Shown here one piece after another: positions 1 to 64,000 of a DNA stretch of 64,000 nt. Positions within the stretch are counted from its first letter, which is position 1, and the number at the start of each line of letters is the position of its first letter. Both the position numbers and the translations under genes were made by a program. The notes under the pieces are model-generated. The model searched no databases. It was not told the DNA's origin and saw only the letters and a program-made list of their open reading frames with translations. The DNA is from an uncultured delta proteobacterium (GTDB taxonomy: Bacteria > Desulfobacterota > BSN033 > UBA1163). The DNA is taken from the NCBI GenBank assembly GCA_963827685.1, contig CAWHBU010000003.1, positions 32,001 through 96,000 of the forward strand, given 5' to 3'.

Positions 1-37
1 AACATCCCCTTTCTACAAGGAATCTGGTGGAGATTCT

Positions 38-460
38 TCACTGCGGAGTAACACGAAAATAGGTACTTACCACATTTGTCGGCTGAATCTTCCCGTCTCG
101 AATATATAGAACATAGCCTTCCAAAAGACGTGAGCCAGGATTTTTAGTACGAATCTGCACCTTGATCGTTCCCGGTGACCCATAATCTACATCAACTACT
201 TTGAAACAGTACGGCCCATCCCCTGAGATATCGAAACAGGCTGTTCTGATCTCTGGCCTACCATCTGCCTCAAAAGTGATATTCGCCACAAATGGTGCAT
301 TTACCCTGATGTTTTCCTTTTCTGGAACGTGCATAGTTAATAATCTTAGCTCACCAGGAGCAAGAGGTTTAGTCGGCACTGTGGCACAGGAAGAAATTCC
401 TAACAAAACCGTCCCGGTCATTAAAACAGCGACTGATATAGACCTCATCATCACACACAT
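38..460 (-). CDS. hypothetical lipoprotein
   Basis: Hydrophobic N-terminus with lipobox-like ISSC; directly follows 464..1078 on the same strand. Exact start Met is uncertain. Confidence 0.7.
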   Translation of the reverse strand: MCVMMRSISVAVLMTGTVLLGISSCATVPTKPLAPGELRLLTMHVPEKENIRVNAPFVANITFEADGRPEIRTACFDISGDGPYCFKVVDVDYGSPGTIKVQIRTKNPGSRLLEGYVLYIRDGKIQPTNVVSTYFRVTPQ

Positions 461-463
461 GCC

Positions 464-1078
464 TTAGAATCCCTTTTCCCTCAACCTTTTTCCTTTTTCC
501 TTTTCTTTTTCATAGGCCCTTCTCTCCTCGCTAATCATTCTGGAATTGATAGAGAGGGTTCCCTTATGGCGCTCCTTGGAATAGGATAAGGACATCTCTG
601 TCTTTTTGCCCCACCAAGCATAAAATTCTTCCCCGTGTTCTATCGTAGGTCCTCTCCTTTCCTCTTTACCCATCTTTTTCATAAGCTGCTCAGACTCAAG
701 GACTTTCCCGAATAGTTCAAATAACTCTTTTTTGAGCGTCTCAAAATTCTCGTCACCCTTAAAGTCAATCCACACACTCGCGAAGTTTCCCACCCAAAAT
801 GAATAGAATATGTTTTCAAGTTTCGCCTTGCCTATTGCCAAGGTATCCCCTTTTCTTGTATACCAAACTAGATCACTATGGGACGATTTGTCTTGCTCAA
901 CTTTCTCCATGTCTTTCAACGTAGATATCTCGGCTCCCCACCTAATACCCCCGAAGCCGTCTGGTTCTGAGCGAGGTTTAGAGGACCGGGCAGAAGCAAA
1001 ACAACCTATTAAAAAGATGCTGAATACAATAGCAAAAATCTTAACCTTCTTCATCGCTCCCATTTTCAGTTTTACCAT
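464..1078 (-). CDS. hypothetical exported protein/lipoprotein
   Basis: Signal peptide ending LIGC; EPDGFGGIRWG N-terminal motif; purine-rich SD-like sequence upstream. Confidence 0.75.
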   Translation of the reverse strand: MVKLKMGAMKKVKIFAIVFSIFLIGCFASARSSKPRSEPDGFGGIRWGAEISTLKDMEKVEQDKSSHSDLVWYTRKGDTLAIGKAKLENIFYSFWVGNFASVWIDFKGDENFETLKKELFELFGKVLESEQLMKKMGKEERRGPTIEHGEEFYAWWGKKTEMSLSYSKERHKGTLSINSRMISEERRAYEKEKEKGKRLREKGF

Positions 1079-1152
1079 CTTCCCCTCTCTGCCCCTCTCG
1101 ATTCTATTGAGCGGAACGTGCCCCGTCCCGACCTATCGGGATAGGCGGGGTC

Positions 1153-1172
1153 CCTGCCTACCGGCAGGCAGG
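1153..1172. repeat. 20-bp palindromic REP-like unit CCTGCCTACCGGCAGGCAGG
   Basis: Exact reverse complement occurs at 51494..51513. Confidence 0.8.
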
Positions 1173-1207
1173 AAGGGGCGCAATATAAAATGAAATTACC
1201 TTGCCGG

Positions 1208-1239
1208 GAAGCCCCGCCCTGTGGGCGGGGAGCTTCACT
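1208..1239. repeat. GC-rich hairpin repeat resembling IS200/IS605-family ends
   Basis: GAAGCCCCGCCCTGTGGGCGGGGAGCTTCACT; near-identical inverted copy at 14336..14368; related copies at 37909..38031. Confidence 0.65.
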
Positions 1240-1327
1240 TATGACTTACCTTTCAGGTTTTACAGACCTCCATGATTGGGTAATCTGGTACGCACCAAGC
1301 TCTTCGCCACGATTGTCCTCTCCCCCC

Positions 1328-1445
1328 ATAGACCTCCGAATGCTGAGTATGATCCTGCCAATTCTTTGCGTAGAGTGAAGCCAATTTCTTGTCGTGGATG
1401 ATATGCAGATTCTCAGTATTGTTTTCCTCAGCAGTTATAACGAAG
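1328..1445 (-). pseudogene. C-terminal remnant of a phospholipase D/Nuc-family nuclease
   Basis: Minus strand translates to AEENNTENLHIIHDKKLASLYAKNWQDHTQHSEVY, resembling the PLD-nuclease tail (AEExNxENLLII...LAxxYxxNW). No HKD motif or start is present. Confidence 0.6.
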
Positions 1446-1455
1446 CAAGCGGTTA

Positions 1456-1635
1456 TCAGGTTGTTCTCTTTTCATGATACGCTCTAATTATCTTCAGCAA
1501 TTCTTCAATATCCACATCTCCACATTGAGCACAAAGGTAAAAGAGATGAAATGTTCTCCTCCCAATAGTTACGGCAACGCCCTGTAATCCCTCTTGCTTT
1601 CCGCACTTTAAACAACACTCCTGATCTTCTATCAT
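1456..1635 (-). CDS. small Zn-finger-like protein (59 aa)
   Basis: MIEDQECCLKCG...LCAQCG contains two CxxC pairs. Confidence 0.55.
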   Translation of the reverse strand: MIEDQECCLKCGKQEGLQGVAVTIGRRTFHLFYLCAQCGDVDIEELLKIIRAYHEKRTT

Positions 1636-1752
1636 ATTAATTTTAGAAAAAAATCCCTTGCACCTCCTCTCTCCACTAAGTATAAATTTTGAGAAACGGG
1701 GCCCCCAGTTCATCTTCAGACCGTGAGCTCAACCTCACAAATAGAGCCTCCC

Positions 1753-2439
1753 TCACCTTACAGCTCTACTATCGATCCAGCCCTCTTGGCCATTCTCTAA
1801 CCGGACATTAAACCAATCCCCGCCTTCTCCGATTATAGTTAACCTGTCTCCTCGCCTCACGGTGGCCGCGAGAGAATAACCGTTCCCTGCCCCTGAGCGA
1901 ATGTTAGCAAAGGTCCACGTGACCGTAACAATATTGGTGCCTGCGGGGAGAGTGACATCCATAGATGTTGTCGGTTTCTCAGGTGGAGCGGACTGCGATC
2001 TACCGGCTGGTGGGACAGGGGTAAAAGACTTTTCTGCTTTAATACGCGCCGCCAACTCAAAATCTTCATGGAAAGTGGCCTCCGTGAGCGGAATCAAAAA
2101 ATCTGTTTGGTTTTTTCTTTTTATGACAGCCGTCACCCTTGTATTATCGTTATCAACTGACTCTATCCAAACCCCCATAACTGTCCCCCATGAAATGAGA
2201 CTCTCTCCGCTGCTCGTAAGCATATATCCTTCTGAACGGTGCTCTTCGATATCGTCTGTTCCTTCCCAACGAAAAACTGTTTTAGCAATTTCCCAAGCCT
2301 GGTCGGCATTTATAGGATATACCCTACTTGTTCCCTTTCCCCGTTCTTTAGACCGGACTACGTCACTCATTGTGGTACATCCTGTGACACAAACCCCTAT
2401 CAGAAGGAACGCCATGATTTTCATCCCATGTGTGTTCAT
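1753..2439 (-). CDS. lipoprotein with C-terminal bacterial SH3 domain
   Basis: Lipobox VTGC; C-terminal ANIRSGAG...GDWFNVRLENGQEGWI; SD AGGAGG upstream. Confidence 0.85.
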   Translation of the reverse strand: MNTHGMKIMAFLLIGVCVTGCTTMSDVVRSKERGKGTSRVYPINADQAWEIAKTVFRWEGTDDIEEHRSEGYMLTSSGESLISWGTVMGVWIESVDNDNTRVTAVIKRKNQTDFLIPLTEATFHEDFELAARIKAEKSFTPVPPAGRSQSAPPEKPTTSMDVTLPAGTNIVTVTWTFANIRSGAGNGYSLAATVRRGDRLTIIGEGGDWFNVRLENGQEGWIDSRAVR

Positions 2440-2810
2440 TTGACCAGCCTCCTTGTAGTACCAAATGGCAAGTAGCTTAAAAGAAATTGAGGAGAATTCT
2501 TGGTGAATATGAGTTTAATGGTTTTATTATATAAGGTCAACAACAATTTGAGAATTTAACGGTGATTGCCTCTAACTTTCAGATCACGCCTAATCATAGC
2601 GTCCAAAGAAATTAAGCAGAATCCCCGCAAGATGAAAGCTCAAAATTAAGAAAACTTAATTTTGAGCTAATCCTTCTTTAATATGGGTTTGGTATTACAT
2701 GACGCCAGACTCTTAAAATGCATTCCTCAATCCACTATGAGATACTGGAAACAACATTCACCTGCGGGGCATAAAAAATGTAAGGGGATAACCCAAAGGA
2801 GGCAAAGGAA

Positions 2811-3485
2811 GTGAGACCCACAAGAGCGATACGAAGAATATTGTTTCTTTTAACGGTGAGTTTGATTTCCACCGGATGTGCTGGGTGCGCCGACCTGGGC
2901 ACACAAAACGCGAGGGATCTTCTTCATCATCGTTCCACTAATAGGGAAATGACTGCTCAACGTCCCCCATCTCTTGTGATCGGTTCAAGGTTTATTTATC
3001 AAGATACCAGCTTTTCAAACGGCAAGACTTGCAAAGTCGCCATGATCGTCAAGAAAATGAAAGAGTTTGAGACAAAACCCGCATACTGGATTGAAGTGAG
3101 CAAGGAAGAAGAAAGTTATTTTGATATATACGACATGAATTTGAACTGGATTGGATCATTTGCGGATGGAAAAGAATTGGAATCTGCTGAACCCTGCATT
3201 CGGGTATTCGATTGGCCGTTAAGAGTGGGTAAGAAGTGGAAAAGTGGTTACACGGTAAGGGATTATTCAGGCGGTGTTCACCTTTATCATTCAAAAACTG
3301 GGGTGAACATATAGACCTATGAAGAGGTTAGAGTTCCCGCGGGCACTTTTAAAGCGCTGAGAATTCAAGCAGGCGAAGAAACTCTTTGGTATGCTCCATC
3401 TATAGGATGGGCGGTAAGAGAACAAATTGGGCCTCCGGGTAGGAACGGGTGGCTTCTTGAGTTGGTGGAATACAGTATTCCATAA
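2811..3485 (+). pseudogene. lipoprotein (VPAGTF-motif family) with in-frame TAG at 3312..3314
   Basis: Frame continues after TAG as TYEEVRVPAGTFKALRI...WYAPSIGWAVRE...LELVEYSIP to TAA at 3483..3485; SD AAGGAGG before the GTG start. Confidence 0.75.
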
Positions 3486-3601
3486 AGAATTGATTCCAAA
3501 CAATCATAGCTTGGTTGTTATAAATATTTGGCAAGAAAAATCGTTAAATTTTGCAGATCGCAAATTTAAATGGAGGATGAAAATTATTTTAAGAGGGGCG
3601 C

Positions 3602-3748
3602 ATGAAATGTCGTCGTTGTGGCAGTGTGATGGTCGATGAAAGATTCTACGGCGCTGATGAGCATTTCTTAGGATGGAGATGCCTCTTATGTAGAGAGATC
3701 ATGCATCAGGTGATTCTGCGGGATCGTCAGGCAAAGGCTGATAGGTAA
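3602..3748 (+). CDS. small Zn-ribbon protein (48 aa), absent from the ORF track
   Basis: MKCRRCGSVMVDERFYGADEHFLGWRCLLCREIMHQVILRDRQAKADR has two CxxC motifs; purine-rich SD-like AGAGGGG upstream. Confidence 0.7.
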   Translation: MKCRRCGSVMVDERFYGADEHFLGWRCLLCREIMHQVILRDRQAKADR

Positions 3749-3862
3749 AACAGGGGAAGAAGGAGAGAATCTAATACGTAATGACGACTCTTTTATCCGT
3801 TGATAAATGGAAAAATGATAAAGAGGGACAAGTCCTCTGACGATCAAAAGGACAAATCTCCC

Positions 3863-4387
3863 TCAATATGAATTCATTGACAAGTAAGCTTTAACAAAAG
3901 TGTCCGTCATACTATTCATCAATCCCATAATATCATTTGCTATATTTGAGGCTAACCCTGAACCGAAAACTCCTGTGGACCAGGTTGCCGCAATCACCTC
4001 GACTTTAGGATCTCGGTTCAAAAAGCTCTTTTGCCATAGTTCAACTTGGATTAGAAATGAAAATGTCTTATCGTTTTTGCTTGAACCATTCACCTCCATG
4101 TGGAGAATGGGAATATCCGAGGGCAGGTTCTCTATGTATACGACATCGATCTTTGCCTCCCGAAGTTTCAGCTCCACACCAGTTCGAATTCGGTCTTCGG
4201 TAAGGCCGACTCTCTTAAAGTCCTCAGAAACCCGCTTTTCAATTTGCACTACTACAGCCAATTTCTTAAGGCCCTTAAGCGATGGCCGGCTATACCTATC
4301 ATCACCGATGGCAAAAACGACCGACGCAGATATTAAAAAGCTTAAGAACACAACTATCGCGATGATTAGACATTTTTTGCTGCTCAT
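3863..4387 (-). CDS. hypothetical exported protein
   Basis: Signal peptide; SLKGLKKLAVVV...ATWS pattern; 174 aa open frame. Confidence 0.75.
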   Translation of the reverse strand: MSSKKCLIIAIVVFLSFLISASVVFAIGDDRYSRPSLKGLKKLAVVVQIEKRVSEDFKRVGLTEDRIRTGVELKLREAKIDVVYIENLPSDIPILHMEVNGSSKNDKTFSFLIQVELWQKSFLNRDPKVEVIAATWSTGVFGSGLASNIANDIMGLMNSMTDTFVKAYLSMNSY

Positions 4388-4559
4388 AAGTTCCCTCTCT
4401 TATTATTCTCTTCCCTCTTTTTCTATTTGACAATCCTAATCTCAGCGGGCACCTGCCCGTCTTTGACTTCAAGAGGGAAGAGTTAGAAAAGAGAAATTCG
4501 GGAAAACCCTTGCCCCTTTTCCCCTGAATCCTGTAAGTTATTTTCCAATCGTTTCTCAA

Positions 4560-4655
4560 TAAAAAAGGGACCAGTTAGAGGGGGGGCCAGTAACTGATCC
4601 CCGCCGGTACATCAAAAGAGAGAAAACAAGGAGGTTTTGGTGTACTGGCTTTTTA
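4560..4655 (-). ncRNA. candidate small RNA (two hairpins, intrinsic terminator)
   Basis: Extended -10 TGTTATACT (4661..4669, minus strand); first hairpin has CCUCCUU in its loop; terminator GGGAUCAGUUA/UAACUGGUCCC followed by U6. Confidence 0.45.
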
Positions 4656-4978
4656 TACATAGTATAACAAAAACATTAGAAGAGGATTAAAATTGAATTA
4701 AAATTTCTTAAGATTCTGGTCGGGTTCATCCTCTAATCTTGAGCTTGAATTCAGGGCTAAGCGTTCGTGTGCAAACAATGAGAGGATAGAGAATATCCCG
4801 CTATAAATATCAGGACGAAATGACTGCGACTAAATGATGACCGAATTATGCCAAGAAGACTGAAACAGAGAGAATAGACTGGAATACAAGGAAAGCCTCC
4901 TGGTCCGATATTATCAAGACTTAGCGGGAAACCAGACCAAGTAACACGGGGGTCTCAAAAAAAACCATATTTTTGCTC

Positions 4979-5020
4979 CGTAATCAACAGAGCCGCGGTT
5001 CAAATCCGTCCGCAGGCTCC
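4979..5020 (+). pseudogene. degenerate 3' half of a tRNA (Thr, CGT-like); possible att scar
   Basis: CGTAATCAACAGAGCCGCGGTTCAAATCCGTCCGCAGGCTCC gives anticodon CGT+AA, T-loop GGTTCAAATCC and acceptor-like GGCTCC. No D-arm or 5' half. Confidence 0.6.
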
Positions 5021-5024
5021 GGGG

Positions 5025-5060
5025 AAGAAGGGGCAACCCACCGGGGGTTGCCCCTTCTTT
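5025..5060 (+). terminator. intrinsic terminator-like hairpin
   Basis: AAGAAGGGGCAACCC/GGGTTGCCCCTTCTT perfect inverted repeat. Confidence 0.8.
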
Positions 5061-5758
5061 GTTAGGATGAAGTTCAGTGAATCTTTATTGATACTTTGAT
5101 TCTCACCTTGTTTCCATAAGATCGATCTCCGGGTGAGAAGAGCTTGAGAAAAATATTTCTCTTTTTGTGAAAAGGATTCGAGACTTTTGTGAAAATCGCT
5201 TCCACTTCGGCTTTCACTAGAACAAACGGGATCTAAAGAAGTTTTATTTGAATTGTCATGGATCATCATCCATTTGCAACCATTGACACCAATGGAGGAT
5301 TCAACACTATTTGGTATAAGTCTTGCGTATATAGCGAGAGGGTTCTCACTTCCCCCGTGGGACAAGATACAAAACTAAGACAATGAGATATTTGATGCTG
5401 AACGGAGAGATGAATGAGAAGTTTCCTGATAAATAAGAACCTATCCCTTTATTACCATCTCAAAAAGAGAATCGGGAAGAGAATCGCCTTCGAGGTGGTC
5501 AACACGATCGAAAAGGTTATCCTCATTTTCGGGAGGGAACGGATACACCCCAAAAGAGTTAGAATTCACAATAAAGTCAAACAATTAGGGCTAATATTCA
5601 GTATTAAGAAGAGCATTTAAATATGGAGGCTTGTGAATTTTACTCATTTGACGAAATAAGAAGTAAAAGGAGGATCATCCGACATTAAGACGGGACCTCT
5701 CCGGACGATCTACCTTGAAAGAAGCTTCATTCTAAATGAATCATAGCGGAGTTCCTGT

Positions 5759-6190
5759 TTGAGAGCATCGACTAGACGGATTCTTAACGATCGACGACAA
5801 CGACCCACCCCCGTTTTAAGTAGGTTCATCCTGCGGGGTCGGAGAAGAAGCTTCCGAAGAAAGGAAGATCAGGAGAGGGGTGGCTATGTAGACCGTTATG
5901 ATTCGGGATTACTTTTCCCAATTGTTTTGATTGCGGGGTTAAATATTCTGGATGCATTGTTGACCATGATGATATTGGAGGATGGCGGATTGGAGATGAA
6001 CCCCATTGTTCACTCTGTCATTCAAATCTATGGAGATAGATTTTGGATTTGGAAATTTGCCATGGTCTCCGTTTCCTTGATTCTATTATGCCTTCACAAT
6101 AAATTCAGATTCGCTATACCTGCTATGTTGGGGGCAAGTGCCATCTACGTGACCGTTGTATTGTTCCAGATCTTCCTGATTATTTGTTGA
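5759..6190 (+). CDS. DUF5658-like membrane protein
   Basis: RRxxRR...GGYVDRY, LNILDALLT, EMNP motifs and several TM segments. Confidence 0.75.
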   Translation: MRASTRRILNDRRQRPTPVLSRFILRGRRRSFRRKEDQERGGYVDRYDSGLLFPIVLIAGLNILDALLTMMILEDGGLEMNPIVHSVIQIYGDRFWIWKFAMVSVSLILLCLHNKFRFAIPAMLGASAIYVTVVLFQIFLIIC

Positions 6191-6293
6191 CGAGCGAGAA
6201 ATCCTTGGGAATTTGTGCTTACCACCACAGCACAGATTAATGGCTTAGCGATGAAAAGCGAAAGAAACCATCTTGGAAAATCTTCGGTTCCCT

Positions 6294-7745
6294 CTAAGAG
6301 ATATTCAAAAGGCCCTTCACTCGATTGATTTTGCCTTCGACCTCTCCTTGACGGCCAATCATGATGCGTTGGGCCATCGGGGAGCCAGCGCCATGCACAG
6401 ATTCGATCAGGTAGGCAACAGCACCGGCACCAGCAACGATATTTTCAACCAAACGCAAGACCTTCATCCGATCAACCACATCGACCCCTTTGACCGCAGC
6501 TAAGTATTTTTTGATATAGGGCCCTGCTACCGGGTCATCCATATCTTGGGCTGAGGGCATCGTTCCGAGCAACCCTCCAGCAATATCTGTGGCCAAACGG
6601 GCCAACTCAAACGGAAAACGAGTCACGTTAAGCTTGCAGACATTAGCCAAAAGCATATCCACTTCGTAGTTTCCCGCTTTCGTTCGGTGTCCTAAAGCTG
6701 AGCAGGCAATTCCACAGGCGAACATGGTCTCATTGAGGTGAATCATCTCGACAATCTTGTCTCGAATGTGGGAAGCATTTTCCACCCCGTTCATGCGGGC
6801 GATCAAGGCCGTCGCCCCGATGAGAACATCGCCGACTCCAACCTTACATCCTCCATAACTCTGGCGATGATAAGCTGCAAAACGTTCCACCAGTCTCCCA
6901 GACAGGCCGATTTCACCGTTTAAAAAGATGCGCTCCCCTGGAACAAACACATCTTCAAAAACCGTCATCACCTCCTGACCGCCGAAGGTGGGATTCCCCA
7001 CATCCAGCCGACCGGCTCCTTCCAGTTTTCGCGTGTCACTGGCCTGTCGACCGTAAATATACTTGATACCCGGTGTGTTGGTTGGAATGGCAAAACAAAT
7101 CGCCCAGTCCTCCTCCCCCCTGGTCAAGTTTGTCGTGGGCATAACGATCACTTCATGGGAGTTGATCATACCCGTTTGATGTAGTTTGGCACCACGAACC
7201 ACCACTCCGTTGCGTTTCTGTTCCACCACACGCAAGAATAGATCCGGATCTGATTGATCCTTGGGTCGTTTCCCCCGGTCACCCTTTGGATCGGTCATGG
7301 CCCCATCGACCACCAGGTCTTCGAGTTGAATGCGGGCCCAATACTCCCGAAAACGTTGATGGTAACTCGTGCCATGCTCCTGATCGCATTCATAGGTGAC
7401 ACTGAAGACCGCATTGGCGGCATCCATGCCAACGCATCGTTGGAAACAACATGCGGTGATGTTCCCACAGTGTCTCTGCATCATCACCTTTTTCATTAGA
7501 TCTTCGGGGCTTTGGTGCAAATGGGTAAAACGGTTGATCTCTTCCCCTGATAAGGAGGACCTTACCCGGAAAAGGCTCCGAGTCTCATCATTATAGGCAC
7601 AGTCGAAAGTTGACGCCACGGCATGAACCGAGGGCATAACCAATGGATGGTCAGGCAAATTTTGGGTTTTCTTGCCCATCACATTAGCCTCCAGCCCAAG
7701 AGACTTGAGCGAGGCTATATATTCTTCTCCTCTTTTAAGCGCCAT
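6294..7745 (-). CDS. abfD: 4-hydroxybutyryl-CoA dehydratase/vinylacetyl-CoA isomerase
   Basis: [4Fe-4S] ligand motifs CFQRCVGMDA and HRQSYGGCK; AMTDPKGDR; HGAGSP; 483 aa. Confidence 0.88.
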   Translation of the reverse strand: MALKRGEEYIASLKSLGLEANVMGKKTQNLPDHPLVMPSVHAVASTFDCAYNDETRSLFRVRSSLSGEEINRFTHLHQSPEDLMKKVMMQRHCGNITACCFQRCVGMDAANAVFSVTYECDQEHGTSYHQRFREYWARIQLEDLVVDGAMTDPKGDRGKRPKDQSDPDLFLRVVEQKRNGVVVRGAKLHQTGMINSHEVIVMPTTNLTRGEEDWAICFAIPTNTPGIKYIYGRQASDTRKLEGAGRLDVGNPTFGGQEVMTVFEDVFVPGERIFLNGEIGLSGRLVERFAAYHRQSYGGCKVGVGDVLIGATALIARMNGVENASHIRDKIVEMIHLNETMFACGIACSALGHRTKAGNYEVDMLLANVCKLNVTRFPFELARLATDIAGGLLGTMPSAQDMDDPVAGPYIKKYLAAVKGVDVVDRMKVLRLVENIVAGAGAVAYLIESVHGAGSPMAQRIMIGRQGEVEGKINRVKGLLNIS

Positions 7746-8144
7746 CTCTAACTCCTCCCCGGTTCCAATCTCATCACAAAGACTGATGAGTAGCTCTTAT
7801 CTCAAACCATCACTCCCGCCTAAGCACTAATAGTGTTTGAATATTATTGAAAGACCATCTAGCGATTATTAACTTATCATATATTAACCTCTTGCAAAAG
7901 AAATTTCCATTGCCGAATCGCATTTCCGGCATTTCTGGGGTGGTATTCTCGAAAGGGCGTTCATCTGTGCCCTTTCAAGGATTGACAAGGGATGGCTTCT
8001 AAATTGGAAACGATGTATCCGTGGGAACGGGCGGGGATAATTTCAAAACTCTAACTATCCAAATCGGTGAGAAGAACTGAAGCAGGACCCTATGACTCTC
8101 CAGGGAAGATCCCACGAGGGTCTCCTGGAATTACTGCCATACAG

Positions 8145-10490
8145 TTACTCCGAGGTTTCACCTGTGACGGTCTGAGGGTCGTGCTGGCAGGTATCATGCC
8201 CTCTCTGTTTAGAATCATACATCGCCTTATCAGCACGGCTCACCAGGGTATCGACATCCGCGCCGTCATCGGGGTAGATCGCAATCCCGATACTGGCGGT
8301 GATAAAGACTTCGTGGCCATCCGCGATAAAGGGCTGTCGGAGGACATCCTGAACCGTTTGAGAAATGGTGATAACATCCTCTACCTGATCGATATTTGCC
8401 AATAACAGCAAGAATTCATCCCCCCCCAAACGGGCGACCGTATCCGTTTTGCGCAGGAGATCTGTCAGTCGGGTGCCAACGGCATACAACAGCCTGTCTC
8501 CTACATCATGTCCCAGCGTATCATTAACTTCTTTGAACCGATCCAAGTCAAGGAATATCACAGCCAGTTTCTTGTGCACTCGCTGGGCTTGAGCCATCGC
8601 TACGCTGAAACGGTCTTTAAACAACATCCGGTTGGGCAGGCCGGTCAAAAGGTCGTGAGTGGCTTTGTAAGCAAGCTCCTCCTCCGTTCGCTTACGTTCG
8701 GTAACGTCCGACAACATCACAATGATCCTGCCGTCATCTAAGAAAGTCAGCTTGAACTCTATCTCCTTTACTTCCCCATCTTTGCAAAGAACACTCCAAA
8801 CCCTATCGACCGCTTTGCGAGGAGTAATATCCTCTTTCCACGTGGCAATTATCTTATGCCGGTATTCCGGGTCAGGAAAAGCATTACGGAACCATTCTCT
8901 CCCATTAGGAACATCCTTGATGGTATAACCGGTGATGGCGGTAAATTCAGGATTGACATAGAGAAACGTCTCATCCGTATTGATCAAGAGCGCACCATAG
9001 GGTTCCTTTTGCAAGATGGAGAAAAAGGTTTCCCGCTCCTGCTGTAATACTCTCTCAAACCGCTTGCGCTCGGTGATGTCCCGTACAATCCCTCTAAACC
9101 CTATCGGTTCACCGGACGAATCTTTTTGTAACACTATAGATTCCTCAACGTATCTTTTAGTCCCATCTTTCCTGATAATCTCATGATCAAACCCTCTGCC
9201 GGGTTTCCCTGTCCTGTAGACTTGATTAAAAGCCTGAAACAGTCTCTTAGCGTTCTCTGGATCTGTATACTGCCGGTTATTCATGCCCATCAATTCCTCT
9301 TTGGAGTACCCCAATAGTCGGCACATTGAATCGTTAAGAAAGGTAAAGTTACCGGCAAGGTCTGTTTCATAATAACCCTCTTCAATGCTCTCAAGAATGG
9401 TCCGATATTTCTCCTCACTTTGGCGCAGTGCTTCTTCTGCCCGCTTACGCTCAATAAAAAGCTGTGCATTGGCAATGGCACCGGCAATCTCATGACCCAC
9501 CTCTTCGGCAAGTCTCAGATCCTTCTCGCGATAAGCATTCGACTTCGTCGAGTGAAAATGAAGGGCTCCAACCACTTCATCTTTTGAGATCAATGGGATT
9601 GCCATCAGCGAACGAATTCCAGCTTGAAAAGACACTAAGAGTCCAGGGAACCTATCGGTTACCTTCTTCGGGTCTTCCGCCTGGATAACCATGCTCTTCC
9701 GAGTACGCACGGCCTCTCCTGCAAGGGTGCCAACTAAGGGGATGGCAGTCCCTTTCAAGCGGTCTTTTACATCCACTCCTGTAACATAGGCAACGGTAAC
9801 CGTTTCATCTTCATAATTGATGGTATTGATTGCGATCCTATCAAAAGGGATAAGTTTTTTTACTTCTTCGGCGAAGTGCTCGTATATCTCCTCTATGTTG
9901 AGCGTGGAGCTTACGATTCGCCCTATCTCAGCCATAATGGCATTCTCTTGAGCCAGCCGTTTTGCCGTTTCCTCACTCCGTCGCAGCGTCTCTTCCGCTT
10001 TCTTGCGCTCGGTGATGTCGCGTATAATTCCTCTAAACCCTATCGGTTTACCCGATGAATCTCTCATTATCGAAAAAGATGTCTCAACGTATCTTTGGGC
10101 CCCATCTTTTCGAATAATCTCATAATCAACTATTTTACCGGGTTCCCCTGTTTTGTAGGCTCGATTAAAATCCTGAAACAGTCTCCGGGCGGTCTCCTGA
10201 TCTGTAAACTGCCGGTTATTCATGCCCATCAATTCCTCTTTAGGGTACCCCCATATTCGACACATTGAATCATTGAGGAAGGTATAGTTACCGGCAAGGT
10301 CAACTTCGTAATAACCCTCTTGGATGTTTTCAAGGATGTTTCTATATTTCTCCTCACTCTGGCGCAGTGCTTCTTCCGCCTGGTTATGTTGGGTTTCTAA
10401 TTCTTCTAACTCAGCAATCTGTTGACGCAGTTCTACCACTTCATGGATGAGCTGATTTTTTGTTTTATCTTTCTCTTGCGTTCTATTCAT
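8145..10490 (-). CDS. PAS-GAF-PAS-PAS-GGDEF diguanylate cyclase
   Basis: HDLLTGLPNR, DLDRFKEVND, RxxD I-site (RKTD) before ARLGGDEF; repeated PAS-PAC units ending RDITERK. Confidence 0.95.
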   Translation of the reverse strand: MNRTQEKDKTKNQLIHEVVELRQQIAELEELETQHNQAEEALRQSEEKYRNILENIQEGYYEVDLAGNYTFLNDSMCRIWGYPKEELMGMNNRQFTDQETARRLFQDFNRAYKTGEPGKIVDYEIIRKDGAQRYVETSFSIMRDSSGKPIGFRGIIRDITERKKAEETLRRSEETAKRLAQENAIMAEIGRIVSSTLNIEEIYEHFAEEVKKLIPFDRIAINTINYEDETVTVAYVTGVDVKDRLKGTAIPLVGTLAGEAVRTRKSMVIQAEDPKKVTDRFPGLLVSFQAGIRSLMAIPLISKDEVVGALHFHSTKSNAYREKDLRLAEEVGHEIAGAIANAQLFIERKRAEEALRQSEEKYRTILESIEEGYYETDLAGNFTFLNDSMCRLLGYSKEELMGMNNRQYTDPENAKRLFQAFNQVYRTGKPGRGFDHEIIRKDGTKRYVEESIVLQKDSSGEPIGFRGIVRDITERKRFERVLQQERETFFSILQKEPYGALLINTDETFLYVNPEFTAITGYTIKDVPNGREWFRNAFPDPEYRHKIIATWKEDITPRKAVDRVWSVLCKDGEVKEIEFKLTFLDDGRIIVMLSDVTERKRTEEELAYKATHDLLTGLPNRMLFKDRFSVAMAQAQRVHKKLAVIFLDLDRFKEVNDTLGHDVGDRLLYAVGTRLTDLLRKTDTVARLGGDEFLLLLANIDQVEDVITISQTVQDVLRQPFIADGHEVFITASIGIAIYPDDGADVDTLVSRADKAMYDSKQRGHDTCQHDPQTVTGETSE

Positions 10491-10581
10491 ATAACCATGT
10501 AATGGATGTTCACTATTTTAATCCAACGGGTGCCTTCCCACAACACTCAGATGTCAAAATATATTTTTGTTATACAAATTA

Positions 10582-10699
10582 TGCAATTTTGGTGCCCCCC
10601 TAAAAATATATTGTTTTAATCAACTAACTATTTGAGTTAATAAGGATTTTTTGGTGTATCGAAACACAAGTGGCGGACGATAAATGACACTTTTTGTCA
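10582..10699 (-). promoter_or_regulatory. sigma54-type promoter (-24/-12) with upstream palindromic operator
   Basis: Minus strand GGCACCAAAATTGCA (GG-N10-GC) at 10582..10596; TGACA-N5-TGTCA at 10685..10699; duplicated at 13388..13505. Confidence 0.7.
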
Positions 10700-10965
10700 A
10701 TTCGGATTGTACTGGTATTTTGATCCCTGAGTGAGGGGTGCGAAAGGTTGATCCTCGGGCTCCCACGATTTGGCAGGAATGCTTCCAAAACGTTATCAAG
10801 TCGATAAGACCCGACCACGGGCGGATTGTTAAAATGGAATGGTTTAGTTCGGGTAAGAACCTACCAAGCATGCTCAAACAAGTCCGCAAGAGCAATGCTA
10901 AGGCAGCCCCATGACCTCGTGGAAGAAATCATATAATAAAGGCTTCTGGAGGTGGTACCCGAAAG

Positions 10966-13367
10966 TCAGTTTGAAGTTTCACTATCGATGGCCTGAGAGT
11001 AGCGCTGGTAGGTATCATGCCCACTCTGCTTAGCATTATACATTGCCTTGTCAGCACGGCTCACCAGGGTATCGACATCCACGCCGTCATCGGGGTAGAT
11101 CGCAATCCCGATACTGGTGCTGATAGAAACGTCATGGCCATCGAGGAAAAAGGGCTGTCGGAGGGCATATAGAACAGCTTGAGCAATGGTGACTGCGTCC
11201 TCCCCCTGATCTATATCAGGCAATAACAGCAAAAATTCATCCCCCCCCATACGAGCGACCGTATCGGTTTTGCGCACAAGGTCTGTTAATCGGTTGCCGA
11301 CGGCATTCAACAGCCCGTCTCCTGCATCATGGCCCAGCGTATCATTAACTTCTTTGAACCGATCCAAGTCAAGGAATATCACAGCCAGCTTCTTGTGCAC
11401 TCGCTGGGCTTGAGCCATCGCTACGCTGAAACGGTCTTTAAACAACATCCGGTTGGGCAGGCCGGTCAAAAGGTCGTGGGTGGCCTTGTAAGCAAGTTCC
11501 TCCTCCGTCCGCTTACGCTCGGTAACGTCGGACAACATCACAATGACCCTCCCATCATCTAAAAATGTCAGCTTGAACTCTATTTCCTTTACCTCCCCAT
11601 CCTTGCAAACAACACTCCAAACCCTATCAACCCCTTTGCGAGGAGTAGCATCCTCCTTCCATATGGCGATTATCTTATGCCGGTATTCCGGGTCAGGAAA
11701 AGCATTACGGAGCCATTCTCTCCCGGTAGGAACATCCTTTATGGTATAACCGGTGATGGCGGTAAATTCAGGATTGATATAGAGAAACGTGTCATCCGCA
11801 TCGATCAAGAGCGCACCATAGGGTTCTTTTTGCAAGATGGAGAAAAAGGTCTCCCGCTCCTGCTGTAATACTCTCTCAAACTGCTTGCGCTCGGTGATGT
11901 CCCGTGCAATCCCTCTAAACCCTATCGGGTTACCTGATGCATCTTTTCGTAACGATACAGATGTCTCAATGTATCTCTTGGTCCCATCTTTTCTTATAAT
12001 CTCATAATCATATCCTCTGTGAGGTTTCCCTGTCCTGTAGACTTGATTAAAACCTTGAAACAGTTTCTTAGCGTTCTCTCGGTCTGTATACTGCCGGTTA
12101 CTCATACCCATCAATTCCTCTTTGGGGTACCCAAATATTCGGCACATCGAGTCGTTGAAAAAGGTGAAGTTACCGGCAAGATCAACTTCGCAATAACCCT
12201 CTTCGATGCTTTCAAGAATGGTTCGATATTTCTCCTCACTTTGGCGTAGCGCCTCCTCGGCTTGCTTGCGCTCGGTGATGTCGTGAATGATGGAGTACAA
12301 TAGTTGTTTGCCACGCATGAAAAGCGGGCCACTGTTGACCTCGACGTCCCGGATCTGACCATTCGCCAGCCGATGCTGATAGTGAAAATGGTTTTGCTGC
12401 TCGGTCAGAGCACGTTGCATCTCGGTCTTGACCTCCTCGGCCGTCAGGGTGTTGATATCCGTCATCTTAAGCTTGAGGATCTTTTCATAGGGGTAGCCAT
12501 AGAAAACGCAGGCCCCTAAGTTGGCATCCACAATCGTCGCTGTTTCCGGATCGATCATCAGCATGGCCGCCTGATTCTTCTTAAACAGGCTGTGATAGCG
12601 TGCCTCGCTTTCGTGCAATTCTTTCTCAGCCCGCCGGAGCGCAGTGATGTCCTGCATCATGCCGATCATACGAATCGCTTTTCCCGGCCCACCGGTCATG
12701 AAATTTCCGCGGTCGTGGACCCAGCGATAGGCGCCGTCCTTATGAGGGAAGCGGTATTGCGCGTCAAAGGGTGTCAGATATTTTTCTGCAATCTTTAACA
12801 TCCGAAGGACCTTTTCCCGATCCTCCGGATGGATCATCTGCTCCCATTGGGCAATTCCTCCCCGCATCTCATCGGGGGAATATCCCAGTACCTGTTCGAG
12901 GCAGTCGCCCCACATCATGTCGCCCGTGCTGACATCGCACTCGTACGCGAGCTGTCCAGAGGCTGCAAACAGCAGCTCATAGCGGGTCTTCCAGGCGGCC
13001 ATCTCCTCTTCGGCTCTTTCGCGTCTTGTTCTGTGGACTTGATTAAGAGATTGAAACACTTTCTTTCCGTTCTCTTCATCCGTATATTGCCGGTCATTCA
13101 TGCCCATCAATGCCTCTCTTGGGTACCCATGGATTCGGCACATGGATCGTTGAAAAAGGGGAAGTTGCCCGCAAGGTCTACTTCGTAATAACCCTCTCCG
13201 ATGCTTTCAAGAACGGTTCGACATTTCTCCTCACTCTCCCACAACACCTGCTTAACCTGGTTGTCATAGGTTTCAAATTCTTCTAACTCACCAATCCGTT
13301 GACGCAGTGCTGTCAATTCACGGGTGAGCTGATCTTTTGTTTTTTCTCTATCTCTCATTCTATTCAC
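10966..13367 (-). pseudogene. multi-PAS GGDEF diguanylate cyclase, paralog of 8145..10490, with 1-bp frameshift near 13145
   Basis: N-terminal frame (...GNFPFFND) and frame 10966..13143 (MCRIHGYP) join as NDSMCRI if one base is restored; ARMGGDEF is intact; could also be expressed from 13143. Confidence 0.8.
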
Positions 13368-13387
13368 ATAAAGGTATATTTTTATCA

Positions 13388-13505
13388 TGCAATTTTGGTG
13401 CCCTCCTAAATTTATATTGTTTTAATGAACTAACTATTTAAATTAAAAAGGATTTTGGGGTGGATCAAAAACCACATAGCGGGCAACAAATGACACTTTT
13501 TGTCA
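13388..13505 (-). promoter_or_regulatory. second copy of sigma54-type promoter and TGACA-N5-TGTCA operator
   Basis: Identical GGCACCAAAATTGCA and TGACACTTTTTGTCA with the same 103-bp offset as in copy 1. Confidence 0.7.
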
Positions 13506-13661
13506 ATACGGATTGTGCAGGTATTCTTCATGATTCAAGGTCAGTTGGGACTCAGTGAGGTCTTTTCCTATTAATTCAACGCCAGTCCTTTCCCTTTTAC
13601 CTTTTGACCTTGAATTTTTAGGCTTAGTTATTAAATTTAAATAAGACAGGAGGTGTTAATA

Positions 13662-13781
13662 ATGAAAAAAGGTGATAAGAAAGCCAAAGCGAAAAAAACA
13701 AACACACCTGCTTTGTATGATTGCTGTTGGTATGAGCCTTCTTACAGTGATCTTTGCTGTGGTGGGGTTTGCTGTTGCTGA
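13662..13781 (+). CDS. 39-aa Lys-rich/Cys-rich peptide, absent from the ORF track
   Basis: Strong SD AGGAGGTG; MKKGDKKAKAKKTNTPALYDCCWYEPSYSDLCCGGVCCC-TGA. Confidence 0.65.
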   Translation: MKKGDKKAKAKKTNTPALYDCCWYEPSYSDLCCGGVCCC

Positions 13782-13911
13782 CAGGCAGTGAGAATAAAAT
13801 GGTTTCGGTATTTGGAGATAATGCTTTCACTTTCAATATTCTTTCGAGACCATGATTAGAGATCACGGACTTTGGCCTGACCAGGAATCTACATTGTTTA
13901 ACGGGTTCTGA

Positions 13912-14241
13912 CTACAGCCTTTCCATCTCAAAACTATATCGAGATGGATACTCTAAGATCCAGACGAAAGGCACGAGAAGAAAGATACCTCCTATCAAAG
14001 CCGGAATCGAAAGTTTTTCCCATTCGATATAGCCGTTGAAGTCTTTGTAACCCTCTTTTTTTAGAGTCACCGTCTTCACTGTCCCAGCCACTGCTTTATC
14101 TGTATAAAAATGAGGTGTTTCTCCCACGACCTTTCCGTCCACTTGTAACTTGGCCCCTGGCGGATTGGATTTTATTAAGGTCGTGCTTGCACACCCAATG
14201 AGAAAAAAGAACGCCATGGTTAATACAGTTGCCTTTCTCAT
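13912..14241 (-). CDS. PEGA-domain lipoprotein
   Basis: LIGC lipobox; IKSNPPGAKLQVDGKVVGETP...LKKEGY. Confidence 0.88.
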   Translation of the reverse strand: MRKATVLTMAFFFLIGCASTTLIKSNPPGAKLQVDGKVVGETPHFYTDKAVAGTVKTVTLKKEGYKDFNGYIEWEKLSIPALIGGIFLLVPFVWILEYPSRYSFEMERL

Positions 14242-14335
14242 TGTTCCTCCCCTTAAATAATATCTATTTTCATCCTTATCCCCCGGTTAAACCGATTTTC
14301 CGTCCGGATAGCTTGAAAGAGGATTTCCATTTTTT

Positions 14336-14368
14336 AGTGAAGCTCCCCTCCCACAGGGCGGGGCATTC
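14336..14368. repeat. IS200/IS605-end-like hairpin repeat
   Basis: Near-identical reverse complement of 1208..1239. Confidence 0.6.
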
Positions 14369-14504
14369 TGCAGCATTTTCGTAAAAGATTACTTGATTTG
14401 AATAAGCGGGTCAAGATGAATTTGAAGAGTGAAGAGCTAAAGTTTACGAAAAATATAATCATTTTAGGGAGGTCTGCGAAGGAACTAAATACCAAACAGG
14501 ATAT

Positions 14505-14536
14505 TAATAAAAAGGGGGGTACTTCTACCCCCCCTA
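14505..14536 (-). terminator. intrinsic terminator
   Basis: GGGGGGTA/TACCCCCC stem followed by a T-run on the minus strand, downstream of the 14581 stop. Confidence 0.7.
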
Positions 14537-14580
14537 AAACCTTTACGAACCCACTGACCTCTCTTTGATCAGAGAAAAGA

Positions 14581-15129
14581 TCACTTGCCTTTGAACTTGA
14601 CAATATATTTAGCTAAGGCCTCGCCATTTCTATCCATGGCGTATTCTACCGTATCATTGGCACCCGTAGAGGATGTCCTCAGATCGGTCTCATAGATGAC
14701 GTTGCCGCTTTCCTTGTCGATGAACTTGTAGTGGGCGGCGAAGTAAGCCGTACCGGTATGTTCTCCAAAGGGAACAAAGGACCGTCCTATACGCCTCCCC
14801 ACAGTAGGAGGGTTATACTCTTTGACCTCTCCCTTTATAATGAGCACTTTTCCCCCAGGCGGGGCCGCTTTACCCGCCTTCCCTCCTTCTTTAACGATTG
14901 TGTCAAAGAGGCTATATTTTTCATTATACCTCTTGATCTGGAAAACCGCCTTCTCAGCCATCTGCAAACCTGCCGACTCAGGTGCTGGCGAACCAGAAGG
15001 GACTTCAAGATCCTTAACGATCACTGCATTATAATCCTTGAGGATAGCCTCTGCCGCCATAATCGGGCTATTGGCTCCTAAAACCACTCCCAACACCAAA
15101 AAGATCGCAAAAAAATTCTTTACCTTCAT
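14581..15129 (-). CDS. exported protein, DUF4410-like
   Basis: SD GGAGG before MKVKNFF; signal peptide; LIIKGEVKEYNP...RRIG...FG pattern. Confidence 0.65.
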   Translation of the reverse strand: MKVKNFFAIFLVLGVVLGANSPIMAAEAILKDYNAVIVKDLEVPSGSPAPESAGLQMAEKAVFQIKRYNEKYSLFDTIVKEGGKAGKAAPPGGKVLIIKGEVKEYNPPTVGRRIGRSFVPFGEHTGTAYFAAHYKFIDKESGNVIYETDLRTSSTGANDTVEYAMDRNGEALAKYIVKFKGK

Positions 15130-15511
15130 AAATTTTCCTCCTTTGAGTGAATGATTACTAATTTTGTCCTTCTTTTTTAGTTCCGTCAATAGAATTCTTA
15201 ATTTTATTTTATCATATTTTCGGTGATTGATTTTCAATCCACTTGCCTTCTTCAAGAAAAATGTTTTGAATAGAAACCTTATTTTTTTCTCAGAGTTTAA
15301 GTAACTTTAACTTAACACATAAAATTGAAACATTAAAGGTTCATGGGATGGAAAAAGATCTGATAGCGGTATGACGCTGCCATCCACCCCGCCTCTATCA
15401 TCAACCGGACCCGTTCCTGGAAAATTGGAAAGTAGCAGGCCGGTTACAGGTCAGACAATGCTTTGACTCCTTTCGCACTTATCCATTTATGGCAGACGAC
15501 CTTAGAAAGTA

Positions 15512-15626
15512 GTCATTGCGAGGAGCGAAGCTCTGCACCGCATGGTGTAAAGGGGGAGCGATCCCGCCAAAGGCGGGACAATCCCATAAGATTGCTTCCT
15601 CCCGCAGGGCGGGATTCGCAATGACA
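15512..15626. repeat. palindromic element GTCATTGCGAGG...TCGCAATGAC with nested CCCGCC/GGCGGG hairpins
   Basis: Terminal inverted repeat GTCATTGCGA/TCGCAATGAC; internal CCCGCCAAAGGCGGG. Confidence 0.65.
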
Positions 15627-16390
15627 ATCTCAAAATGGAAATATACTTAAGTCGTTCACTATAGTTGCCCTAATTGCTCGTTCAGTTCATCCATCGTCCG
15701 CCGGATTTCGTCGGTCTGTCCATGGGCCTTGGACAGGAGGGACTCGATCGTAGCCAGCTCATCCTGAACATACTTCAAAGCTTGCTTCTTCATCTCCTCA
15801 ATAGCCTTATTGATCCGGTCTTCCCACTGGGCAGCGAGACGAGAAAGGTTTACCACCACGATGTTTGGAACCTGGTTTAAATAATGCCTCTCAAAGAGAC
15901 GTCGAAAAATAAACATGGGGATCAGGAACCAGAATAAATTGAGATGAAAATCAAAAGTCCGGCTTATTCTGATGTCCGGCTGATTGGGTTCGGTTACTTC
16001 GATCTTCCACTCTGTTTCTGCAAGTCGCAAGCCGAGCACTCTCTCTATGTTTTGGTTCAGAAGGGTCCTAAAAGCTTCCAGGGATCTGGAGAGACTGGCA
16101 TGGGCTTTTTTAAGAGTGCCCCAAAAATGCTTATGTTCAGTTTTTGACATATGACCGATCTCTTCGGCCAAGGTTTCCTTGAGCCAATTCTCATATTGGT
16201 CAGTAAGCTTCGAGAGATTCCCTTTCCACGAAGGCATCTCTTTGAGTAACATCTCCACCAACTTCTTCTTAAGATGAGGTTGATGAAATTTTCCCAGGTA
16301 ATTCTGGATGATCTCCCGGGTCTGTTGGGAATTTTCTCGAGTGATCAGGGTGATTTCCTGACGTATCAGCTCGTAATTCACTTTCTCATC

Positions 16391-17512
16391 TAGTATCTAA
16401 TTATATAAATAAGCGTACTTATTTTTAGGGTGAACTGATTTGACATAACGCTTGGTCCATTCAAACGGGGCTGCCTTTTCGTTATGGACGGAAATAAACT
16501 CATCGATCGCCTGGCGCAACTGTCGGACGCTTGTAAAGGAGGCGCCCCTCAAGGCATAGCGGCTCAGAAGACTGAACCAGATTTCGATCTGGTTCAGCCA
16601 GGAAGCATGTGTGGGCGTAAAATGAAAATGAACCTTCGGATGGCGTTTAATCCAATGATCCCTCTTCGGTCGATGAGTCTTCAAATTGTCCATAATCACA
16701 TGGATTTCCTCGTCCGGATGTTCGGCAACGATCTCGTTCATAAAATCCAGAAACTCCCGGCGACAACGGCGGCCGTAATGGCCCGCCTTCACTTGTCCCG
16801 TGGCCACATTCAAGGCTGCAAAGAGGGTACTCGTTCCATGCCGTCTATACTCATGGTTGGCTCCCGTCAGCGCCTTGCCATTGGGCAGTTTAAGCCACCC
16901 CTGAGCCCGTTCCAACGCCTGAATGGCTGGCTTCTCATCCATGCATACCACCATGGCGTTCTCAGGAGGATCCAGGTAAAGCCCAACAATATCAGCGGAC
17001 TTCCGTGCAAATTCAGGGTCCGTCGAAATACACCAACTGCGCCGTCTCTGAAGGCTAATCCCATACTTGCGCAACACCGCCCACACTTCATAATCCGGGA
17101 TGCTCGTCCTCTCCCCCAGAAGCCTTCCGTTCCACTGGGCATATCCCTTCGGAGGAGCTTCATCGATCTTGCGCAGAATTGTGTGTTCGGTCTCTGCGGT
17201 GTACTTACGTGGCTGCCCGGGGCGCGGTTCATCAAGCAAACCTGCCAACCCTTCTCTGACGAAACGGCTACGCCATTTGCAAACGCGTGCAACACGAGTC
17301 CTCAGCCTTTTGGCAATCTCCGTGTTACTCTGCCCTTCAGCACCCCAGAGAATAATTTGCGCCCTCTCCGCCATACGCTTGGGAGTGGTATGGGTTCGAA
17401 CCAATCGATCCAACTCAGCCCGTTGCTCGGGCTCCAACGTGATTTCTTTTGCTTTCCTGCTCATAATACAGGAAAGTTAGCATATTACGCTTATTATGTC
17501 AAGTAGATACTA
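16391..17512 (-). mobile_element. IS630-family insertion sequence
   Basis: TA at 16391-92 and 17511-12 within CTAG; imperfect IRs TAGTATCTA...ATAAGCGTA at both ends. Confidence 0.95.
16397..17464 (-). CDS. IS630 transposase
   Basis: HTH N-terminus; CMDEK, IMDN, HFTPTHASWLNQIEIWF DDE motifs. Confidence 0.95.
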   Translation of the reverse strand: MSRKAKEITLEPEQRAELDRLVRTHTTPKRMAERAQIILWGAEGQSNTEIAKRLRTRVARVCKWRSRFVREGLAGLLDEPRPGQPRKYTAETEHTILRKIDEAPPKGYAQWNGRLLGERTSIPDYEVWAVLRKYGISLQRRRSWCISTDPEFARKSADIVGLYLDPPENAMVVCMDEKPAIQALERAQGWLKLPNGKALTGANHEYRRHGTSTLFAALNVATGQVKAGHYGRRCRREFLDFMNEIVAEHPDEEIHVIMDNLKTHRPKRDHWIKRHPKVHFHFTPTHASWLNQIEIWFSLLSRYALRGASFTSVRQLRQAIDEFISVHNEKAAPFEWTKRYVKSVHPKNKYAYLYN

Positions 17513-18480
17513 GAATCTGCTTCCGGAGCTGCTCCCGGTCGCTGTCCGCCTGCAGGGATGTCTTTAATGCAATCTCTAAGTAACCCAGGCAGCCCTTGCC
17601 GATTGACCGGATCTTGTGTAGCAAGATGTTTTCAAACTCCTCTTCCCGGTGAGTGGAGAGCGGTCGAAAGACCTCGTTCTCCAGCCTTTGTTTCCATTGT
17701 TCGGTGTCCAACCGAGTTGAGTAAAGGAAAATGGGAAATTCCTCATGAAGCTCTTTTCGGAGTGCGGTTTGGAAAAAATGGAGTACTTCTTTTTGTTGTT
17801 CAGGGGAGAGGAGGTCGGTCTTGGTCAGGAGGAGAACAATCTTGGGGGTATGCTTCCGTAAATCGCGGATGAGTTGCAAGTCGTTTTCCGCCAGAGGGCG
17901 ATCCGAACTGATAGCCAGCAAAGCGGCGCCCACCTCCGGAAGCCAGTTTTCGGAGGTCTCCATGTGATATTTAAAGATACTCCCCAGACCTGGTGTGTCT
18001 ACGAACCGCAATCCGCTGTACTTTTCTAAGGAAGGGAGTTCTACATCGACCACTTCCACATTCTTTTGGTTGGCAGGATTTTTGGCCTCCGAGGTAAATT
18101 CTTCAATCGCTCCAATATCCACTTCGGTGTGCTGGCCGTCAAAATGACGCACAATGGCTCTTTCTCCTTTCCCATATTGCACACGGGTGATCGTGGTAGT
18201 AACGGGGATGACCCCGACTGGCAGAATATGTTCTCCGATTAGGCTGTTTAGGAAAGAACTTTTCCCGGACTTAAATTCCCCGAGGATAGCTACATCTATC
18301 AGTTGATCTTGTTGAAGAAGATTTTCGCAGGCTTCGATCTGGCGGTTCAGGGAGACGATATGAAACTGATCGCAGATCTCCTGAATTCGGGACAGCAGAG
18401 CTTGATAGGTATGTGTGAAAGAATCAAGGGGTGCATCTTTTGTCGCTAAGTTCATAAAAAAACTCCTTCAGGTTCTCCCT

Positions 18481-18528
18481 GCAGGAGTCATCAGCCTCAA
18501 CGGCGGTTATTGGGTGAACTCCATCACC
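18481..18528 (-). promoter_or_regulatory. fluoride (crcB-class) riboswitch upstream of the dynamin-like gene
   Basis: GGUGAUGGAGUUCACC-CAAUAACC-GCCGUUGAGGC-UGAUGACUCCUGC; P1, P2 and pseudoknot GGAGU/ACUCC; downstream terminator overlaps the SD. Confidence 0.92.
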
Positions 18529-18609
18529 TTTTTAATCCATATTAACAATCTCTAAGAACTTGTGTCAAGTTTTTACAGTGTTTTCACGGTATATCACTTT
18601 CTTACTGCC

Positions 18610-19422
18610 TTAAATGCATGTTCTTGAATATTCAATCTCCTCTAACAAAAGCAAGCCCGACACCGCATGGAATGTGCTCTCAATAAATGGAAAGCTGATA
18701 GGAGCTCTACCGAACCCCCCACCTTTGGTCTGACAGCTAAGAATATATTTCCGGCAGAGTTCTGTCTGGACAGGTGAAGAACCGAGCTTTGACAGAATCT
18801 CAAGGGCACAATAGGTGTTCTCCATATAGGAAGTAGTATCAGGATAGAATCCAAATCCCCCATCTCCATTCTGACAGAGTTGAACCCATTTAATGATTTC
18901 TCGCCTGTCGAAGTCTATGCCGTGATTCAACAGGATTGAAACCTTCTTTCTCAGGGTTTGCAAATTATCCTTTGGATGAAACTGAAGATAAGATAAAGAT
19001 TGGTGAGAATGTGGAGGTCCGTTAAGAAGTTTCTGAATCTCATCGGAAAAGTACTGAGCGTCGAGCACTTGAAATCTTGCCCAATCCCTCTCGAGAAGTT
19101 CGGTCAACAGAGGAGGGAAATCAATATCCAAAAAGAGATGAAGATAGACAAGCATGTAGATTGCCCTTGGGAAACCGACTTCCTTCCAACCGATATTCTT
19201 CAGGTAATTCCCGGTATTGTTCCGATCTACATCCACATCCAGGAATTGTAATATTCGAACGGCATAGTAGGTGTCTTCAATGTCGGGATAAAGTTCAGGG
19301 GCAAAGCTAAACCCTCCTTCCTTCTTCTCCCGATCTCTCAAATACCGGATGACCCTTGAGAGATCAAGCAGCCGACTCACCCCTCCAATTTCTTTTCTTG
19401 ATCCTTCAAGACCCTCGTTCAT
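18610..19422 (-). CDS. prenyltransferase/squalene-cyclase (alpha-alpha barrel) repeat protein
   Basis: Three repeats: EKKEGGFSF..DTYYA, CQNGDGGFGF..NTYCA, CQTKGGGFGR..STFHA. Confidence 0.85.
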   Translation of the reverse strand: MNEGLEGSRKEIGGVSRLLDLSRVIRYLRDREKKEGGFSFAPELYPDIEDTYYAVRILQFLDVDVDRNNTGNYLKNIGWKEVGFPRAIYMLVYLHLFLDIDFPPLLTELLERDWARFQVLDAQYFSDEIQKLLNGPPHSHQSLSYLQFHPKDNLQTLRKKVSILLNHGIDFDRREIIKWVQLCQNGDGGFGFYPDTTSYMENTYCALEILSKLGSSPVQTELCRKYILSCQTKGGGFGRAPISFPFIESTFHAVSGLLLLEEIEYSRTCI

Positions 19423-19483
19423 TTTCCGTGATCCTTATCGTTTTCAAAGATCCTCAAATAAAAAAACTTCTACCAGTAACCCA

Positions 19484-19540
19484 GTAGAAGTTATCAATCC
19501 TGTCTCAATAAAAGGACGGTTAAAGGCGAACCTCATCGCC
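19484..19540 (-). promoter_or_regulatory. fluoride riboswitch, intercistronic
   Basis: GGCGAUGAGGUUCGCC-UUUAACC-GUCCU..AGGAU-UGAUAACUUCUAC, followed by terminator AACUUCUAC/GUAGAAGUU and a U-run. Confidence 0.92.
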
Positions 19541-19577
19541 TCTGCCAATTAGTCTTCTGATGATGACCACTAAAGTC

Positions 19578-19838
19578 TTACGCTCTTTCTTCCTCCACTT
19601 CTCCAGTTTCGAATAAACACTCATCGCGTTCATAGTCATCCATCTGTGCAGCTCTTATTGATTCCCAACCCTGACGAAGATCGGGTGGTGAGACTTCTGC
19701 AATTTTCTGAGATAGTTCATCTCCGATGATTAGCTTTGTGAGTGAGATTACTGCCCGAGCTGCATGATCTGCCTGCTCTAAGTCTTTCAAATCAGCCATT
19801 TTCATCACAGCCTCAAGAAACTCTTTCCTCGTTTTCAT
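19578..19838 (-). CDS. DUF2267-like small protein (86 aa)
   Basis: SD GGAGGTG; EFLEAV...ADHAARAVI..L...I.......IAEVSPPDLRQGW pattern. Confidence 0.7.
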   Translation of the reverse strand: MKTRKEFLEAVMKMADLKDLEQADHAARAVISLTKLIIGDELSQKIAEVSPPDLRQGWESIRAAQMDDYERDECLFETGEVEEERA

Positions 19839-19890
19839 AACATCACCTCCTTTCTCCTCCCAAAATAAAAAAACTTCTACCAGGTAACCA

Positions 19891-19947
19891 GTAGAAGTCA
19901 TCAGTCCCCGATAAGAGGGGGGACATTTAATGGCGAACTTCATCGCC
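19891..19947 (-). promoter_or_regulatory. fluoride riboswitch upstream of the DUF2267-like gene
   Basis: GGCGAUGAAGUUCGCC-AUUAAAU-GUCCCC..GGGGAC-UGAUGACUUCUAC plus terminator; TTGACT-N17-AATAAT promoter-like sequence upstream. Confidence 0.92.
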
Positions 19948-20190
19948 GAGGCTCTGAGGTTAAAAATATTATTATCCAAAAAAATATTTAAGTCAATATT
20001 TTGATGAAAAACTCGGTCACCTAATGCCTTTTTTCACTTTCATTCCGAGGTCATTTAACTTGTAATCGGTATTCTTATTTTATTGACCTTTGTGATGAAG
20101 GTTAAACCGCAACAAAACTTAGTGATTTCAAAATATTTGACTATATTGCATAACTTTTCCGCTCTATCCTCGAACTACCTAAAATTTCCC

Positions 20191-20219
20191 TTGACAAAAA
20201 AAGTCTATTATTTTAGCAT
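20191..20219 (+). promoter_or_regulatory. sigma70-type promoter of the Wood-Ljungdahl cluster
   Basis: TTGACA-N17-TAGCAT. Confidence 0.55.
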
Positions 20220-20426
20220 GCCCATCGATATTGTGATTTTGGCCACATAAAGAATTTGACTAAAAATCCAGTTATTGTAACCGTTAAGAATCATCTTTCC
20301 ACAATCAAAAGAAGAGAAAGGGGGGATTGTTTAATTCCAAACCAAAATTCTTTGTTATTTGATAGATCGGAGTGTTTTAGGGAAAAAATTCAAAATAATT
20401 TTAGAAAGAAAGGGGGAGTAAGAAAC

Positions 20427-22214
20427 ATGGGTTTCAACATTTCAAAAAAGTATAATGAGGCGGACCCAAGAAAGCTTCCAGATTGGCAGGTTGCGGATAT
20501 AGCTGAAGAAACAATGCCCACTGTCGCCGAGTGGCAGGACAAATTGGGTCTCAAGAAGGACGAAATCATCCCGATGGGGAGGTTATGCAAGCTCGATTTC
20601 ATGAAGATTATTGATCGACTCAAAAGTAGGCCAGATGGAAAGTATATAGAAGTCACAGCCATTACTCCAACTCCGTTAGGGGAAGGAAAGACGACAACCT
20701 CTATGGGCTTAATGGAGGGATTAGGCAAAAGAGGAAAGAATGTCGGTGGTTGTATCCGCCAGCCTTCAGGCGGACCGACGATGAATATCAAGGGTACGGC
20801 TGCAGGAGGAGGAAAAGCCCTTCTCATCCCGATGACTGAATTTTCTCTCGGCCTAACCGGTGATATCAATGACATCACCAATGCCCACAACCTGGCAATG
20901 GTCGCTCTGAATGCTAGGATGCAACACGAACGAAACTATGACGATGCTGAACTCGCCAAGAGGAAACTCAAACGGCTCGATATTGACCCCGCCAACATCG
21001 AGATGGGCTGGGTCATGGATTATTGCGCCCAGGGTTTGCGGAACATAATCATGGGTCTTGGGGGCAAGATGGATGGTTTTCTCATGCAATCCAAATTTGG
21101 CATTACAGTGAGTTCGGAGCTAATGGCTATCCTTTCTATTGTGCGAGATCTGAAGGATTTACGGGAGAGGCTTGGAAAGATTGTCGTTGCCTATGATAAG
21201 AAAGGGAAGCCTGTCACCACTACAGACCTCGAAGTGGCAGGGGCCATGTGTGCATGGATGCGGAATACCATCAATCCTACTTTGATGATGACCACAGAAT
21301 ATCAGCCCTGTCTGGTTCATGCCGGTCCTTTTGCCAACATCGCTGTGGGCCAGTCTTCCATTATTGGCGACAGAATTGGTCTAAAGATGTTTGACTACCA
21401 TGTGACCGAGAGCGGTTTTGCTGCGGATATTGGCTTTGAGAAGTTCTGGAATGTGAAATGTCGGTTGAGCGGTTTAGTTCCCAATGTTTCAATACTGACG
21501 GCTACGATCAGGGCTCTAAAGATGCATGGCGGTGGGCCTAAGGTCGTGGCAGGACTGCCCATTCCTGAAGAATACACGAAGGAGAACTTGGCCCTTTTGG
21601 AGAAAGGGATCGTCAATATGACTCACCTGATCGGGGTGATCAAGAAATCAGGAATCAGTCCGGTCGTCTGTATCAATGCCTTCCACACCGATACGAAAGA
21701 CGAAATTGCAATGGTCCGAAAATATGCCGAGCAAGCAGGAGCGCGAGTTGCCCTTTCTGAGCACTGGCTCAAAGGAGGCGATGGAGCCCTTGAGCTGGCC
21801 GATGTGGTCATGGAGGCTTGCAAAGATAAACCCAATCTCAAATTTCTCTACCCGCTGGAGATGCCACTCAGACAACGGGTTGAGACAGTTGCCAAAGAAG
21901 TCTACGGAGCGGCTGGGGTCTCCTGGACACCCGATGCTGAAGCCAAAGCCAAACGGTTTGAAGCCGACCCAGCATTGAAGGATTTCAACACTATGATGGT
22001 AAAGACCCATTTGAGCCTGACTCATGATCCAGCTATCAAAGGAGTACCCAAGGGTTGGGTACTCCCGGTTCGTGATGTTTTAATCTTTGCCGGTGCAAAG
22101 TTCCTCTGCCCGATGACAGGCATGATCAGCTTGATGCCAGGAACCAGCTCTGATCCCGCGTTTAGAAGGGTAGATGTTGATGTGAATACCGGCAAAGTAA
22201 CGGGGCTTTTCTAA
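20427..22214 (+). CDS. fhs: formate--tetrahydrofolate ligase
   Basis: [39 protein letters not shown] motifs; SD GGGGGAG. Confidence 0.97.
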
Positions 22215-22236
22215 GAATAAGACTTCGATCCTCATA

Positions 22237-22281
22237 CTCCCCCCTCTCCCCCCTTTAAATAAATGGGGGAGAGGGGGGAGA
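22237..22281. repeat. C-rich/G-rich hairpin
   Basis: CTCCCCCTCTCCCCC-TTTAAATAAAT-GGGGGAGAGGGGGGAG; related elements at 55917..55975 and 60092..60186. Confidence 0.6.
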
Positions 22282-22345
22282 TTTAAAATTCCCAGTCCCG
22301 CCCCTATCGAAAATGAGGCGGGACTGAGTTATAATAAATTTATTC

Positions 22346-24361
22346 ATGCCGAAGCATAATGTAACTTTCCTACCCAGCGAAAGAAGGATTTCAGTAGATG
22401 AGGACGAGAACCTCCTTCAAGCCGCTATGGAGGCAGGAATTCATATCAATGCCTCTTGCGGTGGAAGTGCAACCTGTGGAAAGTGTAAAGTCAAGATCCT
22501 AAAGGGAGTGGTTGATTCTCCAAAACATCCAAAACTCACCCAGTGGGAATATGATCAAGGATTTCGTCTTGCCTGTTTGACACCGATTCGAGATGATCTC
22601 GATGTCGAGATCCCCATTGAATCACAGGTTGACAGATCTGTCCTTGCCCTCAAAGGTGATCGAGGGGCTCATAAATACCTCCTCTCTCCTCAGGATATCT
22701 ACCAACTCGTTAAAGGGTGGGATGTAGATCCATCGGTATTCAAAAGATATGTCCAACTCGACCCTCCTACTCTTAAGGATAATGTGAGCGACCTCACCCG
22801 TCTGATCAATGCCCTGGATCGGCAGCATGGCATTGAAGGGATTTCTGCTGACTTCCGTGTGATCATGAAGTTGAGTCGCATCCTTCGAGAATCGGATTGG
22901 AAGGTCACGGCTACGCTGGTTCTAACGAAAAAGGGCTATAAATTAGTCAATGTGGAACCTGGAGACAACACCCATCAAAACTATTCGATCGTTTTGGACA
23001 TTGGAACCACGACGATCTTTGGGCAACTTCTCGACCTCAATGGATGCGTGGTCTATGCCTGTCCCGGCGGCCTTTGTGATGGGTCCACCCTCTTCGCCTT
23101 AGCCGAAGCCTCGGATTACAATGCCCAGATCAGTTATGGAGAGGACGTCATCACTCGGATTGTCTATTCCCAAAGGCCTGGAGGACTGAAAAAAATGCAG
23201 GAGGTCGTTGTCTCCACCATCAACAAAATCATCCAGGAATTGCTCCAAATGAGCAAAATTGATCGATCCCTGATCTCCCATCTGGTGATTGCTGGCAATA
23301 CCACGATGACCCAACTCCTTTTAGGACTGGATCCAAAATATATTCGAGAAGCCCCTTATGTTCCAACAGCCAACTTCATCCCTCCGGTGAGGGCCGTCCA
23401 CCTGGGAATCGATATCGGCGATCATGTCCATGTCTATATCTTTCCGATGGTGGCAAGCTACGTAGGCGGAGATATTGTGGCAGGGATCTTGGGATCTGGA
23501 GTTTTTCAAAGAGAACCCCTCACGCTTTATATGGACATCGGCACCAATGGAGAGATTGTACTCGGAAACAAGGATTGGCTGGCCAGCGTCTCCTGCTCTG
23601 CCGGCCCTGCCTTTGAAGGCGCGGGAATTAAATTCGGGATGAGGGCGACCCGCGGAGCCATTGAAGAGGTCAGCATCAACCCTCGAACTTATGAACCAAT
23701 GATCCTCACCATTGGGAGGACAAAGCCCATCGGCATCTGCGGGTCGGGCCTGATTGACTCGGTGGCGGAGTTTTTGGAAACAGGGATGATCGACCAGAAT
23801 GGGAAATTCCGAAGAGACCTCCCTACAGATCGCGTTCGAATGGGACCGGACGGTTACGAATATGTCCTGGCGCGAAAAGAGGAGACTCTCATCCACGAAG
23901 ACATCGTTCTGACCGAGATTGATGTTGAAAATCTAATCCGCACTAAAGCGGCTATCTATGCCGGCTGTAAAGTTTTGTTGAGTAGTGTGGGATTGGATTT
24001 TAAGGATCTTGAGCAGATCATCATCGCCGGTGGATTTGGCCGCCATCTCGATTTAGAAAAGGCGATTTTCATCGGTCTCTTACCAGAGATCGATATCGAA
24101 AAATTTATGTTCGTTGGCAATGGCTCCTTGTTGGGGGCAAGGCTTCTCTCCTTCTCTAAGAACCTCCTGAAAGAGACGGAGCGAATTGCTTTGATGATGA
24201 CGAACCTCGAATTGAGCAATCACCCGACTTTTATGAACGAATTCATTGCAGCGATGTTTCTCCCCCACACGGAGGTCTCTGCCTTCCCAAAAGTGATGGA
24301 AAGGCTCTATGGGATGAAAAGGCAAGTCCGATCGGAGAGGATGGTTGAAGGACGGCTTTGA
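22346..24361 (+). CDS. acsV: reductive activator of corrinoid protein (RACo/AcsV; 2Fe-2S + ASKHA)
   Basis: CGGSATCGKC..RLAC ferredoxin domain; DIGTTT, YVGGD, DIGTNGE, AGPAFEG, GICGSG. Confidence 0.93.
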   Translation: MPKHNVTFLPSERRISVDEDENLLQAAMEAGIHINASCGGSATCGKCKVKILKGVVDSPKHPKLTQWEYDQGFRLACLTPIRDDLDVEIPIESQVDRSVLALKGDRGAHKYLLSPQDIYQLVKGWDVDPSVFKRYVQLDPPTLKDNVSDLTRLINALDRQHGIEGISADFRVIMKLSRILRESDWKVTATLVLTKKGYKLVNVEPGDNTHQNYSIVLDIGTTTIFGQLLDLNGCVVYACPGGLCDGSTLFALAEASDYNAQISYGEDVITRIVYSQRPGGLKKMQEVVVSTINKIIQELLQMSKIDRSLISHLVIAGNTTMTQLLLGLDPKYIREAPYVPTANFIPPVRAVHLGIDIGDHVHVYIFPMVASYVGGDIVAGILGSGVFQREPLTLYMDIGTNGEIVLGNKDWLASVSCSAGPAFEGAGIKFGMRATRGAIEEVSINPRTYEPMILTIGRTKPIGICGSGLIDSVAEFLETGMIDQNGKFRRDLPTDRVRMGPDGYEYVLARKEETLIHEDIVLTEIDVENLIRTKAAIYAGCKVLLSSVGLDFKDLEQIIIAGGFGRHLDLEKAIFIGLLPEIDIEKFMFVGNGSLLGARLLSFSKNLLKETERIALMMTNLELSNHPTFMNEFIAAMFLPHTEVSAFPKVMERLYGMKRQVRSERMVEGRL

Positions 24362-25104
24362 GCTTTACGATTGCGGTTTCAGGAAAAGGAGGAACGGGCA
24401 AGACCACCCTGGCTGGAATGATCATCCGCTTTCTATTGGACAAAGGGAAAGGTCCGATTCTGGCAGTGGATGCAGATTCTAATTCGAACCTCAACGAGGT
24501 CTTGGGCGTGGAGATCGGATCCACCATTGGCGAAGCCCGTGAGATGATGAAGCAGGATGTCCCGGTTGGGATGACGAAGGACATCTGGTTTGAATATAAG
24601 GTCCAGGAAGCCCTGACCGAAGCTAAGGGATTTGATCTCATCGCGATGGGACGTCCGGAAGGCCCAGGTTGTTATTGTGCGGCAAATACTTTAGCGAGAA
24701 AATGTTTGGATCTTTTGACAGGAAATTATCAATACATCGTCATCGATAATGAAGCCGGGATGGAGCATTTCAGCCGGCTGACGACTCGAGATGTGGATCT
24801 TCTCTTCATCCTCTCGGATTCCAGCCAAAGGGGTATCTTGACCGCTTCTCGGATTCGAGACCTCATCCATGAACTGGATCTCCGGATCGTTCGCGAGGTG
24901 TTGGTCATCAACCGGGTTCAGGGTGAACCAGGGCCTGAAATCTATGAGGAAGTGAAAAAACAAGATCTCGATTTGGGAGGAATCCTCCCTGTCGATGAAG
25001 AGGTTTACCAATACGATTCTGAGGGCAAACCGACCTTTCAACTCCCTTTGGAGTCAAAGGCAGTTCAATCCGCCCGCCGCATCTTCGAGAAATACATTCA
25101 GTAA
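24358..25104 (+). CDS. cooC: CODH/ACS nickel-insertion ATPase CooC/AcsF
   Basis: GKGGTGKTT, GPGCYC, DNEAGMEHFSR. Confidence 0.95.
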   Translation: MSFTIAVSGKGGTGKTTLAGMIIRFLLDKGKGPILAVDADSNSNLNEVLGVEIGSTIGEAREMMKQDVPVGMTKDIWFEYKVQEALTEAKGFDLIAMGRPEGPGCYCAANTLARKCLDLLTGNYQYIVIDNEAGMEHFSRLTTRDVDLLFILSDSSQRGILTASRIRDLIHELDLRIVREVLVINRVQGEPGPEIYEEVKKQDLDLGGILPVDEEVYQYDSEGKPTFQLPLESKAVQSARRIFEKYIQ

Positions 25105-25180
25105 GGGAGGCGCGGAAGATTTTACGATTCACGAGACACGTGACACGGATCACGATATTTTAAGGGGGGAGGTAAAAAAG

Positions 25181-26071
25181 ATGACGGCAAAATTGATTAG
25201 TGGCAATGAAATCGCTCAACAGATTCGGGAGGAACTCAAGCAGGAAACAGCTCGACTCAAAGAAAAACACAATGTCGTCCCGGGCTTGGTGACCGTCCTC
25301 GTAGGCGAAAACCCTGCCTCGGTGAGTTATGTGACGGCAAAGCAGAAGACCTCCAAGGAGTTGGGGTTTTACTCGATTCAGGATAACCAACCTGCCACCA
25401 TTAAAGAAGAAGAATTGCTCAAATTGATCGACAAGTATAATAAGGATCCTAAGATTCACGGTATTTTGGTTCAGCTTCCTCTGCCCAAGCACATCAATGA
25501 AACAAGAATCCTTTATGCCATTGATCCAAAAAAGGATGTAGATGGATTCCATCCGGTCAATGTTGGGAAATTGATGATCGGCGAGGCGGATTATCTTCCC
25601 TGCACTCCAGCAGGAATTCAACAGCTTCTCATTCGAACCGGTGCGAAGATTGATGGTGCAGAGGTCGTGGTCGTGGGAAGATCGAACATCGTTGGAAAAC
25701 CCATTGCCAATATTCTTCTGCAAAAGCAGAAAGGGGCCAATGCAACGGTAACTATCTGCCATACCGGGACAAAGGATATGTCTTTTCATACAAGGAGAGC
25801 GGACATCCTCATTGTGGCTGCTGGAAAGCCCAAAGCGATTACGGCCGATATGGTGAAGGATGGGGCAGTCGTCATTGATGTAGGCGTCAATCGGATTGGA
25901 ATGACCCCCGAAGGAAAGGCCAAACTCTGCGGGGATGTTGACTTTGACGGGGTCAAGGAGAAGGCCAGTGCCATTACCCCAGTCCCTGGGGGAGTAGGAC
26001 CGATGACCATTACAATGCTGATGATGAATACAGTAAAGGCTGCCAAAGTGGCGGCAGGCATAACAAGTTAG
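25181..26071 (+). CDS. folD: methylene-THF dehydrogenase/cyclohydrolase
   Basis: HGILVQLPLP, KDVDGFHP, PCTPAG, GRSNIVGKP, TPVPGGVGPMT. Confidence 0.97.
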   Translation: MTAKLISGNEIAQQIREELKQETARLKEKHNVVPGLVTVLVGENPASVSYVTAKQKTSKELGFYSIQDNQPATIKEEELLKLIDKYNKDPKIHGILVQLPLPKHINETRILYAIDPKKDVDGFHPVNVGKLMIGEADYLPCTPAGIQQLLIRTGAKIDGAEVVVVGRSNIVGKPIANILLQKQKGANATVTICHTGTKDMSFHTRRADILIVAAGKPKAITADMVKDGAVVIDVGVNRIGMTPEGKAKLCGDVDFDGVKEKASAITPVPGGVGPMTITMLMMNTVKAAKVAAGITS

Positions 26072-26178
26072 GAGTTCGGGGAATTCACGACTCACGCCTG
26101 CGTGCCGGAACAGTGGCACTTCGGCGTGCAGGCACGAATCACCAAATCACGAATAAGCATAGAAAGGAGGAGTTCAGC

Positions 26179-26391
26179 GTGTCTGACCAAATGGAAGAGA
26201 AGGTAACTTTTGATGGAAAGAAGGTAAAGGTATTGGGCCCCACTTTTGAGGAGGGAAAACCCGAGACCCCCATCAACTGGAGACAGAAGATGAGGAACCG
26301 GGATGAGATGCTCGCCTATCTCAAAACCGGGGAACGTTACTGGTTCAGCGAGGAGTGGTTTGGCAGTGAAAAACGAAAGACCAAAGCCTAA
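26179..26391 (+). CDS. small hypothetical protein (70 aa) in the acs cluster
   Basis: SD AAGGAGG before GTG; lies between folD and acsD. Confidence 0.75.
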   Translation: MSDQMEEKVTFDGKKVKVLGPTFEEGKPETPINWRQKMRNRDEMLAYLKTGERYWFSEEWFGSEKRKTKA

Positions 26392-26418
26392 ACATATAAC
26401 CAGAGGGAGGTGAATATC

Positions 26419-27366
26419 GTGGCATTCGAAATACCAAAGATTACTTATACAGGCAAGATAAAAGAAGTCACACTGGGAAAAGGACCAAAGGCGGTGACCG
26501 TGGGTGGGGAGACATCTTATCCCTTTCATCTGTTTGAGGGAGGGATGCCTCAAACTCCCCGGATTGCCATGGAGGTCTATGATACGCCTCCAGAAGAATG
26601 GCCTGAAGCGGCCTTGGAGCCCTACAAGGATGTGGTCAAGGACCCCGTGGCCTGGGCCAAAAAATGTGTTCAGAGTTATGGCGCAGAGCTGATCGCCCTG
26701 CAACTCGTCAGCACAGACCCAAATGGCCTCAATCGTTCGAGCGATGAGGCTGCTCAGACAGCCAAAAAGGTGGCCAGTGCTGTGGATGTCCCGGTAATTG
26801 TATGGGGAAGTGGAAATGCGGATAAGGACGCGGATGTTCTTCGGAAGGTTGCCGAAACATGTGATGGGATGAATCTCGTCATCGGGCCAGTGGTGGAAGG
26901 AAACTATAAACAGGTGGGCGCAGGAGCGATCGCATACAAACATACGGCAATCGCTTCCACTCCCATCGATATCAACCTGGCCAAACAGCTCAATATCCTC
27001 TTGGGAAATCTGGGCGTTCCGGATGGACAGATCATTGTCGATCCGACCACCGGTGGACTCGGATATGGAATTGAATATACCTATTCGGTCATGGAACGAG
27101 ATCGAATGGCTGCCCTCACCCAACAGGACGAGAGGCTTCAATTCCCTATTCTATGCAATATGGCCAAGGAGATCTGGAAGACCAAGGAAGCCAAGACGAA
27201 AACTGAAGATGCCCCAGCTTTGGGCGATGCCAAGAAGAGAGGAATTCTGATGGAGTCTGTCACCGCGATCGTCCTTCTTTTGGCAGGGGCCGATGTTTTA
27301 GTGATGAGACACCCTGAGGCCATCAAACTGGTCCGGGAGATGATTGCCGATTTTACGGCCAAATAA
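26419..27366 (+). CDS. acsD: corrinoid iron-sulfur protein small subunit
   Basis: DINLAKQLN, DPTTGGLGYGIEY, MRHP; SD GGAGGTG. Confidence 0.95.
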   Translation: MAFEIPKITYTGKIKEVTLGKGPKAVTVGGETSYPFHLFEGGMPQTPRIAMEVYDTPPEEWPEAALEPYKDVVKDPVAWAKKCVQSYGAELIALQLVSTDPNGLNRSSDEAAQTAKKVASAVDVPVIVWGSGNADKDADVLRKVAETCDGMNLVIGPVVEGNYKQVGAGAIAYKHTAIASTPIDINLAKQLNILLGNLGVPDGQIIVDPTTGGLGYGIEYTYSVMERDRMAALTQQDERLQFPILCNMAKEIWKTKEAKTKTEDAPALGDAKKRGILMESVTAIVLLLAGADVLVMRHPEAIKLVREMIADFTAK

Positions 27367-27403
27367 ATTTAAAAAAGGGGGAGGAAAACATAAGGAGGAT
27401 AAA

Positions 27404-29371
27404 ATGGCAGAATTGGAAAAGAAGAGTATTGATCCAGCAACGATAAAAATGTTGAAGAAGGCTCAGGCCGACGGGTGTGAGACGATTTTCGATCGGGCCG
27501 AAACCATGAAACCCTGCCCCATTGGGGCGGAAGGAAGCTGTTGTAAGAACTGCGCCATGGGGCCCTGCCGCGTCCCCGCTCCCAAGAAAAAAGGAGAAAC
27601 GGCTGCAGAGAAAACAAAACGGACGGGCCTGTGCGGCGCCACTGCAGAGACGATTTCTGCGCGTAATTTCGCTCGAATGGTGGCGGCAGGAGCCTCTGCC
27701 CACTCCGATCATGCCCGGGGTGTGGCTGAAGTTTTTCTGGCTGCGGCCAAAGGTGAGGTGCCAGGATTTCAGATCAAGGACGAACAGAAACTTTACCAGG
27801 TTGCCATGGACTTTGGCGTGGAGATCGGTGACCGGTCGATCCAAGATATCGCGATCGACGTGGGTCATAAGGCCCAGGCCGAGTTCGGGCGTCAAGAAGG
27901 AGAAACTATTTTTATTAAAAGAGCCCCCCTCAAAAGGCAGGAGATCTGGAGGAATCTAGGGGTTGTACCGCGAGGGATCGATCGGGAGGTCGTAGAGTTG
28001 ATGCACCGAACCCACATGGGTGTCGATCAAGATTACCGAAACATCTTGATGGGAGCCGCCCGGACAGCTCTGGCCGATGGCTGGGGAGGATCTATGATCT
28101 CCACGGAACTGCAAGATATTCTTTTTGGGAATCCGGTTCCCGTAATGGGCCAAATCAATCTGGGTGTGTTGAAAAAGGATGAGGTCAATGTGGTTATCCA
28201 CGGACATGAACCTTTACTTCCTGAGATTATGGCAGATGTGGTCCATGACCCCGAAATTCAGAAAGCGGCCAAAGCGGTTGGGGCGAAAGGGGTTAATTTA
28301 GCGGGAATGTGCTGTTCTGCCAATGAGATTCTAATGCGCCATGGGATTCCAGTGGCCGGTAACTTTTTGCAGCAGGAGTTGGCCATCGTCACGGGTGCTG
28401 TGGATGCTATGGTGGTCGATGTCCAGTGTGAAATGCAGTCCTTGGCTCAAGTGGCAAAATGCTACCATACCAAACTGATTACCACTACACCTAAGGCCAA
28501 AATCGAAGGGGCTATGCACATCGAGTTTGATGAGCATCATGCACCAGATGTTGCTAAAAAAGTATTAATGGAGGCTATCCAGAATTTTAAAAACCGGAAG
28601 CCCAATGTTGAAATTCCCTCGGATACCACGGATACGATCGTTGGATTCAGTCATGAAACCATTAACTATCTGCTCGGCGGTGCCTACCGAGCCTCCTACC
28701 GACCCTTGAACGACAATATCATCAATGGTCGCATTCGAGGAATCGCGGGTGTGGTCGGCTGCAACAATGCCCGCGTGACCCATGACGACCCAAACCTCAT
28801 CTTGATCAAAGAACTGATCAAGAACGATGTGATCGTGCTCTCGACAGGGTGTGCCGCCATGACCGCTGGCAAATTTGGTCTTCTCACCCCAGAGGCAACA
28901 GATATCTATGCAGGCCAAGGTCTTGCCTCTGTTGGAAGAGTAGTGGGTATTCCCCCAGTCCTTCACATGGGCTCCTGTGTGGATAATAGTAGAATCCTGA
29001 TGGCCGCCACTGCGGTCGTCAAAGATGGAGGTTTGGGCGATGATATCAGTGATCTTCCAGCGGCTGGCGCGGCTCTCGAGTGGATGAGCGAGAAGGCAGT
29101 TGCCATCGGCCACTATTTTGTGGCCTCCGGAGTCTTCACGGTATTTGGCACGACCTGGCCAACCACAGGAAGCGATGAAGTGACAAAACTTCTCTTTGAG
29201 GAGTTTGAAACGACCCTCAAAGGGAAATGGGGTTTCGAACCCGATCCGTACAAGGCTGCAAAACTAATGATCGAACATATTGACAAAAAGCGGAAGGCCC
29301 TGGGAATCGATAAGACAAGAGAGCGTGTACTCTTCGATATGGCCAAGCGTCGTGAATTGGATGCGGCCTAA
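27404..29371 (+). CDS. cooS: anaerobic CO dehydrogenase catalytic subunit (AcsA)
   Basis: CCKNCAMGPC, HSDH, HGHEP, GMCCSANE, VDVQC, VVGCNN, TGC, HMGSCVDNSR, EWMSEKA. Confidence 0.97.
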   Translation: MAELEKKSIDPATIKMLKKAQADGCETIFDRAETMKPCPIGAEGSCCKNCAMGPCRVPAPKKKGETAAEKTKRTGLCGATAETISARNFARMVAAGASAHSDHARGVAEVFLAAAKGEVPGFQIKDEQKLYQVAMDFGVEIGDRSIQDIAIDVGHKAQAEFGRQEGETIFIKRAPLKRQEIWRNLGVVPRGIDREVVELMHRTHMGVDQDYRNILMGAARTALADGWGGSMISTELQDILFGNPVPVMGQINLGVLKKDEVNVVIHGHEPLLPEIMADVVHDPEIQKAAKAVGAKGVNLAGMCCSANEILMRHGIPVAGNFLQQELAIVTGAVDAMVVDVQCEMQSLAQVAKCYHTKLITTTPKAKIEGAMHIEFDEHHAPDVAKKVLMEAIQNFKNRKPNVEIPSDTTDTIVGFSHETINYLLGGAYRASYRPLNDNIINGRIRGIAGVVGCNNARVTHDDPNLILIKELIKNDVIVLSTGCAAMTAGKFGLLTPEATDIYAGQGLASVGRVVGIPPVLHMGSCVDNSRILMAATAVVKDGGLGDDISDLPAAGAALEWMSEKAVAIGHYFVASGVFTVFGTTWPTTGSDEVTKLLFEEFETTLKGKWGFEPDPYKAAKLMIEHIDKKRKALGIDKTRERVLFDMAKRRELDAA

Positions 29372-29490
29372 TAAACACACAAAAAACGTGAACCGTGATT
29401 CGTGAGCCGTGACTCGGTTCTTGCTAAATTGAGACCATGATTCACGAATTACCCATTACGATCCACCCTTAATGGAAGGAGGTACATAAC

Positions 29491-31697
29491 GTGTCGAAAA
29501 TTATTGCATCTGCAGCGATAAGAGGAGCTCATAAGATTGTTGAAAAGGCTGAAAAGAAATACGAAGAAGCCCTTAAGAAGTGGGGGCCCAATCAGGATGT
29601 GGGATTCCCCAATACCGCCTATTATCTACCTATCATCTATGCCATTCTGGGGGTTCCCGTCCAAAAATTGGGTGATATGAAGCCAGTTCTCGATCGGCCC
29701 GATCCCTGTTACCGCCCTTGGTCAAGGAAAAGGTGAATCTTCCCTACTTAGGCCCTGCCCTCGACGCAGGCATGGCAACCTTTTTTGCCGAAGAGGTCAG
29801 CGAGGCGATACGCTACTTAGAGGATCCCAATTTCTATACGAAGCAGGAAGATCCTTTACCCAATAATATCTGGCTGGGAGCAGCGGATGATGTCATTTTC
29901 CGGAAGAGAGGAATTGAGTTTGTCGATGGAACAGCCCCAGGATTTGCTGCCATCGCCGGCGCAGCGCCCACACCGGAGATTGCCAAGAAGATTGCCACCG
30001 AGCTTCAGGAGAAAAACCTCTATATCTTTATGTGTGCCGAATTCGAAGGGAGACGTTTCTCAGAACAATTAGTGAAGGCTGGCGTTCAGATCGGCTGGCC
30101 GACCCGTCTGGTTTCCTTTGGGCCTGATATCTCCGCAGCCGTCTTTGCCATTGGTTTTGCCTGTCGAGTCGCCATGGCTTTTGGAGGGATTAAACCCGGA
30201 GATTTTCGGAAAAATCTCATCTACAACAAGGACCGTACCTTTGCCTTTGTCATGCCCCTAGGATATGTCAATGATGAATGGTATGCCAATGCCGCAGGCG
30301 CCATCAACTGGGGATTTCCCACAATCGCCGATACACCCATCCCTGAAATTTTACCTACAGGGGTATGCACCTATGAGCATGTCGTTTCCAATGTTCCTCA
30401 TGATCAGATTGTCCAGAGGTCAGTGGAAGTGAGAGGGTTGAAGGTCACCGTCGCTGAGGTCCCCATTCCCGTTTCCTATGGTCCTGCCTTCGAAGGCGAG
30501 AGGGTCAGGGGTGAGGATATCTATTTAGAGTGTGGTGGAGGAAGAACCCACGCTGTAGAATGGGTGACTTCCAAAAACATGGATGAGGTGGAGGATGGAA
30601 AGGTAGATGTCATCGGTCCCGACCTGGATAAGATAAAGCCGCCAGGTCAACTTCCCCTTGCCATTGTCGCGGAAGTGGCAGGCCGACAGATGCAAGAGGA
30701 TTTCGAGCCAATTCTGGAGCGCCAAATCCATCATCTGATCAACTATGCCCAAGGGATCATGCATATTGGTCAAAGGGATATTGCCTGGGTACGAGTCGGT
30801 AAAGCAGCGGTTGATAAAGGATTCCGGCTCTCCCATCTCGGCAAGATCCTCCATGCAAAGTTCCATCAGGACTTTGGAGCGATTTTCGACAAAGTCCAGG
30901 TTAAAGTCTATACGGAACCCAAAGCGGTTGACGAAATGGTGGCCAAAGCAAAGGAGGTTTATAGAAAAAGGGATGCCCGTATCGAAGGCATGACCGATGA
31001 GACCACGGACATCTTCTACTCCTGCACCCTTTGCCAATCCTTTGCGCCCAACCATGTCTGTGTCATCAGTCCAGAAAGGACCGGACTTTGCGGTGCTTAC
31101 AACTGGATGGATTGCAAGGCCTCGTTTGAGATCAATCCCACCGGACCGAACCAACCCGTTCAAAAGGGAGAGATGATCGATACGAAATTAGGCCAGTGGA
31201 AGGGTGTGAATGATTTTGTGTTCAAGGCCTCCCGTCAGAAGATCGACCACTATAATTTTTACAGTCTGGTCTATGATCCGATGACCACTTGCGGTTGTTG
31301 CGAATGCATTGCTGCTGTTCTTCCGATGTGTAATGGGGTGATGACCGTCAATCGAGATTTTACAGGAATGACCCCCTGCGGAATGAAATTCACTACTCTG
31401 GCAGGCTCTGTCGGTGGCGGTGCGGTCACCCCGGGCTTCGTGGGCCACAGCAAATACAATATCACCCAGAGAAAGTGGCTGATCGGAGACGGAGGCATCA
31501 AACGATTGGTTTGGATGCCCAAAATTCTCAAGGAAGAAATTGGAGAACGATTCAAGAAACGAGCTGAAGAGATGGGTATTCCAAACCTTCTTGATATGAT
31601 TGCAGATGAGACCATTGGAGTGACAGAGGATGAGATTCTTCCCTTCCTGACAGAGAAGAATCATCCAGCCCTCTCAATGGATCCGATTCTTGGATGA
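29491..31697 (+). CDS. acsB: acetyl-CoA synthase, with apparent 1-bp frameshift near 29696
   Basis: N-part FPNTAYYLP; C-part CTLCQSFAPNHVC, TCGCCEC, PGFVGH. Adding one G at 29696 gives DRARSLLPPLVKEK and joins the two frames. Confidence 0.92.
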
Positions 31698-31806
31698 TTG
31701 AAACGTGATTCGTGATTCGTGACTCGTGACTTTGAAAATTCTGCTTTTATCACGAATCACCAGTCACGGTTCACTATTCACGACTTTTTGGAAAGGAGAG
31801 GATATC

Positions 31807-33153
31807 ATGGGACTGACAGGGATTCAAATCTTCAAGATGTTACCGAAAACGAACTGCGGAGAGTGCGGCGTTCCAACCTGTCTCGCTTTTGCCATGAACT
31901 TGGCAGCCGGAAAAGCGGAATTGGCCTCCTGTCCCTATGTGTCTGAGGAGGTAAAGGCCATGCTCTCTGAGGCAGCGGCTCCGCCCATTCGACCTCTCGC
32001 CATTGGCTCGGGTGAAAATGTGGTCAAGGTCGGTGGAGAAACGGTTTTGTTCCGCCACGAAAAGACCTTCGTCAACAAACCCGGTGTTGCTATTCTGATT
32101 AGTGATACCATGCCAGAGGCGGAGGTCAATGCCCGCTTGAAACGATTCAAGGAATTGAAATATGAAAGGGTCGGCCTCACCTTGCGGCCGGAGTTGGTTG
32201 CGATCAAGAACGAATCGGGTGATCCCGGAAAATTTGAAGCCTTGATCAAAAAGGTGAAAGGTGAAACCGATGCTGCCCTCATCCTGATAAGCGACAAGGT
32301 GGATGCCTTGACCGCAGGGGTGAAGGCTTGCGCGGATCGTGTTCCATTGATCTACGCGGCAACCGATGGCAACAGCGATGCCTTAGCCAGTTTAGCCAAG
32401 GAAAACAAATGTCCATTAGCAATCAAAGCCGATAATCTTGATGCATTGATTGCACTTTCAGACAAACTGACCAAAGCGGGGTTAAAAGATCTTGTGATTG
32501 ATTCTGGGGCGAGGACGTTGCGCAAAGCCTTTGAGGACCAAATCTATATCCGCCGGGCGGCCCTCAACCAAAAAAACCGTTCCCTCGGATTCCCAACAAT
32601 TACCTTCCCTTGTGAAATGACGAAAGATCCGCTGAAGGAGGCCTTGATTGCAGCAACTTTTATATCTAAATATGCAGGCATCATCGTCCTTTCTGATTTC
32701 CAGGGTGAAAGCATCTTCCCCCTCCTCGTGGAACGGCTAAATATTTATACCGACCCCCAGCGGCCCATGATGATGCAGCAAGGAATCTACCCCATTGGCA
32801 ACCCGACAGACGCTTCTCCAGTTCTCATCACGACCAACTTCTCCCTGACCTATTTTATCGTCTCCGGTGAGATCGAATCGAGTCGAGTGGCGAGCTGGCT
32901 TTTGGTGATGGATACCGAAGGGCTATCGGTTCTGACCGCCTGGGCAGCAGGAAAATTTGTGGGCGATGCAATCGGTGCCTTTGTTAAGAAGAGTGGCATC
33001 ACTGATAAAGTCAAGCATCGTCGGGTGGTCATCCCCGGAGCCGTTGCAGCCGTAAGCGGCGATCTCGAAGAAGAACTGGGTAAGGGCTGGGAAGTTAAGA
33101 TCGGACCAAGAGAAGCCGCTCACATACCCGCCTTTTTGAAGATGGGAGCCTAA
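31807..33153 (+). CDS. acsC: corrinoid iron-sulfur protein large subunit
   Basis: LPKTNCGECGVPTCLAFA, NIYTDPQ, TTNFSLTYF, SVLTAWAAGKF, GPREA. Confidence 0.97.
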   Translation: MGLTGIQIFKMLPKTNCGECGVPTCLAFAMNLAAGKAELASCPYVSEEVKAMLSEAAAPPIRPLAIGSGENVVKVGGETVLFRHEKTFVNKPGVAILISDTMPEAEVNARLKRFKELKYERVGLTLRPELVAIKNESGDPGKFEALIKKVKGETDAALILISDKVDALTAGVKACADRVPLIYAATDGNSDALASLAKENKCPLAIKADNLDALIALSDKLTKAGLKDLVIDSGARTLRKAFEDQIYIRRAALNQKNRSLGFPTITFPCEMTKDPLKEALIAATFISKYAGIIVLSDFQGESIFPLLVERLNIYTDPQRPMMMQQGIYPIGNPTDASPVLITTNFSLTYFIVSGEIESSRVASWLLVMDTEGLSVLTAWAAGKFVGDAIGAFVKKSGITDKVKHRRVVIPGAVAAVSGDLEEELGKGWEVKIGPREAAHIPAFLKMGA

Positions 33154-33280
33154 TACTGATTGCGGAATGTAGATTGCGGAATGCGGAATAAAAGATTTGA
33201 TATCCGCACTCACGGCGATCGGGAATCCTCAATCCACAATCCGAAATCCGCAATCCGCAATTTAATATAAGGAGGATCGC

Positions 33281-34183
33281 ATGTTACGTATAGGAGAAAA
33301 TCTTAATGTGATGGTCAAGAAGATCGGAACCGCCATGAAGGATAGAGATCCTAAGCCCATTCAGGAGCTGGCCATGGCGGAGGCCAAAGCAGGCGTTGAT
33401 TTCATTGATATCAATCTCGGACCTGCCCGAAAGGGTGGAGGAGAATTGATGGAGTGGATCGTCAAGGTCGTCCAGGAAGTCGTGGATACACCTCTTTACC
33501 TTGATACCATCAATGTAGAAGCCATCGAGGCCGGGCTCAAGGTTTACAAAAACAAGAAGGGAAAGGCTGTCATCAATTCGATCATGGCCCGTCCTGAAAG
33601 CATGGATGTAAAATTTCCTGTCGCAGCAAAACATAATGCAGGAGTCGTTGCCCTTCTCTGGGGCCCCTCGGGGCTTCCCCGGGATGCAGACGAAAGAGGA
33701 GTTCTGGCAGCAGAGTTAATGCAAAAATGTTTAGAATTCGGGATCCCAGGTGAGGATGTTTGGATGGATCCCATCGTCACCCCGGTGACCAGCCCCCAGA
33801 GCCAGGTTCAGGTCCCGAGTTGCATCGAATTTATGAAAATGTTTAAGGACCTTCAGGAAGTGCTCCCCGGGATGAGATCCACCTGCGGTCTTTCCAATGT
33901 ATCCAATGGAGCCCCGGAACACCTGAGACCCATCCTCAATCAAACCTATCTGATGATGCTCGAACGATATGGGATGGCCTCGGCCATTGTCGATGCCTTC
34001 GACGAAGATCTCAAAAAATTTGCGTCCGGAGGGCGAGCGGATCTTAGAAAACTTGTCTATCGTGTCATGGATGGGGAAGAGATCGACCTCAAGAAGCTGG
34101 GTAAAGAGGAAGCCGATTATGTGAAGACCACCAGGGTCTTGATTGCCAAAGCCCTTTACTCCGATTCATGGCTGGAACTGTAA
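33281..34183 (+). CDS. acsE: methyl-THF:corrinoid iron-sulfur protein methyltransferase
   Basis: IGENLN, IDIN, INSI, GLSNVSNG pterin-binding barrel; follows acsC. Confidence 0.92.
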   Translation: MLRIGENLNVMVKKIGTAMKDRDPKPIQELAMAEAKAGVDFIDINLGPARKGGGELMEWIVKVVQEVVDTPLYLDTINVEAIEAGLKVYKNKKGKAVINSIMARPESMDVKFPVAAKHNAGVVALLWGPSGLPRDADERGVLAAELMQKCLEFGIPGEDVWMDPIVTPVTSPQSQVQVPSCIEFMKMFKDLQEVLPGMRSTCGLSNVSNGAPEHLRPILNQTYLMMLERYGMASAIVDAFDEDLKKFASGGRADLRKLVYRVMDGEEIDLKKLGKEEADYVKTTRVLIAKALYSDSWLEL

Positions 34184-34310
34184 TAACCAAACGTTGACAT
34201 CCGTCATTTAGGAATTGAGGAATTTGGGGATGGCGGAATCGATTGCCGTCATGACTCCTTAAATTCCAGATTTCCCGAATTCAAAAATTCTGTATTTTTT
34301 CAATGAGGAA

Positions 34311-35234
34311 GTGCCTATGAAATCAGGAAGCCGTCTCGAGAGGGTCCTTGAAGCCGGACATTTTGCTTTCACCGGTGAACTCGGTCCACCCCAGGGAGCC
34401 AATGTGGAGGCCATCAAGAAAAAAGCAAGTCACCTTAAGGGGATCGTCGACGCAGTCAACATCACTGATAACCAGACCGCTGTCGTGCGAATGGCAAGTT
34501 GGGCGGCTGGCTTAATTGCCATCCAGGAAGGTTTGGAACCCAACTATCAAATGGTCTGTCGTGATCGTAACCGCATCGCCATGCAGAGCGATATCCTGGG
34601 AGCCTATGCTCATGGTATCCGGAATATGCTCTGTTTGTCGGGCGACCACCAACAATTTGGGAATCACCCTTTCACCAAAGGGGTCTTCGATATCGACTCC
34701 ATTCAACTGATCAGCATGGTCAAAGGGATGCGAGACAACAAGAAATTTCTGAATGGGGATGACATCGATGAGGCCCCTCAGTTATTCATCGGCGCTGCGG
34801 CCAACCCATTTGCCGAACCTTTTGAATTCCGGGTGCATCGTTTGGCGAAAAAGATTGAGGCGGGTGCCGATTTTATCCAAACCCAATGCATCTATGACAT
34901 GAAACGGTTTCGTGAGTGGATGAAACAGGCCCATGATATGGGACTGACTGAAAAGGTCTCCATTCTTGCGGGAGTCACTCCTCTTAAATCAGGCGGTATG
35001 GCTCGATATATGGCAAAGAATGTCTCCGGCATCATCATCCCCGATGAGATCATTGACCGAATTGTAAATGCCAAAAAAGCCGCGGAAGAAGGGATTAAGA
35101 TTTGTGTTGAGCAAATTGAGGAATTGAAGGAAATCAAAGGGGTTCGTGGAGTTCATCTGATGGCCATTGAATGGGAACATAAGGTTCCCGAAATTGCTGA
35201 AAGGGCGAAATTGATCCCGAGACCCCAGGTATAA
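34311..35234 (+). CDS. metF: methylene-THF reductase (copy 1)
   Basis: GELGPP, NITDNQ, CRDRNRIAMQSD, LSGDH, IQTQC. Confidence 0.92.
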   Translation: MPMKSGSRLERVLEAGHFAFTGELGPPQGANVEAIKKKASHLKGIVDAVNITDNQTAVVRMASWAAGLIAIQEGLEPNYQMVCRDRNRIAMQSDILGAYAHGIRNMLCLSGDHQQFGNHPFTKGVFDIDSIQLISMVKGMRDNKKFLNGDDIDEAPQLFIGAAANPFAEPFEFRVHRLAKKIEAGADFIQTQCIYDMKRFREWMKQAHDMGLTEKVSILAGVTPLKSGGMARYMAKNVSGIIIPDEIIDRIVNAKKAAEEGIKICVEQIEELKEIKGVRGVHLMAIEWEHKVPEIAERAKLIPRPQV

Positions 35235-35280
35235 CCGATGACGGGGAGATGGGGTAATAGGAAGATAAAGTGAGAAGGAT

Positions 35281-35952
35281 ATGTTCATGTACGATTTTAT
35301 TGGGAGTCAGTTAGTATCCATTGCGTTGATTGTATTTGTTTTGGGGTTTATCTACCAAGGGGCCCAATTTTTCAAATTGACAAGAAAGAAAGAGTGGATT
35401 TTGCCACCCTTACCTTTGGAAACAAAACCTAAGAAGAAAACGGTGGGACAATTCATCGTTTTCTGTCTCACCTCTCTCAACGGAACCCTGTGGAAGACAG
35501 ATCCCTTCATGACGATTGTGACATCCGTTTTCCACGTCTTTCTGATCGTGGTACCTATTCTTCTACTTGGTCATAATATTCTCTTCGACCAATCCTGGGG
35601 TTTTAGCCTTTGGAGCTTGCCTGAATCGATCACCGATGTCTTAACCGTGGTCGTTTTGGTCTGTGCGGCTTTTTTCCTTGCACGGCGTTTATTCCTCTCG
35701 CGGGTCCGAGCCGTCACGACGGCCTACGACTATCTCATCCTTCTCATCGCCATAGCTCCTTTCCTGACAGGGTATTTCGCCTATCACCAGTGGTTTGATT
35801 ATGATACGGTGATGACACTCCACATTCTGACAGGAGAAGTCATGCTCATCACTATCCCATTTACGAAACTCGGGCACATGCTCTTTTTCTTCCTCTATCG
35901 TTTCCTCATCGGAAGCGAATACAGTTTCGCAAGGGGAGCCAGAGCCTGGTAA
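35281..35952 (+). CDS. NarI/TmcC/DsrM-like membrane cytochrome b subunit
   Basis: About 5 TM helices; His in VFH, LLGH, TLH and IPFTKLGH. Confidence 0.85.
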   Translation: MFMYDFIGSQLVSIALIVFVLGFIYQGAQFFKLTRKKEWILPPLPLETKPKKKTVGQFIVFCLTSLNGTLWKTDPFMTIVTSVFHVFLIVVPILLLGHNILFDQSWGFSLWSLPESITDVLTVVVLVCAAFFLARRLFLSRVRAVTTAYDYLILLIAIAPFLTGYFAYHQWFDYDTVMTLHILTGEVMLITIPFTKLGHMLFFFLYRFLIGSEYSFARGARAW

Positions 35953-35970
35953 CGGAAAGGATCTTGCGGC

Positions 35971-36384
35971 ATGGAGAACAGTATGTCCCATCAGGAATTG
36001 AAACCAGTTGATACAAAACAGATCAAAGAAATGCTCGATCGGAAAAAGGGCAAAATGAAACGATTTTTGTCCTATTGCGCTCATTGCAGTCTTTGTGCCG
36101 AAAGCTGTTTTTTATATATGGAGCATCATAAGGATACCCAATACATGCCCTCGTATAAGGCGATCAATTCCTTGGGCAAATTATATAGAAAAAGGGGTAA
36201 GGTCGACCGGAAGCTTTTGACGGATATCAAGGGCATCGTGTGGAGAAACTGCGTGCTTTGTGGCCGCTGTTATTGTCCAATCGGTATTCATATTCCCAGT
36301 ATGATTGCTTTCGCCCGAAGCATCCTCAGGTCTCAGGATGTCTATCCTCAGCTGGATGAGGTGTCGTCGGAGAGTTGGTTGTAA
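35971..36384 (+). CDS. 2x[4Fe-4S] protein (TmcB/DsrK/HdrC-like N-domain only)
   Basis: CAHCSLCAESC and CVLCGRCYCP; no CCG domain. Confidence 0.85.
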   Translation: MENSMSHQELKPVDTKQIKEMLDRKKGKMKRFLSYCAHCSLCAESCFLYMEHHKDTQYMPSYKAINSLGKLYRKRGKVDRKLLTDIKGIVWRNCVLCGRCYCPIGIHIPSMIAFARSILRSQDVYPQLDEVSSESWL

Positions 36385-36416
36385 TACGGAAAGACGGTCT
36401 CTGAAGGAGAGGGGTT

Positions 36417-36824
36417 ATGAAAGGAATCGGTTGTAGGCTCTCGATGATCACGGTTGCTGCTCTCCTGGTTTTAAGCAACTCTCCTGCCGGAGCGCAACCG
36501 GATAAGATTGTATTAGATCATTCGAACATCTCCGGAGGAAGAACAAGACCTCCGGTGACCCTTCCTCACAATCGCCATGTTGAAGCAGGATTGTCCTGCA
36601 AGGACTGCCACCACATCTATGAAAACGGGAAAAACGTTCTGGATGAGAGTAAACTCGAGGAAGGCAACAAGAACATCCGTTGTTCCGCTTGCCATGCTCC
36701 GAAGTCCCGACTCAATCTGGAACAGGCTTTTCACAACCAGTGCTTAGGTTGTCATACAAAATACCAGAAGGAAAAGAAAAAGACAGGTCCCCGGTATTGC
36801 GGGGAATGTCATATAAAAAAATGA
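36417..36824 (+). CDS. periplasmic tetraheme cytochrome c3 (TmcA-like)
   Basis: Signal peptide; CKDCH, CSACH, CLGCH, CGECH plus HxxH and AFH distal His. Confidence 0.92.
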   Translation: MKGIGCRLSMITVAALLVLSNSPAGAQPDKIVLDHSNISGGRTRPPVTLPHNRHVEAGLSCKDCHHIYENGKNVLDESKLEEGNKNIRCSACHAPKSRLNLEQAFHNQCLGCHTKYQKEKKKTGPRYCGECHIKK

Positions 36825-36926
36825 TTATGCAGATTACCAAACAAGATTACACAGATTTTAAAAGAATCGGTGGAATCTCGCTTTTTGAATCGGTGTAATC
36901 AGCGTCAGCGTAGCTGGAGGAAGAAA

Positions 36927-37601
36927 ATGATTGTAGGGGAAAGAAAACCTTTTGACGAGATCAAGGAAATGATGAAGAGCTTCAAGAAGGTTCTGAATGT
37001 GGGTTGTGGAGGGTGTACGTCCATCTGCATGGCCGGCGGCCAAAGGGAAGTGGAACTCTTAAATGAAGAACTCCAAAACGCCCTGAAGCGGGATGGGGCC
37101 TCATTCCAAGCGGATGGGTTCACCATCGAGCGACAGTGCAATGCCGATTTCTATTCGGAGCTGGATGAGATTGTAAAAGGTTATGATGCCTTGTTGTCCA
37201 TGGCTTGTGGAGCCGGGGTCCAATTCCTTGCCGACCGACACCCTCAAAAACCGGTGTTTCCCGCTCTGAATACCGTTTTCGTCGGCGTGGACCGGGATAT
37301 CGGGTGGTTTGAGGAAAATTGCCGGACGTGTCGTGAGTGTGTCTTGGGAGAAACAGGAGGAATATGTCCTGTTACAAGATGTGCCAAGAGTCTCTTCAAC
37401 GGCCCCTGTGGGGGAACTTCTCGAGAAGGTAAATGTGAAGTGAGCAAAGATACTCCTTGTGCCTGGTTTGAGATTCATAAACGCCTGAAGGAGCAAAACA
37501 GACTGGAAAACATTCTGAAGCTGAAACCCGCAAGGGAATGGCGAAATCAAACTCAGGGAACCCTGGTTCAGGAAGCCTATAAGAAAAGATATGCAAAATG
37601 A
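36927..37601 (+). CDS. metV: methylene-THF reductase small subunit MetV (copy 1)
   Basis: GCGGCTSIC, ERQC, MACGAG, CRTCREC, CPVTRCAKSLFNGPCGG. Confidence 0.9.
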   Translation: MIVGERKPFDEIKEMMKSFKKVLNVGCGGCTSICMAGGQREVELLNEELQNALKRDGASFQADGFTIERQCNADFYSELDEIVKGYDALLSMACGAGVQFLADRHPQKPVFPALNTVFVGVDRDIGWFEENCRTCRECVLGETGGICPVTRCAKSLFNGPCGGTSREGKCEVSKDTPCAWFEIHKRLKEQNRLENILKLKPAREWRNQTQGTLVQEAYKKRYAK

Positions 37602-37682
37602 GAGAGGTTACTGAAAAGGGGAATCCTTTCCCGCTTGAAAGAGTTCCCGTGTTTCAGGAATGCGTGCAATTCTTCGTGGAGC

Positions 37683-37712
37683 TTGACAGATTTTTCCACG
37701 AGGGTTTATAAT
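37683..37712 (+). promoter_or_regulatory. sigma70-type internal promoter
   Basis: TTGACA-N18-TATAAT. Confidence 0.55.
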
Positions 37713-37908
37713 TTTATAATTTTCGTTTTCCATGCCCTTAAAAATATCCGTTCTCTTGGGCAATCGATTCATAAAATTAGGGTATTCGCGGTAGAAACTG
37801 ATGATACTTCCTCTTAAGAGGATCCTCGGATTCTACCTTATCCGCTCTTTCGCACGGGGCATGGGTTAGAACGGGACGACCACCATGCCTCTCGAGACGA
37901 TTGGATAA

Positions 37909-38040
37909 TGAAGCTCCCCGGCCACAAGCCGGGGCTTCCCGGGGCACGTAGTGGCGAGCGGAAAGCGAACCAAGAAATATCGTTTTGATTGTGCCCCATA
38001 ACCCCGCCTACAAGGCGGGGCTTACAGGGCACTTGCCGGT
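37909..38040. mobile_element. MITE-like element with two IS200/IS605-end-like hairpins
   Basis: TGAAGCTCCCCGGCCACAAGCCGGGGCTTC and CCCCGCCTACAAGGCGGGG; related to the 1208 and 14336 repeats. Confidence 0.5.
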
Positions 38041-38074
38041 CACCTCCCTCAAGGTGGGAGAGAGGAGAAAGCCC

Positions 38075-38947
38075 ATGACATTTAAGGAACGATTGGATTC
38101 GGGAAAATTTGCAGTCGCCGTTGAACTCCAGCCCCCTAAGGGAAACGAACTCTCTGAGCTATACGAATATACGGAACTCCTCAAGGGGCGGGTGGATGCG
38201 ATCAATGTGCCAGACCTTCAGAATGCCATCATGAGGCTTGGATCCCTTTCGGTATGCACCCTGCTGAAGGCAAAGGGAATGGAGGTGATCTACAATCTAT
38301 CCTGCAGCGACCGAAACCGATTGGCACTCCAATCCGAACTCTTGAACGCTTCGGCTTTGGGTCTGAAGAACATTTTACTCGTCCAGGGCGACCCTCCCTC
38401 CATGGGGGATCACTTCGAAGCCAAAGCGGTCTTTGATCTCGATGTCACGGGTTTGCTCGGCGCTGCCAAGCGCCTCCAAGAAGGCTACGACCTCACAGGA
38501 AATGACCTCCAAGGAAAACCACAATTTTGTGTAGGCACCCAAATCAATGCAGCCGCCAAAGGTCATGTCCTCGATCTGGAGGTCATGGACATGGAAAAGA
38601 AGATACGGACGGGGGTCGATTTCTTCTTCACCAATTCGATCTACGATGTAAGCCTTTTTGAGCCCTTCGCCAAAAAAGTGGCACACTTCAAGGTTCCCAT
38701 CATCGCAGGCATCACCCTGCTCAAATCAGTGGGGATGGCCCGCTATGTGAACAAACATGTGGAAGGAGCTTCCATTCCCGATTCAATCATCGACCAATTG
38801 ATGAAGGCTTCAGACAAACAGAAAGCAAGTATTGAGATCGCAGGGGGTCTGATCAAGGCATTGAAACCACTTTGCCAAGGAGTCCAGATCATTCCCATCG
38901 GATGGGAAAAGCAGGTTCCTGCTCTTCTGGATTATGTAGGACTGTAA
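38075..38947 (+). CDS. metF: methylene-THF reductase-like protein (divergent copy 2)
   Basis: VELQPP, NVPD, CSDRNRLALQS, QGDPP; TN in place of the conserved TQ. Confidence 0.8.
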   Translation: MTFKERLDSGKFAVAVELQPPKGNELSELYEYTELLKGRVDAINVPDLQNAIMRLGSLSVCTLLKAKGMEVIYNLSCSDRNRLALQSELLNASALGLKNILLVQGDPPSMGDHFEAKAVFDLDVTGLLGAAKRLQEGYDLTGNDLQGKPQFCVGTQINAAAKGHVLDLEVMDMEKKIRTGVDFFFTNSIYDVSLFEPFAKKVAHFKVPIIAGITLLKSVGMARYVNKHVEGASIPDSIIDQLMKASDKQKASIEIAGGLIKALKPLCQGVQIIPIGWEKQVPALLDYVGL

Positions 38948-39086
38948 GAAGCACATTGCAGAATGAAAATTGCACAATTAGCGGCGGAAAACATTTTGCA
39001 CTTTGCACTTTTCATTTTGCATTTTTCATTGGATCAAGGTGATGCCAGGTTTTCTTGTCAACCCTGGGGAGATATGGTACCTTGGG

Positions 39087-41420
39087 ATGGAAATGGCTGC
39101 CAAAAAACAAACTCCGACAACAAAGAGAAAGAAAACCGCTGAACCACTTATCCTTGTCAAAAAGAAGGAAGTGGGGTCAGAGATGTTTCAATCCATCGCC
39201 GAATTGGGAAATGATGGGATCTTGGTATTTGATGAACGTCATCAGATCGAATTTGCAAATCGGATGGCTTCCGAGATCACGGGGTATTCGAACAAAGAGT
39301 TACTGAAGATGTCGGTCCTTTCCCTTTTAGGCAAACCCCATCCATCCTTTATCGAAGACCTCTTCATCCATCCTGAGCGTTATGGCGAAAAAACGTGTAG
39401 CCAGATTCAGCTGCCCGCCTCTAACGGGGAGATCAAAGAGGCTGAAATTTGTATCGCCTTGGCGAAAACACCCCTTGGAGCCCGGAAGGGTTATGCCTAT
39501 CTCCGAGATATTACAGAGTCGAAAAGAATGGAACGAAGGATCCAAGAGGCCACCCAACAGTTTGAGAAGATTGCGGAGATGGGTGACGATGGGATCCTGG
39601 TCTTCGATCAGGCTTTTAAGATCATTTTTGCCAATCAGATGGCCTCCGAAATGACCGGGATTCCCAAGGAAGATTTGATCGGAAGAAATTTCTTCTCCGT
39701 CATTGGTAAAGAGGACAAACAATTTCTTGAAGGGACGGTCACCCGCGGTGTGGGAATAGGCGAGAAGCTATGCACCGAAATGAATATCCTGACCTCTCAG
39801 GGCCACGTCAAAGATGCAGAGGTTTGTATTGCTTTGGCCGAGTCGGATACGGGAGAGGTCAAGACCTATGCCTATATCCGGGACATCACAGAACGAAAAA
39901 AATTCGAAAGGGATCTCAAGGACTCCGAGGAAAAGCTCAGAAACCTCTTCGAGAGGGTGAGACACGGCCTCTTCATCAGCTCAAAGGAGGGCAAGTTTTT
40001 AGACTGTAACCAAGCCCTTCTCGACATGCTGGAATACCCTACTAAAGAGGAATTTCTCAAAATAGATATCGCCCAGGATCTCTATGTGAACCCGGATGAC
40101 CGGAAAACCTTTCAGGAGAGAATCGAAAGAGAGGGTCATATCAAAGACATGGAGGTGGAATTCAAGAGGAAGAATGGGGATAAGATCACCGTCTTGCAGA
40201 CCTCTCATCCTATTAAGAATGAGAAGGGAGAGGTCGTTGGCTACCAAGGCATTAACTTAGATATCTCCGAGAGGAAACGGATCGAGAATCAACTTCGCGA
40301 GGCCAACGAATTCTTCCTGAACCTGATCGAAAGCTCTGTGGATGGGATCATTGCGGCGGACATGAAAGGCAATATCTTCATCTTTAACAAAGGGGCGGAG
40401 GCGCTAACCGGATACAAGGCAGAGGAGGTGATTGGCAAACTCCACATCACCAAGATCTATCGAGAGGGCGTAGCGAAAGAGATCATGAAAAAACTCCGAA
40501 GTCAGGAATATGGGGGTGTCGGAAAATTTATTCCTACCCAGATGAACGCAGTCAATAAGTTTGGACAAGAAATCCCCATCCAACTCTCTGCCGCCCTCAT
40601 CTACAACGGGAGTGACCAGGAGATCGCCAGTGTGGGTATCTTTACGGATTTAAGACCTCGTCTGAACATGGAGAAGAAGCTCCAAGAGACCCACCTCCAA
40701 TTAGTCAGCTCTGAGAAGATGGCCTCTCTCGGAAAACTGGCAGCAGGAATTGCCCACGAGATCAACAATCCTTTGGGCGGAATTCTTATTTACTCCAGTC
40801 TGATGATGGAGGACCTTCCCGAGGAGGATCCGCGTCGGGGAGATTTGGTTCGAATCGTTCAGGAGGCAGGCCGGTGTAAGGAGATTGTCAAGAGCCTTCT
40901 TGAATTCGCCCGCCAGACCGAACCGAAGATGGAGCCCACCGATGTCAATCGAGCCATCAGTGACGGCCTCTTCTTCTTGGTCAATCAGGCTTTATTTCAC
41001 AATATCCATATCGTGAAGAAACTCGATTCCTTCCTCCCCTTCGTCCGGGGAAATGCCGGCCAACTGAAACAGGTTTTCATGAATATCATTGTGAATGCCG
41101 CGGAAGCGATGCACGGCAATGGGACACTGACTATTACCACCTTCCGTGCCCCGGACCGGAAGACGGTCTTTGTGGAATTTGTAGATACCGGTGAGGGCAT
41201 CCCCGCAGAGAACCTCACCCGAATCTTTGATCCCTTCTTCACCACCAAGGAGGTGGGAAAGGGAACCGGATTGGGCCTCGCCACTTCTTATGGAATTATT
41301 GAGGATCACGGAGGGAAGATCAACGTAAAGAGTAAGGTGGGAGAAGGGACAACCTTTACGATCGAACTTCCCATTCACCAAGGGACCCAGGCTATCCTGG
41401 AGGAACAGCCAATTAATTAG
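39087..41420 (+). CDS. multi-PAS sensor histidine kinase (NtrB-type)
   Basis: Four PAS units; AHEINNP H-box; DPFFTTK, GTGLGL. Start is approximate. Confidence 0.93.
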
Positions 41421-41432
41421 ACGAGGTAAAAA

Positions 41433-41996
41433 ATGAATCCAGTCCAACAAACAAATCAAAAGGGGAATTCATTCCTGTTGGAAGTCGCTCAGGCCAGTGG
41501 TGAAACCATACAGGCTTGCTATCAATGTCAGAAGTGTTCAGCGGGATGCCCGGTGGCTTATGCTATGGATATCCTTCCCAATCAGATGCTTCGTCATATC
41601 CAGTACGGCCATCGAGAAAAGGTTCTCACTTCAAAAACGATTTGGATCTGCGCCTCTTGCTATACCTGCAGTGTTCGGTGTCCAAACAATATCGATATCG
41701 CCAAGATCATGGATACCTTGAGGAGCCTGGCCATTCACTCTGAGATCAAACCAGGGGAAAAGGACATCCCCCTGTTTCATTCTGTTTTCTTGGACACCAT
41801 CAAATCGAAAGGCCGGATCCACGAACTCAGCCTCATTATTCAGTTTAAGTCTAAGACCAAGGATTTTTTCAAAGACGCTGGACTGGGCTTGAAGATGTAT
41901 CGCAAAGGGAAGATCAAACTCTTCCCATCCAAGTTTGGAGGGGGAAAAGAGATCAAAGAGATCTTCAACGCTTATGAGAAAGGGGAGAGAAGGTGA
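41433..41996 (+). CDS. hdrC: heterodisulfide reductase subunit C
   Basis: CYQCQKCSAGCP and CASCYTCSVRCP. Confidence 0.93.
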   Translation: MNPVQQTNQKGNSFLLEVAQASGETIQACYQCQKCSAGCPVAYAMDILPNQMLRHIQYGHREKVLTSKTIWICASCYTCSVRCPNNIDIAKIMDTLRSLAIHSEIKPGEKDIPLFHSVFLDTIKSKGRIHELSLIIQFKSKTKDFFKDAGLGLKMYRKGKIKLFPSKFGGGKEIKEIFNAYEKGERR

Positions 41997-42844
41997 AAGG
42001 AATTTCTTATTACCCAGGATGCTCCCTCCAGGGAACAGCCGGGGAATATGACGATTCGATTCGAGGCGTATCAAACCTACTCGACATCCAACTCCATGAA
42101 TTGGAAGACTGGACTTGCTGCGGTGCCAGTTCGGCCCACTGCACGGATGAGGAGTTGGCGATCGACCTTGCGGCCCGAAACCTAGCTATTGCAGAAAAGA
42201 ACGATCGGGAACTTCTTGTCCCATGCGTAGCGTGTTACAGTCGATTCAAATGGGCTGAGAAAGAGTTCAAGGAACATCCGGAGAAAATACATTTTTCGTA
42301 TCGAGGCAATGTTCCCATACGATATGTCTTGGACTTTTTCTGTGAGGGGCCTCTCTTAGAAGAGATCAAGAAAAAGATTACAAAACCTCTCTCCGGACTG
42401 AAGGTCGTCTGTTATTATGGATGTCTTACGGTTCGGCCTCCGAAAATGACAGGTATCAAGGAATACGAAAACCCTCAACACATGGACCATCTCATGGAAT
42501 TATTAGGCGCAGAGCCCATTCCTTGGTCCTATAAAGCAGATTGTTGTGGGGCTAGTCTCGTCATGACTCGTACAGATATCGTCAGAAGACTGAGCGGCAA
42601 ACTCCTGTCGATGGCTAAGGAGGCAGAGGCTGACTGTCTGGTCACTGGCTGTCCGATGTGTCATGCCAATCTCGACACTCGTCAGGATGAATTAGAGAAG
42701 GAAGCTGGAGAAAATTTTAATCTTCCTATCCTCTATTTTACAGAATTAATAGGATTGGCTTTGGGGCATAAAGATGCAAAGAAATGGTTGGGCCACCATA
42801 TCACAGATCCCATTAAAGTATTACACGCAAGAGGGTTAATATAA
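41993..42844 (+). CDS. hdrB: heterodisulfide reductase subunit B
   Basis: YYPGCS, CCGA, CVAC, YYGC, CCGA, CPMC (two CCG domains). Confidence 0.93.
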   Translation: MKGISYYPGCSLQGTAGEYDDSIRGVSNLLDIQLHELEDWTCCGASSAHCTDEELAIDLAARNLAIAEKNDRELLVPCVACYSRFKWAEKEFKEHPEKIHFSYRGNVPIRYVLDFFCEGPLLEEIKKKITKPLSGLKVVCYYGCLTVRPPKMTGIKEYENPQHMDHLMELLGAEPIPWSYKADCCGASLVMTRTDIVRRLSGKLLSMAKEAEADCLVTGCPMCHANLDTRQDELEKEAGENFNLPILYFTELIGLALGHKDAKKWLGHHITDPIKVLHARGLI

Positions 42845-43057
42845 TCGATTGCTTCAGGGTTTATGGGAGCATACATATACAAGAAAATTCCAAATACCAA
42901 GCGCCAAATTCCAAACAAGCACCAATTTTCAAAATGCAGAAGTTCCAAACAGACTGAAAGTTTTGAATTTGGAAATTAGAATTTGGGATTTGTTTGGGAT
43001 TTGGATATTGGGATTTTGGATTTAAAACGACTGAAAGAAAGGCCTGCGGAGTCAGGA

Positions 43058-46000
43058 ATGATGAAAACCCAAATGCAAGACAAGGTTGTAGATAAAATAG
43101 GCGCCGTGATGGTCGTTGGAGGGGGCATCGCGGGAATCCAATCCTCCCTTGACCTTGCCGAATCCGGTTACTATGTCTACCTTGTGGAAAGCTCGCCTGC
43201 CATCGGTGGGGTAATGGCCCAGTTGGATAAAACCTTTCCAACGAACGACTGCTCTATGTGCATCCTTTCCCCCAAATTAGTTGAGGCAGGCCGACACCTC
43301 AATATTCAGACCCTCACTTACTCCGAGGTGGTAAAGGTAGAAGGAGAGCCCGGAAACTTTGAGGTCACGGTAAGAAAGAAACCTCGTTTCATCGATCCCA
43401 CAAAATGCACGGGTTGTGGAGAATGTCCACAGGCCTGCCCTGTTCCTATCAAAAGTCAATTCGATGAAGGATTGGTAGATCGAAGAGCCATCTACAGGCC
43501 TTATGCACAAGCCTTTCCCAATATTTTTACCATTGAAAAAGGAGACCGAGCTCCTTGTGGTCTCACCTGCCCTGCCGGGATCAATGTTCAAGGTTATGTG
43601 GCTCTGACTGGAGTCGGTAAATATAAAGAAGCCCTGTCACTGATCTGGGAGAATCTCCCTCTTCCAGGGGTCTTGGGCCGGATCTGTCCTCATCCCTGTG
43701 AAAAGGAATGTAATCGCAAGGATTTGGATGAACCCATTGCGATCTGTGAATTAAAACGATTTCTTGCGGATCGGGTCGAGACAGAGATTCCCATCAAAAA
43801 GGACGAAGCTAAAGAGGAACGGATAGCCATCGTGGGCTCTGGACCAGCCGGTTTGACCGCCGCTTCATTTTTGGCCCAGAAAGGATATCCCGTTACCATT
43901 TTTGAGGCCCTGCCAGTCATGGGAGGAATGCTCTATGCAGGTATTCCTTCTTATCGTCTTCCCAGAGATATTTTAGAGGAAGAGATTAAGACGATCCAAT
44001 CCCTCGGTGTGGAGATCAAGACCAATTCCCCCATCGGCCCCAATCTCACCCTCGACAATCTTTTTAAACAAGGATACCGAGCTATCTTTCTCGCTGTGGG
44101 CGCTCACCTCGATCAAAAACTGAATATCCCCGGAGAAGAAAATCCCCATGTGATTCCTGGTGTGGTTTTTCTCCGAAAGGCTAATCTCGGTCAGAAGGTT
44201 GAAGTGGGGGAACGAGTTGCAGTGATCGGAGGCGGAAATGTGGCCATCGATGCAGCCCGCACAGCCCTGCGAATGGGTGCCAAAGAGGTAACCATCATTT
44301 ATCGTCGATCTCGGAATGAGATGCCCGCCTATGAGGACGACATTGAAGAGGCAGACGAAGAGGGAATCAAGTTCCAACTCCTCGCCGCTCCCACCGAGGT
44401 CGTCTCCAAAGATGGGAAGGTTACTTCTCTCCGATGTATCCGGATGGAATTGGGTGAACCGGATGCATCAGGAAGAAGACGTCCCATTCCGGTTCAGGGA
44501 TCAGATTTTTCTGTTGAGGTAGATACGATCATCCCTGCCATCGGCCAGACCCCTGATCTCCTCTTCATGAGGGGAATGGAAATAAAAACAACTCCTCAGG
44601 GTACGATTAAAGTGGACCCCATTACTCTTAAAACCTCTAAGGAAGGTGTCTTCGCAGGAGGAGATGCTGTTTCCGGACCTTGGATTGCGATTGAGGCAGT
44701 GGCTGCAGGGAAGGAAGCAGCCATCTCTATCGACCGATACCTCCGAGGGCAGGATCTTTTTGAAGGAAGGCCAAAACCCAAACTTGAAAAGGCTCGATTT
44801 GAAGAGATCTATGCAAACCAACCAAAAGCCCTGAGAGAACGGATGGAGAGGATTCCCTCTGAGGAAAGGCGAAAAAGCTTTTCAGAAGTAAAGAAAGGCT
44901 TCACGGAAGAACAGGCAAAGAGAGAGGCCCTTCGATGCCTCAATTGTGGACTCTGTTCCGAATGCCTCCAGTGCGTCGCACTCTGCAAGGCAGGGGCAGT
45001 CAATCACCAGATGAAAGAAGAAGTTGTGAATTTCCGGGTTGGTTCTATCATTTTGAGCCCCGGGTTTGACGAATACGACGCAAACCGACTGGTCCCTTAC
45101 GGATATGGTCGATTTCCGAATGTCATTTCCAGCATTCAATTTGAACGGATTTTGAGTGCCTCAGGTCCCTTTCAAGGAAATCTCTTGAGACCGTCAGACC
45201 AGAAATCACCCCAAAAGGTGGCCTGGATCCAATGCGCAGGCTCAAGGGATATGACCGGAAACGGCGGGAATGAATATTGCAGCTCCGTCTGCTGTATGTA
45301 TGCCATTAAAGAAGCGGTCATTGCCAAAGAGCATCATCGCGAGGTGGAACCCACCATCTTCTATATGGATATCCGCGCTCATGGGAAAGATTTCGACGCC
45401 TATTATGAAAGGGCAAAGAAAGAATATGGTGTCCGGTTCATCCGCTCAATGGTCTCCCGAGTGGCAGAAAGGCCGAAGACAAAAAATCTGATCATCAGCT
45501 ATATCGATTCTGAAGGTCGGTTCAAGGAGGAAGGGTTCGATCTCGTCGTCCTTTCTGTAGGATTGACACCCTCTGAAGGTGCAAAAGAAATTGCCCAGAA
45601 TCTTGGTCTGCAACTGGATTCCTATGGGTTCTGCAAGACCGAGGAGTTCTCTCCGCTTCAAACCAGCCGGCCAGGCATCTATGTGTGCGGGGCTTTTCAG
45701 GGCCCCAAGGATATTCCCGAGACCGTAGCCCAAGCCAGTGGGGCAGTGGCGAGCGCCTCAAGTCTTCTTGCCGATGTCCGTGGAACTCTCACAAAGAAAA
45801 AGGACTACCCTGCTGAGATAGATGTTAAAGGACAGGAGCCCCGCATTGGTGTATTTGTCTGCCATTGTGGGATCAATATTGGAGGGGTCGTCAATGTCCA
45901 GGAAGTAAAAGAATATGCAAAAGCCCTGGACGGGGTCGCTTATGTCGAAGAGAATCTTTATACATGCTCTCAGGACACCCAGGAGAAGATCAAGAAGGCG

Positions 46001-47527
46001 GTGCAGGAAAACCAATTGAACCGGGTCGTCGTCGCTTCCTGTTCGCCGAGAACCCATGAGCCCATGTTTCAGGAGACTATCCGGGAGATGGGCCTGAATA
46101 AATATCTCTTTGAGATGACCAATATCCGGGACCAATGCTCCTGGGTCCATATGCATCAGCCCAAGGAGGCCACTGAAAAAGCAAAAGAACTTCTTCGGAT
46201 GGCCGTGGCAAAATCCAAACTCTTGCAGCCTTTGAAAGAGCCTGTTGTAGAGGTCACGAAAAAGGGACTGGTCATTGGAGGCGGGCTCTCCGGGATGAGG
46301 GCAGCCTTGGAACTGGCCCGACAAGGACTAGACTGTGCTCTTGTGGAAAAAGAGTCTGAACTGGGTGGGAACCTCCGTCACATCTATCACACCATCGAGG
46401 GCAATGATCCGCAGGGACTTCTCCGAAAGACCATCAGCGAGGTCCTTGAGAACCCTCGAATCCAAGTCTTTACTCAGGCGGAGTTGAAAAGCCTCAGCGG
46501 TTATGTCGGCAATTTCAAATCCATCATATCGACCAATGGTTCTGATAAAGAATTTGAGCATGGAGTGGTCATCGTCGCCGTTGGAGCCAAGGAAAGCACT
46601 CCAACGGAATACCTCTATGGCCAGGATTCACGGGTGATCACACAAAAGGAACTGGAGGAGAAGATCGCTCATCACTTGGACGAGGTGAATCGATGTCGAC
46701 ATATCGTGATGATCCAGTGCGTGGGTTCACGAACCCCAGAGCGTCCCAACTGCAGTCGGATCTGCTGCTCCGTCGCTGTTAAAAATGCATTAAGAATTAA
46801 GGAAAAGAATCCCGATACCAAGGTCACGATTTTGTATCGGGACATTCGAACGTATGGATTGATGGAACGATACTACACTCAGGCAAGAAACCAAGGAATC
46901 GAATTCATCCAGTATGAACTCGATTCAAAACCCGATCTAAGAGCTGAAGGAGGCCTTCTCCAACTTAAAGTCAAAGATAGAATCCTTGGCGAGGAGGTCA
47001 CCCTCCAACCCGATCTCGTCGTTCTTGCGAGTGCCATCATCCCTTACGAAAACGAGGCCTTGGCAAAGATGCTCAAGGTGCCTCTGACGGCTGATGGATT
47101 TTTCCTCGAGGCTCATATGAAGCTAAGGCCAGTCGATTTTGCGACGGATGGCATCTTCTTGGCTGGATTGGCTCACTTTCCAAAAACGATCAGCGAATCC
47201 ATCTCCCAGGCCGATGCTGCGGTGGCGCGCGCCACTGCGGCGATTGCTAAAGGATATGTCAGCGTTCTCCCAACTATCTCTGAGGTGGATCAGACCCGTT
47301 GTCTGGGATGTGGCCTCTGCGAACTGCTCTGTCCCTTCAGCGCTATCCGTGTGGTCGAAACCGAGAAGGGAAGTAAAGCGGAGACGATTGCTGCCTCCTG
47401 TAAGGGATGCGGGGTTTGCAGTGCCAGCTGTCCTCAGAAGGCGGTGACTGTGCACCACTTCTCCGATGAACAGTTGACCGCCCAAATCGAGGCCCTTGTA
47501 CTCGTTAGGGAAAAAGAAGCAGCCTGA
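43058..47527 (+). CDS. hdrA: HdrL-type protein: tandem HdrA with inserted GltD-like NAD(P)H/FAD module
   Basis: LDKTFPTNDC; GRICPHPCE, GSGPAG, GGGNVAID, YRRS (GltD-like); CSSVCCMY, FVCHCG, NIRDQCSWVH, CSRICC, EAHMKLRP. Confidence 0.92.
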   Translation: MMKTQMQDKVVDKIGAVMVVGGGIAGIQSSLDLAESGYYVYLVESSPAIGGVMAQLDKTFPTNDCSMCILSPKLVEAGRHLNIQTLTYSEVVKVEGEPGNFEVTVRKKPRFIDPTKCTGCGECPQACPVPIKSQFDEGLVDRRAIYRPYAQAFPNIFTIEKGDRAPCGLTCPAGINVQGYVALTGVGKYKEALSLIWENLPLPGVLGRICPHPCEKECNRKDLDEPIAICELKRFLADRVETEIPIKKDEAKEERIAIVGSGPAGLTAASFLAQKGYPVTIFEALPVMGGMLYAGIPSYRLPRDILEEEIKTIQSLGVEIKTNSPIGPNLTLDNLFKQGYRAIFLAVGAHLDQKLNIPGEENPHVIPGVVFLRKANLGQKVEVGERVAVIGGGNVAIDAARTALRMGAKEVTIIYRRSRNEMPAYEDDIEEADEEGIKFQLLAAPTEVVSKDGKVTSLRCIRMELGEPDASGRRRPIPVQGSDFSVEVDTIIPAIGQTPDLLFMRGMEIKTTPQGTIKVDPITLKTSKEGVFAGGDAVSGPWIAIEAVAAGKEAAISIDRYLRGQDLFEGRPKPKLEKARFEEIYANQPKALRERMERIPSEERRKSFSEVKKGFTEEQAKREALRCLNCGLCSECLQCVALCKAGAVNHQMKEEVVNFRVGSIILSPGFDEYDANRLVPYGYGRFPNVISSIQFERILSASGPFQGNLLRPSDQKSPQKVAWIQCAGSRDMTGNGGNEYCSSVCCMYAIKEAVIAKEHHREVEPTIFYMDIRAHGKDFDAYYERAKKEYGVRFIRSMVSRVAERPKTKNLIISYIDSEGRFKEEGFDLVVLSVGLTPSEGAKEIAQNLGLQLDSYGFCKTEEFSPLQTSRPGIYVCGAFQGPKDIPETVAQASGAVASASSLLADVRGTLTKKKDYPAEIDVKGQEPRIGVFVCHCGINIGGVVNVQEVKEYAKALDGVAYVEENLYTCSQDTQEKIKKAVQENQLNRVVVASCSPRTHEPMFQETIREMGLNKYLFEMTNIRDQCSWVHMHQPKEATEKAKELLRMAVAKSKLLQPLKEPVVEVTKKGLVIGGGLSGMRAALELARQGLDCALVEKESELGGNLRHIYHTIEGNDPQGLLRKTISEVLENPRIQVFTQAELKSLSGYVGNFKSIISTNGSDKEFEHGVVIVAVGAKESTPTEYLYGQDSRVITQKELEEKIAHHLDEVNRCRHIVMIQCVGSRTPERPNCSRICCSVAVKNALRIKEKNPDTKVTILYRDIRTYGLMERYYTQARNQGIEFIQYELDSKPDLRAEGGLLQLKVKDRILGEEVTLQPDLVVLASAIIPYENEALAKMLKVPLTADGFFLEAHMKLRPVDFATDGIFLAGLAHFPKTISESISQADAAVARATAAIAKGYVSVLPTISEVDQTRCLGCGLCELLCPFSAIRVVETEKGSKAETIAASCKGCGVCSASCPQKAVTVHHFSDEQLTAQIEALVLVREKEAA

Positions 47528-47609
47528 TGGTGAATTTTTGATTTTAGATTGCCGATTGCCAATTTAAAATCGGAAATTGGAAATCGCAAATCGAAAATGG
47601 GTGAATGAG

Positions 47610-48365
47610 ATGACTTTCGAACCCAAAATCTTATCTTTTCTTTGTAACTGGTGTGCCTATGCAGGTGCGGATCTGGCAGGGATTTCCAGGTTTCAATATC
47701 CACCCAACACTCGAGTGATTCGGGTGATGTGCTCTGGAAGAGTCGACCCGATCTTCATCCCAAAGGCTTTCCTGGCCGGATATGATGGGGTGATGGTTCT
47801 TGGATGCCACCCGGGAGATTGCCATTATCTGACCGGCAATATTCAGGCTGAGCGAAAGATAAAACTTACCCGAAAACTTCTGAATATGGCTGGTATTGAA
47901 TCGGAAAGACTTCTTCTGGACTGGGTCTCTGCAGGCGAAGGGGAACGTTTTTCCCAAGTCGTTCGTCAATTTATTGAGAAGATGAATCAACTCGGCCCCT
48001 TCCCTCTCAATCAAGAAATGAGAGGAAAACTTCAGGCGGTCCACGCTTCCTTGGAGGGGGAGAAAATTCGGTGGATGGTAGGCAAAGGGCCTGAACTCAT
48101 GGAAAAGGAGAATGTTTATCACGAACATCTCCCTCAGGAGAAGCTGGATGAGATCATCGAGGGAACGATTCGGGATGAATTGATCAAAAATCGGATCCTC
48201 GCATTGATCGAGTCTAAACCGCTGCCGGCAGCAGAGATCAGCCAAACATTAAATCTGAAATTGAATGAGACTCTCACCTATCTGGTTTCATTGGTGGGAG
48301 AGGGGAAAATAGGATTCGATCCATCAGAGGAAGGAAAGATCCCAAAGTATACGCGTAATGTTTAA
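47610..48365 (+). CDS. mvhD: MvhD/FlpD (Cys form) with C-terminal extension
   Basis: FLCNWCAYAGADLAG, MCSGR, GCHPGDCHY; about 110 extra residues ending in an HTH-like segment. Confidence 0.88.
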   Translation: MTFEPKILSFLCNWCAYAGADLAGISRFQYPPNTRVIRVMCSGRVDPIFIPKAFLAGYDGVMVLGCHPGDCHYLTGNIQAERKIKLTRKLLNMAGIESERLLLDWVSAGEGERFSQVVRQFIEKMNQLGPFPLNQEMRGKLQAVHASLEGEKIRWMVGKGPELMEKENVYHEHLPQEKLDEIIEGTIRDELIKNRILALIESKPLPAAEISQTLNLKLNETLTYLVSLVGEGKIGFDPSEEGKIPKYTRNV

Positions 48366-48373
48366 GTGGTTTT

Positions 48374-48408
48374 GTTTTAAGTTTTAAGTTTTAAGTTTTA
48401 AGTTTTAA
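48374..48408 (+). repeat. perfect heptamer tandem repeat (GTTTTAA)x5
   Basis: Read directly between mvhD and the second hdrA. Confidence 0.9.
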
Positions 48409-48440
48409 GTCCATCGTTCATAGTTCGGAGTTTCTAAATT

Positions 48441-51400
48441 ATGGAAGCGGCGATAAAAATAGAAGAGAACAAAAAGCAGCAGCCCATCGGGGCGGTCATG
48501 GTGGTTGGAGGCGGGATCGGTGGAATGCAAGCCTCTTTGGACCTGGCGGAGTCTGGGTTTTATGTCTACATGGTAGATAATTCCCCAACGATCGGTGGGG
48601 TGATGGCCCAACTCGACAAGACCTTTCCGACCAATGACTGTTCGATGTGTATCATGTCTCCGAAATTAGTGGAGTGCGGGCGACACTTGAATATCCGCAT
48701 CATTGCTAATGCAGAAGTAGATGGTGTGGCAGGCGAACCAGGCCGATTCACAGTGACCCTCACTCGAAAACCGAGATATATCCATTTCGACCGATGTACA
48801 GGTTGCGGCGAATGTGCCAAACACTGCCCGGTGACTGCGATCGATACTTATAATGAAAGAATGAGCAGAAGAGCGGCCATTTATATCAAATATCCTCAGG
48901 CTATCCCCAAGGTCTTTCTCATCGACAGAGAAAAGTGTATTGGGTGCGGGTTATGTGAGAGGGTATGTCTCGCCAAGGCGGTTAATTACGGGGACTCTCA
49001 GACCGAGGAGAAGATCGAGGTGGGTTCGATCATCCTGGCACCAGGCTATGAGGTTTTCGATGCGCATCTTCGACAGGAATTCGGTTATGGGGTCAATCCC
49101 AACGTCGTCTCAAGTATTGAGTTCGAAAGGCTGTTGAGTGCAACAGGACCACACCGTGGCCACCTCCTCCGACCCTCAGATGGAACTGTTCCAGAGAGGA
49201 TCGCCTTCATCCAGTGTGTTGGTTCCCGGGATTCTAATTGTGGAAACGATTACTGCTCTTCTATCTGCTGCATGTACGCAATGAAAGAAGCCATCATCGC
49301 CAAAGAGCATGTGCACTTCGTCAAGCCCACCATCTTCTATATGGATGTCAGGGCCTATGGTAAAGGATTCGATGCCTATTATGAAAGAGCGAAGTCCGAA
49401 TACGGTGTTCGGTTCATCAAGTGCATGGTCTCCAAAGTAAGGGAGCAGCTTAAGACAAAGAATCTCCTGATAACCTATTTGAACGAGGAAGGAAATTTTG
49501 TGGAGGAGGAGTTCGAACTCGTCGTCCTCTCTGTAGGAATGGTTCCTTCTAAAGGGGCCATAGAGATGGCCAAGAGGGTGGGTGTGGAACTGGATAGCTA
49601 CGGATGGTGTAAGACGAGACCTTTTGCGCCCACCTCTACCTCAAAACCAGGCATTTATGTGTGCGGAGCCTTTCAAGGACCGAAAGACATCCCCGAAACT
49701 GTTTCTCAGGCAAGCGGTGCTGTGGCCGATGCGACGGCGATGATCGCTCAATCGAGGGGAACCATCGCCGCCAAGAAAGAATATCCTATTGAATTGGATG
49801 TGGCTTCAGAGGAACCTCGCATTGGGGTCTTCGTCTGCCATTGTGGGATCAATATTGGAGGAGTGATCAATGTGCCGGGTGTAAAAGAGTACGCCCGCAC
49901 ATTGAAAAATGTCGTCTACGTTGATGAAAATCTTTATACCTGCTCCACAGACACTCAAGAGAAGATTAAGAACGCGATCAAGGAGCACCATCTGAACCGT
50001 GTGATCGTCGCCTCCTGCTCTCCGAGAACCCATGAACCGATGTTTCGAGAGACGCTTCGGGATGCAGGATTGAATAAATATCTTTTCGAGATGGCCAATA
50101 TTCGTGACCAGTGCTCCTGGGTCCACATGCGTCAGAAGGAAGCTGCCACCTACAAGGCCAAAGACCTTGTCCGGATGGCTGTGGCCAACGCCCGGCTGAT
50201 TCGTCCCCTTGGTGAACTGACTGTGTCAGTGGTCCAGAAAGGACTGGTCATCGGAGGAGGAGTGGCTGGGATGACCGCTGCCCTCAAAATCGCTGAACAG
50301 GGGTATGAGGTCTTCCTTCTCGAAAAGGAGGCTCAGCTTGGGGGAAATCTGAGAAACCTCCACTATACCCTCGAAGGTGAAGATGTCCAGGCTTTCTTGA
50401 AGGATCTGATTGCAAAGGTGACAAACCATCCTTCTGTCCATGTCATCACCAATGCACTGGTTGTCGATTTCAGCGGCTCTAAGGGGAATTTTTCCACAGG
50501 CGTGATGGTGGCACCCACTATGTACTATCGGAAGATTGAACATGGAATAACAATTATAGCCACGGGCGCCGAAGAATGGAAACCTACAGAATACCTACGC
50601 GGTCAAGATCCGCGAATTGTCACACAGCTCGAATTGGAAAATCGAATTGTAAATCAACCAGACGAAGTGGCTCGAGCCAATCAGGTAGTGATGATTCAAT
50701 GTGTGGGATCAAGAAATGAGGAGCGGCCTTACTGCAGCCGTACCTGTTGCGCCACAGCTATCAAGAATGCTCTTAAAATCAAGGCATTGAATCCCAATGC
50801 TGAGATCTCCATCCTTTATCGGGATATGCGAACTTATGGCCTCTTAGAATCATTCTATGCTAAGGCCCGCAATGAAGGGATTATGTTTGTCAAATACGAG
50901 CCCGAAGAGAAACCAGAGGTAAAAAAGGATGGACAAGATCTCTCCATCTCATTCATGGACAGAATTTTAAAGGAAAAGGTGGAGGTGAAACCTGATCTTC
51001 TGGTTTTGTCTTCGGCAACCATCCCAAGAGAGAATGAGGAATTGGCAACCATGCTGAAAGTCCCTCGAACGGCGGAAGGCTTCTTCCTTGAGGCCCATAT
51101 GAAGTTGAGGCCTGTCGATTTTGCCACGGACGGCCTCTACCTGGCAGGAGCAGGACATGGTCCAAAGCTGATCAGCGAAAGCATCTCCCAAGCGAGCGCA
51201 GCCGTGGCTCGGGCGTGCACTATTCTTTCAAAAGAAAAGATGTTGGTCGGCGGAGTGGTGGCAATAGTGGAGGGTGAGCGCTGCGCGGCTTGTTTGACCT
51301 GTGTGAGAGTCTGTCCTTATAGTGTGCCGGTGATCAATGCAAAGGGTGAGGCAGAGATTGACCTGGCAAAGTGCAAAGGATGTGGCAGTTGTGCGGCCGA

Positions 51401-51524
51401 GTGCCCGGCCAGAGCAATAGAGCTGATGCACTTCAGGGATCCTCAATTGTGGGCCAAGTGCGAAGCCCTTATCATGGACATAAGCGCAGAGCGCCTGCCT
51501 GCCGGTAGGCAGGGGGGGATTTGA
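48441..51524 (+). CDS. hdrA: tandem (double) HdrA-type protein
   Basis: LDKTFPTNDC, two FAD-binding GGG motifs, CSSICC, CSRTCC, C-terminal 2x[4Fe-4S]. Confidence 0.93.
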   Translation: MEAAIKIEENKKQQPIGAVMVVGGGIGGMQASLDLAESGFYVYMVDNSPTIGGVMAQLDKTFPTNDCSMCIMSPKLVECGRHLNIRIIANAEVDGVAGEPGRFTVTLTRKPRYIHFDRCTGCGECAKHCPVTAIDTYNERMSRRAAIYIKYPQAIPKVFLIDREKCIGCGLCERVCLAKAVNYGDSQTEEKIEVGSIILAPGYEVFDAHLRQEFGYGVNPNVVSSIEFERLLSATGPHRGHLLRPSDGTVPERIAFIQCVGSRDSNCGNDYCSSICCMYAMKEAIIAKEHVHFVKPTIFYMDVRAYGKGFDAYYERAKSEYGVRFIKCMVSKVREQLKTKNLLITYLNEEGNFVEEEFELVVLSVGMVPSKGAIEMAKRVGVELDSYGWCKTRPFAPTSTSKPGIYVCGAFQGPKDIPETVSQASGAVADATAMIAQSRGTIAAKKEYPIELDVASEEPRIGVFVCHCGINIGGVINVPGVKEYARTLKNVVYVDENLYTCSTDTQEKIKNAIKEHHLNRVIVASCSPRTHEPMFRETLRDAGLNKYLFEMANIRDQCSWVHMRQKEAATYKAKDLVRMAVANARLIRPLGELTVSVVQKGLVIGGGVAGMTAALKIAEQGYEVFLLEKEAQLGGNLRNLHYTLEGEDVQAFLKDLIAKVTNHPSVHVITNALVVDFSGSKGNFSTGVMVAPTMYYRKIEHGITIIATGAEEWKPTEYLRGQDPRIVTQLELENRIVNQPDEVARANQVVMIQCVGSRNEERPYCSRTCCATAIKNALKIKALNPNAEISILYRDMRTYGLLESFYAKARNEGIMFVKYEPEEKPEVKKDGQDLSISFMDRILKEKVEVKPDLLVLSSATIPRENEELATMLKVPRTAEGFFLEAHMKLRPVDFATDGLYLAGAGHGPKLISESISQASAAVARACTILSKEKMLVGGVVAIVEGERCAACLTCVRVCPYSVPVINAKGEAEIDLAKCKGCGSCAAECPARAIELMHFRDPQLWAKCEALIMDISAERLPAGRQGGI

Positions 51525-51544
51525 AGGTGGTGAGCGAGGAGACA

Positions 51545-52021
51545 ATGGAGGCAGTTCAGAAAGAATCACAAATCACGAGTTACGAATCACGAGTCACGCA
51601 GTTTGAGCCTGAAATATTGGCCCTTTGTTGTGAGCATTGAGCGTATAGTGCGGCGGACCTGGCAGGTTCGATGAGGCTCAACTACCCTACGAATGTGAAG
51701 ATAGTGAAGGTTCCCTGTACGGGAAGAGTAGATATCCTTCTGATTCTTCGTGCCTTTGAATCAGGGGTGGATGGGGTTTACTTGGCAGGATGTTTGGAAG
51801 GAGAGTGCCACTTCTTGAGAGGTAATCTCAGAGCCAAGAAGCGAGTCCAGTATGTGAAGGGTTTATTGGACGAGGTGGGATTAGGTAAGGATCGTATCGA
51901 GATGTACAACATGAGTTCGGCTCAGGGTCAGCGCTTTGCCGAGATAGCCCGTGAGATGACAGAAAAGATAAGGGTCTTGGGGCCATCACCGGCCAAGAAG
52001 AACGTGAAGCGTGAATCGTGA
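51545..52021 (+). CDS. mvhD: MvhD/FlpD selenoprotein (UGA at 51638..51640)
   Basis: FEPEILALCCEH-TGA-AYSAADLAG aligns with CNWCAYAGADLAG of the paralog; SD GAGGAG before ATG 51545; downstream hairpin CGGACCT-GGC-AGGTTCG. Confidence 0.9.
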
Positions 52022-52090
52022 TTGGTGAATCGTATAAAAAACCGAGTCACGAGTCACGAATCACCAATCACGTATTTTGGGAGGAAATCA

Positions 52091-52759
52091 ATGATCGTAG
52101 CGAACCGTAAGTCATTGGAAGAGATTCTGAATATGCTCAAACCCTACAAGAAGGTACTTCTATTGGGTTGTAATGAGTGTGTAACAGTGTGTGCTGCCGG
52201 AGGAGAAAGGGAGGCAGGAGTCCTGGCCTCGGAACTGAAGCTCTCCCGTGCTAAGGATGGCCAGGAGATCGAGATCCGGGAGCAGACCCTGGAGCGTCAG
52301 TGTGATCATGAATATATCGATCAGGTTCGACCTTTTGTGGGGGACTATGAAGTGATCCTTTCGATGGCCTGTGGGGCAGGGATTCAGTATGTGGCAGAGA
52401 AATATCGGACAAAAATTGTTCTTCCTGCAGTCAATACCACCTTTCTTGGGGTCACCTTGGAGCAGGGGGTATGGAGTGAGCGGTGTCAGGGGTGTGGGGA
52501 GTGTATCTTGCATCTGACCGGAGGGGTTTGTCCGATTTCCCGGTGTGCGAAGAGCTTGCTCAATGGGCCTTGTGGAGGGTCTTCGAATGGGAAGTGCGAG
52601 GTGGACAAGGATCTGGATTGTGGTTGGCAGTTGATCATAGATAGACTTAAGGAACTCAATCAGTTGGATCGTTATGAGGAGATCATCCCGGTCAAGGATT
52701 GGACGACCTCTCGAGATGGGGGGCCGCGCAAAAGGGTCAGGGAAGACTTGAGGCTTTAA
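52091..52759 (+). CDS. metV: MetV (copy 2)
   Basis: GCNECVTVC, ERQC, CQGCGEC, CPISRCAKSLLNGPCGG. Confidence 0.9.
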   Translation: MIVANRKSLEEILNMLKPYKKVLLLGCNECVTVCAAGGEREAGVLASELKLSRAKDGQEIEIREQTLERQCDHEYIDQVRPFVGDYEVILSMACGAGIQYVAEKYRTKIVLPAVNTTFLGVTLEQGVWSERCQGCGECILHLTGGVCPISRCAKSLLNGPCGGSSNGKCEVDKDLDCGWQLIIDRLKELNQLDRYEEIIPVKDWTTSRDGGPRKRVREDLRL

Positions 52760-52831
52760 AGAAAGGTTAAGGCCAAGGTTGAGGTTGAGGGAATTTTCTT
52801 AACCTCAGCCTAAACCTTATGATTTTTAGGA

Positions 52832-53764
52832 GTGGAGATGAAGACCAAGTCAAACATCGAGCGGATACTGGAGAGTGGTGGCTTTGTGGTGACCTCGGAG
52901 TGTGGGCCGCCGAGGGGAGCGGATGCGGAGGTGATCAGGAAGAAGGGGAATCTGCTCAAAGGGGTGGTGGATGCGGTCAACGTCACCGACAATCAGACCT
53001 CGGTGGTGAGAATGAGCTCCTTTTCTTCATGCATCATCCTCAAAGAGATGGGGTTTGATCCTATCTTGCAGATGGTCTGTCGGGATCGGAACCGGATAGC
53101 GATTCAGAGTGACATTCTGGGGGCAGCAGCCTTGGGGATCAATAACATCCTCTGTCTATCAGGAGATCATCAGAAATTCGGGGATCATCCGAGAGCAAAG
53201 AATGTCTTTGATATCGACTCCATCCAGTTGATTAATACTGTTAAGATCCTGAGAGATGACGGGAAGTTCTTGGGGGGTGAGGAAGTCAAGGGGAAGCCCA
53301 TACTCTTCATTGGGGCGGCAGAGAATCCCTTTGCCGATCCATTTGAGATACGGGCAGCGAGGCTGGGGAAGAAAGTGAAGGCAGGTTGTGAATTCATCCA
53401 GACCCAGTGTATCTACAACATGGAGAGATTTACCAAGTGGATGGAGATGGTGAGGGACAGAGGCCTTCACGAAAGGTGTGCGATCCTGGCCGGGGTAACC
53501 CCCTTCAAGTCGGTGGGGATGGCGAAGTATATGAAGAATTCGGTGCCAGGGATGGATGTGCCGGATGGGATGATCGAGAGGATGAAAGGGGTGCCCAAGG
53601 AGAAGCAGACTGAGGAGGGGATCAAGATTTGTGTGGAGACGATTCAGAAACTGAGGGAGATACCAGGGGTGCGAGGGATTCATATTATGGCGATAGAGTG
53701 GGAGGAGAAGGTAGCAGAGATTGCTAAAGCTGCAGGCTTACTGCCCAGACCACAAATGACGTGA
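52832..53764 (+). CDS. metF: methylene-THF reductase (copy 3)
   Basis: SECGPP, NVTDNQ, CRDRNRIAIQSD, LSGDH, IQTQC. Confidence 0.92.
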   Translation: MEMKTKSNIERILESGGFVVTSECGPPRGADAEVIRKKGNLLKGVVDAVNVTDNQTSVVRMSSFSSCIILKEMGFDPILQMVCRDRNRIAIQSDILGAAALGINNILCLSGDHQKFGDHPRAKNVFDIDSIQLINTVKILRDDGKFLGGEEVKGKPILFIGAAENPFADPFEIRAARLGKKVKAGCEFIQTQCIYNMERFTKWMEMVRDRGLHERCAILAGVTPFKSVGMAKYMKNSVPGMDVPDGMIERMKGVPKEKQTEEGIKICVETIQKLREIPGVRGIHIMAIEWEEKVAEIAKAAGLLPRPQMT

Positions 53765-53860
53765 AGGGTGAATCGTGTCGCGTGATTCCTTTATTATATA
53801 AGTAAAGGACGAATCACCAATCACCAGTCACGAATCACGAAAAAAAGGAGGGGGAGGAAG

Positions 53861-54244
53861 ATGGCAAAGAAAATTTTGATCGTTGATGATGATCCGGATT
53901 TGGTGGAAGCGGTAACCATGATCTTAGAGTCCAAGAATTACACGGTAGCGGCTGCTTATGGTGGAATTGAGGGTCTTCAGAAGGCCAAGAGCGAAAAACC
54001 GGATCTCATCGTCCTTGATGTGATGATGCCGGACAAGGATGGGTACGCCGTATGCAAGGAATTAAAAGCCGATCCCAAGCTGGGTAAGATCCCGATCCTT
54101 CTTCTGACGGCAGTGGTCTCCAAGATTTCTACGACCCGATACACGCAGCAGATGGGACTTGAAACCGAAGCGGACGATTACATTGATAAGCCCGTAGAAC
54201 CGGAAGTATTGGTGAAACGGATCGAAGCCCTGCTAGCCAAATAG
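53861..54244 (+). CDS. single-domain response regulator
   Basis: ILIVDDD, LDVMMP, KP. Confidence 0.95.
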   Translation: MAKKILIVDDDPDLVEAVTMILESKNYTVAAAYGGIEGLQKAKSEKPDLIVLDVMMPDKDGYAVCKELKADPKLGKIPILLLTAVVSKISTTRYTQQMGLETEADDYIDKPVEPEVLVKRIEALLAK

Positions 54245-54328
54245 CGGCGAGAGATCAGTAGCGTCGGCATTTATTGCCGACGGCTTTTGTTCGCCCTCAG
54301 TAAATGGGGGCGCTACAATGGGGTTTAA

Positions 54329-55831
54329 ATGCCAGACCAGGCAACCATCCTTGTCATTGACGATGAGCAAATCATGAGGGATGGCTGTTCACGCATCCTC
54401 TCAAAAGATGGATGGTCTGTTATCTGCGCTGAAAACGGGGGCCAGGGATTGGAGGAGATTAAGGGCCATCCGGAGAAGATGGACGTGATCCTCCTCGATC
54501 TGATGATGCCTGGCATGAGCGGAATGGAAGTGTTAGATCAGATTCGAATTTTCGATCCGAATCTTCTCGTGATCGTCATCACGGGTTATGCCACGGTGGA
54601 GTCAGCCGTGGAGGCAATGAAGAAGGGGGCCTACGATTTCATCCCCAAACCTTTCACGCCAGACCAACTCCGCATCGTCGTCAGAAGGGCGTTGGAGAGG
54701 AGAACCCTCCAGAAAGAAACGGAGTTTCTGCGACGAGAACGGGAGAAATCCCTTCGGGATATTGCCACCGAGAAGTCTAAGATCAAAACCATCATCAATT
54801 GCATGGGCGATGGTGTCTTGGTATGCGATCGGGACAGCTGCATTGTCCTCTCCAATCCAGCGGCCAGTCGGATGCTGAAGGCCCCAGAGACCTGCCTGCT
54901 TGGAAACTTTCTCAACCAGTGTAACCTCCCCCCTGAGTTGTCTAAGATCATGGAAGAAAGTCTTCAGGCAAAGGACATGAGCTATACTTCTGTTTCACAG
55001 GAATTGAGCGTCGGCGAATCTGGAGAAATCTTTCTCCGTGCCCATACGGCCCCTGTCCGAAATGATATTGGTGAGACGATGGGGTCTGTCACCGTGCTCC
55101 AGGACATCAGCCATCTCAAAGAACTCGATAAGATGAAATCAGAGTTTATCGCCATGGTCACCCACGAGCTTCGGGCCCCTATCGCTGCGGTCGAACAGCA
55201 GTTGACCGTCATCCTGAATAAAATGGCTGGTGAGTTAACGGAAAAACAGGAACAACTTCTTTCCCGTGCCAAACAGAGAACAAATGGTCTTCTCGACCTG
55301 ATCAAAGATCTCTTGGATCTTTCCAAAATCGAAGCGGGAAAGATGGTCCAATACAAAGAACCCCTTCTCCTTCAAGAAGTGATCCAAAGAGTGGTGGATT
55401 TGATGAGGGCCGAGGCTGAAAACAAAAAGATCGATCTCCAATTCTCCACCCCTCCCAAGGTTTCTTTAGTCAACGCAGATCGTAATAGTATGGAGGGAAT
55501 TTTCACCAATCTCATCTCCAATGCCATCAAATATACCCCTGAGGGAAGAAAGGTTTGGGTCAATCTCAGTGAAGAGGGTGGTTTTGTGAAGGCCACCGTC
55601 TCTGACACAGGCATTGGCATTAAAAAAGGAGATCTCCCCCGAATCTTTGATAAGTTTTACCGAGTGAAAACCACAGAGACTCGTCAGATCGTCGGGACTG
55701 GCCTCGGACTTTCTATTGTAAAGAGCATCGTGGATGCCCATCTCGGATCCATCTCCGTTGAAAGCGAGGAGGGAAATGGAACCACCTTCACCGTCCTCCT
55801 GCCCAAAGAGTCAAATCCCGCCCCTTGTTAA
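54329..55831 (+). CDS. hybrid receiver-PAS-histidine kinase
   Basis: N-terminal receiver; THELRAP, NAIKY, GTGLGL. Confidence 0.93.
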   Translation: MPDQATILVIDDEQIMRDGCSRILSKDGWSVICAENGGQGLEEIKGHPEKMDVILLDLMMPGMSGMEVLDQIRIFDPNLLVIVITGYATVESAVEAMKKGAYDFIPKPFTPDQLRIVVRRALERRTLQKETEFLRREREKSLRDIATEKSKIKTIINCMGDGVLVCDRDSCIVLSNPAASRMLKAPETCLLGNFLNQCNLPPELSKIMEESLQAKDMSYTSVSQELSVGESGEIFLRAHTAPVRNDIGETMGSVTVLQDISHLKELDKMKSEFIAMVTHELRAPIAAVEQQLTVILNKMAGELTEKQEQLLSRAKQRTNGLLDLIKDLLDLSKIEAGKMVQYKEPLLLQEVIQRVVDLMRAEAENKKIDLQFSTPPKVSLVNADRNSMEGIFTNLISNAIKYTPEGRKVWVNLSEEGGFVKATVSDTGIGIKKGDLPRIFDKFYRVKTTETRQIVGTGLGLSIVKSIVDAHLGSISVESEEGNGTTFTVLLPKESNPAPC

Positions 55832-56175
55832 GAAACCACTCTGGAGTCATAATCACCCCAGAACGTGTGAGAAATCTAGCTCTTCCGGGTTTCGTGCGGG
55901 TGGCATCTCTCTCTTGTCCCCCCTCTATTCCCCCCTTAAATTAAGGGGGGATGAAGGGGGGTTAAGGGGAGGGTAACCCACAAAAAACCCGGAATAACGA
56001 AAAATCTAAATCTTAACTCCCCCAATTTTTTCGCACCTTCTCAGTTATCCGTGGCGACCGACTCCCCCGTGATGCGGCGATCTCTTAGCCGGATGTAGAC
56101 GATTCGAGAAAAAAAGGTTAAAAGAACTCTTGTTTTTGGAGCCTGAATTCGTTATTTCAATCGGTAGGGGCAAAG

Positions 56176-56678
56176 ATGTGCAACGAAGAGGCAGAGCTTA
56201 AAGAAAAAACGAGAGCCATCTTGGAAGGCGTGGGAAGCAAAAGAGAGAATCTCATACCCATTCTGCAGAAAATCCAGGAAGAGCTGGGGTATCTTCCTCC
56301 CTATGCCATGATCGAGGTGGCCCGGTTTCTTAACATACCGGAGATTGATGTCTACAGCGTAGCGACCTTCTATAATCAATTTCGCCTCACCCCTCCTGGT
56401 AAACATTCTATAAGGGTTTGCATGGGAACCGCCTGTCATGTAAAGGGTGGCCACATCACTTTGGAAGCGTGGCAAAGAAGATTGAAAATAGGACCGGGCG
56501 AAACTTCCCCTGACCGCGAGTTTGACCTCGATACAGTCGCCGTGTGGGCTGCTGTGCCATGGCACCCGTGACCGTTGTGGATAAAAAAGTGGAGGCCCAC
56601 GCTAACCCCACGAGGGTAGATGGAATCCTCCTCTCCTATCATCTCCAAAAAGAGCAAGAAGAAAAGGAAAATAATTGA
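56176..56678 (+). CDS. NuoE/HydC-like 2Fe-2S subunit, apparent 1-bp frameshift near 56541
   Basis: VATFY, CMGTAC; restoring one T gives VACVGCCAMAPV and an ORF ending at TGA 56676..56678, overlapping the next start. Confidence 0.88.
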
Positions 56679-58558
56679 AATTCGAGGAAATAAGAAAGCA
56701 GGCGCAATCCCGCTGGCAGGAAATCTGGAATGACCAAATGCCGGTGATTCTGGTTGGGACGGCCACTTGCGGGAGAGCGGCTGGCGCACTCGAAGTCCTT
56801 CAGGCAATAAAAGAAACCGTGAAGAAACAGAATCTCAATTGCCTCATCTACGAAGTGGGCTGCATGGGACACTGCTATGCTGAGCCTCTGGTCATACTTC
56901 GAAAACCGGGATTTCCTTCCATCTGCTATGGCCACGTCAGTCCGGTATTAGCTGAGAACTTGGTTACCAACCTTATCTTAAATGATGACCCATCCCTTGA
57001 ATTTGTTCTCGGTGCTCTCGAAGAGAATGACCTCGTCCCCAGTTTTTCTGATTTTCCACGGTCAAAATATGAAAAGCGAATCCTCTTAAAAAATTGCGGA
57101 CATATCAACCCGGAAGAGATAGAGCACTATATTGCGAATGGGGGATATCAAAGTCTGTCAAAAGCTCTCCAGATGAAACCAGTGGAAATTGTATCGGAGG
57201 TCAAGCGGTCTAAGTTGCGCGGTCTGGGAGGTGCAGGTTTCCCGACCGGAGAGAAGTGGGATGTCTGCCGTCACTCGGAGGGGAACCCAAAGTATCTGAT
57301 CTGTAATGGCGATGAAGGCGACCCCGGGGCTTTCATGGATCGAGCGATCTTGGAAAGTGACCCTCATTCCGTAATCGAGGGAATGGTCATTGCAGGCTAT
57401 GCCATCGGGGCCCGCCACGGTTATATCTACGTTAGAGCTGAATATCCTCTGGCTGTACAAAGAGTTCAGAGTGCCTTGCTCCAGGCAGAAAAATACAAAT
57501 TTTTGGGAGAAAATATTCTTGGGAGTGACTTCAGCTTTGACATCAAACTCTTTCAAGGTTCAGGTGCTTTTGTCTGCGGTGAGGCAACGGCGCTGATTGC
57601 CTCCATAGAGGGAAAACCCGGAATGCCCCGCCATCGGCCGCCACGCGTGGCTGTCCAAGGTCTTTTCGGAAAACCAACGATCCTCAATAATGTGAAAACC
57701 CTTGCTTACGTTCCTCATATCATCAAAAATGGGGCAGATTGGTTTTTACAAACGGGCACCGAGAGAAGTAAGGGCACAGCCGTCTTCGCCCTTGCAGGGA
57801 AAGTCGTCAACACAGGTTTGGTAGAAGTTCCAATGGGCACTACACTTCGCCAGCTCATCTTCCAGGTGGGCGGCGGCATTACCAAAGGCAAACGCTTCAA
57901 GGCCGTTCAAATTGGCGGTCCATCCGGCGGATGCCTTCCTGAGTCGGCGCTCGATCTCCCCATCGATTTCGATTCATTACAGGAGAGCGGAGCGATGATG
58001 GGCTCCGGTGGAATGGTCGTTCTCGATGAGGACGACTGCATGGTTGAAGTCGCCCGCTATTTTCTCGACTTTACCCAAAAAGAATCCTGCGGAAAGTGCA
58101 CCCTCTGTCGTCTGGGAACAAAGCAGATGCTCGACATTCTCGAGGACATCACCAAAGGCCATGGGAAAATGGAAGATCTTGAGACACTCGAGGAATTGGC
58201 AGAGGACATAAAGCAAGGATCACTCTGTGGCCTGGGCAGAACCGCACCCAATCCGGTGCTCACTACCCTGCGATATTTCCGGGAGGAATATGAGGTTCAC
58301 ATTAAAGAGGGACGCTGTCCGGCATTGATGTGTCAGACCCTTATCGCATACTACATCCTCCCTGAGAAGTGTGCACGCGGGTGCGATGCCTGTGTGGGTA
58401 CCTGTACCGTTGAAGCTATCTCTACTGACAAGAAGAGGAGAATCAAGGTCATTGACCAGGAAAAATGCGTCAAGTGCAATACATGCCTTGCTGCATGTCC
58501 TCCTCAATACGATGCCGTCATCAAATTGTCGCCACCCAACCGAGTACCAAGGGGCTGA
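56675..58558 (+). CDS. NuoF/HydB-like FMN/NAD(P)H-binding subunit (long form)
   Basis: N-terminal TCG..GCMGHC; RGLGGAGFPTG; DEGDPGAFMDR; ESCGKCTLCR; C-terminal 2x[4Fe-4S]. Confidence 0.93.
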   Translation: MKFEEIRKQAQSRWQEIWNDQMPVILVGTATCGRAAGALEVLQAIKETVKKQNLNCLIYEVGCMGHCYAEPLVILRKPGFPSICYGHVSPVLAENLVTNLILNDDPSLEFVLGALEENDLVPSFSDFPRSKYEKRILLKNCGHINPEEIEHYIANGGYQSLSKALQMKPVEIVSEVKRSKLRGLGGAGFPTGEKWDVCRHSEGNPKYLICNGDEGDPGAFMDRAILESDPHSVIEGMVIAGYAIGARHGYIYVRAEYPLAVQRVQSALLQAEKYKFLGENILGSDFSFDIKLFQGSGAFVCGEATALIASIEGKPGMPRHRPPRVAVQGLFGKPTILNNVKTLAYVPHIIKNGADWFLQTGTERSKGTAVFALAGKVVNTGLVEVPMGTTLRQLIFQVGGGITKGKRFKAVQIGGPSGGCLPESALDLPIDFDSLQESGAMMGSGGMVVLDEDDCMVEVARYFLDFTQKESCGKCTLCRLGTKQMLDILEDITKGHGKMEDLETLEELAEDIKQGSLCGLGRTAPNPVLTTLRYFREEYEVHIKEGRCPALMCQTLIAYYILPEKCARGCDACVGTCTVEAISTDKKRRIKVIDQEKCVKCNTCLAACPPQYDAVIKLSPPNRVPRG

Positions 58559-58622
58559 GGTCAAGGCTAAGGTTAAGCGAAATCTCAACCTTAACCTAAA
58601 CCTTAACCTTTAACGTAAAATT

Positions 58623-59279
58623 ATGAAGAATATATCCCTAACCATTGATGGCAAGAAGATAAAAGCTCATGAGGGCGACAAAATCCTCTGGGCAGCGTTG
58701 GAAAACGGCATCTATATACCCAACCTCTGTGCCATTCAAGAAAAGATGCAACCCTCTGCTTCGTGTCGTCTCTGCTTTGTAGAGGTCGAAGGTGAGAACG
58801 ATCCCGTCATCGCCTGCACCGAACCCGTAAAAGAAGGTATGGTGGTCAACACCCGGGGTAAAAATGCCTTAAGACTTGCACGTACTTCCGCCGAGCTTCT
58901 TATGGCAAGCCACCCTGTTGATTGCGGTCATTGTTTAAAAAACCGATCCTGTGAACTTCAGAAAATTGCCAAACATCTTGGCATAAAACTTAAAACAAAG
59001 CGATTCAGAAAACTCGAAAGAAACCTCCCCATCGACGAAAGCAGTCCGCTCTTTATCTATGATCCCAATAAGTGTGTGCTCTGCGGTAAATGCGTGTGGG
59101 TATGCCAGGAAAAGTTGGGAATCGGAGCCATTGGTTTTACCAGAAGGGGTTTCAAACGAATGGTCTCCACCTTCCAAGACAAACCCCTCGGCGAATCCAC
59201 CTGTGGCCAGTGCGTTGAGTGCGTTAAGGTCTGCCCCGTCGGCTCCCTGGCATTTAAAAATAGCCGACATTCCTTCTAA
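58623..59279 (+). CDS. NuoG-N/HoxU-like iron-sulfur subunit (no catalytic domain)
   Basis: IPNLC, CRLC, HPVDCGHC..C, CVLCGKC, CGQCVECVKVCP; 218 aa. Confidence 0.9.
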   Translation: MKNISLTIDGKKIKAHEGDKILWAALENGIYIPNLCAIQEKMQPSASCRLCFVEVEGENDPVIACTEPVKEGMVVNTRGKNALRLARTSAELLMASHPVDCGHCLKNRSCELQKIAKHLGIKLKTKRFRKLERNLPIDESSPLFIYDPNKCVLCGKCVWVCQEKLGIGAIGFTRRGFKRMVSTFQDKPLGESTCGQCVECVKVCPVGSLAFKNSRHSF

Positions 59280-59413
59280 TCTATATCTCAATCCTTGTTG
59301 ACTTTATTTTGCTAAATTAGTAGACTTCAATAATCAATAGCTTCCTTAACTTAAAAATTACCTTTAAGATCTGAGGACTTTTTAGATATAATTGTATTAG
59401 GGAGGTATTATAT

Positions 59414-59626
59414 ATGGTTACACGGACCCTTACTGCAGTTTTACACAAGGAGGATGACTTCTTTGTTGCTGAATGTCCTGAGGTAGGGACAGTCAGTCAA
59501 GGATACAGCATTGAAGAAGCCATTGCGAACCTCAAAGAGGCCACGGAGCTTTACCTGGAAGAATTCCCAATGCCTGAAGTAACCCGACCACTTGTAACCA
59601 CTTTCGAGGCGATTATCCATGCCTAA
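59414..59626 (+). CDS. hicB: HicB-family antitoxin
   Basis: FVAECPEVGTVSQGYSIEEAIANLKEATELYLE. Confidence 0.92.
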   Translation: MVTRTLTAVLHKEDDFFVAECPEVGTVSQGYSIEEAIANLKEATELYLEEFPMPEVTRPLVTTFEAIIHA

Positions 59627-59846
59627 ACTACGAAGGGTTTCCGGGCAAGAAGCGATTCGGGCGATGGAACGATTAGGCTTTGTCCAAATACGGCAACGTG
59701 GGAGTCACGTTGTTCTCAAGAAGAAGACGTCTGAGGGTGAAATAGGTTGTGTGATTCCTCTTCATCCCGAATTAGCAATCGGGACCTTAAGGGGAATTTT
59801 ACGTCAAGCCCGTGTTACAGCTGACGATTTTATGGCTAACGTGTAA
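59619..59846 (+). CDS. hicA: HicA-family toxin
   Basis: LGFVQIRQRGSHVVL...IPLHPELAIGTLRGILRQA. Confidence 0.92.
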   Translation: MPKLRRVSGQEAIRAMERLGFVQIRQRGSHVVLKKKTSEGEIGCVIPLHPELAIGTLRGILRQARVTADDFMANV

Positions 59847-59890
59847 CAATATGCATAACGAAAAAATTGTTTTAAATCCCACAAAGACAA

Positions 59891-60000
59891 GGTTTTAAGC
59901 GAATGGTTTCCACCTTCCAAGACAAACCCCTTGGCGAATCAGCCTGTGGTCAGTGCGCTGAGTGCGTTAAGGTCTGCCCCGTCAGCTCCCTGGCATTTAA
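59891..60000 (+). repeat. diverged 110-bp direct repeat of 59148..59257 (3' end of the hoxU-like gene)
   Basis: Same length and colinear, with scattered substitutions. Confidence 0.9.
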
Positions 60001-60509
60001 GGATAAAAACTTCCCTGCTCAGAAAGTATCAGAATAACCCAAACCTACTTTCTTTCTACCTCCCAAAAATATACATTGACTCGAACCAGTTCCCCCTCTT
60101 CCTTGATGGGAGAGGGCTGGGGTGAGGGTGCATGATCACCTTTTTTATCCCCCTCCCCTTCATCCCCTCCCGCCAAGGGAGGGGAGTTTTTGGGTTTTGT
60201 CTTTTTCAATGTCTATTTTCGGGTGCCTAACTTTCTCTTCCCTATTCTTTGAAATCGGTGTATATTACAATTGAAAGCGATCAAACACATAAGCCTAAAG
60301 GTTAACCGAATAACTCTTTTGTAAATTATGCGCCTGCGATATAACAGACGTCACAGTATTATTATATTGCAAGAATAGATTGTTTGGGGTGTATTTTAAA
60401 CCAAAAGAGAGCTTTTAGAGATACAAAAAAGCCTATTCCTTTAGAAAACATAGCTGCAACATAAAAAATAATGTTAGGCGCCTGGTGCAATCCAAAGTTA
60501 GGAGGCCAC

Positions 60510-60866
60510 ATGGAAAAACAAATCTCGCTTGATGGAATAAGAATGCGTGTCGTCTCGACGGCTGAAGGAGGCGAAGTCAACACTGAGACGCTATTTGAGT
60601 TTACTCAAGACGGTTCGGTTGTCTCCGCGCGCTATGCTGGTGGCAAGGTGCGACTTGGCTATCTGGTCGGCATGATGTCCTCAGAAGGGCTCCGCTTCCG
60701 GTATGCTCAGATTGACAACTCTGGCCGCCTCGACGGTGGATATTCAACTTGTGAAATTGGGCGGACGGCCGAGGGCAGGGTACAGTTGGCCGAGCATTTC
60801 AAGTGGGACTCGCGTGAAGGTTCAGGAACCAACATCTATGAGGAAATCGGTGTCAATCGCTCATGA
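60510..60866 (+). CDS. conserved hypothetical beta-rich protein
   Basis: SD AGGAGG; GEVNTETLFEF, ARYAGG, GYLVG, FRYAQ. Confidence 0.75.
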   Translation: MEKQISLDGIRMRVVSTAEGGEVNTETLFEFTQDGSVVSARYAGGKVRLGYLVGMMSSEGLRFRYAQIDNSGRLDGGYSTCEIGRTAEGRVQLAEHFKWDSREGSGTNIYEEIGVNRS

Positions 60867-60908
60867 GGAGGGCTTCATTGTTAGCCTCCAGTTCGAGAGG
60901 GGAATGAG

Positions 60909-61343
60909 ATGACAGAAGAGATTGTGCAAAAGTATGGGCAAAGAGTCGGATACACGGAATCAGAAGTTGCGAAGTTCCATGAGGGAGGCCACAGGATTAG
61001 GCAGGTAAAACGGCTCTCCCAAGTTGCTTCCCTGTATTCCATCGAGGCTACGGTTGTTCATGCCAAGCATTGCAATTCAAGGCATACAGTGGGGCAAAAA
61101 CTCATTCTCGATGTGGACGGTAACTTGATTTCCAAACTCTGTCCAAAAAGAATGTGCGTTTATTTGATATCGCAACTGACAATCCCTGTGGCGCTCATCA
61201 ATGAAAGGTTAAGCGAGGGTCTCGAGCCGAATGATTTTCATTTCATGCGATACGTGAGATGCCCGGATGCCGGTATTGAGTGTTATGGTTATGGAGAGGT
61301 CATGGTTCAGGTTAAGGTTATCCCACGAGTTAAACAGGAATGA
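60909..61343 (+). CDS. hypothetical Cys-containing protein (TIGR04076-like)
   Basis: HCNSRHTVGQ, RMCVY, VRCPD spacing. Confidence 0.65.
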   Translation: MTEEIVQKYGQRVGYTESEVAKFHEGGHRIRQVKRLSQVASLYSIEATVVHAKHCNSRHTVGQKLILDVDGNLISKLCPKRMCVYLISQLTIPVALINERLSEGLEPNDFHFMRYVRCPDAGIECYGYGEVMVQVKVIPRVKQE

Positions 61344-61387
61344 ATGATTTCTGGCCCAGCGGCTACTGATGAGTTGCAACTGCGTTC

Positions 61388-62496
61388 TATTGAGTTTCGC
61401 ATAAATAATGGAACGCTACTCTCTAGTCCATGGGAGATCAGAAGCATAGATGCATGACCGGAGGAGTTTCTGTGATTGCCTGAGTCTTCGTCTCGAGTTT
61501 CGAAGCATTTTCTTAAGATCATTTAGACTTTCCGGTACACTGTTGGACAAGGCACGGTCAGTCTGGTTCCAAACATACTCAGCCGGATTAAGCTCGGGAG
61601 CATAGGCCGGAAAGTATTCCATATGAATTCTAGGGTGCCGAAGAAGAAACTGTTTAACTTCCTTTCGCCGATGGATGGTGGCTCGATCCCACAACAGGAA
61701 CATGGGTCCCCTGATATGTTGGAGCAGTTCTTTAAGAAAAGACCGAACATCCAGACCGGTGAGGTTCCATGCCCGAAATCGGAGATAAAGGGCCAACCGC
61801 TTTCGTTTCGGGGAGACCGACAAAGCACTGATAGAGGAAATCCTATCCTGTTTGTACAGGTGGTAGAAGACAGGGGTTTTCCCTTTTGGAGCCCAGGTGC
61901 GGCGAATGTTTGGAATGAGTAAGAAGCCAGACTCATCAAGAAAGACCAGCTGGGCCCCAAGTCTTTTGGCGTTTTTTTATATGCGGCCACCGGTGAACCT
62001 TCCAATGTACGATCTCTTTGTCGTCCCTTTGTAACGCCCGACGCTCTGGTTTCTGACAACTCCATCCCATGCCCTGAAGCAACCGCCACACATGATTGGG
62101 GTGATACCGGATACGAAAGTGTTTCAGAATGGTTTGAGCGATCCGCTTCAATGTCCACAGATCGGTCCGATATCCTGCGGCCAGAGGACCCGCCAAAAGC
62201 AGTTCCGCTAACTTCTCTTTCTCGATTCGAGACAGCTTCGGAGGACGTCCTGGAATGGCCTTCGAGCGAAGGGCCTCCGATCCGCCTTCTTGGTACTGTT
62301 GAAACCATCGGAAGACTGAGCTTTTTGATGCCCCCACCGAACGCGCTATGGCCGAAAGACTGGCCTTGCCTTCTTTCAACAACGAAATGGCGCCTCGACG
62401 GCGCTTCTCCAGTTCCTCTTGGGATCCATGGGGTCTCATGCCCCATATTATAGCAGAAAAAGTTAAAACGTTCCATTATTTATGCGAAAGTCAATA
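61388..62496 (-). mobile_element. IS630-family element with two-ORF transposase (-1 frameshift)
   Basis: 28-bp IRs TATTGA(G/C)TTTCGCATAAATAATGGAACG, TA at both ends; HTH ORF 61936..62439; A7 slippery run at 61972..61978 leads into VFLDESGF...LWD...YAPELNPAE ending at 61416. Confidence 0.95.
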
Positions 62497-62606
62497 ATAA
62501 CAAGCAAACCGCGCCTAACATTGGGTTGGAGCTGACGCGCTACGCGCGCCGAATTCTGTGCTCACCTGTATGTTTCGGATGGAACTGCAATAGAGGAAGA
62601 CAAAAT

Positions 62607-63071
62607 ATGATAACCCTGAAAGATTCAATAGAAGTAAACGCAACACCGGAAAAAGTATTTGAGTGGCTTATTGCGCGTTTCAAAGATAAGGAATCGTACC
62701 AAGCCTGGCATCCTGACCATGTAGACATTCGCTGGATTAAGGGTGAACCTTTTCAGGAAGGCTCAACCATCTATGCCGAGGAGTATCTGCATGGGGTTCT
62801 GCATAAACTCAAGTTTCGTATTACCAAGATAGTGCCAAATAGGGTGATTGAATACAGGTATTTATTCCCGTTGTCCATAGTAGCTCCAGAGAACACATTT
62901 CTTATAGTGCCGAAGGGCAAAAACAGTTGCATGTTCACCGCCATGAGCAGTTTGAGACTACCACGTTGGCTATTTGAAAAACTCACTAAAAAACATAACA
63001 ACAAAATTGAAGCTGGGCAACAACATATCAAAGAAGAAGGGGAGAACCTTAAAAGGGCAGTGGAGAAATAG
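62607..63071 (+). CDS. SRPBCC-family protein
   Basis: DSIEVNATPEKVFEW...YQAWHP...GENLKRAVE; SD GAGG. Confidence 0.85.
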   Translation: MITLKDSIEVNATPEKVFEWLIARFKDKESYQAWHPDHVDIRWIKGEPFQEGSTIYAEEYLHGVLHKLKFRITKIVPNRVIEYRYLFPLSIVAPENTFLIVPKGKNSCMFTAMSSLRLPRWLFEKLTKKHNNKIEAGQQHIKEEGENLKRAVEK

Positions 63072-63224
63072 AAGTATTGGGGTCGAATCTTCTTTCTGAC
63101 AATGGGAGGTATGGGGTCGGGAGGTATGGGGTCAAGTCTTTGTTCTTGATAATGGACAAAGTTCCTCAAGGAAAAGAAAGTCTTTGTGTAAGGAAAGACA
63201 ATCAACCGAAAGTCAAAGATAAAC

Positions 63225-64000
63225 GGGCTGTTGCCCAAATGATGCTTGCAACGATTATACATTCGAGCTATAAGCATGGCAGCACAAATCTGGAATGGAG
63301 ATATTGCCATGATGGGTCAACAGACAGGAATTCAGCCGAAGATCTTCTATCATCATATGAACCTGGACCAAAGAGTTCCCCGGACACACCTTCTGAGAAA
63401 GATCCAGGAGCAGATTGACTTTAACTTCATCTATGCCGAAGTCAGAGATACCTATGGAGGCAATGGGAATGTGTCCATTCCCCCTCCTGTGATCCTGAAG
63501 ATGATGTTGCTATTAGTTCTTTACAATGTTCGATCGGAACGAGAGTTGATGGAGACGATACCCATGCGTTTAGACTGGCTATGGTTTTTAGGGTACGACA
63601 TAGACAGCGAGGTGCCGGATCACAGTGTATTGAGTAAAGCCAGGGCGCGGTGGGGAGTAGAGGCGTTTAGGGGATTTTTTGAGCGAATTGTGTGGCAATG
63701 TGTGGAGGCGGGGTTAGTGGACGGCAGAAAGATCTTTGTGGATTCGAGCCTGGTGGATGCGGATGCATCGAACAACTCCGTGATCGACACGCGATCGTTG
63801 AAGGTTCAACTCCAGGAGGGCTACAAGAAGCTGGAAGCACGATTAGAGGAAAAGAGCGAGAGCACGGATTCCTCCAGGAGATACGTTAAAGAGAACAGCC
63901 GATACATTTCAACGACCGATCCGGATGCATCGATAGTGAATCGTGGCAAGCCCAAACTCTCCTATCAGGTACATCGGGCCGTGGATGAGCGGAGTGAAGT
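63225..64000 (+). mobile_element. IS1182-family element, truncated by the window end (transposase from 63309)
   Basis: MMGQQ..HLLRKI..IDF..SIPP..SERELM..WFLG..PDHSVLSKARARWG..IFVDSS..STTDPDAS. The left end at GGGCTGTTG is approximate. Confidence 0.9.

What the first reader, a model, noticed from the sequence alone, without database searches (positions are those of the whole stretch)
15659..19990. Three-gene locus with a fluoride riboswitch in front of every gene and no fluoride exporter: candidate uncharacterised fluoride-response system
Seen: three minus-strand RNAs (19891..19947, 19484..19540, 18481..18528) match the fluoride riboswitch architecture. They have a P1 stem (GGYGA/UCRCC), a variable P2 and a UGAURACUYCU tail. 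The pseudoknot covaries among copies (GAAGUU/GACUUC, GAGGUU/AACUUC, GGAGUU/GACUCC), and each is followed by a terminator built from the aptamer's 3' strand. They precede a DUF2267-like protein, a prenyltransferase/terpene-cyclase-repeat protein and a dynamin-like GTPase. Known: fluoride riboswitches are ON switches, typically for Fluc/CrcB or CLC-F exporters and fluoride-sensitive enzymes; no such gene is in this window. Inference: a fluoride-induced module, possibly for membrane remodelling or repair (dynamin plus an isoprenoid-fold protein). I cannot verify whether these families already appear in riboswitch gene-association lists, but I know of no described function for them in fluoride stress.
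Basis: partly seen in the sequence, partly recalled or inferred. Interest (0 to 1): 0.88.

Follow-up and report, generated by a model that had tools for sequence, protein, structure and literature searches.

The report
Fluoride-switched dynamin-like GTPase stress island
Three genuine fluoride-sensing RNA switches control three genes of unknown fluoride role, one of them a membrane-remodelling dynamin-like GTPase that carries such a switch in many bacterial groups, most of which have no detectable CrcB fluoride exporter.

Summary
Three RF01734 fluoride riboswitches (46-60 bits, cut-off 34) lie on the minus strand. They are the only ones in the 5.2 Mb genome. Each overlaps an intrinsic terminator by 15 nt.

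They precede a DUF2267-like 86-aa gene, a 270-aa prenyltransferase-fold gene and a dynamin-like GTPase gene. A recently inserted IS630-family element, present in 5 identical copies in the genome, splits the GTPase gene.

The locus is a fragment of a mosaic island in this genus, in which each cassette has its own riboswitch.

New here: the GTPase family is a widespread member of the fluoride regulon.
- 48 of 49 loci with an ortholog at 50% identity or more have a riboswitch directly upstream.
- Neighbours are classic fluoride genes: enolase, Na+/H+ exchanger, DUF190, sometimes CrcB.
- Carriers are poor in known exporters. CrcB occurs in 2 of 46 carrier genomes against 64 of 146 in the phylum sample. 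21 of 46 have neither CrcB nor any CLC.
- In 22 of 46 carriers RF01734 matches only once in the genome.

No held paper links fluoride riboswitches to dynamins. The function (membrane repair or remodelling under fluoride stress) is inferred, not shown.

The parts
19968..19996 (-). Promoter-like site upstream of riboswitch 1 (TTGACT, 17 nt, AATAAT)
   Evidence: Consensus scan, 10 of 12 matches. It ends 12 nt before the aptamer. A consensus match only.
19885..19956 (-). Fluoride riboswitch 1 aptamer (RF01734)
   Evidence: 48.6 bits against gathering 34, E 2e-10, full model. P1 and pseudoknot pairing.
19862..19899 (-). Terminator of riboswitch 1. The 5' arm reuses the aptamer's 3' pseudoknot strand.
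   Evidence: 12-pair stem 19899-19872 followed by a T-run. The fold of 19855-19915 has z -2.4 and the fold of 19855-19956 has z -3.5. It overlaps the aptamer by 15 nt.
19578..19838 (-). DUF2267-like protein, 86 aa
   Evidence: Pfam PF10025 E 1.9e-5, 25.4 bits, below the cut-off of 29.8. 708 related proteins were found; the best 120 are 84-93% identical.
19478..19549 (-). Fluoride riboswitch 2 aptamer (RF01734), intercistronic
   Evidence: 46.1 bits, E 1.4e-9. It starts 28 nt after the stop of the upstream gene. No promoter-like site precedes it.
19455..19492 (-). Terminator of riboswitch 2
   Evidence: 12-pair stem 19492-19465 followed by a T-run. Fold z -3.5. The arms are nearly the same as in terminator 1.
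18610..19422 (-). Prenyltransferase-fold (alpha/alpha toroid repeat) protein, 270 aa
   Evidence: PF00432 61 bits against 26.5. AF2 model pLDDT 87, pTM 0.87. Foldseek best match is RabGGTase beta, E 4.6e-7, TM 0.41.
18539..18568 (-). Promoter-like site upstream of riboswitch 3 (TTGACA, 18 nt, TG-TAATAT)
   Evidence: Consensus scan, 10 of 12 matches. It ends 2 nt before the aptamer match.
18475..18537 (-). Fluoride riboswitch 3 aptamer (RF01734)
   Evidence: 59.6 bits, E 5.3e-14. Riboswitches in front of the same gene in relatives score 55-60 bits.
18456..18489 (-). Terminator of riboswitch 3. Its 3' arm contains the AGGAG ribosome-binding site, 7 nt before the ATG at 18455.
   Evidence: Fold of 18445-18505: hairpin 18489-18461 followed by a U-run, -21.2 kcal/mol, z -3.4. 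Read from the sequence.
17513..18455 (-). Dynamin-like GTPase, N-terminal part (GTPase domain and start of the stalk). The open frame runs on into the IS as far as 17499.
   Evidence: Dynamin_N 87.5 bits. 82% identical to residues 1-316 of the intact 565-aa ortholog of G010.
16393..17510 (-). IS630-family insertion sequence (transposase CDS 16397-17464). TA duplication at 16391-16392 and 17511-17512, inside a CTAG target.
   Evidence: NF033545 248.8 bits against 100. Terminal inverted repeats. Junctions read and aligned to intact genes. Five copies in the genome are listed as 100% identical.
15659..16390 (-). Dynamin-like GTPase, C-terminal part (stalk and hydrophobic tip)
   Evidence: 84% identical to the C-terminal 238 residues of the G010 ortholog. 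The frame is continuous across the duplicated TA (read).
14581..15129 (-). Secreted 182-aa protein with no Pfam match. It is an island member in relatives but has no riboswitch here.
   Evidence: 77% identical to the G010 protein. Signal-peptide-like N-terminus. It has its own RF01734 in G006 and G012. Nothing was found in the window at E up to 5.

Best explanation
The locus is a piece of a fluoride-inducible stress island. Each of the three RNAs is a canonical fluoride aptamer coupled to an intrinsic terminator. Without fluoride, the 3' pseudoknot strand of the aptamer pairs into the terminator hairpin and transcription stops before the gene. With fluoride bound, the pseudoknot holds that strand, the terminator cannot form, and the gene is transcribed. 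At riboswitch 3 the same hairpin also buries the ribosome-binding site.

One transcript carries RS1, the DUF2267-like gene, RS2 and the prenyltransferase-fold gene. A second carries RS3 and a bacterial dynamin-like GTPase of the IniA/BDLP type.

The GTPase family belongs to the fluoride regulon across many phyla. It most likely acts on the cytoplasmic membrane, remodelling or repairing it under fluoride (HF) stress, and does not move fluoride itself. The two small soluble proteins are clade-specific accessory factors of unknown biochemistry.

In this genome the GTPase gene was recently broken by an IS630 insertion, so only the first two genes can still give whole products.

Shown: the riboswitch identity, the terminator architecture, the conserved riboswitch-gene linkage, the protein folds and the IS break. 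Inferred: induction by fluoride in vivo and the role at the membrane.
For: Riboswitches: three RF01734 matches of 46-60 bits, the only ones in the genome. P1 and pseudoknot pair in 220 of 220 cells with covariation. The terminators overlap the aptamers by 15 nt.

Conservation in the genus: 8 of 14 other genomes of the genus have 1-4 RF01734 matches. In the five stretches I fetched they lie in the same island beside the formate-tetrahydrofolate ligase gene. Each riboswitch type stays with its own gene.

GTPase family: 48 of 49 genome loci with an ortholog at 50% identity or more have a riboswitch hit on the same strand within 400 nt upstream. The 49th has no upstream DNA. All 10 of these that I re-tested with Rfam reach the gathering score. 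Of 31 loci at 36-41% identity, 18 of the 25 tested hold RF01734 at gathering score.

Neighbours: among the 114 co-directional neighbours scanned, Enolase_C 12, Na_H_Exchanger 10, DUF190 9, HIT 9, AAA_16 8, Prenyltrans 5, MFS_1 4, CRCB 4.

Carrier genomes: 45 of 46 have RF01734, and 22 of them have exactly one match.

Fold: AF2 model pLDDT 85.8. Best PDB matches are IniA (E 6e-18), BDLP and C. jejuni DLP. The G1-G4 motifs are invariant. There is a hydrophobic stretch next to a low-confidence loop between the last long helices.

Prenyltransferase-fold gene: 69 of 80 metagenome loci have riboswitch hits, all 154 on the coding strand, and 41 lie directly upstream.

Published context: a 2024 review reports that genes for membrane integrity are induced by fluoride in several bacteria (passages seen).
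Against: No expression or ligand-binding data exist for this locus. The membrane role rests only on fold similarity to IniA and BDLP (16-17% identity, TM 0.32-0.35).

The GTPase gene is broken here, and 6 of 14 other genomes of the genus have no RF01734 at all. The island is therefore dispensable.

In several lineages the GTPase shares its operon with enolase or a Na+/H+ exchanger. That fits a reading of 'make more of a poisoned enzyme' as well as it fits membrane repair.

The DUF2267 match is below Pfam's cut-off. The toroid protein matches prenyltransferases only weakly in structure. Seven of 25 distant loci showed no RF01734 at gathering score.
Confidence: 0.6

Rival explanations
1. Compensation for poisoned enzymes. 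The GTPase (and the AAA_16 NTPase found in relatives) is itself inhibited by fluoride-metal complexes that mimic the gamma-phosphate. The riboswitch simply raises its dose, as is proposed for enolase and pyrophosphatase. The protein then has an ordinary housekeeping membrane role and no fluoride-specific one.
For: Enolase, the classic fluoride target, is the commonest operon partner (12 of 114 neighbours; it lies directly downstream of the GTPase gene in 10 loci). The review describes this overproduction logic for enolase and phosphatases. It is general knowledge (recalled) that dynamin-family GTPases are trapped by GDP-aluminofluoride. This gene is the only strong Dynamin_N match in the genome.
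Against: A housekeeping protein would not be expected to sit behind a terminator-type OFF-by-default switch as the only copy, nor to be lost or broken in many relatives. In 22 of 46 carrier genomes RF01734 matches only once, which suggests that the switched operon is a primary response.
Confidence: 0.2
2. Exporter-independent removal of fluoride. The GTPase, with partners such as the toroid protein, AAA_16, DUF6062 or the MFS transporter in relatives, lowers cytoplasmic fluoride by an unconventional route (vesicle shedding, sequestration, or support of an unrecognised transporter). It would thus replace Fluc and CLC-F in lineages that lack them.
For: CrcB was found in 0 of 12 genomes of the genus and in 0 of 41 of the family sample above the cut-off. 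It was found in 2 of 46 carriers of the close ortholog, against 64 of 146 high-quality genomes of the phylum sample. 21 of 46 carriers have neither CrcB nor any CLC. The review puts exporter carriage above 85% of a reference genome set.
Against: None of the three proteins in the window has a predicted transmembrane segment, and no transporter is in the window. Metagenome-assembled genomes are incomplete, and related genomes are not independent. I could only judge CLC-F by recalled motifs. In 4 of 114 neighbours CrcB shares the operon, and in G227 it lies directly upstream of the ortholog. There the GTPase works beside export.
Confidence: 0.12
3. A decaying relic. In this particular genome the island is being lost, and the remaining cassettes no longer contribute to fitness.
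For: An IS insertion splits the GTPase gene. The cassettes with DUF6062, the 376-aa protein and AAA_16 that G010 and G005 carry are missing. The riboswitch that precedes the 182-aa gene in G006 and G012 is missing here. Remnants of the GTPase and DUF6062 genes occur in G012 and G006.
Against: All three aptamers score well above threshold and have intact terminators. Both small genes are open and strongly conserved: the best 120 relatives are 84-93% and 64-94% identical. The IS copies are identical, so the break is very recent.
Confidence: 0.08

Closest known systems
Fluoride (crcB-motif) riboswitch regulons, such as the Bacillus cereus crcB and Pseudomonas syringae eriC(F) leaders
   Same: The aptamer is the same (RF01734 at 46-60 bits, with P1 and pseudoknot). 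The ON logic through a terminator that competes for the 3' pseudoknot strand is the same. In other lineages the same operons hold the classic partners enolase, Na+/H+ exchanger, DUF190 and CrcB.
   Different: None of the genes controlled here is named among the associated genes in the review passages I saw: exporters, Na+/H+ antiporters, pyrophosphatase, HAD phosphatases, enolase, formate hydrogen lyase, chorismate mutase. There is no exporter in the genome. The cassettes are stacked, each with its own switch, and one switch is intercistronic.
IniA, the isoniazid-inducible dynamin-like protein of mycobacteria (PDB 6J72, 6J73)
   Same: It is the best structural match (Foldseek E 6e-18; profile E 5.6e-21). 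It has similar length (about 560-600 aa) and the same build of a GTPase domain plus a helical stalk. It is also a stress-induced bacterial dynamin. Its membrane fission role is recalled from the literature.
   Different: Only 16-17% identity and TM 0.33-0.35. The inducing signal is different (a riboswitch for fluoride, against a response to cell-wall drugs). There are no iniB or iniC partners.
Nostoc BDLP, C. jejuni DLP1/DLP2 and B. subtilis DynA (bacterial dynamin-like proteins)
   Same: Dynamin_N domain with G1-G4 motifs, and a helical stalk with a hydrophobic tip. In L100 and L106 a second, larger dynamin-like gene lies beside the ortholog and has its own riboswitch. This recalls paired bacterial dynamins.
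   Different: It is a separate family of about 550 aa with its own conserved C-terminal motif. The link to fluoride riboswitches has not been described for any of the known ones (0 papers).
Protein prenyltransferase beta subunits and squalene-hopene cyclase (alpha/alpha toroid repeats)
   Same: Pfam PF00432 repeats (61 bits). A predicted all-helical toroid-like fold of 12 helices. The best PDB matches are RabGGTase and FTase beta, and SHC.
   Different: It is much shorter (270 aa against 320-640). TM is only 0.41-0.55 at an rmsd of about 8 A. No alpha-subunit gene is present. Catalytic residues could not be established. It should be read as a fold label and not as an enzyme assignment.

Membership tests
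Fluoride riboswitch (Rfam RF01734) | Covariance-model score at or above the curated gathering score over the full model | tested here: met
   59.6, 48.6 and 46.1 bits against 34, each over model positions 1-64 of 64.
Fluoride riboswitch (Rfam RF01734) | P1 helix and pseudoknot between the P1 loop and the 3' tail, kept by covariation | tested here: met
   10 pairs, 220 of 220 cells paired in 22 riboswitches of the genus, and 3 pairs with changes on both sides. Slid controls pair in 42-60% of cells. Caveat: the sequences are related.
Fluoride riboswitch (Rfam RF01734) | Expression platform that competes with the aptamer (ON switch) | tested here: met
   Terminator hairpins overlap the 3' 15 nt of each aptamer and are followed by T-runs.
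Fluoride riboswitch (Rfam RF01734) | Selective binding of fluoride and fluoride-dependent read-through | not testable with these tools
   Needs in-line probing and transcription assays.
Bacterial dynamin-like proteins (Dynamin_N, IniA/BDLP type) | Dynamin_N domain above the Pfam cut-off, with P-loop, switch threonine, DxxG and xKxD motifs | tested here: met
   87.5 bits against 27. Invariant G60, G65-K66-S67-S68, T87, T91, D154-T-P-G157, K213 and D215 in 38 sequences.
Bacterial dynamin-like proteins (Dynamin_N, IniA/BDLP type) | Helical stalk (neck and trunk) with a membrane-binding tip | tested here: met
   AF2 model pLDDT 85.8, with long helices at 250-435 and 475-564. A hydrophobic stretch follows the low-confidence loop 436-465. 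Foldseek matches IniA, BDLP and DLP at E 6e-18 to 4e-12. A prediction only.
Bacterial dynamin-like proteins (Dynamin_N, IniA/BDLP type) | GTP hydrolysis and lipid binding or remodelling | not testable with these tools
   Biochemistry is needed. In this genome the gene is split by an IS.
Protein prenyltransferase beta / terpene cyclase | Prenyltrans repeats above the Pfam cut-off | tested here: met
   PF00432 61 bits against 26.5.
Protein prenyltransferase beta / terpene cyclase | Complete catalytic barrel with metal and substrate ligands, and a partner alpha subunit | tested here: inconclusive
   270 aa. TM is 0.41-0.43 to the beta subunits and 0.55 to SHC, at an rmsd of about 8 A. NCBIfam cyclase models score 15-21 bits against cut-offs of 323-851. 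No alpha-subunit gene is in the locus. The catalytic residues were not examined.
DUF2267 (PF10025) | Score at or above Pfam's gathering score | tested here: not met
   25.4 bits against 29.8, E 1.9e-5, covering profile positions 2-79 of 122. Many relatives carry the precomputed family label. It is best called DUF2267-like.
Fluc/CrcB fluoride channel | PF02537 match anywhere in the genome | tested here: not met
   0 matches in G000 (the control matched in 11 of 14 known genomes). 0 of 12 genomes of the genus.
CLC-F fluoride/proton antiporter | A CLC of the fluoride clade (short, without CBS domains, with a distinct selectivity-filter motif set; recalled) | tested here: inconclusive
   The two full-length CLCs of the genome are 600 and 606 aa with a C-terminal tail of about 160 aa. 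They carry GKEGP and GVFAP motifs. Their best PDB matches are ClcA (1e-40), and no chain named as a fluoride CLC appears among the 43 matches. No phylogenetic classification was possible.
IS630 family insertion sequence | IS630 transposase, terminal inverted repeats, TA target duplication | tested here: met
   NF033545 248.8 bits against 100. Inverted repeats of 29 nt at 79%. TA is duplicated within a CTAG target (read). Five identical copies.
Anti-phage 'dynamin' defence systems (LeoA type, PADLOC) | Full-length match to the defence-system models | tested here: not met
   Only a P-loop stretch matches LeoA (residues 24-76, E 9.3e-8). The AAA_16 protein has two weak short matches (E 7.5e-5 and 2e-4), and the other six proteins scanned have none.

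The most novel reading that the evidence does not exclude
A conserved family of bacterial dynamin-like GTPases is a dedicated effector of fluoride stress. Its recurrent partners are an AAA_16 NTPase, DUF6062 and a prenyltransferase-fold protein. It would give exporter-independent protection at the membrane, and it would be the main riboswitch-controlled fluoride defence in anaerobic lineages (this genus, Syntrophales, Syntrophorhabdales and others) that lack Fluc and apparently CLC-F.
Probability: 0.3. Interest if true: 0.85.

Novelty: new variant of a known kind. Interest (0 to 1): 0.74.

Why it matters
Bacterial fluoride resistance is currently explained mainly by export through Fluc or CLC-F, supported by pH homeostasis and by overproduction of poisoned enzymes.

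A dynamin-like GTPase that carries a fluoride riboswitch in nearly every close ortholog across several phyla would add a membrane-level arm to that picture. In about half of the carriers examined RF01734 matches only once in the genome. Most carriers have no detectable CrcB.

It would also give bacterial dynamins something they largely lack: a defined, simple chemical inducer with which to study their function.

The carriers are anaerobes of sediments, wetlands and digesters, including syntrophs. Fluoride tolerance matters there for the breakdown of organofluorine compounds.

Tried and rejected
A riboswitch in front of the 182-aa gene in the window: none was found at E up to 5, although G006 and G012 have one.

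Defence-system reading: PADLOC gave only a P-loop match to LeoA, so I rejected it.

Enolase under riboswitch control in this genus: rejected. Where enolase is adjacent (G010, G006, G013, G014) it is on the opposite strand and has no aptamer. In this genome enolase lies on another contig.

Other fluoride-regulon genes in this genome: no DUF190. No homolog of the island's MFS transporter or of the AAA_16 protein was found with those single queries.

CLC-F: I could not classify CLCs properly. I only compared motifs recalled from memory and PDB names.

Complex prediction on the toroid protein with the DUF2267-like protein gave no verdict. I do not use it as evidence either way.

The look-up of sequencing runs listed no RNA holder.

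The protein-atlas search on the toroid protein returned only generic prenyltransferase-repeat clusters.

Literature:
A dynamin-family entry in its gene lists therefore cannot be excluded.
- A PMC id I recalled wrongly returned an unrelated paper.
- 'fluoride riboswitch' with 'dynamin': 0 papers.
- 'fluoride', 'riboswitch', 'dynamin': 0 papers.
- 'fluoride riboswitch' with 'DUF190': 0 papers.
- 'fluoride riboswitch', 'GTPase', 'regulon': 2 papers that do not treat this question, judging by their titles and, for one, the passages.
- With 'GTPase' and 'enolase': 4 papers, none on this question by title and abstract start.
- With 'prenyltransferase': 4 papers, none on this question by title and abstract start.
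- 'fluoride riboswitch' or 'DUF2267': 209 papers, and none of the 25 listed holds DUF2267.

My own covariance model R1 both misses and over-calls relative to Rfam. L110 and one L093 site were found only by Rfam. L104, L091, L092, L095, L107 and L109 were found only by R1. Counts based on R1 are marked as such.

Full report
**1. The observation**

A scan of the whole 64-kb window against Rfam at gathering thresholds returns exactly three matches. All three are to the fluoride riboswitch RF01734 and lie on the minus strand:
- 18475-18537: 59.6 bits, E 5.3e-14
- 19885-19956: 48.6 bits, E 2e-10
- 19478-19549: 46.1 bits, E 1.4e-9

The family's gathering score is 34, and each match covers the full model. 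A more permissive scan of 13000-20300 adds nothing credible.

The window is part of contig C3 of an assembly of 5,228,624 bases (14 contigs, 94.5% complete, 8% contamination). These three are the only RF01734 matches in it.

I aligned them with 19 further riboswitches from the same island in relatives. P1 and the pseudoknot pair in 220 of 220 cells. Three pairs change on both sides, for example A-U to G-C at the second pseudoknot pair. When the 3' partners are slid by 1-3 columns, pairing falls to 42-60%. The sequences are related, so this shows consistency more than independent covariation.

**2. Expression platforms**

Each aptamer is followed by a stable hairpin and a T-run. The 5' arm of each hairpin is the aptamer's 3' pseudoknot strand, with a 15-nt overlap:
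- stem 19899-19872
- stem 19492-19465
- stem 18489-18461

Fold z-scores are -2.4 to -3.6. This is the usual architecture of a transcriptional ON switch.

Promoter-like sites end just upstream of RS1 (19996-19968) and RS3 (18568-18539). No such site precedes RS2, which begins 28 nt after the stop codon of the first gene. The likely units are therefore P-RS1-gene1-RS2-gene2 and P-RS3-gene3.

At RS3 the 3' arm of the terminator contains the AGGAG ribosome-binding site, 7 nt before the ATG. The hairpin would then also mask translation initiation.

Terminators 1 and 2 are almost identical in sequence. RS1 and RS2 resemble each other more than either resembles RS3. This points to local duplication of a cassette.

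**3. The genes**

- Gene 1 (19578-19838, 86 aa) matches DUF2267 at E 1.9e-5, below Pfam's cut-off. It is very conserved: of 708 related proteins found, the best 120 are 84-93% identical.
- Gene 2 (18610-19422, 270 aa) has prenyltransferase alpha/alpha-toroid repeats at 61 bits. An AlphaFold model built on 30 sequences is confident (pLDDT 87, pTM 0.87) and all-helical. It resembles prenyltransferase beta subunits and squalene-hopene cyclases only loosely: E 4.6e-7, TM 0.41-0.55, rmsd about 8 A. I treat the name as a fold label.
- Gene 3 is a dynamin-like GTPase in two pieces, 17513-18455 and 15659-16390. The pieces align to residues 1-316 and to the last 238 residues of intact orthologs of 556-565 aa in relatives.

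Between the two pieces lies an IS630-family element at 16393-17510. The evidence for it:
- The transposase model NF033545 scores 248.8 bits.
- It has terminal inverted repeats.
- TA is duplicated inside a CTAG target, and the reading frame is continuous across the duplication (read).
- The genome holds five copies listed as 100% identical, so the insertion is recent.

This gene is the only strong Dynamin_N match in the genome.

None of the three proteins has a predicted membrane-spanning segment by a simple hydropathy scan.

**4. The island in the genus**

Eight of 14 other genomes of the genus have one to four RF01734 matches. In all five stretches that I fetched they lie in one island beside the formate-tetrahydrofolate ligase gene.

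The near-complete relative G010 carries these cassettes in order:
- RS, then the DUF2267-like gene
- RS, then the toroid protein and DUF6062
- RS, then an unnamed 376-aa protein and an AAA_16 NTPase
- enolase on the opposite strand, without a switch
- RS, then the intact GTPase
- a secreted 182-aa protein

Other relatives add or lose cassettes. G005 has an extra cysteine-rich 190-aa gene with its own switch. G006 and G012 have a switch in front of the 182-aa gene. G013 has an MFS transporter after the toroid gene. G012 keeps only a remnant of the GTPase gene.

The window has the 182-aa gene (14581-15129) but no switch in front of it.

Each type of riboswitch travels with its own gene.

**5. 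The GTPase family elsewhere**

Against representatives of about 15 billion proteins, the intact ortholog has 787 cluster representatives at E 1e-30 or better. Many are full-length relatives of about 550 aa at 28-62% identity.

I aligned 38 of them and used the alignment to fetch the best 80 loci from one-genome-per-species contigs. I built a covariance model from the 22 riboswitches of the genus and searched these loci with it.

Loci with an ortholog at 50% identity or more (49 loci):
- 48 have a hit on the coding strand ending within 400 nt of the gene. The median distance is about 70 nt.
- The 49th begins at the contig end.
- Two of the 49 belong to the window's own genus.
- All 10 that I re-tested with Rfam reach the gathering score at the same places.

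The record titles name Syntrophales, Syntrophaceae, Smithella, Syntrophus, Syntrophorhabdus and Syntrophorhabdaceae, a Spirochaetota genome and unclassified 'Deltaproteobacteria'.

Loci at 36-41% identity (31 loci):
- 10 have a direct hit with my model.
- Rfam at gathering score finds RF01734 in 18 of the 25 loci tested. These are titled Hungateiclostridiaceae, Syntrophomonas, Limnocylindria, Deferrimicrobiaceae, Actinomycetota, Verrucomicrobiia and Verrucomicrobiae, Bacteroidales, Bryobacteraceae and Solibacteraceae.
- In several of these the switch heads an operon in which the GTPase is a later gene, for example RS-enolase-AAA_16-GTPase in L100. In L092, L095 and L107 my model alone, below Rfam's gathering score, places a switch before a Na+/H+ exchanger, two DUF190 genes, AAA_16 and the GTPase.
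- Seven tested loci had no match at gathering score. Six were not tested with Rfam and had no hit with my model at E up to 0.01.

**6. Neighbours**

I clustered the open reading frames of these loci. I then scanned 114 co-directional neighbours against Pfam. These were chosen from 174 candidates, keeping downstream genes and the genes lying between a leader switch and the GTPase. The scan gives:

| Pfam family | Neighbours (of 114) |
|---|---|
| Enolase_C | 12 |
| Na_H_Exchanger | 10 |
| DUF190 | 9 |
| HIT | 9 |
| AAA_16 | 8 |
| Prenyltrans | 5 |
| MFS_1 | 4 |
| CRCB | 4 |
| DUF6062 | 2 |

Enolase lies directly downstream of the GTPase gene in 10 loci. DUF6062-like proteins recur after AAA_16 or as fused forms.

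In Syntrophales a distant relative of the toroid protein (21-24% identity) follows the GTPase or enolase in the same operon (L036, L040, L063, L069, L075).

For the toroid protein, 80 metagenome loci hold 154 riboswitch hits. All are on the coding strand, in 69 of the 80 loci. In 41 loci a hit lies within 400 nt upstream. In many others it lies about 770 nt upstream, with room for a small gene between. The 11 loci without a hit have less than 800 nt of upstream DNA. These metagenome loci are close relatives (62-89% identical) and are not independent.

**7. Exporters**

- CrcB (PF02537) is not found in this genome.
- It is not found in any of 12 genomes of the genus. In the sample of 41 genomes of the family, none matches above the cut-off. 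The same search finds it in 11 of 14 control genomes.
- The genome's CLC genes are two near-identical paralogs of 600 and 606 aa, plus a fragment, all on another contig. They have a long C-terminal tail and GKEGP and GVFAP motifs. Their closest solved relatives are ClcA transporters (1e-40), and no fluoride-type CLC is named among the 43 matches. By the motifs I recall for CLC-F they are not of that clade, but this is not a formal test.
- Among 46 genomes that carry a close ortholog of the GTPase, CrcB occurs in 2 and any CLC in 25. That leaves 21 with neither family.
- 45 of the 46 have RF01734, and 22 of them have a single match in the whole genome. Each of these loci had a switch in front of the GTPase gene, so the single match is most likely that switch. 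I did not compare the coordinates genome by genome.
- In a sample of 146 high-quality genomes of the phylum, CrcB occurs in 64.
- In the same sample, six genomes have a full-length ortholog at E 1e-185 or better. One of them (G227) has CrcB, and there it lies directly upstream of the ortholog.

Two caveats apply. Most carriers are metagenome-assembled genomes of unknown completeness. Related genomes are not independent, so the depletion is suggestive and not a statistic.

**8. What the GTPase looks like**

The AlphaFold model built on 38 sequences has pLDDT 85.8 and pTM 0.73. It shows a GTPase domain (residues about 54-245) followed by long helices. A low-confidence loop at 436-465 is followed by a hydrophobic stretch between the last helices.

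Foldseek against the PDB ranks the following first:
- mycobacterial IniA: E 6e-18
- Nostoc BDLP: E 1.6e-17
- the C. jejuni dynamin pair

A profile search gives the same families, with E values of 9e-28 to 6e-20.

The nucleotide-binding motifs are invariant in the family, so an active GTPase is expected.

**9. Reading**

The regulatory logic is well supported. So is the membership of these genes, above all the GTPase, in a fluoride regulon. What the proteins do is not known.

The most economical reading is a membrane-level response: remodelling or repair by a stress-induced dynamin, as proposed for IniA and DynA (recalled). This fits published reports that fluoride induces envelope and membrane-integrity genes (review passages).

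The main rival is dose compensation of a fluoride-sensitive NTPase, by analogy with enolase.

A bolder reading is that this system stands in for export in lineages without Fluc.

In this particular genome the GTPase is freshly inactivated and several cassettes are missing, so the island is partly decayed here.

**10. Novelty**

The held library (8.1 million open PMC papers and 0.36 million preprints) has no paper containing 'fluoride', 'riboswitch' and 'dynamin' together.

In the passages I saw of the 2024 review of fluoride resistance, the riboswitch-associated genes named are exporters, Na+/H+ antiporters, pyrophosphatase, HAD phosphatases, enolase, formate hydrogen lyase and chorismate mutase. 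A word search of its full text finds no mention of dynamin, GTPase or prenyl.

The 2010 paper that discovered the motif names mutS, K+ or Cl- transport and formate hydrogen lyase (passages seen).

The family may therefore sit unremarked in a supplementary list.

Noticed in passing
window 16393-17510: The IS630-family element lies in the same orientation as the dynamin-like gene and downstream of riboswitch 3. Read-through from the fluoride switch could therefore also transcribe the transposase gene. The genome holds five copies listed as 100% identical.
   Followed up: partly
window 15130-15658: The spacer between the GTPase gene and the 182-aa gene is about 530 nt long and holds G+C-rich inverted repeats. 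In G006 and G012 the 182-aa gene is preceded by its own fluoride riboswitch, and here there is none.
   Followed up: partly
window 20256-26071: The island abuts a Wood-Ljungdahl-type cluster: formate-tetrahydrofolate ligase, a RACo-type activator, a CooC-like ATPase and FolD. The same ligase gene flanks the island in all five stretches fetched from relatives.
   Followed up: partly
window 8145-13143: Two adjacent large PAS/GAF-GGDEF diguanylate cyclase genes lie on the minus strand.
   Followed up: no
L004 and L005 (G000 contig C4, about 6.5 kb apart): These are two near-identical copies of a CLC gene, each followed by a membrane-protein gene of about 285 aa (not scanned against Pfam). The CLCs read GHGTD where canonical CLCs have the GSGIP serine motif (recalled). 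The same type is common in the GTPase-carrying genomes.
   Followed up: partly
L100 5650-7713 (-) and L106 5208-7256 (-): In two genomes titled Solibacteraceae, a second and larger dynamin-like gene (about 685 aa) lies tail-to-tail with the ortholog. It has its own RF01734 match upstream. This looks like a paired-dynamin arrangement under fluoride control.
   Followed up: partly
G227 contig C29 51879-54271; G244 contig C12 47246-48892: In G227 CrcB lies directly upstream of the GTPase ortholog on the same strand. In G244 a more distant dynamin-like gene lies on the opposite strand next to CrcB.
   Followed up: no
L035, L039, L040, L049, L072 and others: HIT-domain genes (9 of 114 neighbours) and a histidine-phosphatase (phosphoglycerate-mutase-type) gene recur downstream of the GTPase and enolase genes in the riboswitch-led operons.
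   Followed up: partly
L214 (G104 contig C292): A short CLC homolog reads GKIGP where the gating-glutamate motif GKEGP stands in the others.
   Followed up: no
L024 5866-6504 and L026 4341-4913: DUF6062 and the 190-aa protein of G005 are rich in CxxC pairs and look like zinc-binding proteins. DUF6062-like domains also occur within larger proteins that cluster with the dynamin-like family (L056, L099).
   Followed up: partly

What the first reader, a model, noticed from the sequence alone, without database searches (positions are those of the whole stretch)
34311..37601. Tmc-like membrane redox module inserted between metF and metV
Seen: metF - NarI-type cytochrome b - 2x[4Fe-4S] protein - periplasmic tetraheme c3 - metV, all co-directional and directly after acsE. 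The FeS protein lacks the CCG catalytic domain found in TmcB/DsrK. Known: MetFV reductases couple to HdrABC-MvhD (Moorella), RnfC2 (Acetobacterium) or ferredoxin, and Tmc links periplasmic cytochromes to the cytoplasm. Inference: MetFV takes the place of the CCG domain, forming a membrane-bound methylene-THF oxidoreductase wired to periplasmic cytochromes or quinone. This could drive methyl-THF oxidation or conserve energy at this step.
Basis: partly seen in the sequence, partly recalled or inferred. Interest (0 to 1): 0.7.

Follow-up and report, generated by a model that had tools for sequence, protein, structure and literature searches.

The report
Membrane cytochrome-wired methylene-THF reductase operon
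The two genes of a key CO2-fixation enzyme (methylene-tetrahydrofolate reductase, MetF and MetV) enclose genes for a trimmed cross-membrane cytochrome wire, a conserved but untested candidate for the membrane link of this enzyme that has been sought for decades.

Summary
On the + strand, directly after acsE, lie metF, a TmcC/HmcE-type two-haem cytochrome b, a 137-aa 2x[4Fe-4S] protein matching only the N-terminal ferredoxin part of TmcB/HmcF (no CCG domain), a signal-peptide tetrahaem c3, and metV.

The short FeS protein is not a truncation:
- It is a large family. It forms one strongly supported clade nested in Tmc-type TmcB and has its own second cluster motif (CxxCxxCxCP).
- In 80 of 80 related loci it sits next to MetV and/or MetF, in shuffled gene orders.
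- 0 of 20 loci with full-length TmcB/HmcF had MetV or MetF.
- A multihaem cytochrome c gene accompanies it in 73 of 80 loci, either tetrahaem or a 16-haem HmcA with HmcB/C-like genes.
- A natural cytochrome b-FeS fusion protein exists.

Best reading (about 0.7): a membrane-bound MetFV complex exchanges electrons between periplasmic cytochromes c and methylene-/methyl-THF. Physical binding, direction of electron flow and any role of quinone are not shown.

Ten literature searches found no description of it. This scan has noted the same module in at least eight other genomes. I file it as a new variant of known kinds (Tmc/Hmc complexes; MetFV reductases), interest about 0.75.

The parts
33281..34183 (+). 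acsE (methyl-THF:corrinoid/FeS protein methyltransferase), the gene directly upstream; produces or consumes the methyl-THF that MetF acts on
   Evidence: PF00809 and NF005719 218 bits; 127-nt gap to metF
34311..35234 (+). metF, catalytic flavoprotein subunit of MetFV-type methylene-THF reductase
   Evidence: PF02219 136.7 bits, whole profile 1-286/287; 63-98 % identical orthologues beside the module in related loci
35281..35952 (+). TmcC/HmcE-type (NarI-family) di-haem cytochrome b, five predicted transmembrane helices, N-terminus out and C-terminus in
   Evidence: NF045723 TmcC 198.9 bits (below cut-off 240), HmcE 180.1, PF02665. Invariant H85, H98, H181, H199 in 20 aligned sequences (A3). 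K/R-rich loops 31-75 and 135-143 and K/R-rich C-terminus, acidic loops 101-116 and 171-175 (read from the sequence). Natural fusion of this protein to the FeS protein (P0124)
35971..36384 (+). 137-aa cytoplasmic 2x[4Fe-4S] adaptor: a TmcB/HmcF N-terminal ferredoxin domain without the CCG domains
   Evidence: Fer4_8/Fer4_17 only. Matches HmcF 37-154/457 and TmcB 22-137/430. Eight invariant Cys: C36 C39 C42 C46 and C94 C97 C100 C102 (A1). Motif CxxCxxC-x1-CP in 109 of 110 short rows against x3 in 22 of 23 long rows. One clade, 100/100
36417..36824 (+). periplasmic TmcA-like tetrahaem cytochrome c3 with an N-terminal signal peptide
   Evidence: PF02085 53.4 bits; TmcA NF045722 78.2 bits (below cut-off 114). 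Four CxxCH and a hydrophobic N-terminus ending AGA-Q. Replaced by a 16-haem HmcA in other variants
36927..37601 (+). metV, Cys-rich FeS subunit of MetFV (the ORF opens at GTG 36870; the conserved start is ATG 36927)
   Evidence: PF12225 117.7 bits. 13 invariant Cys in 20 sequences. A C-terminal tail with Y218 and R221 is conserved in module-linked MetV and absent from the window's second MetV (A2)
37683..37712 (+). perfect sigma-70 consensus (TTGACA-18-TATAAT) just after metV: probable start of a separate unit for the next gene, marking the 3' end of the five-gene unit
   Evidence: 12 of 12 matches; no + strand promoter-like site between 34311 and 37601. This is a consensus match only

Best explanation
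The five genes encode one membrane-bound methylene-THF reductase. MetF (flavin, catalytic) and MetV (FeS) sit on the cytoplasmic face and dock on the small 2x[4Fe-4S] protein. That protein is a TmcB that has lost its disulfide-reducing CCG domains. It is bound to a two-haem cytochrome b of the TmcC/HmcE type, which meets a tetrahaem cytochrome c3 on the periplasmic face.

The chain is: cytochrome c3 - haem b (outer) - haem b (inner) - two [4Fe-4S] - MetV clusters - MetF flavin. It carries electrons across the membrane between the periplasmic cytochrome c pool and the methylene-THF/methyl-THF couple (E0' -200 mV).

With H2 or formate oxidised in the periplasm, methylene-THF reduction in the cytoplasm would act as a redox loop that builds proton-motive force. 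Running backwards during acetyl-CoA oxidation, membrane potential would help to push methyl-THF electrons out to the cytochrome pool, a reverse redox loop.

Shown: the gene content, the cofactor-binding residues, the topology signals, the conservation of the gene set and the single origin of the short FeS protein. Inferred: that the proteins form one complex, the order of the cofactors, the direction of flow and any energy coupling.
For: 1. Domain assignments and the missing CCG domain.

2. The short FeS protein is a real family. There are 666 hits in the 5.8-billion-protein set; the 120 listed are 133-145 aa and 78-95 % identical. 383 of 458 candidate stretches in 185,579 species genomes encode a relative. 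It occurs in 29 of 401 sampled genomes of the phylum, including the window's own, with open frames of 131-201 aa and at least 57 % identity; forms of 440 aa or more are at most 50 % identical.

3. Linkage. In 80 loci, cytochrome b lies less than 200 nt upstream in 79, MetV is present in 76, MetF in 68, both in 64, and at least one in 80. In 28 further loci of +-1.5 kb, MetV is present in 27. At least four gene orders occur, so the set is kept, not just an ancestral order.

4. Specificity. 0 of 20 loci (+-7 kb) around the best full-length TmcB/HmcF hits have MetV or MetF. MetV itself occurs in 321 of 401 genomes of the phylum.

5. Single origin. The short forms are one clade (100/100) on a long stem inside Tmc-type long forms, with a diagnostic CxxCxxCxCP motif.

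6. A natural cytochrome b-FeS fusion exists (P0124, 375 aa). It folds confidently as five long membrane helices plus an FeS domain (pLDDT 81.4).

7. A multihaem cytochrome c gene lies on the same strand within 4.5 kb in 73 of 80 loci. In L093 it is a true HmcA (424 bits, above cut-off 400), followed by HmcB- and HmcC-like genes.

8. The own genome has a periplasmic-type [NiFe] hydrogenase small subunit and a selenocysteine formate dehydrogenase above cut-off, plus dsrA.

9. Physiology elsewhere fits. Membranes of Sporomusa ovata reduce methylene-THF with H2 (PMC9430772, abstract). Thermacetogenium phaeum has membrane-fraction methyl-THF oxidation activity (PMC6895022, abstract and passages).
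Against: - No experiment and no structural prediction shows that MetV or MetF touches the FeS protein.
- All three Tmc-like proteins score below the NCBIfam equivalog cut-offs.
- Two untruncated loci have no multihaem cytochrome gene nearby (L078, L108). One has no MetV hit despite 6 kb of room (L047). One has no cytochrome b hit (L030).
- The window also encodes a full Moorella-type set (HdrCB, HdrA-like, MvhD, MetV2, MetF3). A soluble route for the same step therefore exists in the same cell, and the membrane form may be conditional.
- A same-genus genome that is 100 % complete has four MetV matches but no short FeS protein.
- The RNA data are contigs of relatives from RNA libraries, in which DNA carry-over cannot be excluded.
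Confidence: 0.7

Rival explanations
1. The complex is quinone-coupled. The cytochrome b is the quinone site, as in HdrDE, some DsrMK complexes or EtfD/EMO. The enzyme would be a methyl-THF:menaquinone oxidoreductase (or the reverse), with the cytochrome c as an accessory.
For: The cytochrome b belongs to the NarI family. The fused form aligns over 446 columns with the M. smegmatis EtfD structure (9ojn; prob 0.63, TMq 0.41). AQDS-dependent methyl-THF oxidation has been measured in T. phaeum (PMC6895022, passages). EMO of Syntrophus reduces methylmenaquinone by a reverse redox loop (preprint 10.64898/2026.08.18.745454, abstract). Hmc-type variants carry an HmcC-like NrfD-family membrane subunit. 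L078 and L108 have no cytochrome c gene nearby.
Against: A cytochrome c gene is kept in 73 of 80 loci, and 5 of the 7 without one are cut by a contig end. In this genome no MqnA/D match was found, and MenD, MenA, QrcD and QmoC matches stay below their cut-offs (completeness 94.5 %). The nearest relatives are Tmc-type, not DsrMK-type. In DsrMKJOP the DsrM subunit seems not to oxidise quinol (preprint 10.64898/2026.08.25.746951, abstract). That purified Tmc is not reduced by menadiol is my recollection of Pereira et al. 2006; I did not see it here.
Confidence: 0.15
2. The cytochrome b/FeS/c3 module is an independent electron conduit whose cytoplasmic partner is a soluble carrier (a ferredoxin, DsrC or another enzyme). 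It lies among Wood-Ljungdahl genes only for co-regulation.
For: Binding to MetV is not shown. In close relatives the whole acs-met-hdr layout is conserved, so shared regulation is plausible. Small 2x[4Fe-4S] proteins can serve many partners.
Against: Linkage is to MetV and MetF specifically, including loci without any acs gene within 6 kb (for example L062-L079). It survives several gene-order changes. Full-length TmcB/HmcF loci never carry MetV or MetF (0 of 20). Here the module genes lie between metF and metV.
Confidence: 0.1
3. A decaying Tmc operon: a truncated tmcB pseudogene and remnants, with no function.
For: The FeS protein covers only the first third of TmcB/HmcF.
Against: All eight cluster cysteines, four haem histidines and four CxxCH motifs are intact and conserved. 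Hundreds of intact short homologues exist. The genome has a separate full-length TmcB-like gene (419-aa frame) and a DsrK-like gene. There is no leftover CCG sequence: only 32 nt lie between the FeS and cytochrome c genes.
Confidence: 0.02

Closest known systems
TmcABCD complex (type II cytochrome c3 complex) of Desulfovibrio vulgaris and other sulfate reducers
   Same: It has a NarI-family cytochrome b (best NCBIfam match TmcC), a tetrahaem c3 (best match TmcA) and a cytoplasmic FeS subunit whose ferredoxin domain is nearest to TmcB/HmcF. The gene order cytochrome b - FeS - cytochrome c is that of canonical Tmc loci of the phylum. The short FeS clade branches inside Tmc-type long forms.
   Different: There is no CCG domain, so no disulfide/DsrC-trisulfide reducing site. 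There is no TmcD gene. The second cluster motif is CxxCxxCxCP. MetF and MetV are always alongside, which was never seen with full-length TmcB (0 of 20). All three proteins score below the equivalog cut-offs.
HmcABCDEF complex of sulfate reducers
   Same: The FeS protein scores best against HmcF (102.3 bits) and the cytochrome b second best against HmcE. Sister variants of this operon carry a true 16-haem HmcA plus HmcB- and HmcC-like genes (L093; 16-CxxCH ORFs in 15 of 80 loci).
   Different: The window itself has a tetrahaem cytochrome and no HmcA/B/C/D. The CCG part of HmcF is missing.
MetFV-type methylene-THF reductases: MetFV alone, MetFV-RnfC2 of Acetobacterium woodii, MetFV-HdrABC-MvhD of Moorella thermoacetica and Sporomusa ovata
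   Same: It has MetF (PF02219) and MetV (PF12225) with all conserved cysteines. As in the other types, extra genes next to metFV supply the electron input module. S. ovata membranes carry out H2-dependent methylene-THF reduction (PMC9430772, abstract).
   Different: The partner is a membrane cytochrome b/FeS/cytochrome c module, not RnfC2 or HdrABC-MvhD. According to the review PMC8578096 (passages seen), genome sequences had given no evidence for membrane localisation of this enzyme. The window also encodes the Hdr/MvhD-linked type separately.
EtfD of mycobacteria / EMO (ETF:methylmenaquinone oxidoreductase) of Syntrophus aciditrophicus; HdrDE; DsrMK
   Same: The logic is the same: a cytoplasmic flavoprotein or substrate site is wired through FeS clusters to haems b in a NarI-like membrane domain. 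Fold search of the fused form finds EtfD (9ojn) over the whole length and HdrC for the FeS domain, both weakly. EMO is reported to work as a reverse redox loop (preprint abstract).
   Different: Those proteins keep CCG domains with non-cubane clusters and use quinone or phenazine, with no cytochrome c subunit. Sequence similarity is low: DsrK scores 32.2 bits, and no PDB sequence matched the A1 profile.

Membership tests
Tmc complex (TmcABCD) | TmcC-type membrane cytochrome b with two bis-His haems | tested here: inconclusive
   Best NCBIfam match is TmcC over the full length, but 198.9 bits is below the cut-off of 240. Four invariant His are present.
Tmc complex (TmcABCD) | TmcB with two [4Fe-4S] clusters plus a CCG domain (catalytic non-cubane cluster) | tested here: not met
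   Only positions 22-137 of 430 of the TmcB model are matched, and there is no PF02754. No room for more: 32 nt to the next gene.
Tmc complex (TmcABCD) | TmcA acidic tetrahaem cytochrome c3 | tested here: inconclusive
   Four CxxCH motifs and a signal peptide. TmcA is the best match, but 78.2 bits is below the cut-off of 114.
Tmc complex (TmcABCD) | TmcD subunit encoded in the operon | tested here: not met
   No further ORF of 60 aa or more on the + strand between 35281 and 36927. That TmcD is a defining member is recalled, not tested.
Hmc complex (HmcABCDEF) | 16-haem HmcA with HmcB/C/D | tested here: not met
   Absent from the window's operon. Present in the sister variant L093: HmcA 424.2 bits (above cut-off 400), HmcB-like 339.7 and HmcC-like 248.8 (both below cut-off).
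MetFV-type methylene-THF reductase | MetF with the MTHFR fold and MetV (PF12225) encoded together | tested here: met
   PF02219 at 1.3e-39 and PF12225 at 1.8e-34, in one co-directional unit. 13 invariant Cys in MetV.
MetFV-type methylene-THF reductase | Methylene-THF reductase activity with a flavin | not testable with these tools
   Needs enzyme assays.
MetFV-HdrABC-MvhD (Moorella type) | hdrA, hdrB, hdrC and mvhD adjacent to this metFV pair | tested here: not met
   Not in the five-gene unit. A separate set lies at 41433-53764 with its own MetV2 and MetF3.
HdrDE / DsrMK / EtfD-EMO (cytochrome b plus CCG protein) | CCG domain with a non-cubane [4Fe-4S] cluster | tested here: not met
   No CCG match. 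DsrK scores 32.2 bits, N-terminal part only.

The most novel reading that the evidence does not exclude
Methylene-THF is the terminal acceptor of a true respiratory chain in these bacteria. Electrons from periplasmic H2 or formate oxidation, or from extracellular or partner-derived cytochrome electrons, enter through cytochrome c. They cross the membrane by the two haems b and reduce methylene-THF inside, so the Wood-Ljungdahl pathway itself builds proton-motive force. Running backwards, the same complex would be the missing pmf-driven exit for methyl-THF electrons in complete or syntrophic acetate oxidation. This would be the dedicated membrane anchor that 45 years of work on acetogens did not find, here in Desulfobacterota-type anaerobes, in both Tmc and Hmc versions.
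Probability: 0.35. Interest if true: 0.85.

Novelty: new variant of a known kind. Interest (0 to 1): 0.75.

Why it matters
Methylene-THF reduction is the only strongly exergonic step of the Wood-Ljungdahl pathway. Its reverse is the main energetic barrier in acetate oxidation.

Whether the reductase is coupled to the membrane has been argued since the 1970s. The review PMC8578096 (passages seen) says that neither biochemistry nor genomes gave evidence for a membrane-bound enzyme. The recent Sporomusa and Thermacetogenium work had to postulate unknown linkers.

An operon that encodes MetFV together with its own cytochrome b anchor and periplasmic cytochrome gives a concrete complex that can be purified. 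It is present in hundreds of uncultured species from sediment, peat and groundwater (383 loci). At least one closed single-contig genome carries it (G264).

It would change energy budgets for sulfate reducers and syntrophs that use the pathway in either direction. It also shows how the Tmc/Hmc scaffolds can exchange their catalytic head.

Tried and rejected
1. Complex prediction of MetV (A2) with the FeS protein (A1): score 0.03 against a mark of 0.32. The verdict was 'no answer' and the controls were not run. This is evidence neither for nor against binding.

2. Sequence search of the A1 profile against PDB chains: only a spurious designed-repeat hit at E 0.0085.

3. Fold search of the fused cytochrome b-FeS model: no match at E <= 0.001. 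HdrC and EtfD appear only as weak leads.

4. Tree of MetV copies, to ask whether module-linked MetV is its own clade. My proximity rule left only 3 'other' rows and mislabelled second copies, so it is inconclusive.

5. Rfam scan of 33100-39100 for a riboswitch or leader before metF2: nothing below E 0.69.

6. RNA evidence. Only contigs of 90-97 % identical relatives from two nanopore RNA libraries and two probably-DNA libraries. They cover metF, bridge the cytochrome b/FeS junction and cover metV. They cannot prove transcription or a single transcript. Parts without cover mean nothing.

7. Menaquinone and Qmo/Qrc family searches in the own genome found nothing above cut-off. The assembly is 94.5 % complete, so this is 'not found with these models', not absence.

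8. Pseudogene/truncation reading: rejected (see rivals).

9. Literature. Ten searches (one search was a malformed request) and the passages read found no paper that links MetFV to a Tmc/Hmc-type module. The Desulfobacterium autotrophicum genome paper (PMC2702500, passages) lists 'MetF-ABC' and two 'TmcBCA' clusters in a figure legend without explanation. Its figures, and the supplements of PMC10553843 (S10 Fig on metF neighbourhoods), were not visible and may bear on priority. Pereira et al. 2011 could not be fetched.

10. Five hits with open frames of 265-307 aa and 38-42 % identity were not examined.


Full report
**What is there**

The window is a Wood-Ljungdahl gene island of a 5.2-Mb, 14-contig assembly (94.5 % complete, 8 % contamination). 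Its nearest named relatives are MAGs labelled Thermodesulfobacteriota, Syntrophaceae or Syntrophales.

On the + strand lie RACo, folD, acsD, the CODH gene, acsB, acsC and acsE. The unit in question follows:

| Gene | Coordinates |
|---|---|
| metF | 34311-35234 |
| 223-aa membrane protein | 35281-35952 |
| 137-aa Cys-rich protein | 35971-36384 |
| 135-aa cytochrome c | 36417-36824 |
| metV | 36927-37601 |

Pfam and NCBIfam name these proteins as follows:
- MetF is an MTHFR.
- The membrane protein is NarI-family; its best match is TmcC (198.9 bits, cut-off 240), then HmcE.
- The 137-aa protein is a Fer4_8/Fer4_17 dicluster protein. It covers only HmcF positions 37-154 of 457 and TmcB positions 22-137 of 430, with no CCG domain.
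- The cytochrome is class III c3; its best match is TmcA (78.2 bits, cut-off 114).
- MetV matches PF12225.

Intergenic gaps are 18-127 nt. The scan found no + strand promoter-like site inside the unit, and a perfect TTGACA-18-TATAAT lies just behind metV.

**Cofactor sites and topology**

In 20 aligned cytochromes b, H85, H98, H181 and H199 are invariant. This is the pattern of two bis-His haems on helices 2 and 5.

The K/R-rich loops (31-75 and 135-143) and the K/R-rich C-terminus, against acidic loops 101-116 and 171-175, put the N-terminus outside and the C-terminus inside. This is read from the sequence.

The FeS protein has eight invariant cysteines in 24 sequences. It has no signal peptide. 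The cytochrome c has a signal peptide and four CxxCH motifs. MetV keeps 13 invariant cysteines.

**The short FeS protein is a family, not a truncation**

- The 5.8-billion-protein search gave 666 hits. The 120 listed are 133-145 aa long.
- The 50 %-cluster library gave 176 representatives.
- A scan of one genome per species found 383 encoding loci among 458 candidates.
- In a sample of 401 genomes of the phylum, 29 (including the window's own) have a short form, with open frames of 131-201 aa and at least 57 % identity. Forms of 440 aa or more are at most 50 % identical.
- The second cluster motif is CxxCxxC-x1-CP in 109 of 110 short rows and CxxCxxC-x3-CP in 22 of 23 long rows (the two surveys overlap and were not de-duplicated).
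- In a tree of 23 long and 38 short domains (every third of the 110 short rows, plus the window), the short forms are one clade with 100/100 support. The clade sits on a long stem, nested among Tmc-type long forms.
- The genome also has a separate full-length TmcB-like gene and a DsrK-like gene.

**Linkage to MetFV**

In 28 loci of +-1.5 kb from the phylum sample:
- MetV is beside the FeS gene in 27. The exception is cut by a contig end.
- Cytochrome b is present in 27.
- The tetrahaem cytochrome is present in 21.

In 80 loci of +-6 kb:
- Cytochrome b lies less than 200 nt upstream in 79. The 80th starts at the FeS gene.
- MetV is present in 76, MetF in 68, both in 64, and at least one in 80.
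- Most misses are contig ends.
- L047 lacks MetV with room to spare.
- L090 has metF on the other strand.
- L099, L101 and L108 have no metF within 4 kb.

Several gene orders occur:
- metF-b-FeS-c-metV
- acsE-b-FeS-metV-metF
- b-FeS-c-metV-metF
- c-metV-b-FeS
- metV-b-FeS

As a control, 20 loci of +-7 kb around the best full-length TmcB/HmcF hits all show canonical Tmc or Hmc layouts. None has MetV or MetF. MetV itself is common, in 321 of 401 genomes. The association is thus specific to the CCG-less form.

**The periplasmic partner**

A same-strand ORF with three or more CxxCH motifs lies within 4.5 kb in 73 of 80 loci. Five of the seven exceptions are truncated.

Where the tetrahaem gene is missing, a 16-CxxCH ORF of 500-700 aa follows metF or metV. 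In L093 it is HmcA above the NCBIfam cut-off, followed by HmcB-like and HmcC-like genes. There are therefore a Tmc version and an Hmc version of the same idea. The Hmc-type loci nest inside the short-FeS clade, which suggests that the cytochrome partner was exchanged later.

**Cytochrome b and FeS protein as one unit**

P0124 (375 aa) is a natural fusion of the two, and P0127 is a fragment of another.

AlphaFold2 of P0124, with an alignment of separate and fused forms, gives pLDDT 81.4. The model has five long membrane helices and a helical FeS domain.

Fold search finds only weak leads: HdrC for the FeS domain, and the M. smegmatis EtfD structure over 446 columns.

**Which way, and quinone or cytochrome?**

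The own genome has:
- dsrA;
- a [NiFe] hydrogenase small subunit above cut-off;
- a selenocysteine formate dehydrogenase alpha subunit of the periplasmic proteobacterial type.

I found no QmoC, QrcD, MqnA/D or MenD above cut-off. MenA-like hits are just below cut-off.

Together with the near-universal cytochrome c gene, this makes a cytochrome-c-linked conduit the better reading here. A quinone site on the cytochrome b, or on HmcC in the Hmc version, is not excluded.

The thermodynamic values come from the papers read. Methylene-/methyl-THF is at -200 mV, menaquinone-7 at -74 mV and formate at -432 mV (PMC6895022 abstract; PMC8578096 and PMC5861303 passages).
- Reduction of methylene-THF by periplasmic H2 or formate is downhill. 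With this topology it would leave protons outside and consume them inside.
- Oxidation of methyl-THF towards low-potential periplasmic acceptors is uphill. It would be helped by the membrane potential, as in the reverse redox loop reported for EMO of Syntrophus (preprint 10.64898/2026.08.18.745454, abstract).

These steps are inference.

**Context in the window**

Behind metV come:
- a second, MetV-less metF (probable start 38075);
- a PAS histidine kinase;
- hdrC and hdrB;
- a 1514-aa HdrA/NfnB-like fusion;
- mvhD;
- a 1027-aa HdrA-like protein;
- MetV2 and MetF3.

This is a Moorella-type set. The cell thus appears to hold a soluble Hdr-linked reductase and a membrane-linked one side by side. 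Close relatives keep the whole layout. The module is patchy within the family: 5 of 11 genomes have it, and a complete same-genus genome lacks it.

**Expression**

Contigs from two nanopore RNA libraries of a wetland study, 90-97 % identical to the window, cover parts of metF. They bridge the cytochrome b/FeS junction and the metF/cytochrome b junction, and cover metV. This is a weak hint from relatives only.

**Prior knowledge**

Ten full-text searches and the passages read found no description of MetFV with a Tmc/Hmc-type module.

The closest functional reports are:
- the H2-to-methylene-THF chain in Sporomusa ovata membranes (PMC9430772, abstract and outline);
- the membrane-fraction methyl-THF oxidation in Thermacetogenium phaeum (PMC6895022, abstract and passages).

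Both lack a known anchor. The review PMC8578096 (passages) states that genomes had given no evidence for membrane localisation.

Figures of PMC2702500 and supplements of PMC10553843 could not be seen.

This scan has noted the same module in at least eight other genomes. Those notes agree with this report but are not independent evidence.

New here, as far as those notes show:
- the control on full-length TmcB loci;
- the single-clade tree;
- the CxxCxxCxCP motif;
- the natural fusion and its model;
- the HmcABC-type variant;
- the co-resident Hdr-linked set.

**Verdict**

The complex prediction gave no answer. I file it as a new variant of known kinds, worth an experiment.

Noticed in passing
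window 29491-31697: acsB is split into two overlapping ORFs: 29491-29736 (81 aa, good AcsB N-terminus) and 29718-31697 (659 aa). The frame changes near 29695-29720. This is either a real frameshift or an assembly error.
   Followed up: partly
window 41433-53764: A complete second, Moorella-type reductase set: hdrC, hdrB, a 1514-aa HdrA/NfnB(GltD)-like fusion, mvhD, a 1027-aa HdrA-like protein, MetV2 (52022-52759) and MetF3 (52832-53764). It lies 4 kb downstream of the membrane-type set.
   Followed up: partly
window 37683-38947: A MetV-less third metF paralogue (metF2, probable start 38075) lies behind a perfect sigma-70 consensus and is followed by a PAS histidine kinase (39003-41420). The trio metF2-kinase-hdrCB is conserved in close relatives.
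   Followed up: partly
window 37856-38049: This intergenic stretch has several-fold higher contig depth. Many contigs break off at 37909 and 37942 in four metagenome/metatranscriptome runs, as for a short repeated or widely shared element. Two similar GC-rich words lie about 90 nt apart. There is no Rfam match.
   Followed up: partly
G000:C4:128220-128498 and window 52091-52756; G000 C11 and C12 contig starts: MetV2 is identical over 219 columns to a copy on contig C4. Near-identical dsrA fragments open contigs C11 and C12. This is either a duplication or a mix of strains, in an assembly with 8 % contamination.
   Followed up: no
L093:5249-12359: Hmc-type version of the module: cytochrome b, short FeS protein, MetV, MetF, then a true 16-haem HmcA, an HmcB-like and an HmcC-like (NrfD-family) gene, directly after acsA-B-C-E.
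   Followed up: yes
L040, L047, L068, L085, L102, L105 (record titles): A few carrier contigs sit in MAGs labelled Thermodesulfovibrionia, Acidobacteriota, Fermentibacterota, Planctomycetes or Spirochaetota, yet their proteins are 57-86 % identical to the window's. This points to binning errors or recent transfer.
   Followed up: no
window 56675-59279: NuoF-like (627 aa) and NuoG N-terminal-like (218 aa) genes downstream of a hybrid kinase. They are possibly part of a bifurcating hydrogenase or formate dehydrogenase.
   Followed up: no
rows G360, G312, G199, G258, G169: Intermediate forms of the FeS protein, with open frames of 265-307 aa and 38-42 % identity, in one family of the phylum. They are neither short nor full length.
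   Followed up: no
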